A DNA stretch of 62,617 nucleotides, the filler included, from Asterionella formosa (lineage: Eukaryota): the NCBI GenBank assembly GCA_002256025.1. It is 6 parts of 6 records of this genome, joined end to end, with 100 filler letters (N's around TTAATTAATTAA, not from the genome) between each part and the next. Parts side by side here need not be neighbours in the genome. Positions count along the whole stretch, not along the records: positions 1 to 10,368 come from NKIB01009569.1; 5 more parts are not named here. The stretch is one strand, 5' to 3'. The position numbers and the translations under genes were made by a program. Below, in pieces: positions 1 to 62,617 of the stretch (the first letter of the stretch is position 1; the number at the start of each line of letters is the position of its first letter). The notes under the pieces were generated by a model. The model searched no databases. It saw nothing but the letters and a program-made list of their open reading frames with translations, and was not told where the DNA came from.

Positions 1-370
1 AACCATGTAATCTTGAATCAATCATCTAGTGGATTGTGGTACATGTTCCTAATCAGGTCACTAGAGGCGAAAATATATTGACACTCATAACCTGATCAGG
101 AATCAGGAATCTCTATGTGTTTCAACTACATACAACCAGGTAGGTACACCAAGGAACAAATTAGAGAACACGAAGGATGCGTCAAGGATTCTGTCGTTGA
201 TATGAAATAATATGCACTGGTATAATTATATGACTAATAAAATATGTCACAACTACTATACCATTACGAAGGCTCGGACTTACGCAGAGGGACTGGAAAC
301 ACATGAGCTCATCCATTCCCATTTAACAACATAAGCAAACATCCCATCACTGCAGCCAACAAAGATTGCC

Positions 371-1285
371 ATGTTCTTCAAGAGTTCGCAACGAAATCTC
401 AAATTCTTTCTTGAGAAGGAAGCATGGGATGATATTCGGAATATGCTAACAACCCCCAAAGGCAAAGGTGATGCTCGACACAAGTTGTATAGAGATCCTG
501 TATCTGGAAACGAAATTACGTTTCTGCATTTGGCGTGTTGGAAACATGCGCCGTTGGATGTCATCAAATCTATTTGTGCCGTCGATTCATGTTTGATATC
601 GACTCTATCCGAAACTGGTGCCGATTTGCCGTTGCACTACGCCGTGGCGTCTGGAGTGGCAACAACCGTTGAATATTTGGTGAGTCGGTATCCACAAGGT
701 GTGGCAGTCCGATGCCATCGCAATGGCGCCTTTGGTAACAACGTCACACCTCTACATGTGGCTGTCAAAGTCAATGCTTCCCCAGACACAATTCGACGTT
801 TGCTTGAACATGCACCACAACGAACACGAACATTACGGAACAATGATGGCAAAACCCCGTTCGTAGCAGCGATGGAATCGTACGAAACAAGGAATGAACA
901 CGATCGACAAGTTGTGTTGCAACTATTGCGCCCAAAAAAGACGAGACACAATTCTGCTATTCTCGTTTTGCTCTTGGCTACTGCCTTACTCGGGTGGAAA
1001 TCATTATCAACATGGACTCGGTTGTGGAGCAATACCGTGTGGTGCTTCTCTATTTTTCTTGGTTTGGTGGTACTGTTGCCTTTTCATGGTTTGGTGGTAC
1101 TTTTGCCTAGTTTTGGATTCATAGTTTGGCTGCAAAGGAGGGTTTTGTTGCAATATCAGCCAATTCGATGCATATCAAATGTACTGGATGTGATAATTTC
1201 GATTGAAGCAAAAAAACATCGAAGCAGGCTGAGCAGTGGCGACAGTACATCAAGTACATCAGCCCTGTCAGTCACTAGTACATAA
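371..1285 (+). CDS. Ankyrin-repeat protein with C-terminal hydrophobic (putative transmembrane) segments
   Basis: 304-aa ORF with ankyrin motifs FLHLACWKHAPLDVI, LPLHYAVASG, TPLHVAVKVNASPDTIRRLLE and GKTPFVAA, followed by two hydrophobic stretches (ILVLLLATALLGW; FSIFLGLVVLLPFHGLVVLL). Confidence 0.8.
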   Translation: MFFKSSQRNLKFFLEKEAWDDIRNMLTTPKGKGDARHKLYRDPVSGNEITFLHLACWKHAPLDVIKSICAVDSCLISTLSETGADLPLHYAVASGVATTVEYLVSRYPQGVAVRCHRNGAFGNNVTPLHVAVKVNASPDTIRRLLEHAPQRTRTLRNNDGKTPFVAAMESYETRNEHDRQVVLQLLRPKKTRHNSAILVLLLATALLGWKSLSTWTRLWSNTVWCFSIFLGLVVLLPFHGLVVLLPSFGFIVWLQRRVLLQYQPIRCISNVLDVIISIEAKKHRSRLSSGDSTSSTSALSVTST

Positions 1286-1452
1286 GTATAATGAAAATGT
1301 ACATTCTGCTATCATTTTCTGTACCAACCAGGGTACTGCTACCAGAAAATAGATAATACAAATGTGTATATTATTGCTGATCTATTAATGAGTTGTTATG
1401 CAGTGTCACCAATGGCAGAGTCAGAAAGCTGAGAACTATAGCTGACCATCAA

Positions 1453-3181
1453 GCTGAAGGCAATACATGCCCAAGGTGGTCTCATACCTGCTACTCCCTC
1501 TGTCTAGTAACTGTTGCATTGATAATTCAAATTTATCCGGGGCCATTTTGACTCCTACGATTTTCTCCGGCTCAATTGCCCTATTGTGCGGCTTGCTCTA
1601 AGCTACAGAATAATAAATATATTATATACAGAAAGATTAAAATTGGCAACTACTTAAAAAAAAAGTTTTTCGGATTTTTCGACTTCCACTGTTGCTTATC
1701 TCGAGCAAAATGCAGAAGCATGAGGACCCATTTTTCTTCGAACAATCTATTCTCAACATATGTACAAAGTACAATATAACAGTAGAACAATGGCAACTTG
1801 CGTTCAATTATGGAATGTGCAACCCCAAAAGTGGTGATGATAGGAAGTAAGAAAGCACCAGCATGCTTGTTTTGAGGATTGTAACCGTTAAACATCTGGT
1901 GGCATGGTCCATGTAGGTGCAACAACCGTAGAAAGTATACCGAACAACAATTATTCTATTCATGTCATAATTATGATAGTGGCTTGTTGTATTTGGTTTC
2001 CCGCAAATATTTGACTGGCCGGCCGATGTGAAACAGCAGTTGGCAATATGTACATGCATGCAATGAATATGCGTATCTTAAATTGATTTCGATCAATTTA
2101 TTTAGATGCTAATAATTTAATTACAGAAACTGAGTATATGTTCTTGTCTATGTAACTCATAAAAACGCATTTTTTCGAGTAAGCCGACCCTCACGTAGAA
2201 ATTTGGTATGTTGGCCACATAATCCTTCATATGCGAACAGTTAAGACACTGGTGGTGCCAGCGAATCGATGCAACTGTTACTAGACAGAGGGAGTAGTAT
2301 ACATGTTTTCAAGGCAGGGTGGCATGAGTAGGTTGACCATACAAGTGGCACCCCTGGCACTGTGAGAAGGTCACCCTACAAGTGCCATCCCAGCCAAGTA
2401 CACATGTGTACAAGAAGGAATGAAGCCACTGAGCAGGGTATTGTCGAGGATATTAAAAAACTAGCTATTGTCACACTATTCCAATCTTCATATCGAAATT
2501 TGCAATGGGTCCAATATTACCCATCATTAAATAAAATTGTTGCATATTTCTTATGTTCCCATTTTGGCATTACAATTTGTGCCAACTGCCCCTTGGTTTT
2601 CCAGCCCTGGGATTGCCGAGATTGGCAAAGGGTCTACTTAAGGAAACCATTTTTTACACTCAACAGATTTCAATAATTTAAACATAGAATTCACCTCATT
2701 TTTGTTCGTCGCCTGAAAAAAGGACAATTGCAATTCACCTTTCACCATGCAGATCATCGTCCATCATGCCCAGTCTGATGCGAAAATAGTTCATTGATGA
2801 AACCAGCAGCGATACATTGTCGAATGGATGCAGTTGGTTGTTGGCTTGCTTGTCTTCTTGTGTGATTCAAGTAGTCACATTGTCCATATTTCATTGGACA
2901 AACGATGATATCGGTGCATATCTGATGTTGGTGGCAAGTTTTTGCTCCGGTCATGCATGTGATGATACTTGATGGATATTCTGCTCATCTAGCCTAGATA
3001 TGTACGCAGCAATTAAAACAACCATGTACGGATTAAGCTAAACTTTAATGCCTACTTTGAACACTTTATAATATTCATGCTGCAGACTTGGTATTACCTT
3101 TACAAGACCAGAATGTTAAATTATATTGTTCACATCTTCATTGATTTTGCATACCATATACCCGATTTTTTCCGCCAAATG
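1453..3181 (-). repeat. Repeat family A, copy A1 (inverted; right half plus hairpin end), interrupted by a MITE
   Basis: 1453-1493 plus 2297-3181 is the reverse complement of ~6600-7627 and of the 3' part of the 52.3-54.07 kb copy, e.g. GGTCTACTTAAGGAAACCATT vs AATGGTTTCCTTAAGTAGACC. Confidence 0.85.
1494..2294. mobile_element. Stowaway-like (Tc1/mariner-derived) MITE, 801 bp, TA target-site duplication
   Basis: ~30-bp TIRs CTCCCTCTGTCTAGTAACTGTTGCATTGAT / ATCGATGCAACTGTTACTAGACAGAGGGAG with 2 mismatches, and TA on both sides (1492-93, 2295-96). The empty site is visible in paralogous copies of repeat A. No transposase ORF. Confidence 0.9.
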
Positions 3182-3425
3182 TTTGTTCAAACAGTACAAT
3201 CAGTATCCCCAATGGGCGTTCTATGACATTCAATTAGACGGATTTCTATATTGAAAGTAATCCTAATCCTGCTGACTACGAATATCACTTCTTGTAGCTA
3301 ATGTAGTAAATCACAATAAAGTTACTACTTCTTATTATAGCTTAATTGTAGGAGGAATCATGCTACTAATTGTGAATTGTATGTGCTTCTACAATGGACT
3401 TATTTTTATCTTAATTGTAGGAGTG

Positions 3426-4500
3426 ATTCCCGCTCCATCTATTGTCTTGCCATTTTGGTACTTTTAAGTAATTTTTAGGCTCTAAGTATTTTCTTAAGTA
3501 GTTTTTATTTAGGGGCAATATGGGGCACATCAAATTTTTCGGCATCAAAATTGCCGATTTCAGCATGAAAGCCAGAATAATGGTAATGTATATAAAAATA
3601 GTAAAACAAGCATCAAACACACTGAGAATGATTGTAACACGCAATATCAATGAAAATCGAACATGATGTTTGGAGAAACCAAAGAATTACATGCAATGTA
3701 ATAAGTAGGGTCAAATGAGAAATAGAAAATATTGTTTTGGGTTAGAAATACAGTAAAAATTGGAGTGTCAGTGGAGAAATATCTATGCATTGTAGCACTT
3801 ACACAGGCAACATTGACTTTCCATTACGCCATCGAAGAACGAAATGAAACAGATAAGACGAAAAACTCAAGCCTATTGAAATCGTGATATAGCATAGATG
3901 ATATGGTTGCTGCAACCATGAACATCGCTGTAGTAGCCTGATCCAAGTTGCTTGCAGCCCTCCCGCCCACAGTTGTTCTGCCCATCAAATAGCAGCCTGA
4001 TCATTTCATTCCAATCCTTTCTGACTGATCGTGATTGCCAGGAAGCTCCAGCACTATCGACTCCCTCTAGCTGAATATTTTAATGTATCTTGTGATACGA
4101 ACTTGTAGTAGAAATGTAGCAACGCGCATCAGTACAAAAAAGTATTGCTTAGCAGCAATATTGACATTGTGGTCAATGACAACACAAATCAACAGATATG
4201 ATCAACAACAATACATCTTCAAAGAGTAGTCATCGATAAATACATTGTTTCTTGTGTAGATACTAGATACAATCGAAACAACGACAGTGCGGAACGACAA
4301 ACAACGGTAGAAGCAATCAAAATGGACCATGGAAGCAACTAAATCAGAAATTCAACACATTCATTGTTTCACTGTTGTACTCACCGATCCACTCTAACTA
4401 GGATAACAAACAGCAGACGATGTTATCAAAAGAAGGTCGAAAGATCCCGGTTGCAAACCCAAATTGAGCAATGGCAGGCAGGATAGAGTGAGAAGGATAA
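3426..4500 (+). repeat. Repeat family A, copy A2 (left half, diverged)
   Basis: Colinear similarity to 5526-6590 and 52301-53285, e.g. TAATTTTTAGGCTCTAAGTA, CACAGGCAACATTGACTTTCCAT and CTCTAGCTGAATAT. Confidence 0.85.
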
Positions 4501-5079
4501 TTGTGAGGTAGTCAGATCAACAGTCGTAGTGCTAACGTTGCTCGTATATATCACTCGATCGCTCCAGCAGTCCAGCGGATGCGCTGGGTTTTTTTGGGGC
4601 GATCTGCACATACAATTCGAATAAAAGCGGCGCGTTTGTGCGTGGGAATCTTGTGCTTATGAATGAAACAAGAGCAGCAATTGGTACCAGTGGGCATGGT
4701 AGAATTGGGGCCCAATCCCTGAAATAAATAGCCAATCTCTAAACCATTGGCAGTGGCACAAAGGGGAGCGGTGCTAAAAGTCAATCAGTCCTTATAGCCG
4801 CAATTTTACCATTGTTGGGTGGAGGACCAATGGTGCTGGTAGCTGATAGCTGATAGCTAGAGAAAGATTTTCAAGAAGGGGAGGGGTAGGTGTAACACTG
4901 TGGGGAATTTCATGGCATTGGCGGCTCATTGGACCAGTTTTATTAAGGGTGAATTGATTGCCCCCAAAATTTGAAAATTTGTTTGAATACACCAGCTGGT
5001 TGGACGTTCTTGAGTCAGCATGATACTCAGATTCCTTTTGATAAGGGGTTAGGGACTTGATTTCAGATTGACTTGATGA

Positions 5080-5330
5080 GGTCAGCTTTGGGATCAATCC
5101 AATTGGCTGCCATGCATTTACCTTATTTCTTACATTGGTAGTAAATATACCACATGACATTTGAACAGGCTCCATTGTGTACTTGTTCTTTTTTCGACCA
5201 TATGTGTCTTATCAATAAAGAACATGAGTGGAACAAAGAAGTCATTGAGCTGGGTACATAAGTATCCATGTGCATCAATCCACCAGCAGCCAGTCAAAAA
5301 TTCGGATCTCACACTGGTTGGTTGTGACAA
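5080..5330 (-). pseudogene. Plavaka-like transposase fragment (frameshifted)
   Basis: Two adjacent frames read EFLTGCWW...FFVPLMFFIDKTH and EPVQMSCGIFTTNVRNKVNAWQPIGLIP. This resembles the Plavaka pattern TGxWW..VPhhhxxDKTH..PVxhxxG..R..AWxxhGxhP (from memory, not searched). Confidence 0.6.
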
Positions 5331-5525
5331 TTTACATGGCTTGGAGAAATCAAGAGATTCTTAACCTGAGCCAAGAAATTACAACATATGACATCAATCA
5401 ATGTTCCATCATGCCATGCTGCTTATTTCACCTGGGGAATGGAGTCATTCATTTCAAATCACACTTTTTGCTAAGTATAATAGCAAGCATAATAAAACCT
5501 ACTTTGTTCAACTAGAGACCAGAAA

Positions 5526-7627
5526 GCAATTCCCACTCCAGCTATCGTCTTGCCATTCGAGTACTTCTAAGTAATTTTTAGGCTCTAAGTAATTTCTAAA
5601 GTAATTCTTATTTAAGGGCAATATGGGGCACATCGAATTTTTCGGCAATAAAATTGCCGATTTTAGCATGACAACCAGAATAACGGTAATATGCATAGAG
5701 ATGGTACAACAAGCGTAAAACACATCAGAATGATTGTAACATGCAACATCAATGAAAATTGAACATGATGTTTGGAGCAACCAAAGTATGAAATGCGATG
5801 TTATAAGTAGCATCAAACGAGAAATAGAAAAAAATGTTGGGCTAGAAATGAAATAAAAAATAAGAATTCCAATGGAGACGTATGCATTGTGAATCATTGT
5901 AGTACTTACACAGGCAACATTGACTTTCCATCACCATACAATCGAAGACCGAAAGAAGAAGAAAAAAGCTCAACCCAATGTAGACCTGTATCGTTATTTA
6001 GCGTCAATGGTCCGGTTGCTGCAACCATGCGCATCGCTGTAGTAGCCTGACACCAGTAGCAGTATTTCCGCCACAGTCATTCCTCTCCGCCCACCAAACA
6101 GGAAACCCTGATCATTCCATTCTGAGCAAGCATGATCGCCATGCTGCTCCAGCACTATTGACTCTCTCTAGCTGAATATATGAAGCTTCTGATACGAACC
6201 TGCAGTAGAAATGTAGCAAAGCGCGTTAGTACAAGAAAAGCATTCCTTGGCGGCAATATTGACATCACTGTCAATGACTATACAAATCAACAACGGCACA
6301 ATACCACATCTTCAATGAGTAGTCATTGATAAATGCATTGGTTCTTATGTAGATATATACAATCGAAACAAAACAACAGTGCGTAACGACAAACAACGAT
6401 GGAAGCGATCAAAACAAACCACGGAAGCAATCAAATCGGAATAAATACGATCTACAATCCACATTCAGTGTTTCACTGTTGTACTTACCGATCTGCTTCA
6501 ACTAGCATAACAAGCAGCAGACAATGGGATCAAAGAAAGACGAACGTTACCTATTGCAAGCCCGAGTAGAGCAAAGGCAGGCAAGATAGAGTGCGAACTA
6601 TATTTGTGAGGACGAAATCGGGCATACGGTACGTAAAATCAATGAATATGTGAACAATATAATTCAACATTTCAGGTCTCGTAAAAATAATACCGAGTCT
6701 ACAGAGATAAAATAATTTCGTGTTCAAAGTAAGCGTTAAAGCATAGCTTAAACCATGGATGGTTGTTTTTAGTACCACGTACGTATGTAGACTAGATGAC
6801 TGCCGGGAACCGGTAGAATATCCGTTAAGTATCATTACATACATGACCGGAGCTAAAACTTGCCAACAACATCAGATGTATCGATATATCATCGTTCGTC
6901 CAACGAAAAATGGATGATGCAACTACATGAATGCCTCGAGAAGACAAGCAATCCAACAATCAATCACATCCGTTAGGCAAAGAATCGCTATTGGCGTCAT
7001 CGCGGAACTGATTTCGCTTCAAGCCGGTCATGATGGACGACGATTGGCATGGTGAAAGGTGAAATTGCCGGAGTCCATTTTTCAGGAGACGAACAAAAAC
7101 GAGGTGAATTCTAGATATAAATGATTAAAAACTGTATAGTATATAAAATGGTTTCCTTAAGTAGACCACTTGCCGATTTCGGCGATCCCAGGGCTGGAAA
7201 ACCGAGGGGCAATTGGTGTCTGTTGTCTTGCCAAAATGCGAACATATAAAATATTCAAAATGTATTTTAATGATGGGCAATGTCGGACCTTTGGCAATTT
7301 TCGAAGTGAATATAGGAAATACACAAAATATATATTTAATATGATGGGCAATAGTAGGGTAAAATTGACATTTATGCTAAATTGGTGGGCAGTAGGTAAG
7401 CGAATGACGCGACAATAGCTAGAGCGGGAATTGCCTTAACGATACCCTTCTCGGCGGGTACTTGCCTTCTCGTATACATGTGTACTCGACTTGGATGGCA
7501 CTCGTAGGGTGACCTTCTCGCAGCGCCGGGGGCGCCACTCGTACTGTCAACCTACTCGCGCCACCCAGCCTCGAACACATGTATACTCGCAGGCAAGAGA
7601 CCACCTCGGGCGTGGATTGCCTTCGGG
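5526..7627 (+). mobile_element. Repeat family A, copy A3 (most complete): non-autonomous element with imperfect inverted repeats and a long hairpin beyond the right one
   Basis: Left GCAATTCCCACTCCAGCTATCGTC (5526) matches the reverse complement of right GACAATAGCTAGAGCGGGAATTGC (7411-7434). GGCAA motifs recur near both ends, there is no long ORF, and similarity between copies continues through the hairpin to ~7627. Confidence 0.75.
7450..7608 (-). other. Long imperfect hairpin with five periodic CGAG/CGAG (tandem G.A) internal motifs
   Basis: Ten CTCG at 7450, 7469, 7485, 7501, 7517, 7538, 7555, 7570, 7586 and 7605 are symmetric about 7529. The intervening segments are reverse-complementary (TATACATGTGT/ACACATGTATA; CTTGCCT/AGGCAAG; GCGCC-GGG-GGCGC apex). 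Confidence 0.85.
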
Positions 7628-8008
7628 AATCCCTGATAGCGAAGCTACGAAGGTTTCCGGGAATCTGCAACACCCAAAATCAACATGGCGAAAGCTCAGT
7701 CAAACGCCGGAGCCTGCGACGCTTCTGCCAAAACGCAAGCCACAGCGTAGACACAAACAAGCGCTTCCAATGAAGTGAAAGGAAGCGATTCAATAACAGC
7801 TAAATTGCGTAAAGTAGCCTATATTAATGCATCTGACTACGATCGTGATGAAGTCAACCTCACAATGGCGTCACAACAAGAAGCTTCTGATGATAAATTG
7901 GCACGGGCGAAAGAATACTCTTTGAAGAAGCAGCGCAACATCATCTTGGCAGAGTAACAACAAGATCCAGAGTTCATTTCGATTCTAAAGGAGGATAATA
8001 GAGCAAAA

Positions 8009-8360
8009 AATTCACTATTCCAAGCGCCAACATGGAATTCAACAGACCTACTGTACCAGACCCAACGGAAACTCTAGCAGAGCGCACAATTGCAGGCAAG
8101 TATTCTTCTCAGAAGCAACAGCGAAAAACAACGACAGAAGCACAATCACCAGCATTCGATTCCACTCTCAAGGCGACAACCGGGCAAAACAATTCATTAT
8201 TCCAAGAGTCCCCAATGACTTTGAGGAATCCAATATTCCGGAGCCACATGAACGTCAATCAGAGTGCACAACTGGTAGCAAGTATGTTTCTCAGGACAAA
8301 CAGTGCACAATAAAATCGTCACAAGCACAAGTAACAGCATTCGATACCAATCTAAAAGAT
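8009..8360 (+). repeat. Diverged ~182-bp tandem duplication inside a decayed coding-like region
   Basis: AATTCA(C/T)TATTCCAAG at 8009 and 8191; CAGAG(C/T)GCACAA...CAGCATTCGAT at ~8078 and ~8260. Confidence 0.6.
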
Positions 8361-10130
8361 GCAAATCGGTCAAATCAAGTAAATAGGGGACAAAGCCCCA
8401 CTATTCTAAGCAATACAAATGATTCCATGGATTTCTGCTCAAACGAGCATGTCGATTATCCGATGATCGAAATGAGGAATCCAATGGAGTTTAGTCACAC
8501 CTCAGTGGCCATCAATGCCACAAACAGCACAACCCAAAATTTCCGTTGTCTTCATCTGTTTTCCAACATAGTGAGAGACTGACCCTGCAGCAACACAGCA
8601 GATCATTTGCAACACTTTGATCCTACTGTCATTTGAGGGAGTGTAACCTTCCACCACCCTTCCCCATGCGTCAGCGCCAGAAGCCACTACATATGTTGGA
8701 ATGGTATTTGGAGGGCGCACTTTTTTCTCTGCCCAGGCTGGTCATGCCAGGAAGCGCTATGCAGTCTCTCCTATTAACCTAGAGTAGTCTTAAGGTACTC
8801 TATAAATGAAGTTAACTATATCATTCATTTATAATCGGTTTTGAAATTCTTTCAGAATAGTGGTCCTCCTGGGAGGACAAGAATCAAAAATGAATCCAGC
8901 TTCTTGAGCTGTGCTGCAGAAATTCATTCTTTGATCACACAAAAACAGAGGAGAATGAGTGCCAAGCAAGAGTTTAAGATGCTGAGACTTCATAACATTT
9001 CCAAATGAGAAGGGTAACTCAGGATCAGTGGAGGAAAACCTAATGTTCAGGACTTGATTAGTATTTGTTTCATCCTGCAAGACTATTTCGCTTGTATTTC
9101 CTTCATTTTCTTGTAGATCAATGTCATCTATGCTAGTATGGTGCATCTACAAAGTGTAGTGTTTGAACATGAGACGTTTTGGCCCTTTACTTTAAAGACA
9201 AAGAAAACTCATCAGCAGATGATGGTGGAGATGGATGAACTCCATCATATTCTTCCTGACCGTTGGCTGGAGCAGTTGCTGGCTTACGAAACAACTCAGC
9301 AGCTGTTTCGCATTCAGGGCTTTGTGCGTAATGACAGCAAAGGGGAACAAATGGAACCATACCACATATCAACCAGTAATTGTCGTCGTTCCTGATAAAA
9401 ACGATTGAATAGTGATTACGTATTTTTCTAGAATCAGGAAAACAATAGATATTTGACTGATCATTTGGAAAAACTCGAAATAAATTCTTTCATTCAATTA
9501 AATCGAGCAAGCACAGCTCCACATCCATTGCTGCTTTCCCTAAGGGCAACCCCTTGCTAGAGATATCACTGTAGACTATTTGAAGTAGCTCGGAAATACC
9601 TCTCATTTTCGACTGACTGCAACGATATTTGAGAAACCCTAATATAGTATGCGACAGCTAGTTCTATAGAAATATCGGTATATAAATCAGATCTACCAAA
9701 GTTTCTCATCCTTTGCTGCGTTAATTGAATTTTATTGATAAAATTATCATTGTAGAAAAATTGCAGCCGCTCCGAAAAGAAGATATCTTTGGTTGCAGCT
9801 CTTATTTTTTAATACATGCATCAGCTTTTCTATGTATACAAATTTGCAAATTTGATAGATCTCCTATAACTGTATCTTTTCCTTGTAAGAGTCATTGTTA
9901 TTGTAGCGGTAATTTTGCTTGTAAACTGTCCGAAAAGGTGGGATAAATAGTTGAGATAATTTAGACATCCTATATAGTATCATATAGCATTACTAATCAA
10001 TTGCAAATCACAACGCTGAAAATCTGATGATTTACCATTTTCGACAGATTTTCGCATGGTCTGCATTGCTCGCCAACAAGTATACTGACAAAGCAGAGAC
10101 TGAGCCCCAGCTTTTTGTGAAGTCGATATA

Positions 10131-10246
10131 CACGTGTCTAGTACAGAGCAAGGTAGCAGACGAGGAGGCCCATCTGCGCCAGGTTTCTTTTCATGAAAAA
10201 CAGCTGCTGGCTGGAACGCAGTAAAGGACCAAATATCACATTTGGT

Positions 10247-10250
<4 letters not shown>
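10131..10250 (-). repeat. Repeat family B fragment (inverted relative to ~11965-12120)
   Basis: GCGCCAGGTTTCTTTT...AAAACAGCTGCTGGCTGGAACG is the reverse complement of CGTTCTAGCCAGTAGCTGTTTT...AAAAGAAACCTGGCGC near 12030-12075. Confidence 0.75.
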
Positions 10251-10368
<118 letters not shown>

Positions 10369-10468
10369 NNNNNNNNNNNNNNNNNNNNNNNNNNNNNNNN
10401 NNNNNNNNNNNNTTAATTAATTAANNNNNNNNNNNNNNNNNNNNNNNNNNNNNNNNNNNNNNNNNNNN
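10369..10468. other. Artificial contig linker N44-TTAATTAATTAA-N44
   Basis: Identical 100-nt spacer present five times; the 12-mer gives stop codons in all six frames. Confidence 0.97.
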
Positions 10469-10711
10469 CATTAATACCTCAAGGTTAAACAAATATATAT
10501 GCTAGTCAAACAAATAATTATGTGTAACCAATTCGCTTTTTCAATTTCATTCTACAATCGCAAAATCAATCAAATTAATCGCTTCGCTATATAGTAGTTT
10601 ATATTGATACTTTCTATAGAACGTGATTCTCAAACCAATACGACAAGCAATGGATGTTCATTCTTGCAGCTGGATGCTGTAACTTAACGCAAGATTGCTT
10701 GGCTACTCATA
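10469..10711 (+). repeat. ~240-bp direct repeat at the start of contig 2 (partner 20584-20825)
   Basis: CATTAA(T/C)ACCTCAAGGTTAAA...GGCTACTCATA is present at both contig ends with several substitutions and indels. Confidence 0.9.
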
Positions 10712-10789
10712 GTACTTGCAGGAATCCATGTTTACTACCGGTAGATCAATTCATAGCAAATGAGCCGGCTGCTCATTCTCATTGCTCGG

Positions 10790-11410
10790 ATTGATTGTCT
10801 TTTGTAGAAAGAGGGAAACATTTTTCCTTACCATGTTCCCCAATGGCCAACCCAGCCCTGATCATATGATTGTCTGCAATCAGTGAACAACAATCGTAGA
10901 GTGAGTTCATGAACAAACAATCGTTACAAAGGCATCATTTTCGTTGTGCTTAGCTACCATGCCGCAGCCTGATTCCCAACAAATCTCTCGCTCAACAGAT
11001 TGATTGTCTGTAGACAAAGAACAGCGTTTGCAGAGTAAGTTCGTGATCAACAAGCAAGTAACAAGCACACAATCAAGCCCTTTTTATAATTCATTACAAA
11101 TAGCAATTCATGCGCTAACAATTCCGAACAAAGACGAAGGAGAATAGGAGAGGAGATCCGCCCACAACAAGCAACAGCAAACAGTATCAAGCAACAAAAG
11201 GCAAGAAAACATTGCACTTGCTTACCATGTATATTATTGTGTCCCCTTTGCACCAGAGGAATCGCTTCGGCAATGCGAAAAACAAATGATTGATAGCCTG
11301 CCTGACACAGAGCACGACACATTTCATTCTTCCCAAGGTTCAACCCTGCCCTGCCAAAAACATTTTGATTGTCCGTAGGAAAAGAACAAGGTTCACAGAG
11401 TAAGTTCATG
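10790..11410 (+). repeat. Degenerate sub-repeats (TGATTGTC...AGAGT(A/G)AGTTC(A/G)TGA)
   Basis: The motif recurs at ~10868, ~11001 and ~11366, with a partial copy at ~10792. Confidence 0.6.
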
Positions 11411-12223
11411 ACTTGACCACTGTTCCAATTCCAAACGGAACAAGAAAGAGGAAGAACGAAGTGGAGGTAGAGGAACTACAACAACAATCAAACATAGTTC
11501 AGAGCACAAGTCGAAAAACATGATGGTGCAGAGCAACAAGAGGAAGAAGAACAACAATCTAACTTATGACCTGTCTCCATTTTCCAAAATATTAACTGCT
11601 TACCATATATTTCTCGAACTTTCAGATGCATCCTTTCTGTACTACTGACAAGGAATAACAAAATAATTGCCTGTCTGTTTTTTCCAGAACCAGCCCGCAA
11701 CAGAGTCCTCGTTGCTTTTCTGGAAGTGAAGAACATGATTCACAGAGTAGGATCATAGTAGCTGTTTAGAATCACACAAGACCTTTTTCTATTTCTTAAC
11801 AAACAATGCATATTCAGTTCAAACGGAGGGCAAAGAACAATCAAGAGAAGGGTATACAGCCACAGTAACCAGAATGCACCACCAGCCAGCTCCTTGTTTC
11901 CAACAATAAGATCCAAAGGGATAACAGCAGAAACAACAGATAGCGACAACGTCAATGACAATGACAACAATAAAAACAACCACAATGCATAATGCATTTT
12001 ACCACGAAAGTGATAATTTGTTCCTTCACCACGTTCTAGCCAGTAGCTGTTTTCCATTAAAAGAAACCTGGCGCGGACGGTCCTCCTCCTATACCTTTGC
12101 TTTGTACTAGCCATGTGTACATTCTACCTGACAACAAATAACAGAATGATAAGAACGGCCCTTAGAGTAGAAAATACCGCCACGGCACCAAGTTCCCACA
12201 ATTCTTTCTATTTCATACTGAAG

Positions 12224-12310
12224 CAAACTGAAACTGAAACTGAAACTGAATATGAATATGAATATGAAAATGAAAATGAAAATGAAAATGAAATGGGAAA
12301 CGGAAACTGA
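12224..12310 (+). repeat. Hexamer microsatellite (GAAACT)/(GAATAT)/(GAAAAT)n
   Basis: Directly visible. Confidence 0.9.
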
Positions 12311-15300
12311 AGCTGTCCAGGGTTTATATGTATTGAATGATCCTTCTAAGATTGGCAGGCCCACCCAGTAGGGGTGAGGTCGGGGGTTCGATACTGTCGA
12401 ATGCCCCGAACTGTATCACGGACTCATAGGTAGGGATTAGGGCTGCAAAGGAACGATTTCCTTCTCTGCACCACCTAATGATAATCCGGCATGATGACAA
12501 CCAGGTAGAATAGGGACCGTCAATAGAAACGGTGTACTCCTTTGAGCGGTACAAGAAGCAAAAGCTCCTGCTAGCAAGAGAAGATACGGGAAGCATGCAA
12601 AACTTCCCCCCCCTACTTAGGATTGCTCATGTATAATTTTTTTGGTTTTTTGTTATTTGATACGAGATACGATACGTGATACTACACCCAGTACCGGTAT
12701 ATATGATACCGGTAGTATAATATACCGGTACTGTACCAGTTACCTACAACGAACATAACGACTGGTATTGTATTGTTAAAGTGAGCTCATCTACGTAGTT
12801 AGGACTCGGAGTCAAACGAGTCAACCAATTCGAATGAGTCAACTTTGATGTACCAAGCTCTCATCAACCACACATTATATCTTGTTACTCCGACTATAAT
12901 GAGCCGGACAATATAAGCTATTTCGGAAGACCGATAGTTTGAAATGAATGATCATGGTTAAAAATCTATGATCAGTAAGTGTGAGATAGACATGGGTCTA
13001 TCTATGATTGTATGTTCCTAGAAATGCAAACAGCATTTGGAGAATAGTTCGTTTGTTTTGTTCAAACAGAACAACAACCTAAACTAGATTAGTAAACTCA
13101 CAATAACAATATAGAAACGGAAAGAGAAACGAACATCTCTATCTATAGTCTTCTTTGTCTAACGATATAGATCTATACAAAAGGTAATACTTTAACATTG
13201 TATGCTAGTATTGTAGTTCTTCTTTTTATCATTCTACTTTTTTCCATGATTGTTTATCATATTTTATATTTTATTGCTTCCACGGAATTACGATCATCGT
13301 TCAACAACAATGGACACAATATTTGATTACGATGACGATGACAATGACGATGACGACGATGACATACACAGCAAGGCAAACATAATGGCTCAAGCACAAA
13401 GATAATGATATGATTGCTCAACAGCCAGCCCAGCCCAGCCCAGCCACAACAAATTTGAAGGACTGTCAACTGCTGATCTGCCTGAAATACTTTGCAAGTA
13501 GCAATGATCTTTGGTAGAAGCTGGCTCAGCCGCATCGAGCGCGTTGGTGTAACAGTAACAGTAGCTATCATGATGATTGTGTTCTTGCTTCCACGAAGTT
13601 CTAATGATAATCGGTGTAATTGAGTTGTGATACATATCGGTACGAATATTCAAAACAAATGAATCGGTTATTTCACAACAGGTTTCTATTTTCTACTCAG
13701 GTATTATGTAATATTTAGGGTCATACAACTCTGTTCATCGGTTTATGGTTGCTGTAGATTGTAGATTGTCGAAGTGTATACTGTCATGGTAGTAGTGAGA
13801 AGATACTCACAAGCAACAATTGGCATGGGCCATGACAGGTCATCTTGAATACCGGTAGGCTTTTTCTTCATACAGCTCCAGAACAAGGCTCTGCGAGGCC
13901 AAGTTCGGAGCACCATACCGGTAGTAATTGATCTGATCTGATTTGCTTTGACTTGATTTGCATTGTCTACTGAGTTTGCCAAACTGCCAAACTCACTCAG
14001 CATTGACATTCTTTCCAATAATTGAATCGGCACTAACGCAGATATAGTAATCGTATTTCCATTGACACCACGCTGATCCCCTTGATGTCCCGGTAATTTC
14101 AATTCAAACAACATACAACCCCTCCTAAGAATACAATGGTTTCAAACAAAAGCCATTGATATCTCCGAATAGCTACCCTGTTGCTTGCTTGCTTGATTAA
14201 TTGTTCTGTTTTCAGTCATATTGAATTCTTCAATGAATCGTTGAGATTCAAAGCAAATTTCATCAACGAGGACATTTGTATTTGCGGGCTCATCTTGATT
14301 GAGTTTTGGCTTTTGGCCGCAGTCTTTCCATGCTCGAGGAAAGAATCGGAGACATTCTTGGCGGCAACTGCATAACGCATCACGCATAACGGTAGTGTAA
14401 CTCCTCTTGTTGCTCATACCGGTAGTTTCTTTGGGTTCGCCTATTCCCTGCAATTTTTGCTTTTTTCATTTGACAATAAAGAATCTTTCTTTTGGCTAGA
14501 TTCCTTTGAGAAGGTCCAGCTGATAACTTTCGCCATATATCAGTCTCAGTCTCGACTATATTTCGCGAAAGCGAAACACCACGTCATTAAAATGGAAGCT
14601 CCTCCTGCATATTTTCTGGTACCGGTAGTACCAGTAGGGCGTTGTTTGGTTTGCAGAAAATCTATACCGGTGCTTGAACAAACATTTCTGGGATAGTTGT
14701 TGGCTGGTGCGAAAAATTGTCAAAATTGTCAAAACTGTCGACATTTGTGCTTTTGTCGGTAACGAATCAATCAGTGAGACAATGCAATGCAATGAAATGT
14801 TCCTTGCCTAAGTAATGTGAATATGAATATGAATGTGAATGTGAATGTGAATTTTTGCACAGTCACAGTAGAGCAAGGGGATTGATTGAATTGTTTGAAG
14901 GATTGCCGTGAAGGAGGCATGTGAGAGTCCAAGAAAAGTGTGGAGATGGAGCAACAAATATTTGTCTTTTCACCTGGTCGTGCGTTGCAAGACCCATTGG
15001 CATTGGCATTGGCCAGTCTCGTTCTCGGTGTCGGTCTCGCTATTTTTTGTTGCAAGTAGACGACCATCAAAAGGTTTCGTACAAATCGACATGAAGGTTC
15101 ATGTTCATATTCCACCAAGTTTGTAGTTTGTTTTTATGTTGTGAGCCAGAGCGATATTTCCCTGATTCCTAAGCATCAAAGTGCAGAACGGTATGTTTGG
15201 TAAGACTGGCTTGATCATTCTGAGTGATGGTTTCCGACATGGAAGGGATTACAAGTACCGGTAGAGGCTCCGACATAAATGAAATGAGGAATGTTCCGTG

Positions 15301-16067
15301 GATAACTGATAACTATATGCCTTGATCTTTGGTCTCAAGTCTATTATAGACCGTTGATCTATTGGATTGTATTGAATTGGATCATCAATTCACTGGATGG
15401 CTTGGCTCATTGCTGACCATTATTTAAAATCTAATTTCAGATTTCAGATTCCAGATCAGAACCTTCATCAGTCGAACCGTCAACCGGACAGGCAGTCGGC
15501 AGTCGGCAGAGAAGGGTGTGTCGAACAGTCATCGATCCCCAGGTCTTCCGTCGAGTCACACCCTCGTATTTGATTCAATTCTGATACCGGTAGGCGATAA
15601 AAGAATATAGCGTCGATGTGGTAGACAAAGGACAGCGGTGAGGCCGTCGACAGAACCTCATGGTGTTTTAATTCAACAAGAACAGAAGTGTGTGTGATCT
15701 GGTCTGTAAGATATGAATACCACAACGGTACGTGGTACTGTACGGCAATTCGAATGTCGTCCTGACGCTCCCCAGCCTGGTACCAGGTACCAGGTACCTG
15801 GTACCCGTCGCGGTATTTTCTACTGGAAGTTCCGATACCACTAATCGAGATATTTAGCTTGATCTTGCTTTTCCTATCTAAGGAAAAGCCGTGTTTCTTT
15901 TACCGGCGGACCTTCTTTGGCTAATCTACAGTTATTCGTCGTACCGGTAGACGTCTACCAGTGACTAACGGTGTCGGATATACATATGTACTGTACTGTA
16001 CTGTACTGTGCCTGTTGGAGTTCCACTGAGTGACACTCCCTGCTATGCAGTACCAGGTACCTGGTAC

Positions 16068-16355
16068 TTTTCAACGCACTATGCATATTACCGAACGAAT
16101 TAATATTCGTCGGATCAAACCTTTTCATAGGTAAAAGGTTTTCCCTCAAGTGTGGGAGAGTGAGCAATCCTGCACATCGATACAGATATATATAGAGTTG
16201 GGGTTATGTCAAATATATCGGAATTCAATAATGAGAGAACTCGACTAACACCCATCCTATACTTTGATGTCAGTTCAGGAAATGAGTTATACATAAGGAT
16301 TAATTAATAAGCTCATATATTCAACAAATACTACTACTTCTAGTTAGATACTTCA
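16068..16355 (+). mobile_element. Gypsy remnant: 3' internal end, polypurine tract and LTR (LTR 16161-16355, TG...CA)
   Basis: Reverse complement of 31865-32132. GGGAGAG PPT lies immediately before TGAGCAATCC, and the LTR ends TAGTTAGATACTTCA. Confidence 0.85.
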
Positions 16356-16987
16356 CCAGGTACCGGAATTCCCCGGTCAGCCAACCCAGCAGCAGCAGAC
16401 AATGATGTACTCGGAGTAAAGTTGTTGGTCGTCAAGGGACGAATTCCCCTGAATTCGTTCTTACGCACCTCTTTTTTGCACAACATTCGCACTTGAAATT
16501 GCGCATAAAATCCACAGGGCGCTTTTCATGGCGGCGGGGTTTGACAAATTGAATCAGCAAAAGATGCTCGATGCACGATGCTCGATACAAGGACCAAGTC
16601 TGAATTTCTCGTTTGAATCCTTCCATGAATTCAAATTCTTCCATTCACTCAAATTGCTGCGCTAACTCCTCCTCCTCCTCCGCCTCCTCCGCCTCCTCCT
16701 CCTCCTTGTCCTGTCGCCTTGACAGAGGCTGCTCTAATGCTACCGGTATTATAGTCGAATACGCGAGCGTGCGGTCACATCAGCTCTTCAGCTTCCATGG
16801 GAAATCTCGATATTATGTGTCCATCTCTATCCATTGTATGTATCAAAATGGTTCCATTATATTACCATCGCCGGGTAGCGAAGTGTCCAAGGCCTCCTAT
16901 CAACAACTGTTCAACAAATATGTAATTCAAGTTGGAACATGGGAACACAAGAAGAGCAGGATGTGGTACGAGATGATTATTTCGTGA

Positions 16988-17135
16988 GATCTGATATCAT
17001 TTCATCTGATCTGATCTGTTTTCATTTTCTTTTCATTTCATCTCATCTCGTCTCATCTGATTTCATTTCTTTTCATGTCATCTCATCTCGTCTCATCTGA
17101 TCTGATTTCAATTCATTTTATTATATTTCATCTGC
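16988..17135 (+). repeat. Low-complexity pentamer array (TCATC/TCTGA/TTTCA)
   Basis: Directly visible. Confidence 0.8.
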
Positions 17136-17949
17136 TCACTATTTGAGTTTTTGATGAACAGTGTAGGTACCCGATCAAAAGCCTATTCGATACTTGTACG
17201 CCCGGTCGGTTCATTGAACTCTGGAGATTACGTTGACATAGACAAACTCAACCAATGTCTGGTTGGAAAAAAGCACACCTTCGGGGATTTTTTTCCCTCT
17301 TATTGAAAATATTTATACGTTGGTTCCCTGGGAGATCGCGGCGGGTGAGAAACTGTTGTCTGCCACCAAGCCTGTTGGTGCCCAGTTTTTAAATTAAATC
17401 ATTACGGTCGCTAAGGGCTTGAATCGCAACAAGTGTTGTTCACTATATTCGTGTCTAAAACCCTAAAACCCACTGATGATGATTATGTCATTCCAGACTA
17501 CCGGTACCAGTATTTCGAAGTGTACAAATATTCGTTACCGACTAATGCAAATGAATGCAAATGCACATACAATGCAGAATGCAGAGATGAATATAAGATG
17601 TAAGATGTAGCTATAGAGTCACTATAATGAAATAACTCCAATCGTTCTATAGCTATAGCTTCTATAAGACAAAAAAATCGTCACATCCGAACATAAGTTA
17701 ATGCCTTCTACTATAATACAAAGTAGTCATCAACAAAAAGAAAAGCTTCATAGTTGTAATTCGCCGCCTCATTGGTTTGTGAGAACGGTCTACCTGTTGT
17801 GAGATCAGACCAGAAGAAGACAATTGAACTCGAGGGCATACCCCCGTAGGGGGTACTGGGTCCCAAACCAGTTGTTACTTGAATGATCGAGTGTGTCTTC
17901 TAAGGAAACATTTCACAGCGAGCAAACCGAACTTGATAGAATTTCATGT

Positions 17950-19072
17950 CGTTGTTGTTGTTCTTGTTTTTGCTGTATTTGTTGTTTTGGTTCTTCATTT
18001 AGTAGTTTTGTTCGGTTCAAGTGGTGCAGACAGTACATTTACAATAGCATTCACGCTGACATCTTTCATACAAACTTGCCTTCTGTCTTCATTGTCGGAA
18101 ATGTATTTAGCAACCTTTGTCGCAACCACACCATCTAGCATAGCCTTGATCTCCATCTTTCTTTATTTCCATGATTTGCGACAAAAGTAGCTTTGTCGTA
18201 ATCACACCATCCAGCATTGTCTTGATCTTTGTCCTTCTTAAATTCCATGCCTCACAATCAAAGTAGCAAATCAAGAACCATACATCGTCTTGTCGCATGT
18301 GACGATCCTTGGCTGGCCTGTAATCCACCCAATAGTTCGTATGTAGAGGACGAGGATGAGATGACCCCCTATAGACTTTCGGAGCAGCAGAAACAGAGCT
18401 TGCTTTCACGTTCACTTGAGGTACCATTCCGTCTCCATGTGCATAGTAGGGATGCAGGGAGACAGTCGGCAGCCATGTAAGCTTGAATACTTTCGCTGGC
18501 GAAACTTCGGCGGGATGCTCACTGAGACGAGGGGATTTCATATTTTGTACAGCAGGGTGAGAACAAATTGATGACTTTGTACTTTTCAGCACAAGGTCTG
18601 GCATCGCATTTACAATAGAAGTCACACTGGCATCCTTAATACAAACTTTTGTTTTGCCTTCATTGTCGGAAATGTATTTAGCAACCTTTGTCGTAACCAC
18701 ACCATCTAGCATATCCTTGACCTTCTTCTTTCTTGATTCCCTTCTATTGCAATAAAACTTCAGAGGGAACACTACCAAAGCCTTGATACAATATCTCTTT
18801 TTCAGAACAAACACAAAAAAGGCCAAAACGAAGATCCATTTCTCAATTCTCCCAAACAATTCTTCAAACACTTCCCCCAACACAACACCTGACACAAAAC
18901 TCAACACTTCCGCCAAATCTACCCCCAACATGAGCAACACTTCAACTTGCCCCAACCTGGCCCTCGACCCATGTGCCAAAAAATACGACAAGAACGAAGC
19001 CCCTGACAAGACAAACACAAACACATACCCAAGTACTTGCACCAACAACGTGGTCCCCGACACATTGGACAA
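17950..19072 (-). pseudogene. Hypothetical membrane protein with an internally repeated domain; frameshifted near its 3' end
   Basis: The 321-aa ORF 18107-19072 has a hydrophobic N-terminus. The MLDGV(V/I)xTK motif occurs three times at DNA level. CATTGTCGGAAATGTATTTAGCAACCTTTGTCG is shared by ~18090 and ~18661, but the ~18090 copy is out of frame. Confidence 0.4.
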
Positions 19073-19491
19073 TCAGTGTGGGAGGATTAAATATTACTAC
19101 CTGAAAAATTTTCGTCTCTGTTGGGAATGTGATTTTTCATACAACAGTTTAGATAAACCATCAATCAAATGCTCTCCAGTAGGGCAAGTGGGTTATGCTG
19201 CCCTATTAGGAATGAACGACAAAACACTAATGGATGCTGTGTCACAACGTTTTATTACACCTTGCTGGTATGCATTGGATTTTGGTGGAGATCCATTGGG
19301 AATTAATGCATCATGGCCATTGCCCTCCTGAAAAGTTGCACTCAATACATGAGGGAATGATGAGTTATCTCATTCTTCTGTTCTCGGTAAAGTTGGGCAC
19401 TGTTACCTCTGCTCAGGGGGTGAAAAATAGAACCGCTTTTGATACATTTTTCATAGAAGTGTCAAAGATGATGCAACATCAAAGCGATCAG

Positions 19492-20039
19492 GCTATTTCG
19501 ACGGCTATATGAGCAACGCTACTGATAACTCACACTGATCTTCCTCTATATTCAATTTACATTGCAGCAAACCCTTTCAATTCAGAAGCATTCGGATGAA
19601 ATCCAGGATTGAGTATTGTTGCTTTCTGATTCTGTGTTAATGTCATATGATAACAGGGCTCCGTAAATTATGAGTTGTTAGTGTGCCTTGGCGTGCTATT
19701 TGTCATGCTGCCAGCTGCTCCTGTATTTCTACTGAATTATTGAACGACTATGTGAATCTTTATGTGCCAGCAGCTACCTTGACTCAAATAAAAGAACTCT
19801 GCAATACAGTTGAATGGTGAGTGTGTTTTTGTTGTGTACCTAAATGCTAGTATGGCTTGTCAGCACACACATTGTTGTTAACAGCAGGCAGGGACAATGA
19901 GGTCCGGAATGAAAGTTGTTCTGGTAAGATTACTGCGCTATTTTGACGGCTATATGAGCAACGCTACTGATAACTCACACTGATCTTCCTCTACATTCAA
20001 ATGAAATTGCAGCAAACCCTTTCAGTGCAGGAGCATTCG
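19492..20039 (+). repeat. Pair of ~103-bp direct repeats (19492-19594, 19937-20039)
   Basis: GACGGCTATATGAGCAACGCTACTGATAACTCACACTGATCTTCCTCTA is identical in both. Confidence 0.9.
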
Positions 20040-20583
20040 CATGGTGTTCCAAATGAGCAGGCCTTATTTCATTAATGAAACTCTTTAATTTAGTTGAATT
20101 ACCTGCAGTAAAATAGTATGATGAATGTATAGATTATATATAGTTGAAGTTGACGACAATCCCATGATGCATCAAGAAAACAAGTGTGACTAGTGTCAGT
20201 TTTAACAAAAGATCGTCGTTGGATTGCTGAATGTAAAACAACCATTTCATGCGAAAATTTGTACATGATAATTTTATAGGAGGGCACAAGCATTTTAATG
20301 CAGCCGGCCACGCAGGTGATAGTGAAACAACGGTCAAACAGAGGGCCCATCGAGTTACATTACTAACACTACTAACCTTGTTCCTGTTCATTTTCAACCG
20401 GCGTGGAAATTCAACACGGAGTGACAATATTTTCTGGCAACACGAAGAAAAATTTGTTCAGTAATAATCTCTATAATACGGTGCTTTTCTCTACAATTCG
20501 CAACATTTCCGTTCACAAATATTCTTCACTCTGACTATCATTAATTCTGTTAGTTTGCTCCCATTTTATCTTTACTTTGATCA

Positions 20584-20825
20584 CATTAACACCTCAAGGT
20601 TAAATAAATATATATGCTAGTCAAACAAATAATTAGTGTAACCAATCAACGTTTAAATTAAATTCTAGCTACAATCGCAAAATCAATCAAATTAATCGCT
20701 TCGCTATAAAGTTTATATTGATACTTTCTATAGAACGTGATTCTCTAACCAATACGACAAGCAATGGATGTTCATTCTTGGAGCTGGATGCTGTAACGAT
20801 TTGCAAGATTGCCTGGCTACTCATA
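20584..20825 (+). repeat. ~240-bp direct repeat at the end of contig 2 (partner 10469-10711)
   Basis: See the partner copy. Confidence 0.9.
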
Positions 20826-20836
20826 CTAAAACTTTC

Positions 20837-20936
20837 NNNNNNNNNNNNNNNNNNNNNNNNNNNNNNNNNNNNNNNNNNNNTTAATTAATTAANNNNNNNN
20901 NNNNNNNNNNNNNNNNNNNNNNNNNNNNNNNNNNNN
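20837..20936. other. Artificial contig linker
   Basis: N44-TTAATTAATTAA-N44. Confidence 0.97.
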
Positions 20937-23241
20937 CTAGCATCCTTATGATTGTGATACTGTACAACCTGATCAACAAGGGTTCCAGTGATGCTTTGGC
21001 TCAAGTTTTGTCCGGATGGGGGAATGAAAGAGACTGGTTGATTATTGTTTGCTTCTCTTTGCAAATTTGATACTTGTCAGTTGAATTTCCGGATGGAGCT
21101 ACAAGTTAAAGTTCGATGGACTCAACCTTATTCAGAAACAGTTTTTTGGTTTGTAGCGATATAGACAAAGCATTCATCCCAAGCTTTCGACGCCAGATCA
21201 ACAGTGCCATCCTTTTCAACAGAGCCTTTCTTTTGGGTGAGTAAGTGTCTCATGCATTTCGTGAGTTGGATATTTAAACTTGAATATTTCATCAAGGTAG
21301 AAATCGATGAGGTAGTATGTGGTCCTGCCAAAGACTTTGAATCATTTAGTTTCATAGTAGCAGGTATTAGTTGCCTTTCCCGCCTGATTTAGCCTCAGCA
21401 AATGGTACTGGACTATAGATTTTGTTAGCCAAGCCAGTGTAGCAAAGTTATTAGTCTTTCAAGTTTCTAATTCCATGTCTAATTTTCTTAAATAAGTGAC
21501 ACTACAGTCTTATCCAAAGATTAGGTATCTCCTTGTATTTTTGGATGGTTGAGGCTGTGTTCTTGCTGTAGGTTTCATTGTTGTTAATGAGATGAATGAG
21601 ATTTACTTTATTTTGCGGTATGTCAGAAGCAATTTCTGCTGTGAATTATGGTCTCTGACATGTAAATGTGGCTCGATTTTTTGGCCTTCAAGAAATATTG
21701 CATTCATTTACTAAGAGTGACTAGTTGATTCATTTACTGCTATAGTACATGGTCCACAGCAGTTAAACACAACTAAATATTGATCAGATGTTAAAATTTC
21801 TACACAAATGTATAGGAATTGTAACTACCCAAAAAAGGGGCTATGAAGCTTTAGAAGAATTACGAGGGATAACTGGTGCCACTTCTCTCCAGAAATGAGG
21901 TCCTTACAATATCTGAATATAGATCACACCCCCCCCCCCCCAGTCAAGCAATGACTGTATGTACTGTGTAGATTGAGGTGCATCATAAAATTATGTTGGA
22001 AAAAACAGACCTCACGATGTGTAACTGCAGGGCCGCAACCTTAAAAGTTACTGCCATGGTCATTTGAAAGTCACTACCCAGTAGCTTTGCCGTGTTAGTT
22101 GATTTTTCGGGGAATCAAATCAAGTTTGACCGATTATTGCTATGAAGTAGTCTTAAAAAGTGCTATAGGGTTTTATTGACAAGCCTCATCAAAAAACTCG
22201 GGGAAACTAGAAAAATAAGTTTTAGCTTTAACAACGATTCCGGAAAACTGGAAAAATTTGACTACGGTCATTGTTGCGTGTGAATGATCCTCTATTGGTT
22301 GTATGGGTTTTTTGGTTGTCTCCACTCTTATGTACCATGTACCCGGTTCTCGGAGTAGCAGCGAAAAAAGGGTCAAAATCCCGGAAAATTTATTATGACC
22401 GATACCAGGTACATGATGTACAGGATATGGTACCAGGTACCAGGTTACCAATTACCTCACCCCTGGTATGTCATGTAAAGCAAAACGACTTGCTAACCGT
22501 TGAATAGGATCACTACCGGTATGTGCCAACTGATTTTACTCAGATACGAATGCAGGCGCTAAATACCGGAACAGCTTTCCATAATAACCTATATGTGCAT
22601 ATCTCGGTATAGATAAATAAATCCCTGGTACCAGAGAACCATGTACCGGCATGGTAAATGAAGCTACCAGGCACCGACATGTACCTTGCATGCTACTCCG
22701 ATTTCTTTTTGCAGCTCGTCGTCCCAGCGTTATTTATAGTATGTATCTAGGAGATGATCCTTTCTTCATGTAGTCATCAACCAAGAATGTTAGTAATAGA
22801 TCAGCACGATTTCATTGGCTGGTCGGTACCTGGTACAATGTATAGGTACGTACTCAACATTCTTTTCAATAGCTGCAAGACTGCAATGGTCATTAACGTC
22901 GGGCAAAAAATTTCGTCGAGTACCAGTAGTCACGTTTGTGATGACATTCAATGACCTATTATATACAAGTGTGATCGGCATCAAAGAAATTTTTGCGGGA
23001 AGGTGGCTACGGTAGCTACAGTCATATTTCATGGTGTTCACCTGAGCAGCCATGGATGTTATAGCTAAAATGCATTGATAACACAGCCCTCTGCAAGCAA
23101 GGCAATTGTATCAAGTTAAAGTAAACGGCAATGTTGACCATATGAAGTGAATAAATATTTTAATTTATATGTAAAGTTTGACTAATGTAATCGTAAAGTC
23201 AAGGTTGTAATTATGTATTTGTGCATGACAAGCATTGTAGC

Positions 23242-24213
23242 TCACCGGCTTTTTGAAGTTTGGACAACGACAGAAATCGGTGATTGGTCTCCAGGAAGAA
23301 CATCCTTCTCGACCAATTGATTGACCTGATGTAGATCTTCGGAAGGCAAAACTTCGTCTTCTTGGTATTGAGCACTCTGACTGTAGACATACCAAAGACG
23401 GTTGCGAACGGATTCAATTCGTTCTGGAGGATACTCTGTACCAGCAGCATCTGTCACAGCTTTCAAGAACGCCTTGTGTTCATCTCGGCTTACAACAGAC
23501 TCATCCATCCCCTCCATAGCATTCAAAAGAGCAGCCACTGCGATAGTAGATCGAGGATGCGTTACAAAGCAATAATCAAAGAGAGAAAGTTCAGCAAAAA
23601 AGATAGCCCGCTGGTAGATGGCTTTATTGACAAGTCCTTGATCCATAGTCGGGAGGAGTTGCCTCAAGTGATTGATAAAGCACTGGGTCGTGGGTGGATG
23701 CATTCGCCAGTTGAGAGTTTGTAAAATAATTCCTTCCATTTCAGCAATGTGTTCAACATCAAATTCACCCCTACTAAGTTCTGCTAAGCTCGTCATTGAT
23801 ATTTCACGCGAGTGAAACAGTTTAGTGGCCATGTACAGGCAGGTCATAGCGGCAAGCTTAAATGCAGTCCGATCACAGGTGCAACGATCGACAAAGCGAT
23901 CCAAAAAGCTAAAGGCAAAACCGATTATGTCACGAGAGGCGTGAAAGTGATCCACCACTCTGAAGCACCATTCACACATCTTTTCACGACAAAATGTATC
24001 AACTTGATTGTCGCCCAGTGATGAATAAGTGCTCGCCGCGGCTGTCTGTCGTCGCAAGATATAGTCATGGCACTTGTACTGAGCGGATCCTTCTTGAAAA
24101 ATCATGACTCGGATCTTTTCCACGAGGTCGTCATTGTCAGTCACACATAGAGGCACACATCGAGATGGCTTCATGCGAATTGACAAGAGAGGAACAGAAG
24201 TTGGTTGTTTCAT
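23242..24213 (-). CDS. Cyclin, diatom-specific cyclin (dsCYC)-like
   Basis: Cyclin box CREKMCEWCFRVVDHF...FSFLDRF...FKLAAMTCLYMATKL...MEGIILQTLNWRMHPPT; C-terminal SPISV. Confidence 0.92.
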   Translation of the reverse strand: MKQPTSVPLLSIRMKPSRCVPLCVTDNDDLVEKIRVMIFQEGSAQYKCHDYILRRQTAAASTYSSLGDNQVDTFCREKMCEWCFRVVDHFHASRDIIGFAFSFLDRFVDRCTCDRTAFKLAAMTCLYMATKLFHSREISMTSLAELSRGEFDVEHIAEMEGIILQTLNWRMHPPTTQCFINHLRQLLPTMDQGLVNKAIYQRAIFFAELSLFDYCFVTHPRSTIAVAALLNAMEGMDESVVSRDEHKAFLKAVTDAAGTEYPPERIESVRNRLWYVYSQSAQYQEDEVLPSEDLHQVNQLVEKDVLPGDQSPISVVVQTSKSR

Positions 24214-26589
24214 GGTGTGTCGATATGTGATTTTATTTTTTGTGCCTGAAGAACATTGAGTTCTTAAATGTTGAGCAATCTCTTAATCAGTTCTCGATGC
24301 CTCTACTGGACTGATTCTTGGCGAATGTGATAGAAATGGTCGTGATGAGAGATGTCTATGTCCCCGCAATACATATATTATCGTTTATGGCGACCATCAG
24401 AATGATGAATTTTTGGGACAGAACCACATTATGTGTTTTTCTTCAACGGATGGAGCCAGCGTGTCCCGGTTGATGTGTCGGCATCCACTATGGATGTGCG
24501 ACTCCCACTGGATTCAAGGCGTATATCCAGGACACCATTTCAAGAAACAACTTCTCGTAAAATTGCCTTTAAGTAAAGCGTACAGATTTTTATCTAAGTA
24601 TTCGAGTATTTATGTAAATATAATCTTTCAGCTCGGGCTAAATAGGTCGCTGTGAGTCAATTCACGATAGGTTCCCTCGCGAAGTTTTGGTTCCCAAGAG
24701 TCCAAGTTCACAAAAAATCATAGTCGTTGCTGGCAGGGGCATTTGATATTTTCGAGAGGACAGGCGGCTGAAGCGGTCTGTGCTTGGCGGAGCAAAGATG
24801 CCTGCAGTTGAACGTAATGAAACCGGGACTTTCTTCATACAAGTCTTCGCCAATCAACAAATTGTTATAAATGAGTGACACTATATGCATACTTCGGAGT
24901 ACTGCAAACGGCCGTTGCGTGCTTGTGAAGAAAGAGTTCTTGTGTATTTTGGGTTGCATTCCTTTTCCTCAACTCAGAACAAGATCGACGCATGTTACGA
25001 GTGAGACAAGAAACAATTGATACCCATTTTGCATGGAATCGTGAAACCTAGGTAGTCGTGCTAAATACTGTATTGTCCGAAACATACTTGATCTTAACTT
25101 GCTTGAACTCAATATGTTCACTATAAAAAATGGATCGTGTGACATTTGTCCGTTAGAGTTCCCAGTCAGGTAGTCTACTAATAATGGTTTTGAGTTCACA
25201 AGCCGGGTGTCCCAAGTGTAGTAGAGTAGTGGGATCCTTGCCAAGTTCGCTGAAATCAAACAAGTACAATGTAGTTTGGACGTCTTAACTAACTCTACAT
25301 CTCATCCTCAGGAATTGCATGATGATGGAAACTAGTGTACCTGGTACTACCTGGTACTTCAGTTAACACAACATTGCTAGACTTCGCTCGAGACTAAGAA
25401 ACTAGTGTACTACTACATGTACCTTACAATTACTAAGCCAAAGCGCATACATTTATCATACATGAATATACCTTGCATGGCTATTATATGAATGGCATTT
25501 TGGTCCAGTCAGACACAACATCAAATTGCAATCAGGGTAGTAAGTACAAGGATGCTTGTAACTGACTTGTGGGATTGAATATAAATATACCGTAACATTT
25601 TGCAAGTACCAAACCAACAACACATGACTGTTGAATGAAGTCGAAGTCGAATTGATGGCTATTGCCGCACATATTACAATAAGTACATGGTGTAGGAAAA
25701 TCTAGTTATATATTATTAGCATGCTTTTATAACGTTCATTCCGTAAAGAAGATGCGATCGAAATAGTATCGGTAAGAAAGTTGACAAATATTTATACGAG
25801 TATACTCCGGAAGGAAGAACCTGTGCATCACATGATAATCCGAGTTTTGAAGTACCGGTAGATGCATACCGGAAACCGGGCCGGTACCATCACATGTTAA
25901 CAGGTACCAGGTACCGGGTTCCACCTGGCACTGGTACTTACTACTTACTGTGTGCAGGCTGGCTGTGCAGCAAGTAGAAACACTCTCGAATCAGTCCGTC
26001 CGTCCGTACGCGTTGGTAGTTCTCAAACAATGGTGGATACACCTTAACAAGTTACTACTACCAGGTCGGTGCATATGTACTTGTACCATGGTATGATTGC
26101 CTTGTGCGTGCAACCGCCAATCAATATTTATTAATGGTGTGATGATTAGTTAGCTACGATATTGCCTACCTGGTACCGGTAAAAAGTACATACAGCATAT
26201 ATGAAAGGAAAATGATATTTCACCCGCCCCTAATGGCAAGACTCTTCCAACGTAGTAAACCCGGTAGTAGGGGGAGAAATTTCGAAATAGCAGGGGGACG
26301 AAATATCATTTTCCTATAAAAATATACATAACGGGGAGGATTGGTAACTACAGGCACCACGATATAATACAGAGAAAAGAGGGCGACACAAAGGTGTCGT
26401 GATCTTTTCAATTTCTCCTTTCCCCACCACCACCAACACTATCCTAGCCAGAGGACTCTAACAAGAGTTCCGAATACAGTAGCAATAACAAGATCCTACC
26501 AGTAATATATTCATTTCAAAAAGACTACCGGTAGCTCATCAAGTGTTGGATAATTACAACCAGGTATCATCAATTGAACCAACGCAACG

Positions 26590-28719
26590 ATGGACACAAC
26601 AGATGCACCAGTATTATGTGCCAGGGATGATATTGTTTCATCATTGTCAACTTCAGTTGTTGTTGCTGCCAACAATGAAGGACATGCAGCTGTAGTAGTA
26701 GCAACTGCAGCATCACAATCGTTACCGTCATTGCATTCGACGACTAACGTTGACGACCCGCCGCTGTCCATCGAACGGACTTGGGATCACTCCAACCGAA
26801 AAGCGATTGTCTACAACATTAACAAGTTTATGAAGAATAAGGACATTCACAAACTCCAAATTGAGTGGTTCAAGAAATTAAATAATCCAGCGTCGATCAG
26901 GATTGTCAAATTCAAAAAGCCTCCCAACGGGACGTGGGTCATGGTTACCATGGAGACAGAGGACATGCTGGAACCATTCCTGGCATTGATCAATACCAAT
27001 CGGTTTCAAAATAAAAAGGGTCAAGTCTTGTATGCCAAACCATCAAATAGTAAACTGGAACAGGAATTGGAAGGGATCACCGATGACACGAACAAAAAAC
27101 GCAAGGATCGTGAGGACAACGGAGAAGGTGATACTGACACGAAGCGCCACAAGGAACCTGATGGTCTCCTCACGGACGAAGCCGTTCGTGACAAGCTCAC
27201 ACCACTTTGGAAATTATCTTACCAGGATCAACTCAAACAAAAGAAAACGGAACTCATCAAACGATCATGTATGAAATTGATTCAAGAGGTCAAGGGGAAG
27301 TTTAAATCCTTGGAAAAAGAAGCGAAGAGGAATACCAATCGCAAATCTGTCAAGGTTTATGATTGGCTTTTACAAAAGCGAGCCATTGAAGTTGAAGAAA
27401 TCATTCCATCTCCATTGACGCAAGAATATCGGAACAAGTCAGAAATGACCTTTGGATATCGACATGAAAATGAAACAACCAAAGTTCCTGCCGTGGGGTT
27501 CATGGCATCTGGTTGGTCTGGCGGAGTCTCCAAACCTCACATGTTACAAAATGTACCCTGGGAAATTTGTGCCATTGCTGACATTTTTGATGATTTTTTG
27601 GCAACGTCCACGATTCCACCTTATGATTCACGGATCCATCGCGGCGTATGGAGAACCCTTACGATACGGTCATCGAAACGAACGGGAGAAGTCATGTTGG
27701 TTATCATTCATGCACCAGCCACTGGTGGAGCTGGGACTGACGAGAAAGAAGACTACAGTTTGATGTTTCCTGCTGAACAGGCCAGACTTGTGGACATGTT
27801 GACACATCAGGATCTGAGTTTGCCAGTGCGGAATTTTCCTGACGGTACAACTCCTCTTACGACATTGATTACAATTCCACTAAAGGTGACTTCTGTTTTC
27901 TTTCAAGAGTATGATGGACTCTCCAACCCGAAACCAGATCATCCAGTCCAGCACATCTTTGGGAAGACATCCATTTCCGAGAAACTGGGTGACTGCATCT
28001 TTCAAATATCTCCAGGTGCATTTTTCCAAGTCAATACAGAATGTGCCGAGCTCCTGTACCAACAGGTGGTGAACAAGGTCCAACAAGTATGTCCTGATCC
28101 AGCCAACACTATACTTTTTGACGTTTGTTGTGGGACAGGTACTATTGGTATGATGTGCATGAAGGCAGGCGTGGCATCGACAGTCATTGGTGTAGACATT
28201 AGTGAACCTGCCATTCAGAATGCAAAACTCAATGCCAAGCTCAATGGATTTACCCCCGACCAAACTAGGTTTGTGGCCAATCGTGCCGAACAAGTCATGA
28301 GTCAAGAATTGAACAAGGTGAAACATTTGAAGAAAGCCATTGTCGCCGTGGTTGATCCAGCGAGAGAAGGCCTTCACGGAGAAGTCATCCGAGCATTACG
28401 AGCCCAAGAACAGATTCAACGATTGATTTACGTGAGTTGCAATCCAACTGGGTCATTGATCAAGGACACTGGTTTGTTGTGTGCCCCACCTACGAAAAAG
28501 TATCCAGGGAAAGCCTTTCGTATCACTTCGGCTCAACCTGTAGACATGTTCCCCATGACGTCTCATTGCGAGATGGTACTTACGTTTGATCGTTTGACTG
28601 ATGAAGAAGGTGGAGTTGTATCTGACGAAACTAAGGCTCTGGCGTCCGACGAAGGGATATCAATGGAGGAATGTAAGCCCGACGGTGCGGATCCTGTCAA
28701 CGAGACAGAGCAAGCATAA
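26590..28719 (+). CDS. TRMT2A: tRNA (uracil-5-)-methyltransferase homolog A (TRM2/TrmA family)
   Basis: TPLWKLSYQDQL, EYRNKSEMTFG, ISPGAFFQVN, DVCCGTGTIG (SAM-binding), VDPAREGLH, YVSCNP and PVDMFPMTSHCE. Confidence 0.93.
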   Translation: MDTTDAPVLCARDDIVSSLSTSVVVAANNEGHAAVVVATAASQSLPSLHSTTNVDDPPLSIERTWDHSNRKAIVYNINKFMKNKDIHKLQIEWFKKLNNPASIRIVKFKKPPNGTWVMVTMETEDMLEPFLALINTNRFQNKKGQVLYAKPSNSKLEQELEGITDDTNKKRKDREDNGEGDTDTKRHKEPDGLLTDEAVRDKLTPLWKLSYQDQLKQKKTELIKRSCMKLIQEVKGKFKSLEKEAKRNTNRKSVKVYDWLLQKRAIEVEEIIPSPLTQEYRNKSEMTFGYRHENETTKVPAVGFMASGWSGGVSKPHMLQNVPWEICAIADIFDDFLATSTIPPYDSRIHRGVWRTLTIRSSKRTGEVMLVIIHAPATGGAGTDEKEDYSLMFPAEQARLVDMLTHQDLSLPVRNFPDGTTPLTTLITIPLKVTSVFFQEYDGLSNPKPDHPVQHIFGKTSISEKLGDCIFQISPGAFFQVNTECAELLYQQVVNKVQQVCPDPANTILFDVCCGTGTIGMMCMKAGVASTVIGVDISEPAIQNAKLNAKLNGFTPDQTRFVANRAEQVMSQELNKVKHLKKAIVAVVDPAREGLHGEVIRALRAQEQIQRLIYVSCNPTGSLIKDTGLLCAPPTKKYPGKAFRITSAQPVDMFPMTSHCEMVLTFDRLTDEEGGVVSDETKALASDEGISMEECKPDGADPVNETEQA

Positions 28720-29022
28720 AGGGCACTAGCTATAGTAAATTATTAGCGAATAGCAATAACGAGGGTTACTTCCATGGGTCCACTCCATATTTAACCGCAC
28801 TCAGATCTGCCCAGTAAGAATATTTAAGTTTCCGCTTAGTATAGCTCCCTGTTAATTTGGTTCGCTGTAACAAATGTATCATGAAATAGATTTCGAGTCT
28901 TATGCTATATCAACACAAGCCGAGATCATAGACCTTACTTCAATAGTCCATACTCCAACACAAACAAGAAGCACCCCCTACAATGCCGTCCATTAGGTGT
29001 AAATGTGTCGGAATTATAATTT

Positions 29023-29304
29023 TTACTGAATGCCTCGCCTCTTCATTTCTAATTTTGCCTCCTTTATCTCTCCTTCTAACTCTGTTGACGCTTCTGGATA
29101 ATCTCCCAAGGTGGCCACTCCATAAATAATGCGACTCGCTGCGTAGAGTGCCAATCCCAACAAAACCCAGAGCGGAAACGGTTGAACAAGCAGAGGAGAA
29201 AGTCCATAATCCCAGTACTCTCCTTGCTTTATCATGGCATACCAAACAGCCATGACTGCAGCAGTGTAGGCCAAAAAGACTTGATATCTGAGGATTCCTG
29301 GCAT
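29023..29304 (-). CDS. DPM3: Dolichol-phosphate mannosyltransferase subunit 3
   Basis: 93 aa with two transmembrane helices, then VATLGDYPEASTELEGEIKEAKLEMKRRG, which matches the DPM3 C-terminal pattern. Confidence 0.88.
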   Translation of the reverse strand: MPGILRYQVFLAYTAAVMAVWYAMIKQGEYWDYGLSPLLVQPFPLWVLLGLALYAASRIIYGVATLGDYPEASTELEGEIKEAKLEMKRRGIQ

Positions 29305-30024
29305 ATTCTATTTGTCTTCCGTTATAAATGATGGAATTTGGAGTCGTTTTGTGGGATTATAAGGAGCAGAGGTTGCTTTCTGATATATTGAACTTCTTGG
29401 CTGAGTTATAAGATATTGTAGTACTTGTATCGCTTCTGATGTTCAGGGTTCGAGTCACTAGACACAATGTAGAATAGAATTGTAAACAACACTGACAACC
29501 AAGCAAGGGAAAGAGGATGATGCTGGCTGGGGCTTCTGTGCATACCGGTATATCTCTTCTGGGATTGTCGATGTAGAATATGGAGTGATGAAAATAAAAA
29601 GGCAGGAGGTGAACTCCCTCAACTCTAGACCAAGTACTTAGAACAGCCATGACTAACAATACTGAAACGATGCATCTCCATGAATAAAGAATACCGGTAC
29701 TATGTATTGCTACCAGTACCACTGTACATACCGGGGTAAACCGGTATACCGGTTTGTATCTCATTGTTTTCGATGTGGTGGTTATATTTACCGGTACCCC
29801 TGGTACCGGGGGTACCAGGGTACCTGTAAGTAAAACCACTACGAGATGCCACTTGCAGTTAGTAGGTATCATTACCTCGTACTAGTGTACAGTTGAATCA
29901 TGATCATGATTGAGTTCGCACAACAAAGCAAACGGGCGTAACCTCGTATGTAGATACCTGGTAACAGGTACCATTGTTGTCATCGTGGCTACCTATGAAT
30001 AGGTACCAGGTACCACCTACCTGA

Positions 30025-30230
30025 TGAGCTATCTCGCTCAACTATAGACACACCTATAAGGTTAGGTTTGCATGAGACTACTGGTACATCAGATCTCTAT
30101 CAGGAGAGAACTTGACGAACACCTATTTGAATACCTTAGTGTCAACCTCGGAGATCGAGCTGCACACAAGGATTAACAATAAGAAGCTCATGTATTCAAC
30201 AAATACTATTACTTCTAGTTAGACACTTCA
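30025..30230 (+). mobile_element. Solo LTR, diverged relative of the Gypsy LTR
   Basis: TGAGC...TATTCAACAAATACTATTACTTCTAGTTAGACACTTCA. The flanks CCTGA/CCTGG may be a 5-bp TSD with one mismatch. Confidence 0.75.
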
Positions 30231-30737
30231 CCTGGTACCTGGTACTCCCTCCAGGCACAAAATAATGCATGAATTCTTAAAATTTCTCCAGGGCCATTTT
30301 GACTCTGACAATTTTCTCCAGCTCAATTGCAGGTTGTGGCCCCATCTTATCCCTAGTTTGGAGAACAAATCGCTAAGGTTGTTAAATTGACATGGAACAG
30401 GGAATTTGTTTCTGTGCATTCCTGTCTGAATATTTAAACTAAGTAGAAAACAGCGCCACATTGATAGATATTCTCGGACTTTATAACATTAAAAAGCATC
30501 AATGAATGTATTCAAACCTTTCAATCGTAGGCATTAAACAATTAATAAAAATAAATTTCTAAAGTATGAAAGGTCCAGGTACCCATCTCCATTCCTAGAT
30601 TGTGGCATGGGATGATACACCCTTCTGACTCTTCAAAAGTATTTTCTTCTTTAAATCTATGTAGTGCTGAAACATGCACACCAATACTTCCTTATTATGT
30701 ATGGACTAGTATAATTTGAATTGTAACTTTAGCATAC

Positions 30738-31277
30738 CTAACATTTATCTTGCCTTCGCATTAGGCGACTCAACTTTTTGGCAAATATTGAGTTTCGAGA
30801 TGAGCTTTCCCCGGGCTCACTTCGAACACGGCGTCTTCCTGGAGCGTCCGGGCGAGTTGGAGGAAAGACCTCCCATGATGATTCAGCTTCATCCATACTA
30901 TTACCAATTCCAGTACGAGAAACTGGAGACGTTGTTATGGTGTTGCATGGATACCTTCGCTTTAGAAACGTATCCTTGATTTTGGATAATCGACCGGGTG
31001 ATTCAATTTCTTGCCATGACTCTGACTTGACCTCGTTACGTTCAACTGACGGGTTCATCGAAACTGATGTTGCAGCAGTGTCGAAGGACTTTGAAGCTGA
31101 ATATAGGTTTCTCATTGTCGGTTTTTCTGGTGGTTTCTGTATTGGTTGCAGTTGTTCCTGCTGTCGTGGCCTGAAATGGGCTTCTCCAAACCGACTCGAA
31201 TTTTTCTCGAGGTTACAAAAGAATGCATTGGAAGGCAACTCTACCCAGGCAGACGAGTCTAATTCAGAATAGGACAT
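30738..31277 (-). CDS. Hypothetical low-complexity protein (may be 5'-truncated by the contig end)
   Basis: 179-aa Ser/Arg-rich ORF with gene-like GC and CpG content; no recognised domain. Confidence 0.5.
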   Translation of the reverse strand: MSYSELDSSAWVELPSNAFFCNLEKNSSRFGEAHFRPRQQEQLQPIQKPPEKPTMRNLYSASKSFDTAATSVSMNPSVERNEVKSESWQEIESPGRLSKIKDTFLKRRYPCNTITTSPVSRTGIGNSMDEAESSWEVFPPTRPDAPGRRRVRSEPGESSSRNSIFAKKLSRLMRRQDKC

Positions 31278-31296
31278 TGAAATGGTCTCTCTCGCA

Positions 31297-31396
31297 NNNN
31301 NNNNNNNNNNNNNNNNNNNNNNNNNNNNNNNNNNNNNNNNTTAATTAATTAANNNNNNNNNNNNNNNNNNNNNNNNNNNNNNNNNNNNNNNNNNNN
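31297..31396. other. Artificial contig linker
   Basis: N44-TTAATTAATTAA-N44. Confidence 0.97.
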
Positions 31397-31864
31397 ATTT
31401 GCTTGATGATGCCGTGCGCCTAAATAGTTTGCCATCTCCGTAGAAGTCAATACCACGACAAGATATACTATATTGTTTCAAATGAGGTGAAGGTTCATAT
31501 TGATTGTTGTATATCATATGATTCGGTGACTTCTAAACTTACCCTAATCAGTGTTCTTCATGGTTTTTCGGTCAATTGACCATTTCAGGCAATCTATCAA
31601 GATGATCAACTTGCTCCAAATCTCAAACTAATTACATAGCTGACTAGTCTATATGCTCGGGAAGGAGCCAGAACTCTCAAATTTTACATTTATTTAAGTT
31701 TTGATTGCAAAACGTGTTATTCTGTGTTAAATGGGTCATGGCAGTTTTTTACTGGTACCAATCTCTTTGATTGAACGAGAACATCACCTATACATAGGTA
31801 CCAGTACCAACACCACCTTGCTTGTTTTGTACGAGAAAAACGTGTGACTGTTGTTGGTACCATA

Positions 31865-32038
31865 TGAAGTATCTAACTAGAAGTAGTAGTATTTGTTGAA
31901 TATATGAGCTAATTAATCTTATGTACAACTTGTTTCCCAAGTTGACATCAGAGTTTACAATAGGTGTTAGTCGAGCTCCAATATATTTGATATAACCCTA
32001 ACCCCATAAACATCTGTATTGATGTGCAGGATTGCTCA
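31865..32038 (-). mobile_element. 3' LTR of the Gypsy element (PPT at 32039-32049)
   Basis: The minus strand reads GTGTGGGAGAG|TGAGCAATCC...AGATACTTCA, directly downstream of the integrase. Confidence 0.88.
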
Positions 32039-32059
32039 CTCTCCCACACTTGAGGGAAA

Positions 32060-34932
32060 ACCTTTTACCTATGAAAAGGTTTGATACGACGAATATTAAT
32101 TCGTTTTGTAATATGCATAGTGCTTTGAAAAGTAACTGTACCATTGGCATGTACTTCAATAATAGTATAAGGACCTTGTCCACAATCATCCAAAGTAGTA
32201 GGATTATCCAATAGTATTAAAATCTCGTCACCCACTTTGTAATCATAAGATCAACGACGGAAATTAACACGACGTAAACGTTGGTCAATTATCACTTGTC
32301 GACGTTGATATATAAATTGTAAATCTGTAATCAAAGAAATATTTAATATCATATCACGTTGAAAAACCCATGCTCCTGGTGAAATACGTAATATACTATG
32401 AATGGTAGCTCGAGCTGCATATGCCGCCGCTGCAAAACATGTATCCACAATATTTTGGGCTTGAAATTCATTGATTGGAGGATGAGCCTTGAACATCATA
32501 ACTCGTAGACTATTACTGATAGATTGATGTAAACGTTCACAGATAGCATTTGCTTGTGGATTCTTGACTGTAGTATTCACATCTTTAATTCCATTCAATA
32601 CTAACATGTGTAAGAAAGGAACACTAGTAAATTCACCTCCATTGTCATGTATACAATGTTCTGGACGGGGATATCTGGGCAACCAATCATTTTCAAATTT
32701 CATCGCAATGTATTCTGATGTTTTATTGTTGATACGTGAAATTTCTGCTAAATTGGTGACTGTGTCAATACAAGTTAGAGCACGAAACTCAATTGCTTGA
32801 GCAGCCACTGTTATCTTCCATGGACCAATTAGATCTACTGCGACTTCTGACCATGGTAATAACAATGCATTCCTGGGTGGAAGTTCACCAAAACCAGTAC
32901 CAGATAATTTTGTACGTTGACATGCTTCACATATGCTTACAATATGTTCCACTTTTTCTTTTAATGTAGGGTGATAAAAATGTGTAGCAATTGAGCATTT
33001 AATCTTGTCATACCCACATGAGCTAACATCTGATGATACCAATTAATAATAGGATCCAATCGTAGAACATGTTGGGTATGTAAAGTATTATAAATAAGAT
33101 TTCGATGATCAGTGTGAACATGGAGAACTGCACCCAATAACATAGAGCGAAATTCTTTGAAAGTTTCTACCACAGAAAGTATTTAGTATAATTCTTTGCG
33201 CAGCAGATAATTTGCGAGAATAATAAGCAACTGGGAGATCATTTTGCATAATGACCGACCCTAATTGATAGTCAGAGGCATCAGTAAAGATATGAAAAGG
33301 AAGATTATGATCAGGATAACGCATGAGTGTATCTGCAACTAACAATGCTTTCATTTCTTCAAAAGCTTGTTGATGGATAGGTAACCAGACAAATGGACTA
33401 GTTCCAATTAAATCCGTAAGTGGTCCAAGAACATGAGATCATCTAGGAAACATGTCTCGATAGTAAGTAACAGCACCAAGAAATGATCGAACTTGTTTAA
33501 GATTGGTAGGGGAAGACATATTAATCAATGCTCGGACTTTTTTAGACCAAGGTTTCAGTCCATTAGGAGTTGACCAATATCCTAACCAATCTGTCTCTTG
33601 GATGGCCCATTCACACTTAGATGGATTAATTGTAAAACCCTTTGCCTGTAAACGAGGTAAAATAGGGTCCAATAAATGAAAGTGATCCGAAAAATTCATT
33701 GAAAAACAACCCACATCATCAATATAAATTTCCACATCATCTAAATCACTAAGAGTCTGTTCCACATTTTCTTGTGCAATATCAGATGATTGTTTCACCC
33801 CCATAAGGAGATGTAAATATTTATATAAACCAAATGGAGTTAAAATAACGCACAAGTTTTGACTCTCCACATCCAATGCGAAAGTATAATATTGCATGGA
33901 AACATCCAATTTGGTGAAAAATACATATCCAGCACGTTTAGTGAGAATAGTTTGTATTCGAGGTAAAGGGTATTTATTGCGATTGATGACTTTATTGAGT
34001 TCACGAAAATCTGATACTGATCGGACACGTCCATCCTTTTTTGGAATAATAAAAGTGGGAGATGCCCATTTAGAAGCACCACATTTTTGTAGAACTCCTA
34101 TATCACATAATCGTTGTAATTCTGTTTTGAAAACTTCTAAATGAATATTAGCGATAGGATATGCTCGTTCATGACGAGGGACAGCATTTGATAATAATTC
34201 CAAATGTACCTGTTTATGAGGATAGACTTTTAATTTGCCATCAAATAATGTTTGATATTTAACCAATAAAGTTCGCAAACATGATCGTTGTAGTGTTGTC
34301 AAATGTATCTGTTTATCCACCACTGTATCAATATTTATGTAATTATATTCAGCAGCTTTAATTTCCAGCGCATATGAAGATTCCACAATCATAGGTGCAT
34401 CAAAATAAAATAATACATCACGTAAACGTTCTCCATCATCAAAGAATGTGAGAGGATGCATAGGAACAATCATATCCATACAGGACATGGTGTCATTTAC
34501 GAAATCAATGGTTAAACCAACTTGACAGAGGAAATCACGTCCTAAAATAACATCAAATGTGCATAGACCATTAAAAACTTGACACTTTTGTTGTAAAATA
34601 TGAGCGGATCGATTAAATGCTGGTAGAATCAGGTCATACAGCATAACACTGGCATGAGATGAATAAGTACGAGCTATGGTATGTATTAATTGGGAAGTCT
34701 CATTAGATAAAGAAATACCTTGAGGCATAACCCGTTCATGTATTAAGGATAAGGATCCTCCACTATCGAATAATAATTGTAGTATTTTATGCATAGGTAT
34801 ATCATCCACCAATTGTCGCGCTAAAAGGGACATCGGAATCAAATCAATTGATGTTAATATATCCTTAAGTAGGAAACCGGAATTGGGCAGTGACAGACCG
34901 GCCGGAAATATTCGTCTTGTGTGATGAGCCAT
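32060..34932 (-). pseudogene. Ty3/Gypsy pol (protease-RT-RNase H-integrase), disrupted by stops and frameshifts; no gag or 5' LTR seen
   Basis: LFDSGGS protease; VSDFRELNK..YPLPRI and [24 protein letters not shown] RNase H; H..H..CEAC, VDLIGPW, HDNGGEF and NPQANAICER integrase. The domain order is Gypsy-type. Confidence 0.95.
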
Positions 34933-35657
34933 TTCGTTTTCATTGGATTTCTTTTCAAGCTCTTAACGGATTGCATTCTACAAACATATTGTGCACTGTA
35001 GATGATGATTCATCAAAGCCATATGATGACTTGAATGGCAAATGAAGATTTTATCACAAAATCTCGTTCCTCTCGACATGGCTGCTTTGTCGTTGTTGCA
35101 AGAGTCAGAGTGAGGACTGGCAAGGATGATGAGCCAAACCACATTACTCTAACTGGTACATTATCCTACCAAGAATTTTAAATGAAGGAATCTAAAAGAA
35201 ACAATACATATAGCTAATAATTAAATTTCCATAGTCAAAGGGTTATTATTTAAATTACGAGGGCATTTATCAAATTTGTTAGATGATATAACAAAACATT
35301 ATGATCAGATGATCATAATCCTATGATGCATCATAGGAATATGATGGTTTTTATTTGCAGATGTAGAGGGGGCAGAGAGAAGGATGGCCGCAGTGTCGTT
35401 GTAGGAATAGGAGGGAGCCTGAGGGGCTGGAGCTTAGGCAAGGAGACAGTCAGAAGTATTGTCGATGGCAAGGTGAAACGACGGGAAGGTGAGGAAGCAA
35501 CTGCTCAGTTTAGCAAGGAAGGTGCAGCCAGGTCCCTGACAGCGATGGACCCGGTTGAATAATAGTGGGATGTCCAAGCCAGGTACAGGGAGACAGTTGG
35601 TCAGGCGGACGAAATGAGTGGCCCCTAACTAGATGGAGACGGTGCCACAACTATGTG

Positions 35658-36459
35658 ATGTATCATAGCTATGTGATGTACTTTATTCAATATTACATAT
35701 CATACCTTGGTGATGTATGCATCGATGTAACCTTATCATGATATCACAGTATCATCTTACCAATCATGATGACATGATTGGGAAGCAACTGTATTCTGCA
35801 TCGTGCTACAGGGTATATTATTATATCACGCAATTTAGTAGCGAAGTCACTCCACCTTTAATGTACAAAAGTTGACAGTGCACATACCGGTACTCACACG
35901 CTAATCAGGTTTGAGGTAACGGACAGTGGTTTGAATGAGCAAATGATGATATGGTACCAATTTTTCCAACGAAAGAACTTGTCTCTCTATTGATGAGGAT
36001 GACACGGACACCGACTTTTCCAGGAGCAAACAACAATGAAGAGACCCACTTGTCGCTCTATTGATGGTAACAAAGATGCGGACAAGTTCAACAGTGAATA
36101 CAAGAACAGCATACCATTGAAAACAAGTCGACAGTGTGTGCACGCACACGCCAAGCAAGTTTGAGGCAATGGACAATTCCAACAAGCAAATGACGATACA
36201 GATATCAAATGCTACCTACGAGCAAACAACAATGAAAAGAGCCACTTGCTTTCGCTCTCTTGATGGTATCAAAGATGTGGACAAGTTCAATAGTTAATTC
36301 AAGAAAGGTATGCCGATACAGAATACAGTTGCTTCCCAATCATCTCATCATGATTGATAAGATGATAATGTGATATCATGATAAGGTTACATCGATGCAT
36401 ACATCACCAAAGTATGATACGTAATATTGAATAAAGTACATCACATAGCTATGATACAT
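35658..36459. repeat. Foldback structure: ~146-bp inverted repeats (35658-35803 / 36314-36459) enclosing a ~95-bp direct duplication
   Basis: ATGTATCATAGCTATGTGATGTACTTTATTCAATATTAC... pairs with ...GTAATATTGAATAAAGTACATCACATAGCTATGATACAT. GAGCAAACAACAATGAA occurs at 36024 and 36220. Confidence 0.88.
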
Positions 36460-37039
36460 TGATCATAAAACTATGATGATTTTATAAAATGTTTATGATA
36501 TAATTTTGATTAAAATATGATTATGTTAAAATAATACAATGACAATAAAATACGATTAAATATGTACGCAAGTGTTACCAAGACATCATAGAATATAAAT
36601 CAAGCAATCATAAAGTATGTTAATTAATATATATGTTTGTCGTGTGATGTATACAGTTAAAGTCAACAGTTAATATGATAGTATTATACAGTGGATAGGA
36701 TCTAAGTATACAGATGCGTTGATATGTACATCACTATAATATGATTTGTGACAGCATGGAACATGGATTGATGCATATCACATACAGGTATCCTCAACAA
36801 CCAGCCATCACGTTCATTGTCGTGTCGTCCTTCCTTGTTTTAGCTATATACCGGTATATGCCGGCATGTGTATTGTGTAAACACTACGCTGGCGTAACAT
36901 GCATATTACACTGTGCTCTGTTCAACAATTACTACACTTGGTTGCCATCACACCAGTTGCACGTTTAGAAGCGCCGTAAAAAGCTCTGCATTTCCCTTCC
37001 ACTGTTTTACATCATAGTCTTCTGGCCCTTTGACAACTT

Positions 37040-39110
37040 TCCAAATGGCATTTCACGGATTTCATGGAAAGGAGCTATCAGTCAAACAAGAAACAAGACT
37101 TACTTTCATTGTTTACACTACTCGACTTTATGTTTTCGGAAAAGAAGATGAAGAAAGTTATGAAATCAATCGAAGATTCTTTTGAATACACTCAAAGATC
37201 AAATGAATTTGAACAGATTCTTAATACTCCAGAAAAAATAATGAAGCAGGTATGCCGATACAATAGTGGCTGAGATTGAAAAGAAGGAAAGATTGCTTTC
37301 GAAGAGCACGGAAACCCAAACAGTTGGTCTTCGTGGATGAAGACTCTATTTTTACAGAGTCACAGATCCACCATCCAGTGTCGTACTTTGCTCCTCATTC
37401 TCCTGAAATCGCTGATAATGAAGAAGAACTCAGTAATTCTCATTCATTTTGATGAATAAATTCATGCCATGAATGAAAATACCGGCGGAAATGTGGGAGA
37501 CATCACTTCTGAAGTAGAAATGGTTGAAAAATTGCAAAACAAAGAAATATGTCTCATTGCTATTCGTCCAGAAAATCAAGACAAACATCATGAAAGCAGA
37601 GAAACTATTGCGTTTCTAAAAGAAAAAGCAAGATTTTCAAGAAAAAGTCTGCGCTAGATCAAGATCTCGAATTCAATAAGATCAATGCAGACAGAGATGT
37701 GATGCTGGCTAAGGCAGTTGATGCACTGAGTCTGGAACGAAGTCAGAAGAACAAAATTGAATCTTTTTCCAAATCATACATGGAAGAAAAAGAATTTCTT
37801 TGTAAAATTATCGAGAACAATCCCGAAGGCAGCTAACCTACTTTTGTGAAGAGTCGGCATGTGAAACGTGTAGAGTTATTATGCCAAAGCAAACGGCATT
37901 TTCCTTGAGTTTGCCGAAATCGCATGGACATCTAAAATTGTGGAAAGATTTGTACACTCGTACCCCACAAGATATATGCAATTACGCCTCTGTATTTTAT
38001 GGACCCAGAAAGGGTAATAACAATCCATATATATAACAAGGTGATTGTCATCCACTTCATCACGAAAGTAACTATGTTTTAATTGTGTATTGCAAAAGAT
38101 CAGATGAGGAGGAAAACAAACATTTTGTTTATTATCTTTTTGCTATAAATGGCTGATGGATATGTCAAGTGCGTGACCCAGGAAAAGATGCAAGTGGCTG
38201 TAGATGAACATTATGATCAAGTATTTCAACTTGCCTGTAAGTACTGCATCATCCACGGATGCAGAAAAGAATTGGAATTGTTATGCACCGATACAGGGTA
38301 GCTATCTTCCACAAGAATCCCATATACCTGAAGCAATTGGGTTCTCGGAATCTTTCTATTCTGGCACCAAAGCACCATTGCAGATCAGTATGGCCACTGA
38401 ATATGCATGATTCCATGTTATTTCAACCAGAAGATGACAGTGGATGGTCATGTGGACCTTTTACAATTGTGAAAGTGTTGGAAACTCTTTTGAAATTAGA
38501 AGGGAATGGCAAAACCAAATTTCTTGTCAAACGGGCACATTTCCGTTTGGAGACTGAGTCCTGGAAAGCTTTAAAACGTCAGGTGGTAGCAACAGATCGA
38601 ACAGACGATTTCTTATCCATTACATCTGACCCACCAACCAAGTCAACATACTTTCATCTTGGAACAGTTTGGCCTCAAGTGACACCGACAAATTCTCGAG
38701 AGGATATGTTTCAGTTGGAAATAACTGTTCTTCAATTTTGTATCGACAAAATTTTGACATCCTATTTAGATTTAAAAATGTTGAACAAAGTGTTTGGACA
38801 AGTTCCTTGCAACTCTTCTTTCAAGAAGGATGGAGTTGTCTACATAAAATCCATGATACAACAAAGTAATGAAAAACTTGCTCCCTTCAAATGGTAGAAT
38901 CATGCACCTCTTGGCCAAATTTCTGGAAGCATAAAAATTAACAAAAAGTTGAAAAGCAAATTTATTTTGTAACTGATGATAGCCCACCTTCTGGAATCAA
39001 ATTGAAAAAGTTTACAGACTCATATCGAACTCTAGTTGAAAAAGTGGAGAAGCAAAATTTCGGAGGAAACGAGAAGGCCCATCGTGGGAGTGAAAAAGAA
39101 GAAATAAGGG
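37040..39110 (+). pseudogene. Decayed gene, possibly a Ulp1-like (C48) protease of a large DNA transposon
   Basis: A chain of broken ORFs with a coiled-coil-like part, then QPEDDSGWSCGPF, which resembles the Q-x-D-x-x-x-CG catalytic Cys motif of Ulp1 peptidases. Confidence 0.35.
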
Positions 39111-39479
39111 ACCATTGGGATCATCCAATGTCATCATTTCTTAGGAAATCGTAGTTTGTGAAAACCTCAGAATAAGCAATATAGTATGTGAAACTATATT
39201 GTTACCATTATCATTTATATTATTCTTATATATTTATCAACGTTTGCTTGTTAGTTTTTGGTCCCACCCGATTGATTTCCATAAATTACGTTGAGGCATG
39301 GCAACATAAAAGTTATCTTTCTGTATCTGTTCCAAAACTTCTTGCGGTTTCAGAGATTTCCTTGATTCTACATATAGTACAGGTGGCACTAATAGTAATA
39401 GTAGTGTAGAGCAGAATCAATATTTTCCTATCATCTATGATATGGCTTGCATTTGTAGAAGTCTCACACTAACTATAAT

Positions 39480-41350
39480 TATTATTTAAATACTAAGAAT
39501 GCATTGGATTCTATTAGATCCATCCAAAATCAACATCATCATCAATGTCCCGTTGATTAATGCGGTCATTATAATCAATATTCTTCTCAGGAACATTTGG
39601 TTGAAGTGATTCAACAAATTGATGCATATCCTCTTTACTTACGTTGGGAAATGAAAAGTATGAGCGTGGGTTGATGATATTTGTGGTGGGAGTACCAATT
39701 CCACTAGGATTCCTTCCATATTCAGATCGATTATTTTGTGAAGTCCAGTGTAGATTTCCTTATAATAAACAAGTAAATAATCAGTCCATTGATCAGTGAG
39801 ACCATTTGAAACTGAGCTTTCTTCCCTCACACTTTTTTTATAAGTGGTTTCCCACCAATGTCGACAAAATCGGTAGAATGACGAATATCTATTGTTCTCT
39901 GAAATTTCATGGGTATCTGGATTGAAACCCAAATATTTTTGTTGCAATCGGAATTTTCCTTTCAGCACCAAGAAGCAAAATGCTTCTGTACTGGCATTGA
40001 TCAGGGAACCAACAAAACGTGTTTTGCAATTCACACTGTGCCCGAAGACTGAGTTGAAATTTGGCTTGGTCACACCAGATTTGTCTCCTGTTAAAAATGG
40101 TTCTTCATGGCTTTTCCTGCCTATAAAATACACCGGAACAAGAACATCACGCCAGAATTGGTATCCATGGCTTCCCCTGTCAATGTCCTTTGACTGCGCA
40201 AAACGATAAACCGTCAACGCCCACCTAATAAAGTCATTAACATCCATAGTCTGGAAGTTTTATTCTGTTAGACCAGCTGCCAAGTGTGTCATGAATTATG
40301 TTAGCATTTTTAAAATGAAACATGCATATTTGATAAGAATATAATCCCCGACTCAAAACATCATGCTTTCGGAGCATCTCCCTGCAAGAACTTACCTAAG
40401 ATTCCTTTAAATTGATTATTCAATACATTCTGAAATTCTCTCAACTTTTTTATGCACCTGCCACCAAATGTTGATTTGATGTAATCTAAACGTGCCTTGT
40501 TGGTACGTTCAATGGTCTGATTCATTGGAAGTAGTGCATCAGAACCATTCCATATGAAATCGGCAAGCTCTGGGTCACTCTCCACTTCTTTGCCTAACTC
40601 TGGTTTCACTGTGTATAGCCGAGTTAGGCAGGTCAACATTCGGCAAACCAATCCTGTTTGTGATTGGAAAAGCCTTTCATACTACTTGGACCAGATAGGG
40701 CGGGATGTTTGATTCTCTTTTGGGACCAGAAAAAAGCACATTAGATTGATATTCTGTTTTACAGTACCTGCAATTCACGAGGAACTATAACACCAAACTT
40801 ACATGTTCACAGCAAAATTTCTTGGTCTTGAAAATAAAAGCAACTCACAACCTTTGTGACAATTGATGGATCGGTTAAATTTTAGCTAAGCGAGAACAAC
40901 GTTCTGATTAGGCTGCTGAAATTGAAGAGTCTTGATAACCTTGTATGGACGAGTTTTGAACCGAATTAAGACCTTTGTAGTGATTGAGTTCATTGATCAA
41001 TTGATAGTATCCTTTGGCAAGTGCAAAATGTTTTTCCCTCAGATTGTCATGTACTTGTTGGTCTGTGCGATTAGAAAATTTATGATATGGTTCCATGTCA
41101 TCCATCTGAAGTAGAAACGTCGCTCATCATCAGACATCTACCGGACACTTATGCTGATTTTCGTAGAAATGTTCGGACAGTAGGCCGGTTTTTCAGCCGA
41201 AGTCTGAACTTCCGTTCATTCCCATTTCATAATTTAACACGGTATATCTAGTACTACTATGTTGAACTTGGAGTGAAGTTTGATCATTTGAGGGAAATAC
41301 CGGACGAACGGCCGTTTTTTTCTGGTAGCTGTTTTCTCGTGGCATTTTAC
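39480..41350 (-). pseudogene. Decayed unknown gene(s), probably transposon-derived
   Basis: Successive protein-like minus-strand ORF pieces (202, 96 and 65 aa) with no recognised domain. Confidence 0.3.
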
Positions 41351-41555
41351 ATATGTAGTAGTTGTCTTGATGGAATCTGTGTTTATGCACTTCGATGCAA
41401 ATTACGTAAGTATCATGTGTGAATGTGCAATTGTCAACTATCGTACTGGTATCTTAGGAACCAGCGTCACCAAGCAAAAAGGCAAGGACTTGGCTGTGGT
41501 ACAAACTTGGTCTCTCACGATAGAGCCCCTGTTGTACCTGGTACCTGGTACTCGG

Positions 41556-41743
41556 TGAGCGATCTTGCGCATCAATACAGATGTATATAGGGTTAGTGTT
41601 ATATCATGTATGTATAAGAACTCAATAATGAGAGAACTCGACTAACCCTCATTGTATACTTTGGTGTCGACTTGGAGAACGAGTTACACACAAGGATTAA
41701 CAAATAAGCTCATATATTCAACAAATACTACTACTTCTAGTTA
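41556..41743 (+). mobile_element. LTR of the same Gypsy family, truncated by the contig end
   Basis: TGAGCGATCTTGCGCATC...AATAAGCTCATATATTCAACAAATACTACTACTTCTAGTTA. Confidence 0.85.
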
Positions 41744-41843
41744 NNNNNNNNNNNNNNNNNNNNNNNNNNNNNNNNNNNNNNNNNNNNTTAATTAATTAAN
41801 NNNNNNNNNNNNNNNNNNNNNNNNNNNNNNNNNNNNNNNNNNN
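41744..41843. other. Artificial contig linker
   Basis: N44-TTAATTAATTAA-N44. Confidence 0.97.
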
Positions 41844-41865
41844 ATGTACAGATAGAAAAATATGC

Positions 41866-42072
41866 ACTGTAAGCCACCGCTATGCAATAATCTTAGTGAC
41901 TTTGGAAAAATTATTTCTTCATGGCTAGATACACTGAATCAAAACTGATTCCTTAATAGTATAGCAGAGAGCATTGTCTAACATAAGCTTTGTACTTGCG
42001 TCAAGTTTTGATCGTTGAATTACATAAATATTTTTAGTCGAAAGATAGAGTAAAATAGCGGTGGCTTACAGT
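41866..42072. mobile_element. Putative 207-bp MITE with perfect 18-bp TIRs
   Basis: ACTGTAAGCCACCGCTAT (41866-41883) / ATAGCGGTGGCTTACAGT (42055-42072) around an AT-rich interior; no clear TSD. Confidence 0.65.
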
Positions 42073-42707
42073 TTTTAAGTGGTACCAGGTACCTGGTACC
42101 GGTACACAAAATCGAAAAAAATACTCAGGACTCAGTACATACCAGGTAATAGGGGATACGTTCGGTTTTGAAACCACATACCTGGTACCAGTACCGGCAT
42201 ATTATCATCCGCATACCGGACACCGGTATACCGTGTGATGAGCAATGTTATTGCCCGTGGATGTTTTAATGCCTGATCAGAGCTCAATCTCGATTCAACG
42301 AAATGGTAGTCGCGCGTACCTTTCAAGAAGTACGCGAACTTCGCATCAGAGCGCGCGACTAGAAATTTGAAAGATATATGAAAAAAGCGAGGTCTGTGCA
42401 CGATATACATTAGGAATTTTCCACGTACCGAGGAAGTACAGAGTTTCCCGTACCTCCCTGGCGCCGATACAGGGCAGGTACAATATCATAAAACAAAATA
42501 AACTTCGTGAATACTCCTATACACTGTATTTATTTTATGTACAGTTATATTGTTTGATTACAGGTATATACCGTACCCGGTCTGCATGTTCGGACAAATA
42601 TTCGCAATATTCGGGACTTTCCCGGAACTCCCTGGGTGCTCTAAAGAGATGACACCTACCCGTATGTAGAGGCGACTTCCCTTTTCCCAAACCTTATTTT
42701 CTTTATG

Positions 42708-42787
42708 TTTCCTGAAAGTCATAGTCATTTCCTGAAAGTCATAGCAATTTCCTGAAATTCATAGGAATTTCCTGAAAGTCATAGTCA
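42708..42787 (+). repeat. 20-bp minisatellite x4 (TTTCCTGAAAGTCATAGTCA)
   Basis: Directly visible, with minor variants. Confidence 0.92.
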
Positions 42788-43250
42788 TATGCTTTCTATT
42801 CTCGTTTTTGCGATTTGAACTCCGCTATTTATTTCGCTGAATCGTTCTATGAATGAAAGATGTTCTTTATTTAGTACTACATATGATAGAATATGTCGCT
42901 GTCCGGTAACACGTTGTCCGTTCCGGGAAAATGACCGCAATTTACAGGTACAACAACCAGATGCGGTCATTTCGCTTCAATAAACAATTTAATATCGGAT
43001 AAAGACATTTAGATCCTCAGATCAGCAAAATTACCGCAACTTGCTGGTTGGTACCTGGTACCTGTTGCTAAAAAGTTGCACACTTAGTGGTATACTTTAA
43101 TATATATGCACGTATTACAAAGAAATGAATGCCGGCAAAGATAGTAAAAGACAAGGGCAAGGGAGAGTAACAGTCTGCAGATTCGAAGTCCGGCAAGGCG
43201 TTTCATCGCACCTGCCATAAAACAGCCGAATAAACGAGAACGAATCAAAC

Positions 43251-45242
43251 ATGTCCATCGCACCTTCTCTTTCAGTAGCCACAAGCCACGATAAAAATGT
43301 AGTTACGAATCAGTATGATGTACAAGTTGAGCTCATTAAGAAGGGATTATGTCCTCGTCATCCAGGCATTATCATTCGCGGTGGCGACTGCCGTGCATGT
43401 GAAGCGACTAGAAATAATCCTATTGATGCAATTCTTGAAAAGATGCAGATGCAAGATGCAGATACTGACCCAAGCAGTCAAGTGGTGACATGGCTCATCG
43501 AGCTCAAGAAATTGGCTGATTTTAACAACCAGGATGAGATTTTTCGTAAAGGAGGTATCAATAAGATTCTGTCTGCGATGAAAACTTTTTCAAAAAGTGC
43601 TATTGTGCAACAACATGGTATTGGAGCACTTGGGAGTTTGGCTAGGAATAATGACGAAAACAAGGAAGAGTTTGCTGGAAAAGGAGGTATCATTGCGATT
43701 GTGTCTGCTATGAAGAGTCATTTAGGCAATGTAGATGTGCAAAAGGAAGGTTGTAAAGAACTTGGGAACTTGGCTATGAATGACAACAACAAGGAGAAGA
43801 TTGCTGAAAAAGGTGGTATAAAAATGATTATGTCTGCGATGAAGAAACATGATCGGAATGTTCATGTGCAGCGCCATGGTTGTGCAGCACTTCATAAATT
43901 GGCTGTGAATGACCAGAACAAGTCGACAATTGCTAAAGAAGGAGGCATCCTAAGTATTCTGAACGCGATGGAGATATTTTTACTTGAAGATGTTGATGTG
44001 CAACACTATGGTTGTGCAGCACTTAATAACTTGGCTGTGAATGACGAAAACAAGGAGAAGATTGGTAAAGAAGGAGGTATCAAAATGATTTTGGCTGCGA
44101 TGGAGAATTATTTATCGAATTCTGATGTGCAACACTATGGTTGTGCAGCACTTAATAACTTGGCTGTGAATGATAACAATAATGAAAAGATTGCTACAGA
44201 AGGAGGTATCAATATGATTGTGTCTGCGATGAAAAAACATTCCTCCAATCTTGACGTGCAACTATCTGGTTGTGCAGCATTTAATAACTTGGCAGTGAAT
44301 GATAACAACAAGGATAAGATTGTTGACGCAAATGGTATCATGAGGATTGTTTCTGCTATGGATGAACATTCATTGAATGCTTATGTACAACACTTTGGTT
44401 GTAGAGAACTTTTGAACTTGGCCTACAATGATATCAACAAGGAGAGGATTGCTGGAGGGGATGGTATCGGTATCATTGTGTCTGCGATGAAGAATCATTT
44501 TTTTAATGCTAATGTGCAACACTATGGTTGTGCGGCACTTAATAAGTTGGCTGTGAATGATAATACCACGGAGAAGATTATTGACGCAGATGGCATCAAT
44601 ATGATTGTGTCTGCGATGGAGAGACATTTATCGAATGCTAATGTGCAACACTATGGTTGTGCATCACTAAATAACTTGGCTGTGAATGATAACAACAAGG
44701 AGAAGATCGCTACAGACGGAGGTATCATGAGGATTGTGTCTGCAATGGAGAAACATTTATCGAATGCTAATGTGCAACACCATGGTTATGCAGCACTTAA
44801 TAACTTGGCTGTGAATGATAACAATAATGAGAAGATTGCTACAGAAGGAGGTATCAATATGATTGTGTCTGCGATGGAGAAACATTTATCGAATGCTAAT
44901 GTGCAACACTATGGTTGTGCAGCACTAAATAACTTGGCTGTGAATGATAACAACAAAGAAAAGATTGCTACAGAAGGAGGGATAACTGTGATTATATCTG
45001 CAATGAAAAATCAACCATCAAATGAAAATGTGCAACAATATGGTTGTAGAGCACTTAATAACTTGGCTAAGAATAACAACAACAAGGTGGCGATTGGAAA
45101 TGCTGATGGAAAAGGCGCAATTGTGTCTGCTTTGGTAAATTATGCGTCAAATGCGGATGTGCAAACGAATGGTAAAGAAGCACTTTCAAACTTTGACCCC
45201 TTGGGATATTTTATTTTGGGTATCTTCAGGAGGATTACATAG
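43251..45242 (+). CDS. Armadillo-repeat protein (~13 x 42-aa units) with an N-terminal C-x2-H...C-x2-C putative Zn motif
   Basis: 663-aa ORF with unit NKEKIAxEGGIxMIVSAMExHLSNANVQHYGCAALNNLAVNDN and near-identical 126-bp DNA units; N-terminal CPRHP...CRAC. Confidence 0.92.
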   Translation: MSIAPSLSVATSHDKNVVTNQYDVQVELIKKGLCPRHPGIIIRGGDCRACEATRNNPIDAILEKMQMQDADTDPSSQVVTWLIELKKLADFNNQDEIFRKGGINKILSAMKTFSKSAIVQQHGIGALGSLARNNDENKEEFAGKGGIIAIVSAMKSHLGNVDVQKEGCKELGNLAMNDNNKEKIAEKGGIKMIMSAMKKHDRNVHVQRHGCAALHKLAVNDQNKSTIAKEGGILSILNAMEIFLLEDVDVQHYGCAALNNLAVNDENKEKIGKEGGIKMILAAMENYLSNSDVQHYGCAALNNLAVNDNNNEKIATEGGINMIVSAMKKHSSNLDVQLSGCAAFNNLAVNDNNKDKIVDANGIMRIVSAMDEHSLNAYVQHFGCRELLNLAYNDINKERIAGGDGIGIIVSAMKNHFFNANVQHYGCAALNKLAVNDNTTEKIIDADGINMIVSAMERHLSNANVQHYGCASLNNLAVNDNNKEKIATDGGIMRIVSAMEKHLSNANVQHHGYAALNNLAVNDNNNEKIATEGGINMIVSAMEKHLSNANVQHYGCAALNNLAVNDNNKEKIATEGGITVIISAMKNQPSNENVQQYGCRALNNLAKNNNNKVAIGNADGKGAIVSALVNYASNADVQTNGKEALSNFDPLGYFILGIFRRIT

Positions 45243-45273
45243 GGTAAGGGTCAAGGGATGGCCAGGGTTAGGA

Positions 45274-45780
45274 TTATGGTTGTGCAGCACTTAATAACTT
45301 GGCATTGAATGATAATACCACGGAGAAGATTTTTGACGCACATGGTATCAATATGATTGTGTCTGCAATTGAGAAACATTTATCGAATGCTAATGTGCAA
45401 CACTACGGTTGTTCAGCACTTAATAACAACTTGGCTGTGAATGATAACAACAAAGAAAAGATTGCTACAGAAGGAGGGATCACTGTGCCTATATCTGCAA
45501 TGAAAAATCAACCATCAAATGAAAATGTGCAACGATACGGTTGTAGAGCACTTAATAACTTGGCTAAGAATAACAATAGCAAGGTGGCGATTGGAAATGC
45601 TGATGGAAAAGGCACAATTGTGTTTGCTTTGGTAAATTATGCATCAAATGCGGATGTGCAAACAAATGGTAAAGAAGCACTTTCAAACTTTGACCCCTTG
45701 GGATATTTTATTTTGGGTATCTTCAGGAGTATTACATAGAGTAAGGGTAAAGGGATGGCCAGAGTTAGGGTTAGGGTTTA
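45274..45780 (+). pseudogene. Partial tandem duplicate of the 3' end of the ARM gene
   Basis: Starts mid-repeat without an ATG and repeats the C-terminus, the stop codon and the downstream AGGG-rich tract. Confidence 0.85.
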
Positions 45781-46005
45781 CATTCACACATGGCCATCAC
45801 TTTGGTAAGTACAACACTGTGCACTTCTACATGCTCATATCAGTGAACAAACAGCCGGTACTAACACATTTATTCTCATACCAGTGTACCGGTACATCCA
45901 TAGGATTAGTGATACTGTGTGCTACAGGTACATGCCCAGCCCTAGAAGGGCTGGGTGCTATATAGGGATGACACCTAGAGGCGTCTTCCCTAACCCTAAC
46001 CCTAA
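45765..46005. repeat. Telomere-like repeats in opposite orientations: (TTAGGG)2 at ~45765 and (CCCTAA)3 at 45988-46005
   Basis: GTTAGGGTTAGGGTT and CCCTAACCCTAACCCTAA, with the 9-bp hairpin CCCAGCCCT-AGA-AGGGCTGGG (45935-45955) between them. Confidence 0.7.
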
Positions 46006-46171
46006 CTGATAGTTACTATTAGTCTGAGTCACACCAAAACATGTCGGTATAGATTGTAATTTTCCATCTGGATAAGTTTCTTTATCCAAATATTGCTTCA
46101 GAAATTTATATGCATTGGCAAATTCTCGCAGTTCAGCGTCTTTTACAGAGCAATAGGGTAATTTATTTCTG

Positions 46172-46620
46172 GTGATTCAGGAGTACTGGCCAGTCGACAA
46201 TGATGGTTCAAAGACAATATACTTACAACATGACAATGCAAGCATTCATTTTGGATGTAACAATCATGGCCCCTTTAGAAATGTTGCAACTGCTTTGGAT
46301 GGATGGGATATCAACTTGAAAGGGCAACCAGCAATCTCACTAGACATGCTAAATGTAAATGGTCTTAGTTTTTTAGCACTTCAAAGATGACAGTGAGATT
46401 CAGTGGAGGAGGCAAATTATGATATTGATGAAGTTGGTGGAGCCAGTGCAGGCTTCATATTATTCATTTGATTCAATGAATTTAAACCTCTTTTTAACTC
46501 GTTGTTTACTTTCAAGGGAATTCTCAAGGAGGTCATATGAGGGTAGGGCGATAATGATGACAATATTCTGCATATGGGGAAACAGCACTCAAAGAATGAG
46601 AAAGAACATTACCAGAGCAA
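46172..46620 (+). pseudogene. Mariner-like (plant-type DD39D) transposase C-terminal fragment
   Basis: IYLQHDNASIH...GWDINLKGQPAISLDMLNVNGLSFLALQ resembles IQQDNAxPH...WDIxLxxQPPNSPDLNVLDLGFFxxLQ. Confidence 0.75.
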
Positions 46621-47899
46621 CTAGGAGCAAGCGAGGAGGCAATGGAATTGTCAAGAAGTAGTTTTATCGATGACTTAAATGACCAGGATATATACTAGGA
46701 CAGGATAATTGGGCAGAATATTGGTTTGGGTTACATGGTTTTTCGTTTCTGGTGCTGTATGGCTGTATTAGGCTCAAGACGTTTCTCTGTCCTCCTTTTT
46801 AGACCTTTTTTTAATTCAACAATGCATAGTCTACAGTCCATATCTATATCTATATACATTGTACTCCACCATCGATTAGGATTTACTATTTAGGAATTAT
46901 ATATTGTAATGACATAAAATGTACATGTTAGTGTGATTTATAATTTACGATTTACTATTACTAAGCATGCATATACATCTATAAAATATGTTATATCTAG
47001 ATGGGAATAATAGGCAAAGTACTGTCAACAAGTTCTGTTTCGATTTTATAATCAAATGCAAAAGTAGCCACTCCATATCCTAGAATTTTCATGTGCCATC
47101 TTTTGAATCACTTGAGTGGTGTATGAAGCAGCACCAGCTCCAACACTGCAGCCCTCCTAACAACATGATCAAGTCCTATACCCAAATTTCCTGAAATGTA
47201 GCTACTAACTGGAGAGGCATCCTACAACAACAACAACAACAACACACATTGTTCCTGTAGCTTTCCCACTCACCACCTTGACTTGAATGGACCTGTCTTT
47301 TTCTCCAGTGAATTTGTCATAGTAAGCAGACGACTCAAGCACAATCTTACTACTACTAACAGTAACACCACTTCCATATGGATAGTTGAACTTGTAAGTC
47401 CTACTACTGTTGCCTGCTCCAAGCCCAGGAATTACTCCATCAGGCTCCTCCCTACCAACAACCCTATCATTGAAAACTTCCATATTGTCAGGCGGTTCCT
47501 TGTTTCAAGCCATCACCATTTTTTGTAGCTAGTAGTTCCCCCATGTGCTGCCAGCATCAGAAGTCACCATGTTTGTTGGGCTGTCTCTTCGTCAGCCTCA
47601 CCCCCTGGAACCCTAGGGGCAACATAGAAGAAAGACAGGTGGAGAATGCCATTCCCCGAAATTGAGCAAAATGTTACAACATGAAGCAAGACCTGAGGGA
47701 GCTGTATACCCCGGGGACACAGTCATTTTTGGCGCGAAAATTCGCACCCAGCGCGTCTAAGCTACCAGGTAGTAACGGCTCGATAACATAGTACCTGGTA
47801 CTGTGCTTTATTCTTAACCTCACAAATACATCATAGCTGTCAGCCGACACCACATGTGGCAAAAACACAAATTATTGATAACTTGCATCTGTATACACA

Positions 47900-50524
47900 A
47901 TGTCAACTTCCGAAAAGTCCCCGTTGGTCGACTCTGGGGAATCACACTTGCATATTGATGGGTTTGACATGGCACGCCCTCGAAGTTCCTCTTGGAAGAC
48001 TTCCATTTGGAAGGACCGTCTCGTCACAAGCGCAGTTGTCGCTAGCGTGCTTGTCGTTGCGTCCACCTGCCTTGGAGCGAATAGCAAAACTGCAAACGAC
48101 GCCCCAGCAACACTCGTCAAGCCAGCGCCTTCGCGCTATTCGACTGATTCGGAAACAACTATTCCGACTTATCGGCCTGAGTGCAAACGTTACAGCACCA
48201 AACACAGAGTTGACATTATTCAAACCTCCCTGGGGGCTCCATCGCAACAGTACTCTCAAGTGGAATGCCTGCTTCCACAACGGCAGGGCATATTGGGCAA
48301 TGCAATAGTAGTGGATATCAATGCATATGGCGCCCCAGATGCGGTCTTGCGGGTTGACTTGTCGACACCTGCCTTTCCTGATCGAAACGTAACTATTCTC
48401 GGCTTTGGGGGAGCCTTCACCGAAGCATCCGCCTTGAATTATGAATCACTTTCTAAGGAAGGCAAAGAGACCGTGATGCAATTGTTATACGGAAAAGAGG
48501 GGCTAGGATACGCGTAAGTCAGTCGTATGTGTTATTGTATTTCTTGATTACAACACTCATGTGGGAATTCTTGCTAACTCCATTACGTGCCCCTTTGATG
48601 CTTCCTCCGTTGCAAACACAACACACTCACACATAGTCTCGGTCGTGTCCATATGAACTCTTGTGACTTTTCCATTCAATCGTACTCTTTCGACGACATG
48701 GATGGAGATTTTAAACTCGACAATTTTGATACACATGTGTCCCACGATGTCGACATGATAGCCATGATGTCGGAGGCAACCACCTTGTTACAGGAAGCTT
48801 GGGGTGATACATTGAACATATACGCGTCTCCCTGGTCACCACCGGCGTGGATGAAGGCGCCGACACCATGGGACAATGATGGAGCAGTGCATGCATCTGG
48901 CATGTCCAATAGTGCTCAACCAACTTGCTTGAGGGAGGGGGTGGGCAAGGGTTCGCGGTATGCCAAGTCGTGGGCCTTATACTTTTCCAAATTCTTGACC
49001 GCATATGCAGATCGAGGAGTGAAGCTGTTTGCTGTTACCATTCAAAATGAACCTGAATTTCCAGCGCCGTGGGAAGCATGTGCGTATACAGAATTCACAC
49101 AAAGTGATTTCCTCATGAATCACTTGGGACCCGAGCTACGCCTGTCTCATCCTGATGTTAAGATTTTTATTTTCGATCATAATAAGGACCATGCACCTCG
49201 GTGGATCAATCACTTATTGAACGAGAGTAATCCGGCGCGACAGTACGTGGATGGAACTGCCATTCATTGGTATGCAGGAGGTATGGATCGCTTATTGGAT
49301 GGCGCTCAGGGAAATGCAAACTTCCATCGAGTTTTAGACGACTTGGATGACTTGGGAGTCAAAAATGATCACATAGTTTTAGGATCAGAGTCTTGCCATT
49401 GTCCAACAACTGGCTATGCTGGAGGAGATATTGGCATTGCATGGGCCCGCGCGGAGCGATATGCACATACCATGCTTGCGGATCTAGCAGCGGGAAGCAA
49501 TGGGTGGGTGGAATGGAATATAATTCTTGACTCGATTGGGGGACCAAATCATTTGGGAAATTTGTGTGATGCCCCTCTTTTGGCAGTTCCTCATCGGGCC
49601 CTTGGTGCCGAGAATATACCTCCTACACAATGGTTTGAAAAGCACGGCAATCCATCCCGTTTCGGTCGGGTTGTAGGAGACGGTCGAACTCGAGAAGAGC
49701 TCAATGCATTGGGAAATCCAGCCAAGTTTTTGGATGCTGGCGTTGTAGTGCAGCCGCTCTATTACTACATGGGCCACATTTCTCGGCATGTTCGTCCTGG
49801 ATCTACTGCTGTCAAGGGTTTGGTCGAAAGTAGCAGTGTAGATCGAACCTTTCGTCGTGCTGGACAACTGGTAGCTGGCGGGGGCATCAATGACCTTGCT
49901 CGTACTGGTATCGAAGTGACCGTGTGGCCATGTGAAGGATCGACTCGTCAACAATTCAAATGGAACCAGGAAACCCAACTTCAAGTCTTTGGTCATGATT
50001 GGTTAGGTATTCCCACTAATTCGTGTGTTACCAAGGAGATTAATTTGGACTTTCAAGGGCTCATGTTGGGCGCATGCGACATCACTCTCGAGGAGGCGGG
50101 TGAATTTGCGCTGGAACCCTTCAATAGAAGTACTGGCACAGTTCGCATGCTTTTGAAAAATGGTAAACGTAGAATGTGCCTTGTGGTTGCCGAGCTCAAG
50201 AATCAGGGTGGCGCACTTGGCCTGAGAGGGGGGTCTCAAGTCGCTCTTGGTGGATGTAATTCATCTGCCGCAGAATGGAAGGTCGATGCTGGTACAGGTG
50301 AAATTTTGTCCTCATATCTGGGTGACGACGTTTGTATGACCACTGGCTGGCCTTTTTTGCAAATGGGAGCCTTTGATACTCCTGCTACTCCTGATGCAGA
50401 CAATGTTATTGTGATTTTGAATGAAGCAAATGAGGCTGCCAATTATTTACTCCGTGACATGGACGAAGTAATTTTGACTGGTTCCATTCCAGCTCATTCG
50501 ATTCAAACTGTGTCCTTGACATAG
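47900..50524 (+). CDS. GH30 glucosylceramidase-like protein; exons 47900-48513 and 48637-50524; ricin-B-like insert in the C-terminal part
   Basis: ILGFGGAFTEAS...GLGY and GRVHMNSCDFS join in frame across a 123-nt GTAAGT...CATAG intron (48514-48636). Motifs ASPWSPPAWMK, QNEP (acid/base), DHNK, AIHWY, GSE (nucleophile) and GGPNHLGN. Confidence 0.92.
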
Positions 50525-50600
50525 TCTACGCATCAAAATTTGATGGCTTTCCTAGATATGTTAATATTAAATTATGATTTCTAGCATTCGAATATCGGAT

Positions 50601-51698
50601 CTATAGTGCCGTTGTAACCTCGGGAATATCTGATGGCGTGACTGTTACTTCCACGTCCCTGACATAGGTCTTTAGCAGGGGTGGGCCCGAGTTCTGACCG
50701 GGAATGACTCCCTTGATACCCTTCTTTGTTGGCAAGGATGCCAGGCGCGCCACAAATGCCATACTCTCTGCATCCAACACTTGTCCAACAACCTTCCGAC
50801 GTTCTTTGTCCATGGAAGGAACTGCACTAGCAGTGATTTCAAAGGCACTTGCAAATGCTTCATCGTCGGCATTATTGTTGGCATATCCTAGACCTCCAGA
50901 TGGTATGGAGATCAAGCCAGCGGCTGTATGCTCCCGAGCGGTGGGTTCCATGTTCAGTTGCTCTTTGGGCCGTGATTGAGGTTGAAAGGCCTCGCCGGCT
51001 TTGCTGGCCCCAATGGATTTTGCGTAGGCTGCTGCTTGCGAGGGCACACCAAAGACAAGTCGTTGATTAGGAATAATACCAGTCAGGAATCCAAATCCCT
51101 TGTCTAATGTGACAGCAGCAGAAATGACTCCATATCCATCTTCGAGCATTAGCGTCGACCCAGTGACAAGCCCAGTTGGTGACAAAAAAGCCACTAGCTC
51201 CGCCACACTCTTGGGACATTGCTCTCCATACAATCCGAATCGAATAGTTCCACTTTCTTCCCTTCCAATTTTGATATTCAAAACCACTTGATGAGTGATC
51301 ACTCCAAGCTTGTCTGGCACAGGCTGTCCCGCCAACGGTGCATCTCGAAGCTTTCCATCTGGCCCACATTGTGGATCCAAAGCGTCGCATCGGTCCTTGC
51401 CGCCCCATTGCCAGCCAATGGCTCCATCCCACTCTCCTGTTTCCAGACAATTACCTGCTTCTCTACATGCCACTTCAGCACTTCCGACCGCTCGCTCTGC
51501 GGCATTTGCGGGGCGAACGACGACCGCTCCAACAAGTATCGAGTTGGTAAGAATCTGTCGTCGACGCAAGGAATCACAACTATTGGTCATAAATCGAGCA
51601 TTGTGGCATTTGTGCTGACCCCCTAATGATCTGCTCGTCAAGGCGGATGCGCTATTACTGACGAGCAACAGAGTGAATAGGAGACAGTTTAGGTTCAT
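50601..51698 (-). CDS. Plastid thylakoid-lumen cyclophilin-like protein
   Basis: Signal peptide ending ASA-L, a transit region, then RRRQIL...PANA (twin-Arg and AxA). Cyclophilin-fold motifs GTIRFGLYGEQCPKSV, FEIT and VVGQVLD. Confidence 0.8.
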   Translation of the reverse strand: MNLNCLLFTLLLVSNSASALTSRSLGGQHKCHNARFMTNSCDSLRRRQILTNSILVGAVVVRPANAAERAVGSAEVACREAGNCLETGEWDGAIGWQWGGKDRCDALDPQCGPDGKLRDAPLAGQPVPDKLGVITHQVVLNIKIGREESGTIRFGLYGEQCPKSVAELVAFLSPTGLVTGSTLMLEDGYGVISAAVTLDKGFGFLTGIIPNQRLVFGVPSQAAAYAKSIGASKAGEAFQPQSRPKEQLNMEPTAREHTAAGLISIPSGGLGYANNNADDEAFASAFEITASAVPSMDKERRKVVGQVLDAESMAFVARLASLPTKKGIKGVIPGQNSGPPLLKTYVRDVEVTVTPSDIPEVTTAL

Positions 51699-51899
51699 TT
51701 TTTCTACATCATGGTCGGTGTTGGAGAAAATATTTTAGGAAAGAAAATCCCGGTATAAATTACCTACTACATATTGAATCGAATGAATCAAGAAAGAATA
51801 TGGTACCAGAGAATTCGAAAACAATCTACGCCAACAGTAAAAACCCATAATTCTATTAAAACTCTTAGGAACGATTACAATCGATCACGGAGACATCGT

Positions 51900-52188
51900 T
51901 GTTATATCTACAGCCTATTTGGTCCCTGACGTGTCCTTACAGGATACAAGAAAGCATAGAGTGCTTCGGGACGCAATTTCAACAGTTTTAATAGAATTAG
52001 CCGGCCAGGAAGAGCCGTGATATCACAATCAACAACAGGTTGGACCGTTGAGAGTCCGGAAACAAGATCTGAGGGTACCAGACCATCCAGAGTCTGAAGA
52101 AGTCGCACAAGGCGCAACATGAGTGGCAAAGGGAAGTTTACCAAGAAGGCTCAAGCCAAGGGCAAGTTTCAAGCCAAGGGAGGGAGCA
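51900..52188 (+). mobile_element. Possible 5' end of a Copia-type retrotransposon (short LTR TGTT...CAACA, leader, start of a basic gag-like ORF at 52119)
   Basis: TGTT at 51900 and CAACA at ~52030-52037 followed by GGTT. ORF MSGKGKFTKKAQAKGKFQAKGGS is open to the contig end. There is no second LTR to confirm it. Confidence 0.3.
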
Positions 52189-52288
52189 NNNNNNNNNNNN
52201 NNNNNNNNNNNNNNNNNNNNNNNNNNNNNNNNTTAATTAATTAANNNNNNNNNNNNNNNNNNNNNNNNNNNNNNNNNNNNNNNNNNNN
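52189..52288. other. Artificial contig linker
   Basis: N44-TTAATTAATTAA-N44. Confidence 0.97.
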
Positions 52289-52300
52289 TATATAGGGTTA

Positions 52301-54069
52301 GCCGATTTTAGCATGACAACCAGAATAAGGGTAATATGCATAGAGATGGTACAACAAGAGTAAAACACACAAGAATGATTGTAACATGCAACATCAATGA
52401 AAATTGAACATGATGTTTGGAGCAACCAAAGTATGAAATGCGATGTAACAAGTAGCGTTAAATGAGAAATAGAAAAAATTGTTTTGGGTTAGAAATGAAG
52501 TCAAAAATAGGAGTTTCAATGGAAACGTAGCATGCATTGTGACATTGTAGTACTTACACAGGCAACATTGACTTTCCATCACCACACAATCGAAGACCGA
52601 AATAAGAAGAAAAAAACCTGAACCCAATTTAGACCTGCATCGTTATGTACTAGCATAGATGATCTGGTTGCTGCAACCATGCATCGCTGTAGTAGCCAGA
52701 CCCAAGTTGCTTGCAGTCCTTCCACCACCCACAGTCATTCCTCCCACCAAACAACCCTGACCATCATTCCATTCCAATCCATTCTAATTGATTATGATCG
52801 CTAGGCTGCTCCAGCACTATCGACTCCCTCTAGCTGAATATACGTAGCTTGTGATACGAACTCATAGTAGAAATGTAGCAAAACGCGTTAGTTCAAGAAA
52901 AGCATTGCTTGGCGGCAATTTTAACATCATTGTCAACGACTGTACAAATCAACAAATACGATTAAGAACGGCACAATACCAAATCTTCAAAAGAGTAGCC
53001 ATTGATAAATACATTGGTTCTTATGTAGATAGATACAATTGAATCAAACGACAGTGTGGAACGACAAACAACGACGGAATTGATCAAAACAGACCATGGA
53101 AGCAATCAAATCGGAAAGTCGATAAATAGGATCTACAATCCACATTCAGTGTTTTACTGTTTTACTCACCGATCCGCTTCAACCAGCATAACAAGCAGCA
53201 GACGATGGGATCAAAGAAAGAAGAACGTTGCCTATTGCAAGCCCGAATACAGCAACGACAGGAAGGATAGAGTGAGAAGGATAGTAATTGTGAGCACGAA
53301 ATCAGGCATACGTTCATAAAATCAATAAATATGTCAACGATATAATTTAACATTCTGATCTCGTAAAAATAATACCAAGTCTACAGTATTGATATCATCA
53401 TTCGTCCGACGAAAATATGGGCGATTCAACAATATGAATCCCTCGAGAAGACGACAAGCAATCCATCAACCAACCGCATCCGTTAGACAACGAATCACTA
53501 CTGTCGTCATCACTGAACTAATTTCGCTTCAAACCGGTCATGATGGACGACGATCGGCAGGGTGAAAGGTGAATTGCCGGAGTCCACTTTTCAGGAGACA
53601 AGCAAACAAAAACGAGGTGAATTCTAGATATAAATTATGAAAATCTTTAGAGTATATAGAATGGTTTCCTTAAGTAGACCCCATGCCGATTTCGGCAATC
53701 CCAGGGCTGAAAAACCGAGGGGCAATTGGCGTCTGTTGTCTTGCCAATATGCTATCATATGAAATATACAAAATATTTTTTAATTATGGGCAATATCGGA
53801 CCTTTGGCAATTTTCGAGGTGAAGATAGGAAATATACTTTATTTGATGGGCAATAGTGGGCTAAAACTGAAATTTATGCTTTTTTTTTGGGCAGTAGGTA
53901 AGCGAATGACGCGACAATAGCTAGAGCGGGAATTGCCTCAATAATAACCTTCTCAGCGGCCGGCTACTTGGAGCGCCACTCGTATGGTCAACTACTCGCG
54001 CCACCCCCTGCCTCAAACGCATGTATACTCGCAGGCAAGAGACCACCTCGGGCGTGTATTGCCTTCAGC
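52301..54069 (+). repeat. Repeat family A, copy A4 (left end cut by the contig edge; internal deletion near 53385; most of the left hairpin arm deleted)
   Basis: Colinear with 5657-7627, including GGGCAGTAGGTAAGCGAATGACGCGACAATAGCTAGAGCGGGAATTGCC. Confidence 0.9.
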
Positions 54070-54399
54070 ATCCACTGCTGCAAGGGGAGATAAAAATGCT
54101 GGCATGATTGATGATACTATATTCTGATTGTGTGACTGAACTTCTTGGTTCTAGGCAGCTACTCTCGAATAGTCTCTCTTAGCCAGCACTGTCCGGCCCT
54201 CATTACTGTCGTCACTGGTAACTACTAGCTTGTTGCTCCTTGCTTCGTCTTTGCAGTCTCACCATCCTCAGTTCAAGCTTAGGAAAATGAATTATGCTTT
54301 GATGATTTCTCAGAGCTCATTTTACAACTTTCTTAACTAAAAGCAGACAGCGCATATATATATATTTGGAGTAATCATGACATTGAGAAATGGTGCAGC

Positions 54400-55763
54400 A
54401 ATCACACATTGAATGTTAGAGTGCCATGAAACTACACAAGATGGAAAACTAGCATGGCAAAAATGCGTCAACACATATATGCTGGGAGAGACAAGGGAAT
54501 TGCAAATGGTAGTACATGAACAAGTTATCCAAGCAAAGTACTATTACCCTGGATACAATAATGGCATCATTGGTATTTTCGACGACTTAACCATGGTGCA
54601 TTTAATGGAGTGGATTACAACACATTTATACTGATACAGAAATGACCAAAAGATTGCTAAACAACCTCTGGACACCTGAGCTTGCTTATTACTATCATTG
54701 ATACATGTATGACCAAAGGGTTCAGTTTCGCCAAAACCTGCAATCACATATAAGACTATGGCATAAGAGTTGCTGTATTTGAGGCCACCAATAGTGTGTC
54801 ACTGGCTCAAACTGTATCATCTGACTGACACACACCAGATACAAGTGTGTGACATGACCATATTACAATTGTTCAACATGATGTTACAAAGACACCAAAG
54901 CCAAAATCCCAATCAATATCCAGATGGGCTTATGTTTCATCAATCATACGCTTTGATCCCACAAATGAACCCAGCACCGCTCACGCCTTTTCTCGTGATC
55001 CCTGTCCAGCTGTCATACGGTTTTCCAACACTCCGCCCACATGTGTCGAACCCACCATTTCACGCACTCGCAAACATGCAACTGGCGTTACTATACCGGA
55101 TTCAATGGAAGCATAACCAATTGAGAGGCCAGTAAACAAGGTACAGGAGGCATGAGAGTAACACAGCTCAGGAGCAGAATATGACGAGACAGGCAGAGAG
55201 GTGCATGCAAAACAGGAGGTAGTAGGAGAGGAACATGCGATTGGGGAGGTACATGCAGAACTGGAGATATGGGAGGAACATGATGAGCCAAGTGATGAAT
55301 TGAAGGCAATGTGAATGAGGGGAAAGGGCGACAACAAGTCAGATGAGCTAATAGTAGGAAGAGACATGATGTTGAGACAAAAACCAACAAGCAAAATAAG
55401 AAAATCAAAAAGGAAGCATATACCAAATCCTCACTATGTTATGATGGAAGTAAACAGTCCAGATGCCGACAAGGAAGAAATGAACAATATGAACAATTTT
55501 TGCAATTAAGAAGGTGACACCCTAAAACACCTAGCAATGTGGGAAATAAACAATGAAAGACACCAGGAAAACATTTAACTGACAGCCAAAACATCAAACA
55601 TTCATAGGACTACCATGACCAACACATTGACTAATTGGCGGTACAAGAGTATGATGACTACATCTGGACCCCCTTTAAAAGTACTCAACCACAGGTCCAA
55701 AAAGCATTATCCTACAGGTAACTCAGTAGTGATACATATCCAATGGCTGAATGAAGACACTAG
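54400..55763 (+). pseudogene. Strongly decayed retrotransposon-like coding relic
   Basis: CpG-poor broken ORFs; the terminal KVLNHR...IHIQW resembles a chromo-like segment of diatom Copia pol. Weak evidence. Confidence 0.25.
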
Positions 55764-56203
55764 NNNNNNNNNNNNNNNNNNNNNNNNNNNNNNNNNNNNN
55801 NNNNNNNNNNNNNNNNNNNNNNNNNNNNNNNNNNNNNNNNNNNNNNNNNNNNNNNNNNNNNNNNNNNNNNNNNNNNNNNNNNNNNNNNNNNNNNNNNNNN
55901 NNNNNNNNNNNNNNNNNNNNNNNNNNNNNNNNNNNNNNNNNNNNNNNNNNNNNNNNNNNNNNNNNNNNNNNNNNNNNNNNNNNNNNNNNNNNNNNNNNNN
56001 NNNNNNNNNNNNNNNNNNNNNNNNNNNNNNNNNNNNNNNNNNNNNNNNNNNNNNNNNNNNNNNNNNNNNNNNNNNNNNNNNNNNNNNNNNNNNNNNNNNN
56101 NNNNNNNNNNNNNNNNNNNNNNNNNNNNNNNNNNNNNNNNNNNNNNNNNNNNNNNNNNNNNNNNNNNNNNNNNNNNNNNNNNNNNNNNNNNNNNNNNNNN
56201 NNN
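55764..56203. other. Within-scaffold gap (440 N, no linker)
   Basis: Run of N. Confidence 0.97.
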
Positions 56204-56334
56204 GGTACGGTGCTGCTCAGCATATCAGGACACTTTTGCAGCCTCTTTCAACAGTACCTGACCGGTATTACAAAACCGGCGTCGTCTCAGGTCCTGGCTC
56301 ATCATACTTATTACACACTTACTTTACGCTTTCC

Positions 56335-58281
56335 ATGATGGCTGCACCTCTTGGTATTTCGCCGCCTCTGTTCTTTTTTCTGGTTCTCCTCGTGTGTGTT
56401 GCGGTTCATGAAGTATTCTTTGATTTGAAATTTGGTGATGACAGTCATCACCAGTATGATGAATATTCAAATGAAGTACCAGTACACGAAAAACTGCAAG
56501 CATCTAATGGTCTAGTACTACTCGACCCAACAGCAGCAACCATAAGGGAACAGCAACACAAGCAAAGTGATGAACTACTACCTACTAGGCCAAATTGGAA
56601 AGCTTCCATGGATTGTTCTATCTTCATTTTAGATTGCCCGATGCGAAGGCATTATGCGCCTTATCCCTTCGATTTTTGGAACAATAATACGTTTCCGGAA
56701 GCGGACTCGCAAGAACTAGAAAAGATACTTCAAACTACAGCATCACCTAATAAGATTTCAGAAAAATTGCAGAATGAATTGAAACAACCAGTTGACAAGA
56801 AAGAAGAAGAAAAATGTCTGAAATATACAAGAGATACCCCTTTCGACCAACAACTTGACGAAATGCTCAAGAAACTTTCTCGAGCAGCCAATAATCGACA
56901 TGTAGCATATACCATGTCAGATGTTGGATATGCCAAGGACATGATTCATGATGTATTTGCCATGGCCCACAATGTTGTGGGTTTTCCACATAGTTTTTTC
57001 ATGGTGGCGATTGACCAGGCAACATTAGAATTAGGATGTCGGTATGGCTACCCAATCATGCCATCTCCCAGTTCCGGAGGCCTAGAAGACCGAGTGAAAT
57101 TTACCAAATTTCAAGTATCATTGAGTTTGCTGCAACGTGGGCAGGACTTCTTATTTTTCGAAATGGACATTTGGTTTTTCAGATCCATCATACCCTTGCT
57201 TCAGAATCAATTTGGAGACATACTTGTTAGTTCGCATCAAAATTATCCCTTGTCGTCAAACATTGGTGTGTATGCTGTTAATGCCAATGATGCTACTCGT
57301 GAATACTTTCAGCATTGTCTGGAGGTTTCTGCCAAGGTGGAAATACACGACCAAAAATTAATGCAATACCTTGCAACTGTCAGTCGACATCAAGAAGAAG
57401 GAAAAGATCCCCTAGATGATCATCCGAATGTGACCTTTGAGCACTATGTTCATGTGGAACTGTTGAGTCCCCATGAAATCGCATGTTCGGAATGGCCGAG
57501 AGCTACATTGGAAACTATTGCAATCCACCCACTTGCATCCCGACCCTTGATGGGCCCCCACGGCAAGATGCAAATTGCCAAGGAATTTGGTGCATTCTAT
57601 GGATCTAATGGTTATTATTCGTCAGAAGGAAAATATCTATGGTTGGATCGATTTGAGAATTCCTACTCAATTGTTACGAACTTCCAACATCAAGGGTTGG
57701 GCCTATGGCATGATGGGCGGGCCATGAAATGGACTATAGCAATGATGATAACCCTGGCTAAGCATACTAATCGTATCTTGGTTCTTCCCAGAATCCTAGC
57801 TGACCTTGGTAGACACTATCTATGGGAAATTCTGGACTTACAGGTATTGGAGAACTTGGGAGTGGAGGTCCGGGAGACAAGCTTTTTAAACAATCCAAAG
57901 TTATTGGAATTTCCAACTGTAAGCCGCACTGCTGTTGGAGCAGGAAGGATATTCTGGCAGGAAGATGACCAAGTACCCAAGTTTTGGCAAATTGAAGAAA
58001 AGCATGAAATGGATACCTTTTTCTCTTTACTGGATAGAATTGAATCGAATGCATTGTTAGTGAATCCGCAAACTATACACTCAGTTTGGCCAGACCGGTT
58101 CCCAACTCTGCAGCTGTCGTCAGTAGAAAAAGCAATTTATGATGTTTATAGTCAACTCAAATGGTGCAAACTTGATTGCAGTGTCAATAATTGCCACATT
58201 GACTGGACAACAGAGTTTTGGGATAAACATCGCCTCAGTGCCACAAGAGCGGAGTGGGATTGCTATGGAAAGGGATCGTAA
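56335..58281 (+). CDS. Type II membrane glycosyltransferase, nucleotide-diphospho-sugar transferase (GT77-like)
   Basis: Probable start MMAAPLG followed by a transmembrane helix. Motifs FFMVAID, K..VSLSLLQRGQDFLFFEMDIWFFR (DxD variant), NIGVYAV and HDQKLM. The ORF track's start at 55615 is a read-through of Ns. Confidence 0.78.
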   Translation: MMAAPLGISPPLFFFLVLLVCVAVHEVFFDLKFGDDSHHQYDEYSNEVPVHEKLQASNGLVLLDPTAATIREQQHKQSDELLPTRPNWKASMDCSIFILDCPMRRHYAPYPFDFWNNNTFPEADSQELEKILQTTASPNKISEKLQNELKQPVDKKEEEKCLKYTRDTPFDQQLDEMLKKLSRAANNRHVAYTMSDVGYAKDMIHDVFAMAHNVVGFPHSFFMVAIDQATLELGCRYGYPIMPSPSSGGLEDRVKFTKFQVSLSLLQRGQDFLFFEMDIWFFRSIIPLLQNQFGDILVSSHQNYPLSSNIGVYAVNANDATREYFQHCLEVSAKVEIHDQKLMQYLATVSRHQEEGKDPLDDHPNVTFEHYVHVELLSPHEIACSEWPRATLETIAIHPLASRPLMGPHGKMQIAKEFGAFYGSNGYYSSEGKYLWLDRFENSYSIVTNFQHQGLGLWHDGRAMKWTIAMMITLAKHTNRILVLPRILADLGRHYLWEILDLQVLENLGVEVRETSFLNNPKLLEFPTVSRTAVGAGRIFWQEDDQVPKFWQIEEKHEMDTFFSLLDRIESNALLVNPQTIHSVWPDRFPTLQLSSVEKAIYDVYSQLKWCKLDCSVNNCHIDWTTEFWDKHRLSATRAEWDCYGKGS

Positions 58282-59980
58282 GAGCTTATCGGTTTCAACA
58301 ATGACTTTGGGCCTGCTATTATATATATTTTTGGAGGCTTTGATGGGCACACCTTTCCCAATCAAGTGCCTGCCCATGAGTGGTCATAGTGGTCATTGGG
58401 TGCAGTTTTGTTCATTTCAATTATGCCCTTGCGAGCACACATCTGCTTTTTGGTAGTTCGCACCATATGTTGAGCCATATTTTCCCATCGACAAGCTATG
58501 CAAGAATAATTTTCTCAGTAATTGACATGTTTTCAAACCCCCTTTTGATGGCCAAGGCTGATTATTAGCCTTGATCAAGGGTCCCGCCCTGGTGAAAAAA
58601 TGTTATCATGAACAGTCTCATAATGTTCAAGTTTTTGTATTATGTATTCCGTTTGTACCGAAGCTTCAGAATTGCAGGGGTTTATGCCCATACAAGTAAA
58701 ATGGCTACCTCCATATGATCAAGGACTGCCTGGAATAACAAATCTTTCACTCAAAATGTATCAGTTCATATTACTCCTGGAAGACATGATGGGAGATTCC
58801 ATGCTATGCTTGACAGCTGTTGTAGGCAAACATACATGAGTGAGATGCAAACAGAAACAGCAATTGAAGCAACATACAACACTTTATTTTTTGGTTACAA
58901 GTAAATGCGTCCTTATGGCATCCCCTATACAACCCCATTCTTCAAATGCACACCAGATAATTTACAAAAAACTGGATAACACTATAGTTTGCCATTGGTA
59001 GCATTGTGCCTTCATCTTGACACTGTAATGTTATCTTCCTAGCTCAGTGCTCTGGACTACTTTGATCCAATCCTTGCTTGCTCATGTATTGCGAGGGAGT
59101 CTGCAATTGGTTTTTTGTAGCAATGTCAACAATAACATAGTAAAGCAACTCCTCCTCTTTGGCCAGCAAGGTGGACATAGGGCAGGAATGTAAAATAGCC
59201 TCCTTCAGGGTTTATAGCTGGATTGTTAGAATCACTTGGCTTGGTGCTACTTTCAATCGCTGTGGAAGCCAAATTCAAGACCTGTTGCCTGAGTTCCCAC
59301 AATTGGATACCAAGACTATGCATAGTTTTGTAGCTATATAATATCCAGAGTTTCAATCCAAAGCATCATCCAATCTATCAAGTGCACTAGTTCTGGAAAT
59401 TCTAGAAGTGACTGACCAAGTTGGCTGCATACGTCAGCAGATGTTAACATTCTGTGCAAACAGTATGATATTTTCAATCCTTGTTTTCTCCCTTTGAGAC
59501 TAGCAAACATCGACGAGTCTGTGGATGTCAACAGGTTGAAGGTTGAACCAAACTTGTGTTTGATCATTTATCATTGATAGATATTTCTGCCGACTATTTG
59601 TGCGTATTTACAGCGCGCTGGCCCTGCTTGCATGTGCAACCATCTCACATGGTGGCGTTTACGCCCGTCGGTATTTGGTATCTTATTACCGGTAGTTGCT
59701 TCTATACATATACCGGTATGTTAATCAATGATACATTAGATTTAGCTATATAATGCTCAACTGATTAAGATCGAACCGTTGCCGCCTGCCGACCGCAGCC
59801 TCACATTTGCGAATTTTAAGCGAGGACTACCAGTAAACAAACGTACATAGGCACATTCTGATCCCGACTAGCGAGCAGAACGACAGGAAACAAGGGTATT
59901 TTCATAGCGTTGATATAGCATCCAGCGATTATTCATTTCGCATTCACACGGCAGGAAACACAGTTCCTAATCAATTAGAA

Positions 59981-60769
59981 ATGGGATTTCTGGGAAAGAT
60001 TCGTCAATCACCGCTGTTTCACTTGAAGCGCAAACGTTTTGTCTGTGGAATTGCCGTTAAAGAAACCTTTGATCAGACCGAAGCAGAAGACATTTCTTCT
60101 GCCTCCAGTGTAGACGCTTCATTTGATATCCTCTTTGCTGAACGCAATGCGAAGGGGCTGCTACCCCTGCGCCAAGACGATGAAGAAGAATCGACAATGA
60201 TGGACAGTGACGATATCTCCCTTCTTTGCCGGCGTCAGTCTTCAGCTAGTCAGAAATCACGATTCTCATTTGATGGCAAGATTCATGACCATAAAGTTGA
60301 AGAGGATATCACTGCAGAGTATGAACCTCCCATAATGTCGCCATGGCATCAGGGTGAAAATGACGAAGGAGAAGGGAAGGGGTCGCCAAATTTGGAAGTA
60401 AGAAAATGTGTTCCCTTGACGGTTGTAGGCGATGAGACGGTGAACGATAGCGGCAGCTGCATCAACGAACGAAACACTGGCTTCTCAAATCATCAAGCTC
60501 GGAACTCTTCTGGAAATCTAGGTCATATCTTTATAGACGAGCTTCCAACCTTGTACGAAGATGAAGTTGGACGCAAAGAACTGGCTCGACGAGACGATGA
60601 AAGCACTATTCGTGCGCGTTGGGATTCTGTTCTAGAATGCATGTCGAGCATGGGACAGTGCGCCGAAGATACTTCTTACCTAAGTGTACTATCGTCATCT
60701 TTCGCCAAACCAAATCTATCACCATCTATGCGATTTAAAATGGCGGCATTGGAGGTTGCCGAGATTTGA
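59981..60769 (+). CDS. Hypothetical acidic, Ser-rich protein
   Basis: Uninterrupted 262-aa ATG ORF with gene-like composition; no recognised domain. Confidence 0.6.
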   Translation: MGFLGKIRQSPLFHLKRKRFVCGIAVKETFDQTEAEDISSASSVDASFDILFAERNAKGLLPLRQDDEEESTMMDSDDISLLCRRQSSASQKSRFSFDGKIHDHKVEEDITAEYEPPIMSPWHQGENDEGEGKGSPNLEVRKCVPLTVVGDETVNDSGSCINERNTGFSNHQARNSSGNLGHIFIDELPTLYEDEVGRKELARRDDESTIRARWDSVLECMSSMGQCAEDTSYLSVLSSSFAKPNLSPSMRFKMAALEVAEI

Positions 60770-61566
60770 TGATTGCGTGCGAATTTGTATCGCCCGTAGA
60801 GTCAAAGGAATTCATTTCATTTATAAATTACCAATATCTCTATTAACAAACAAACGCTAAAAACCGATAGCATGGCCTCCTACCCAGTAAGAATGTTGCC
60901 GATGAACATATGTATAGTAATAGGAAATGTCCCCGATCCTTTGCCTTAGTACCTAGCTCGCTCCACGTGTTGGCAGTTTGTTGATGGGTAGATCTGACAG
61001 ACGTGATGTAACACAAGATTTTACAAATTTTGAGGCAGCTGTGAGCTTTAGTATGAGTCAGACCAGTATGAAGAAAGTGCTAAAGGGAAGGTTATTAAGT
61101 GAAGGGATATCAAACAATATGACGGCAGTGTTGATAATGCTAAGGCATTTATGAGTGTTAACAGCTCCGGTGGTAAAGTTACCTGGTAGTATCAGGAGCT
61201 TTAGATACTGTGTGAACATGTACAAGGTAGTTGCTCTGATCATTGCAACCCTCGGATCAGACAATCCCAAAACAGGATATTTACCTTGTCTGGATGTTGC
61301 GATAACTGCAAGCCGGAGAATTAGTTAGCCTTCAAAAATATTCTATAGTGTACACCACAGTACCACTCTATTAATTTTGGTATACGTGTATGACCTTTCG
61401 ATGAAGTCTTGATGGTGCGAGTCCAAAAATGATACTCGATGTTGGCTGGTCCAAAAACCAGAGAAGATTAGGCGACGAGAGAATACATACCACAACAAAC
61501 GAGTTTCCAAGAATGTGCCAATACCATCATGTGTAGATACATGGTGTATAACTATGTATAGATCGT

Positions 61567-62544
61567 TTACTTCTTTCCATTTTTAGTTTTCCAAATTCCC
61601 AATTCGTAACAAAGTCGAACACAAATCATATCTCGTAACATTCCCAAACTCGCCAATGCCAAATGCATTTTGCTTGTGTCCAATTTACTTCCTTCCACTT
61701 CCTCCCATGTGACACTAACTTCCTTTATATCATAATTCAATTGCTGTGCGACAATGACCAATTCAATATCAAAGGCCCATCGTTTCAGATGCAACGGTGA
61801 GAATAAGTCGTTTGCCGCTTGTGCTGTAAATAATTTAAATCCACATTGAGTATCTTTGACACGCGAGGAGCACAAGACGTGAACAAAGAAATGAAAGACA
61901 TGCATCAATATTGAACGTATCATGGTCCGCTGAATCGGATTAAGTAATTCGTTTTGTGCACGTGATCCAAAGACAATATAATGCTCATGCTCCTCTTCCA
62001 AGAGGAGTAACAATCCCTTCATGTCCGTTGCTCCATCAGCATCTACCATCAATCTCATAGCACCAGACGCCTTCAACATTCCTTGTTTTACGGCATATCC
62101 TTTTCCTGAGTTTTGATGCAATGTCAGTAATTTCCAAACATCCTTCGAAGTTTTAGCATATTCCCGAACGACTGAGTCTGTCTTATCAGTACTTCCGTCA
62201 CTAACAATGATCCATTCCACGACTGTCGCTTTGCTGTTGTTGGTGCGCTGTTGACAGTGAGTAATGAGTTTTCCCCTGTTCTCCTTAAGAAATGCCAATG
62301 TAGCATCCAACATTTTCGGCAATCGTTCTTCTTCATTGTATGCTGGAATGACAAACGAGAATAAAACGTCCGCGTCACCTGATTGAATTGTTGTTTCAGG
62401 GGAAACCACTTCGACATCAACACCGACATCGTCTTGCCATTTCATGGAAATTGCTGGATAGAAGACGTAGAATAAACATGGCGGTAGGAGAATCACAAGC
62501 AGAGCCGTCCATACTTCTGGTGCCAACCAGAACATGATGGTCAT
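61567..62544 (-). CDS. ALG5: Dolichyl-phosphate beta-glucosyltransferase (GT2)
   Basis: N-terminal transmembrane helix; SFVIPAYNEEERLPKMLD, DGSTDKT, NSGKGYAV, LMVDADGAT, FGSRA, DTQCGFKLF, RWAFDIEL and WEEVEGSKL. Confidence 0.95.
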   Translation of the reverse strand: MTIMFWLAPEVWTALLVILLPPCLFYVFYPAISMKWQDDVGVDVEVVSPETTIQSGDADVLFSFVIPAYNEEERLPKMLDATLAFLKENRGKLITHCQQRTNNSKATVVEWIIVSDGSTDKTDSVVREYAKTSKDVWKLLTLHQNSGKGYAVKQGMLKASGAMRLMVDADGATDMKGLLLLLEEEHEHYIVFGSRAQNELLNPIQRTMIRSILMHVFHFFVHVLCSSRVKDTQCGFKLFTAQAANDLFSPLHLKRWAFDIELVIVAQQLNYDIKEVSVTWEEVEGSKLDTSKMHLALASLGMLRDMICVRLCYELGIWKTKNGKK

Positions 62545-62617
62545 TGTGATATGTTGGTTGGAATGATTTATTTGTTTTATAATTTTTAGATTTGATTGAT
62601 CCTTTGGCTGATATATA

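Follow-up and report, generated by a model that had tools for sequence, protein, structure and literature searches.

The window analysed here, a 62,617-nt stretch of DNA from Asterionella formosa (assembly GCA_002256025.1), contains a non-coding mobile element of about 2.1 kb that ends in a long, imperfect palindrome. The main features of this copy (copy A) and of two related copies in the window are as follows.

5525-7624, plus strand: copy A of the mobile element, ~2.1 kb, non-coding (self-BLAST; metagenome contigs)
5525-5549, plus strand: 5' terminus, AGCA, overlapping the left 24-nt inverted repeat at 5526-5549 (pattern search, copy comparison)
7207-7352, plus strand: three direct subterminal repeats with GGGCAAT (7207, 7275 and 7346), ~70 nt apart (pattern search)
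7411-7434, minus strand: right 24-nt inverted repeat, subterminal, ~190 nt inside the 3' terminus and upstream of the hairpin (pattern search)
7430-7436, plus strand: left ATTGCCT of a 7-nt direct repeat flanking the hairpin (sequence; kept in contigs L001 and L003 and in copy B)
7443-7615, minus strand (the better-folding one): hairpin (RNA and DNA folding of both strands)
7450-7608, plus strand: ten CTCG tetramers, starting at 7450, 7469, 7485, 7501 and 7517 (left arm) and at 7538, 7555, 7570, 7586 and 7605 (right arm)
7523-7535, no strand assigned: hairpin apex, a 5-bp G+C stem (7523-7527 with 7531-7535) and a 3-nt loop (7528-7530) (folded structures)
7616-7624, plus strand: 3' tail, the right ATTGCCT (7616-7622) plus TC, followed by the family terminus (contig ends)
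53913-54070, plus strand: copy B, with the right inverted repeat, a hairpin whose left arm is almost entirely missing, and the tail CTTC+AGCA (alignment)
2296-2472, minus strand: copy C1, an inverted fragment, old, that retains the two arms of the hairpin, ~78% identical (self-BLAST)

Read from 5' to 3', the element consists of AGCA and a 24-nt repeat, about 1.9 kb of non-coding sequence with GGGCAAT, an inverted copy of the 24-nt repeat, the hairpin, and a tail of 9-13 nt ending in AGCA. The 24-nt repeat pattern has three matches in the window (5526-5549 on the plus strand, 7411-7434 and 53913-53936 on the minus strand) against an expectation of 0.00. Its right copy, after which the hairpin begins at a distance of 8 nt, is also found in L001 and L002, two of three metagenome contigs (L001-L003) that are 89-93% identical to copy A. 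Self-BLAST of the window finds further copies at 52301-54066 (84-90% identical), where a scaffold linker at 52188-52289 cuts off the 5' part of copy B, and older fragments at 3426-4508 and 3180-2296 (77-80%). The three GGGCAAT repeats recur in copy B at 53720, 53788 and 53848. Since the motif is only weakly above chance in the window as a whole (14 occurrences, 7.5 expected), the case for it rests on its clustering; the repeats are possible candidates for protein-binding sites.

Both termini of the element can be placed by comparing copies. The 5' homology of copy A, copy C2 and the L001 junction begins at AGCA/AGTG, with unlike sequence upstream. At the other end, family copies carry AGCA at positions matching 7625-7628, where copy A instead reads GGGA; L001, L003 and copy B all run on into AGCA beyond the tail and then diverge. 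The foot of the hairpin thus lies 9 nt from the 3' end in copy A and 13 nt from it in the AGCA-ending family form. The original prediction, made from the sequence of the window, had put the hairpin at the end of a mobile repeat, and the contigs bear this out: among the matches listed, 40 contigs of run X2 and 18 of run X5 lose homology at 7624 and have unlike flanks from there on, and each of the four runs compared has contig ends behind 7624 (X2, X5, X14 and X16; X14 and X16 were the only ones compared among runs X12-X20, which hold a small share of the words). AGCA(A), 4-5 nt, is present at both termini and in a single copy at a head-to-tail junction, in which L001 joins a 3' end precisely to a 5' start with one AGCA shared (one contig); at this length, a direct terminal repeat and a target preference are expected to look the same. 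Copy A, the sole copy with both flanks, shows no visible target-site duplication. The last plus-strand base before the element is A or G, and the first one beyond the terminal AGCA is, from flank to flank, A, A, C, A, A or T; in minus-strand orientation, both ends of the element are T, and the upstream flank is T in four of six cases.

The palindrome itself is built around the CTCG tetramers. Its 159-nt core has ten CTCG and no CGAG on the plus strand, where the window density predicts 0.32 per strand (Poisson P ~2e-12 for the CTCG count). The tetramers are spaced 19-16-16-16 nt along the left arm, 21 nt across the centre and 17-15-16-19 nt along the right arm, and the sums of left start and right end are 15058, 15058, 15058, 15059 and 15058. 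These positions, spacings and sums reproduce exactly what had been reported beforehand. A periodic pattern of three such motifs has four matches in the window, all within the hairpin, with an expectation of 0.00 from 100 shuffles. The same earlier reading held that the mismatches were built in; in agreement with this, CTCG stands opposite CTCG in each of the five pairs, and intact copies retain the motifs (10/10 in copy A and in L001, 9/10 in L003, 7/8 in L002), while copy B keeps four of the six positions present. Only the 4-nt core is kept, as the preceding base may be A, T or C and the following base any of the four. A chance arrangement, or a perfect palindrome that has decayed, was rejected because ten coordinated transversions at phased sites would be needed.

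An array of ten CTCG in the same direction, none inverted, at intervals of about 16 bp could also be a set of iterons, that is, sites bound in duplex DNA by a transposase or host protein, with the array giving the palindrome its polarity and the hairpin form being incidental. Direct subterminal repeats of another kind (GGGCAAT) lie just upstream, and Rep proteins of some replicons are described, in the cited section, as binding direct repeats beside a nick hairpin (pMV158; PMC10288648). The geometry speaks for a different constraint. Opposite motifs stay in register across the dyad, to within 1 nt, also at places with an interval other than 16 (19 at both outer ends; 16/16 against 17/15), so that facing is kept and period is not, and conservation is limited to the 4-nt core with varying flanks. 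We regard the iteron explanation as improbable.

The mirror placement of ten plus-strand CTCG gives the minus strand five CGAG/CGAG loops, and this strand folds much better than the plus strand. In the predicted minus-strand structure of the window copy (RNA parameters), 62 pairs, seven of them G-U, form helices of roughly 12-15 bp separated by five symmetric 2x2 loops, each a tandem G·A formed by two opposed CGAG. The strand-asymmetric fold that had been predicted was obtained with both parameter sets. As RNA, the window copy reaches -98.0 kcal/mol on the minus strand (z -8.0) and -75.6 kcal/mol on the plus strand (z -3.9), none of 200 shuffles being as good in either case; the family consensus gives -107.1 and -82.9, respectively. 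As DNA, the near-consensus copy L001 gives -47.4 (z -7.3) on the minus strand and -41.4 (z -5.5) on the plus strand, and the consensus -48.5 and -42.5. In the Turner parameters, a CGAG/CGAG loop contributes -0.7 kcal/mol and a CUCG/CUCG loop +1.4 kcal/mol. Wobble pairs point the same way, with seven on the minus strand of the hairpin and two, both outside the core, on the plus strand; in the core the ratio is 6 to 1 (roughly P 0.1), which is weak evidence by itself. An A/G polymorphism at 7489, at ~50% of depth, turns a G-C pair into G·U on the minus strand and into A·C on the plus strand.

Kink-turns combine a tandem G·A with an adjacent asymmetric 3-nt bulge. A kink-turn or box C/D interpretation was rejected because the G·A loops are symmetric: all five are 2x2 loops closed by C-G and G-C pairs. 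A tRNA scan found none.

Could the structure act as RNA? A minus-strand transcript would form a G·A-studded rod that might be a small-RNA precursor or a protein-binding RNA. It is with RNA parameters that the two strands differ most, as the consensus energies and the loop terms above show; contigs from the X14 RNA library cover the hairpin (records 3-6, depth 3-16), and in run X16 an abundant contig of 1232 nt (depth 1644) has a CpG-decayed copy at one of its ends. Against this, the RNA contigs carry no strand information and DNA can occur in such libraries; the depth of the hairpin in X14 is similar to that of a single-copy flank (4.6-4.8) despite the high copy number of the family; and the copy in the X16 contig is decayed, eight of the ten motifs being hit by CpG-type changes among a total of 22 differences. 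Cover by RNA contigs is absent in bins 7246-7327 and others. Searches with Rfam covariance models, proposed as a check at the outset, matched no known family, with no hit at gathering thresholds over the whole window and none at E<=10 on either strand of 7350-7700. A fixed place 9-13 nt from a transposon terminus is, in addition, better explained at the level of DNA. Altogether, a role as RNA seems hardly probable.

If the hairpin belongs to the DNA, it might still be foreign to its carrier. The identical ATTGCCT heptamers on its two sides (7430-7436 and 7616-7622) look like a 7-bp target-site duplication, as if a separate foldback or MITE-like element had inserted once into the tip of a cut-and-paste transposon with terminal inverted repeats and had since been amplified passively, with no role in the carrier's movement. 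Taking away the hairpin and one ATTGCCT would make the 24-nt repeats nearly terminal, and one X2 contig of single-copy depth (133.8) has exactly that form, with a single ATTGCCT, beside a 5' end. This contig fits a nested insertion with target-site duplication and in this respect counts against a rolling-circle origin of the layout; nevertheless, deletion of a palindrome between short flanking direct repeats yields the same hairpin-less form. Insertion of a foldback element leaves the five identical, phased CTCG/CTCG oppositions unexplained. Moreover, among the matches listed the boundary that dominates is at 7624, and the ends of the hairpin itself do not form one across the family; the old copy C1 (~78% identical) already has the hairpin. 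The hairpin is at the same position in C1, which makes it a long-standing part of the family. The precise head-to-tail junction and the lack of a duplication around copy A are a poor fit to cut-and-paste movement, and the whole element does not look like a cut-and-paste TIR transposon or MITE, its right repeat being ~190 nt inside the end and copy A lacking a duplication. We consider a nested insertion unlikely, though it is the alternative to which we give most weight.

No coding capacity that would identify the mobilising enzyme was found. The four ORFs of at least 100 aa lying wholly or partly in 5500-7775 match no Pfam family at E<=0.001; at E<=1, four of the 23 ORFs of at least 45 aa in the element have sub-threshold matches, at chance level only. 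Neither a Rep protein nor a helicase or other transposase was detected by Pfam in 54 of the 72 window ORFs of at least 100 aa and in two further ORFs. As no transposase was found, the link to HUH enzymes is drawn from layout alone.

That layout is a known one. The structure had been thought to resemble no described transposon end; this holds for its size and its periodic G·A sites, which are unusual, and does not hold for the overall arrangement, which is that of published Helitron2/Helentron elements. In such elements (HLE2, including HINE/DINE-1), as far as the cited sections describe them, an asymmetric inverted repeat has its left copy at or near the 5' tip and its right copy inside the 3' end, 20-60 bp from the terminus, and the right repeat is followed by a stem-loop and then by the terminus (PMC4067079, PMC5148889, with the stem-loop placed likewise in PMC11417382). 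The same order is found here. Also shared are plentiful non-coding derivatives and head-to-tail copies, the portions cited of PMC5148889 reporting both tandem copies and joined ends in Helitron-type elements; the lack of a target-site duplication may be shared too, none being visible here. The dimensions differ. Inverted repeats of 12-16 nt (PMC11417382) and palindrome stems of 5-20 bp are given in the HLE2 accounts consulted, whereas the repeat here has 24 nt and the hairpin ~173 nt (~80 bp per arm), about ten times the published size; the right repeat lies ~190 nt from the end. Unlike HLE2 as described there, the element has AGCA direct repeats at both termini and periodic tandem-G·A sites, of which those descriptions make no mention in the sections cited. 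An insertion site between T and T, typical of HLE2, is not evident on the plus strand.

Other rolling-circle elements share part of these traits. In Helraiser (HLE1), a 19-bp palindrome forms a hairpin ~11 nt upstream of the 3' end that acts as a transposition termination signal, and transposition proceeds via circular intermediates, according to the sections cited of PMC4778049; the foot of the present hairpin is at a like distance from the terminus, 9-13 nt. Unlike HLE1, the element has neither 5'-TC nor 3'-CTRR, its termini reading AGCA... and ...CTTC(AGCA), and it carries an inverted repeat, which is absent in HLE1. Replitrons (Y1 Rep; algae, plants and protists) have short direct terminal repeats of 6-12 bp as their hallmark and, in the account available, were found in neither diatoms nor oomycetes (PMC10288648). 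A possible right-end hairpin, high-copy non-autonomous forms, algal hosts and, if the AGCA at the two ends is such a repeat, short direct terminal repeats are common to the two, by the same partial account (PMC10288648). The differences from Replitrons, within what that account covers, are that only 4-5 nt are shared between the termini, that inverted repeats are present here and none are described there, and that the Replitron hairpin is an 11-bp palindrome.

The logic of the strand difference has a parallel outside eukaryotes. In the IS200/IS605 family, recognition of the imperfect subterminal palindromes is confined to the hairpins of a single strand, and irregularities in the palindrome let the HUH transposase tell the top strand from the bottom strand. 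The strand discrimination proposed here follows the same logic; the IS200/IS605 elements are bacterial, with short hairpins and without periodic G·A sites, and the likeness drawn here is one of logic.

To judge from the arrangement of its parts, the element most likely moves by a rolling-circle mechanism of the HUH-endonuclease type, as in Helitron2/Helentron or possibly Replitrons. Within this framework the hairpin may be a signal in single-stranded DNA for end recognition or termination in a non-autonomous transposon, an assignment that we favour tentatively and to which we give somewhat less than an even chance. The guess that it might be a rolling-circle terminator fits the anatomy in its asymmetric inverted repeat, its hairpin after the right repeat, its short tail and its head-to-tail junction; it is less at ease, apart from the hairpin-less contig, with the HLE2 convention, in which plus is the written (top) strand, as the better-folding G·A strand is here the minus strand.

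As an end signal, the hairpin would work as follows. When the end of the element is unwound to single strands, the palindrome would snap into a rod that marks the element's end for the transposase. The rod could be a pause or termination signal or an end-recognition signal, and would direct the nick to its place within the short tail, as the 19-bp hairpin of Helraiser does 11 nt from the end of that element. The five phased mismatches, of 2 nt each, would keep a 160-bp repeat from being a perfect, deletion-prone palindrome and would at the same time make the two strands unequal: the CGAG/CGAG strand would rely on tandem G·A and G·T pairs for a stable rod, and its complement would have destabilising pyrimidine loops and A·C oppositions. 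With the strands made unequal in this way, an enzyme or host factor could tell the two hairpin strands apart. In a bolder version, which we think quite unlikely, the rod would be a new kind of transposon end signal with a strand-specific single-stranded DNA fold, a multimeric HUH transposase or host factor would dock at, or measure along, the rod's five tandem sheared G·A sites about 1.5 turns apart, and the element would represent an undescribed lineage combining Helitron2-type inverted repeats with Replitron-type direct repeats.

The rolling-circle transposon-like layout is thus known; the size of the hairpin and the five periodic, built-in G·A sites appear to be new. No description of such a hairpin was found in open-access papers and bioRxiv, and a string search of the literature with four short stretches gave one chance primer match in a pineapple paper. 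The exact 26-nt apex pattern has no match in viral contigs. A generic pattern of six periodic CTCG motifs matches at least 116 loci in genome contigs and 24 in viral contigs, with a best arm complementarity of 9/12, the best 15 all being tandem repeats of 8 or 16 nt; no analogue of the hairpin is present among the matches listed, a result without bearing on eukaryotes.

No part of eukaryotic rolling-circle transposition is less well understood than the terminal hairpins. Those known are short and poorly conserved, and only that of Helraiser has been dissected experimentally. The present element is a natural, exaggerated case, with a very high copy number, a hairpin ten times longer than those published, and an inequality of the strands that stems from one chemically defined motif used several times over. 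The questions on which it gives a direct handle are which strand is read, whether structure or sequence is sensed, and how a genome tolerates a near-palindrome of 160 bp. Programs that detect Helitrons by repeats of 11-18 nt and short stem-loops, as outlined in the section cited of PMC11417382, would probably miss elements of this kind.

The family is abundant and its copies are in various stages of decay. Hundreds of distinct contig variants occur in the two environmental DNA runs X2 and X5, where 1851 and 741 contigs, respectively, match positions 7000-8200 at a likeness of at least 85%. Summed contig depth in X2, which is not a copy number, ranges from 7e4 to 5.5e5 over 7000-7614 as against ~160-900 over 7656-8200 (one bin, 1474). 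Being so abundant, the element is a marker repeat for the freshwater organism that carries it. CpG-transition variants account, among the matches listed, for 0-18% of the X2 depth at nine of the ten motifs. Copy C1 is further advanced: every CpG has decayed, a 12-nt deletion is present, and none of the ten motif positions reads CTCG, those left being CTTG, CTCA or CTCT and one being cut by the deletion. No compensatory stem changes were seen among these copies: copy A, L001, L002 and L003 differ at very few stem positions, and in C1 no change is balanced by one on the opposite arm. Truncation from the 5' side with retention of the 3' end is seen in C1 and in contigs whose match begins at 7501 or 7564. 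Other contigs have lost the apex by deletion (7479>7580, 7485>7584, 7495>7546 and 7524>7565), and a patch of L002 has, by conversion, become exactly complementary to the arm facing it. Together with the loss of an arm in copy B, these apex deletions and the L002 patch are signs that the palindrome is structurally active as DNA.

Tetramer listing located ten CTCG motifs on the plus strand, as had been noted from the sequence (7450, 7469, 7485, 7501 and 7517 in the left half; 7538, 7555, 7570, 7586 and 7605 in the right half), and both the spacing, 19-16-16-16/21/17-15-16-19, and the mirror sums of 15058 or 15059 were reproduced exactly. The same strand of this 159-nt stretch contains no CGAG; 0.32 occurrences per strand are expected from the density in the window (P ~2e-12). 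A periodic pattern of three motifs has four matches in the window, all within the hairpin, with 0.00 expected (100 shuffles). The motif density and the shuffle count exclude chance, as well as decay of a perfect palindrome; the hairpin is real and far beyond chance. Departures from the 16-nt spacing are mirrored, with 19 on each outer side and 16/16 facing 17/15 around a 1-nt bulge. Thus, conservation concerns the opposition of motifs across the dyad rather than any simple period. This mirrored register favours a folded form, and we regard it as improbable that the motifs act in the duplex as an array of ten direct binding sites.

Folding of both strands as RNA yielded -98.0 kcal/mol for the minus strand (z -8.0) and -75.6 for the plus strand (z -3.9). 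The segments between motifs, described as mutually complementary, pair in the fold, and the minus-strand structure (62 pairs, 7 of them G-U) has five symmetric 2x2 loops with CGAG opposite CGAG, in line with the claim that CTCG faces CTCG. The asymmetry between strands was also seen with the family consensus, folded as RNA (-107.1 minus, -82.9 plus) or as DNA (-48.5 minus, -42.5 plus), and with the DNA of L001, a metagenome contig carrying a near-consensus natural copy (minus -47.4, z -7.3; plus -41.4, z -5.5). Turner parameters score the CGAG/CGAG loop at -0.7 and the CUCG/CUCG loop at +1.4 kcal/mol; therefore, the five sites provide ~10 of the 24 kcal/mol between strands. Wobble pairs account for the remainder, seven on the minus strand versus two on the plus, both outside the core. 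Of the oppositions counted in the core, six are G·T when the minus strand folds, against one that would be G·T when the plus strand does, a bias that is weak if taken alone (roughly P 0.1). At an A/G polymorphism at 7489, the minus strand stays paired (G-C or G·U) whereas the plus strand does not (G-C or A·C). Tandems of the type 5'-pyrimidine-GA-purine-3' form stable sheared pairs in DNA. The generic DNA parameters lack a special tandem-G·A term (+1.3 versus +1.7), so that the strand difference in DNA is probably underestimated.

Self-comparison of the window showed that the hairpin closes a repeat of ~2.1 kb. The window consists of six pieces of ~10.3-10.4 kb concatenated via N runs around a TTAATTAATTAA linker; since these are separate contigs, neighbourhood across linkers is not real, that of copies A and C versus copy B included. 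The relevant features are:

5525-7624: copy A of the element (self-comparison)
52301-54066: copy B, 5' part cut by a linker (self-comparison)
3426-4508: copy C2, an old fragment (self-comparison)
3180-2296, inverted: copy C1, an old fragment (self-comparison)
5526-5549 (plus) and 7411-7434 (minus): 24-nt inverted repeat, 0.00 expected by chance
7207, 7275 and 7346: three direct GGGCAAT-containing repeats upstream of the hairpin
7430-7436: second copy of the 7-nt ATTGCCT, just before the hairpin
7443-7615: hairpin, 8 nt after the right 24-nt repeat
10367-10470, 20837-20936, 31297-31396, 41744-41843 and 52188-52289: N runs/linkers

The ~2.1-kb unit has no coding capacity: its ORFs have no Pfam match at E<=0.001 and, at E<=1, the 23 ORFs of at least 45 aa gave four matches, all sub-threshold and at chance level. 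A single A precedes the left 24-nt repeat, making AGCA the start of the element. Beyond the hairpin, the tail reads ATTGCCT, then TC, and alignment identifies AGCA as the family terminus after the tail in copy B and in two metagenome contigs, L001 and L003, with flanks diverging beyond it; copy A has GGGA at this position. The foot of the hairpin thus lies 9-13 nt from the terminus. No target-site duplication is visible around copy A.

The segment 7300-7760 is present at least partly in 20 public runs from 15 studies, with at least half of its words in three runs. Two environmental DNA runs (X2 and X5) and two RNA-library runs (X14 and X16) were aligned to 7000-8200 at a likeness of at least 85%, giving 1851 contigs in X2 and 741 in X5. 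The claim that the hairpin ends a mobile repeat was borne out: homology ends at 7624, with loose ends in 40 (X2), 18 (X5), 1 (X14) and 3 (X16) contigs, and the consensus sequences behind 7624 each start with AGCA and then disagree. Summed depth in X2 ranges from 7e4 to 5.5e5 over 7000-7614, compared to ~160-900 over the flank at 7656-8200, which is unique and has a single bin at 1474; the values in X5 are ~1300-8000 and ~9-38. Summed contig depths are not copy numbers; whatever the sums, the many distinct variant contigs denote a large dispersed family. The unique flank was found without any difference in both X2 and X5, which therefore contain the same organism. Elsewhere in this flank, 71 nt (7834-7906) are skipped in X2, X5 and X16. 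A 74-nt skip (8050-8125) occurs in X16, and X2 has a near-identical counterpart in which 8051-8125 is replaced. Both resemble strain-level indels or replacements more than introns.

A metagenome scan yielded three contigs (L001-L003) that share 89-93% identity with copy A. Relative to the window copy, the family consensus has other letters at 7437, 7441, 7458, 7492 and 7545, supported by nearly all of the depth, and at 7489, supported by about half of it; several of the consensus letters improve the hairpin pairing. Copies truncated at the 5' side with the 3' end kept include C1 and, among the contigs listed, some that match only from 7501 or 7564. Since ATTGCCT flanks the hairpin on both sides, it could be the 7-bp target-site duplication of a palindromic element nested in the repeat. 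Consistent with this, one X2 contig of single-copy depth (133.8) lacks the hairpin: its right inverted repeat is followed by one ATTGCCT (to 7436), two more letters and then 5'-start-like sequence, which makes a head-to-tail junction. However, slippage between the flanking direct repeats would delete the palindrome in exactly this way and insertion leaves the five phased motifs unaccounted for, making this explanation rather unlikely.

Conservation of the G·A positions, on which the original prediction depended, was found in the intact copies: CTCG is present at 10/10 positions in copy A, 10/10 in L001, 9/10 in L003 and 7 of the 8 covered in L002. It is retained at four of the six positions present in copy B and at none of ten in C1. 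The latter is ~78% identical to copy A; all hairpin CpGs are now TpG or CpA, other positions being much better kept (2296-2472). This is the ordinary decay of a dead copy, in a pattern suggestive of CpG methylation in the host. Among the variants listed for X2, CpG transitions make up 0-18% of the depth at nine of the ten motifs. There are no compensatory changes: the stems are nearly the same in all intact copies, and those of C1 have changed without compensation. The hairpin is already found in this old copy, which speaks for the age of the feature.

Could the hairpin act as RNA? Comparison with Rfam, proposed at the outset, gave no match to any RNA family, and contig depth over the hairpin in the X14 RNA library is like that of the single-copy flank. 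X16 does contain a 1232-nt RNA-library contig (depth 1644) whose positions 10-196 match 7415-7601 with 22 differences. Yet this abundant contig carries a CpG-decayed hairpin, with CpG-to-TpG/CpA changes in 8/10 CTCG motifs among the differences listed; moreover, RNA-library contigs are strandless and DNA may be in such libraries. The contig seems to have a decayed copy at one end of an abundant transcript, from a related organism or locus, and we give an RNA function little chance.

Judged from layout rather than from an enzyme, the element resembles an HUH/rolling-circle transposon and would work like one. Pfam scans of window ORFs (54 of 72 of at least 100 aa) revealed no Rep, helicase or other transposase. 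Helitron2/Helentron elements (HLE2) and their HINE/DINE-1 derivatives share the order of left repeat at the tip, inner right repeat, stem-loop and short tail; an excerpt of PMC5148889 describes terminal inverted repeats that are asymmetric, the 3' one lying 20-40 bp in from the end. According to part of PMC4778049, a 19-bp palindrome located 11 nt from the 3' end of Helraiser is a transposition terminator and circles are formed; the distance compares with 9-13 nt here. In L001, the 3' end is joined precisely to a 5' start via one shared AGCA. The two ends share AGCAATT at most, too little for a k-mer chimera, hence this is a real head-to-tail or circle junction; head-to-tail junctions have been reported for Helitron-type elements (excerpt of PMC5148889). 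In having AGCA at either end, the element recalls Replitrons, whose short direct terminal repeats are said to be 'not observed in other HUH transposons' (cited portion of PMC10288648, and its bioRxiv version); the same paper gives hairpins or palindromes at one or both ends as general in Rep transposons.

Differences from HLE2 exist. The plus strand shows no evident T-T insertion site and, in the excerpted descriptions, the repeat is shorter and the hairpin ~ten times smaller. By HLE2 convention, the plus strand is the written one, while here the minus strand carries the G·A motifs. This may mean that the element is of the 'reverse' kind, that the strand which folds stays behind, or that the form being read is the weak hairpin with pyrimidine loops. 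No description of a long transposon-end hairpin with periodic tandem-G·A sites was found in open-access and bioRxiv literature, and the best-scoring matches listed for the periodic motif in prokaryotic and viral collections are all tandem repeats. The hairpin is a striking form, open to experiment, of a signal type already known, as assigned by layout and not by an enzyme.

A fixed terminal position in an amplified family, age, kept mismatches and unequal strands form the basis of a working model. When the end becomes single-stranded, the rod would form and mark the end for the transposase, possibly as a pause, termination or end-recognition signal directing the nick to the short tail. Owing to the mismatches, the 160-bp repeat would fall short of a perfect palindrome; with a stable rod on one strand and a weak one on the other, cruciform extrusion from the duplex would be disfavoured and the strands made distinguishable. 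At ~16 bp between sites, adjacent G·A sites would lie on opposite helix faces and alternate sites on the same face, a phasing suited to putative binding by several protein subunits.

Deletions removing the apex occur each in single contigs (7479>7580, 7485>7584, 7495>7546 and 7524>7565), and copy B has lost the left arm. In L002 (reverse strand), aligned to 7464-7475, left-arm motif 2 is CGAG instead of CTCG and an adjacent single mismatch is also corrected; the patch of at least 6 nt, seen in this one contig, is exactly complementary to the right arm, as if correction had been templated inside a folded hairpin. The deletions, the arm loss and the patch are signs of a palindrome structurally active as DNA.

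The window, with 35-49% G+C, is eukaryotic, its long ORFs encoding ankyrin, cyclin, armadillo, GH30 and LTR-retrotransposon pol domains. One of them (43221-45739) has ~14 tandem 129-nt (43-aa) armadillo-type repeats. The pol region (32254-34962, minus strand) spans three adjacent ORFs, with reverse transcriptase, RNase H and an integrase zinc-binding domain, and has no relation to the hairpin element. At 10221-10373, a long (GCT/GTT)n microsatellite reaches into a scaffold linker. Dispersed repeats, 84-92% identical, occur on different pieces, some near piece ends (16213-16364, 30180-30239 and 41610-41761; also 10596-10714 and 20710-20828).
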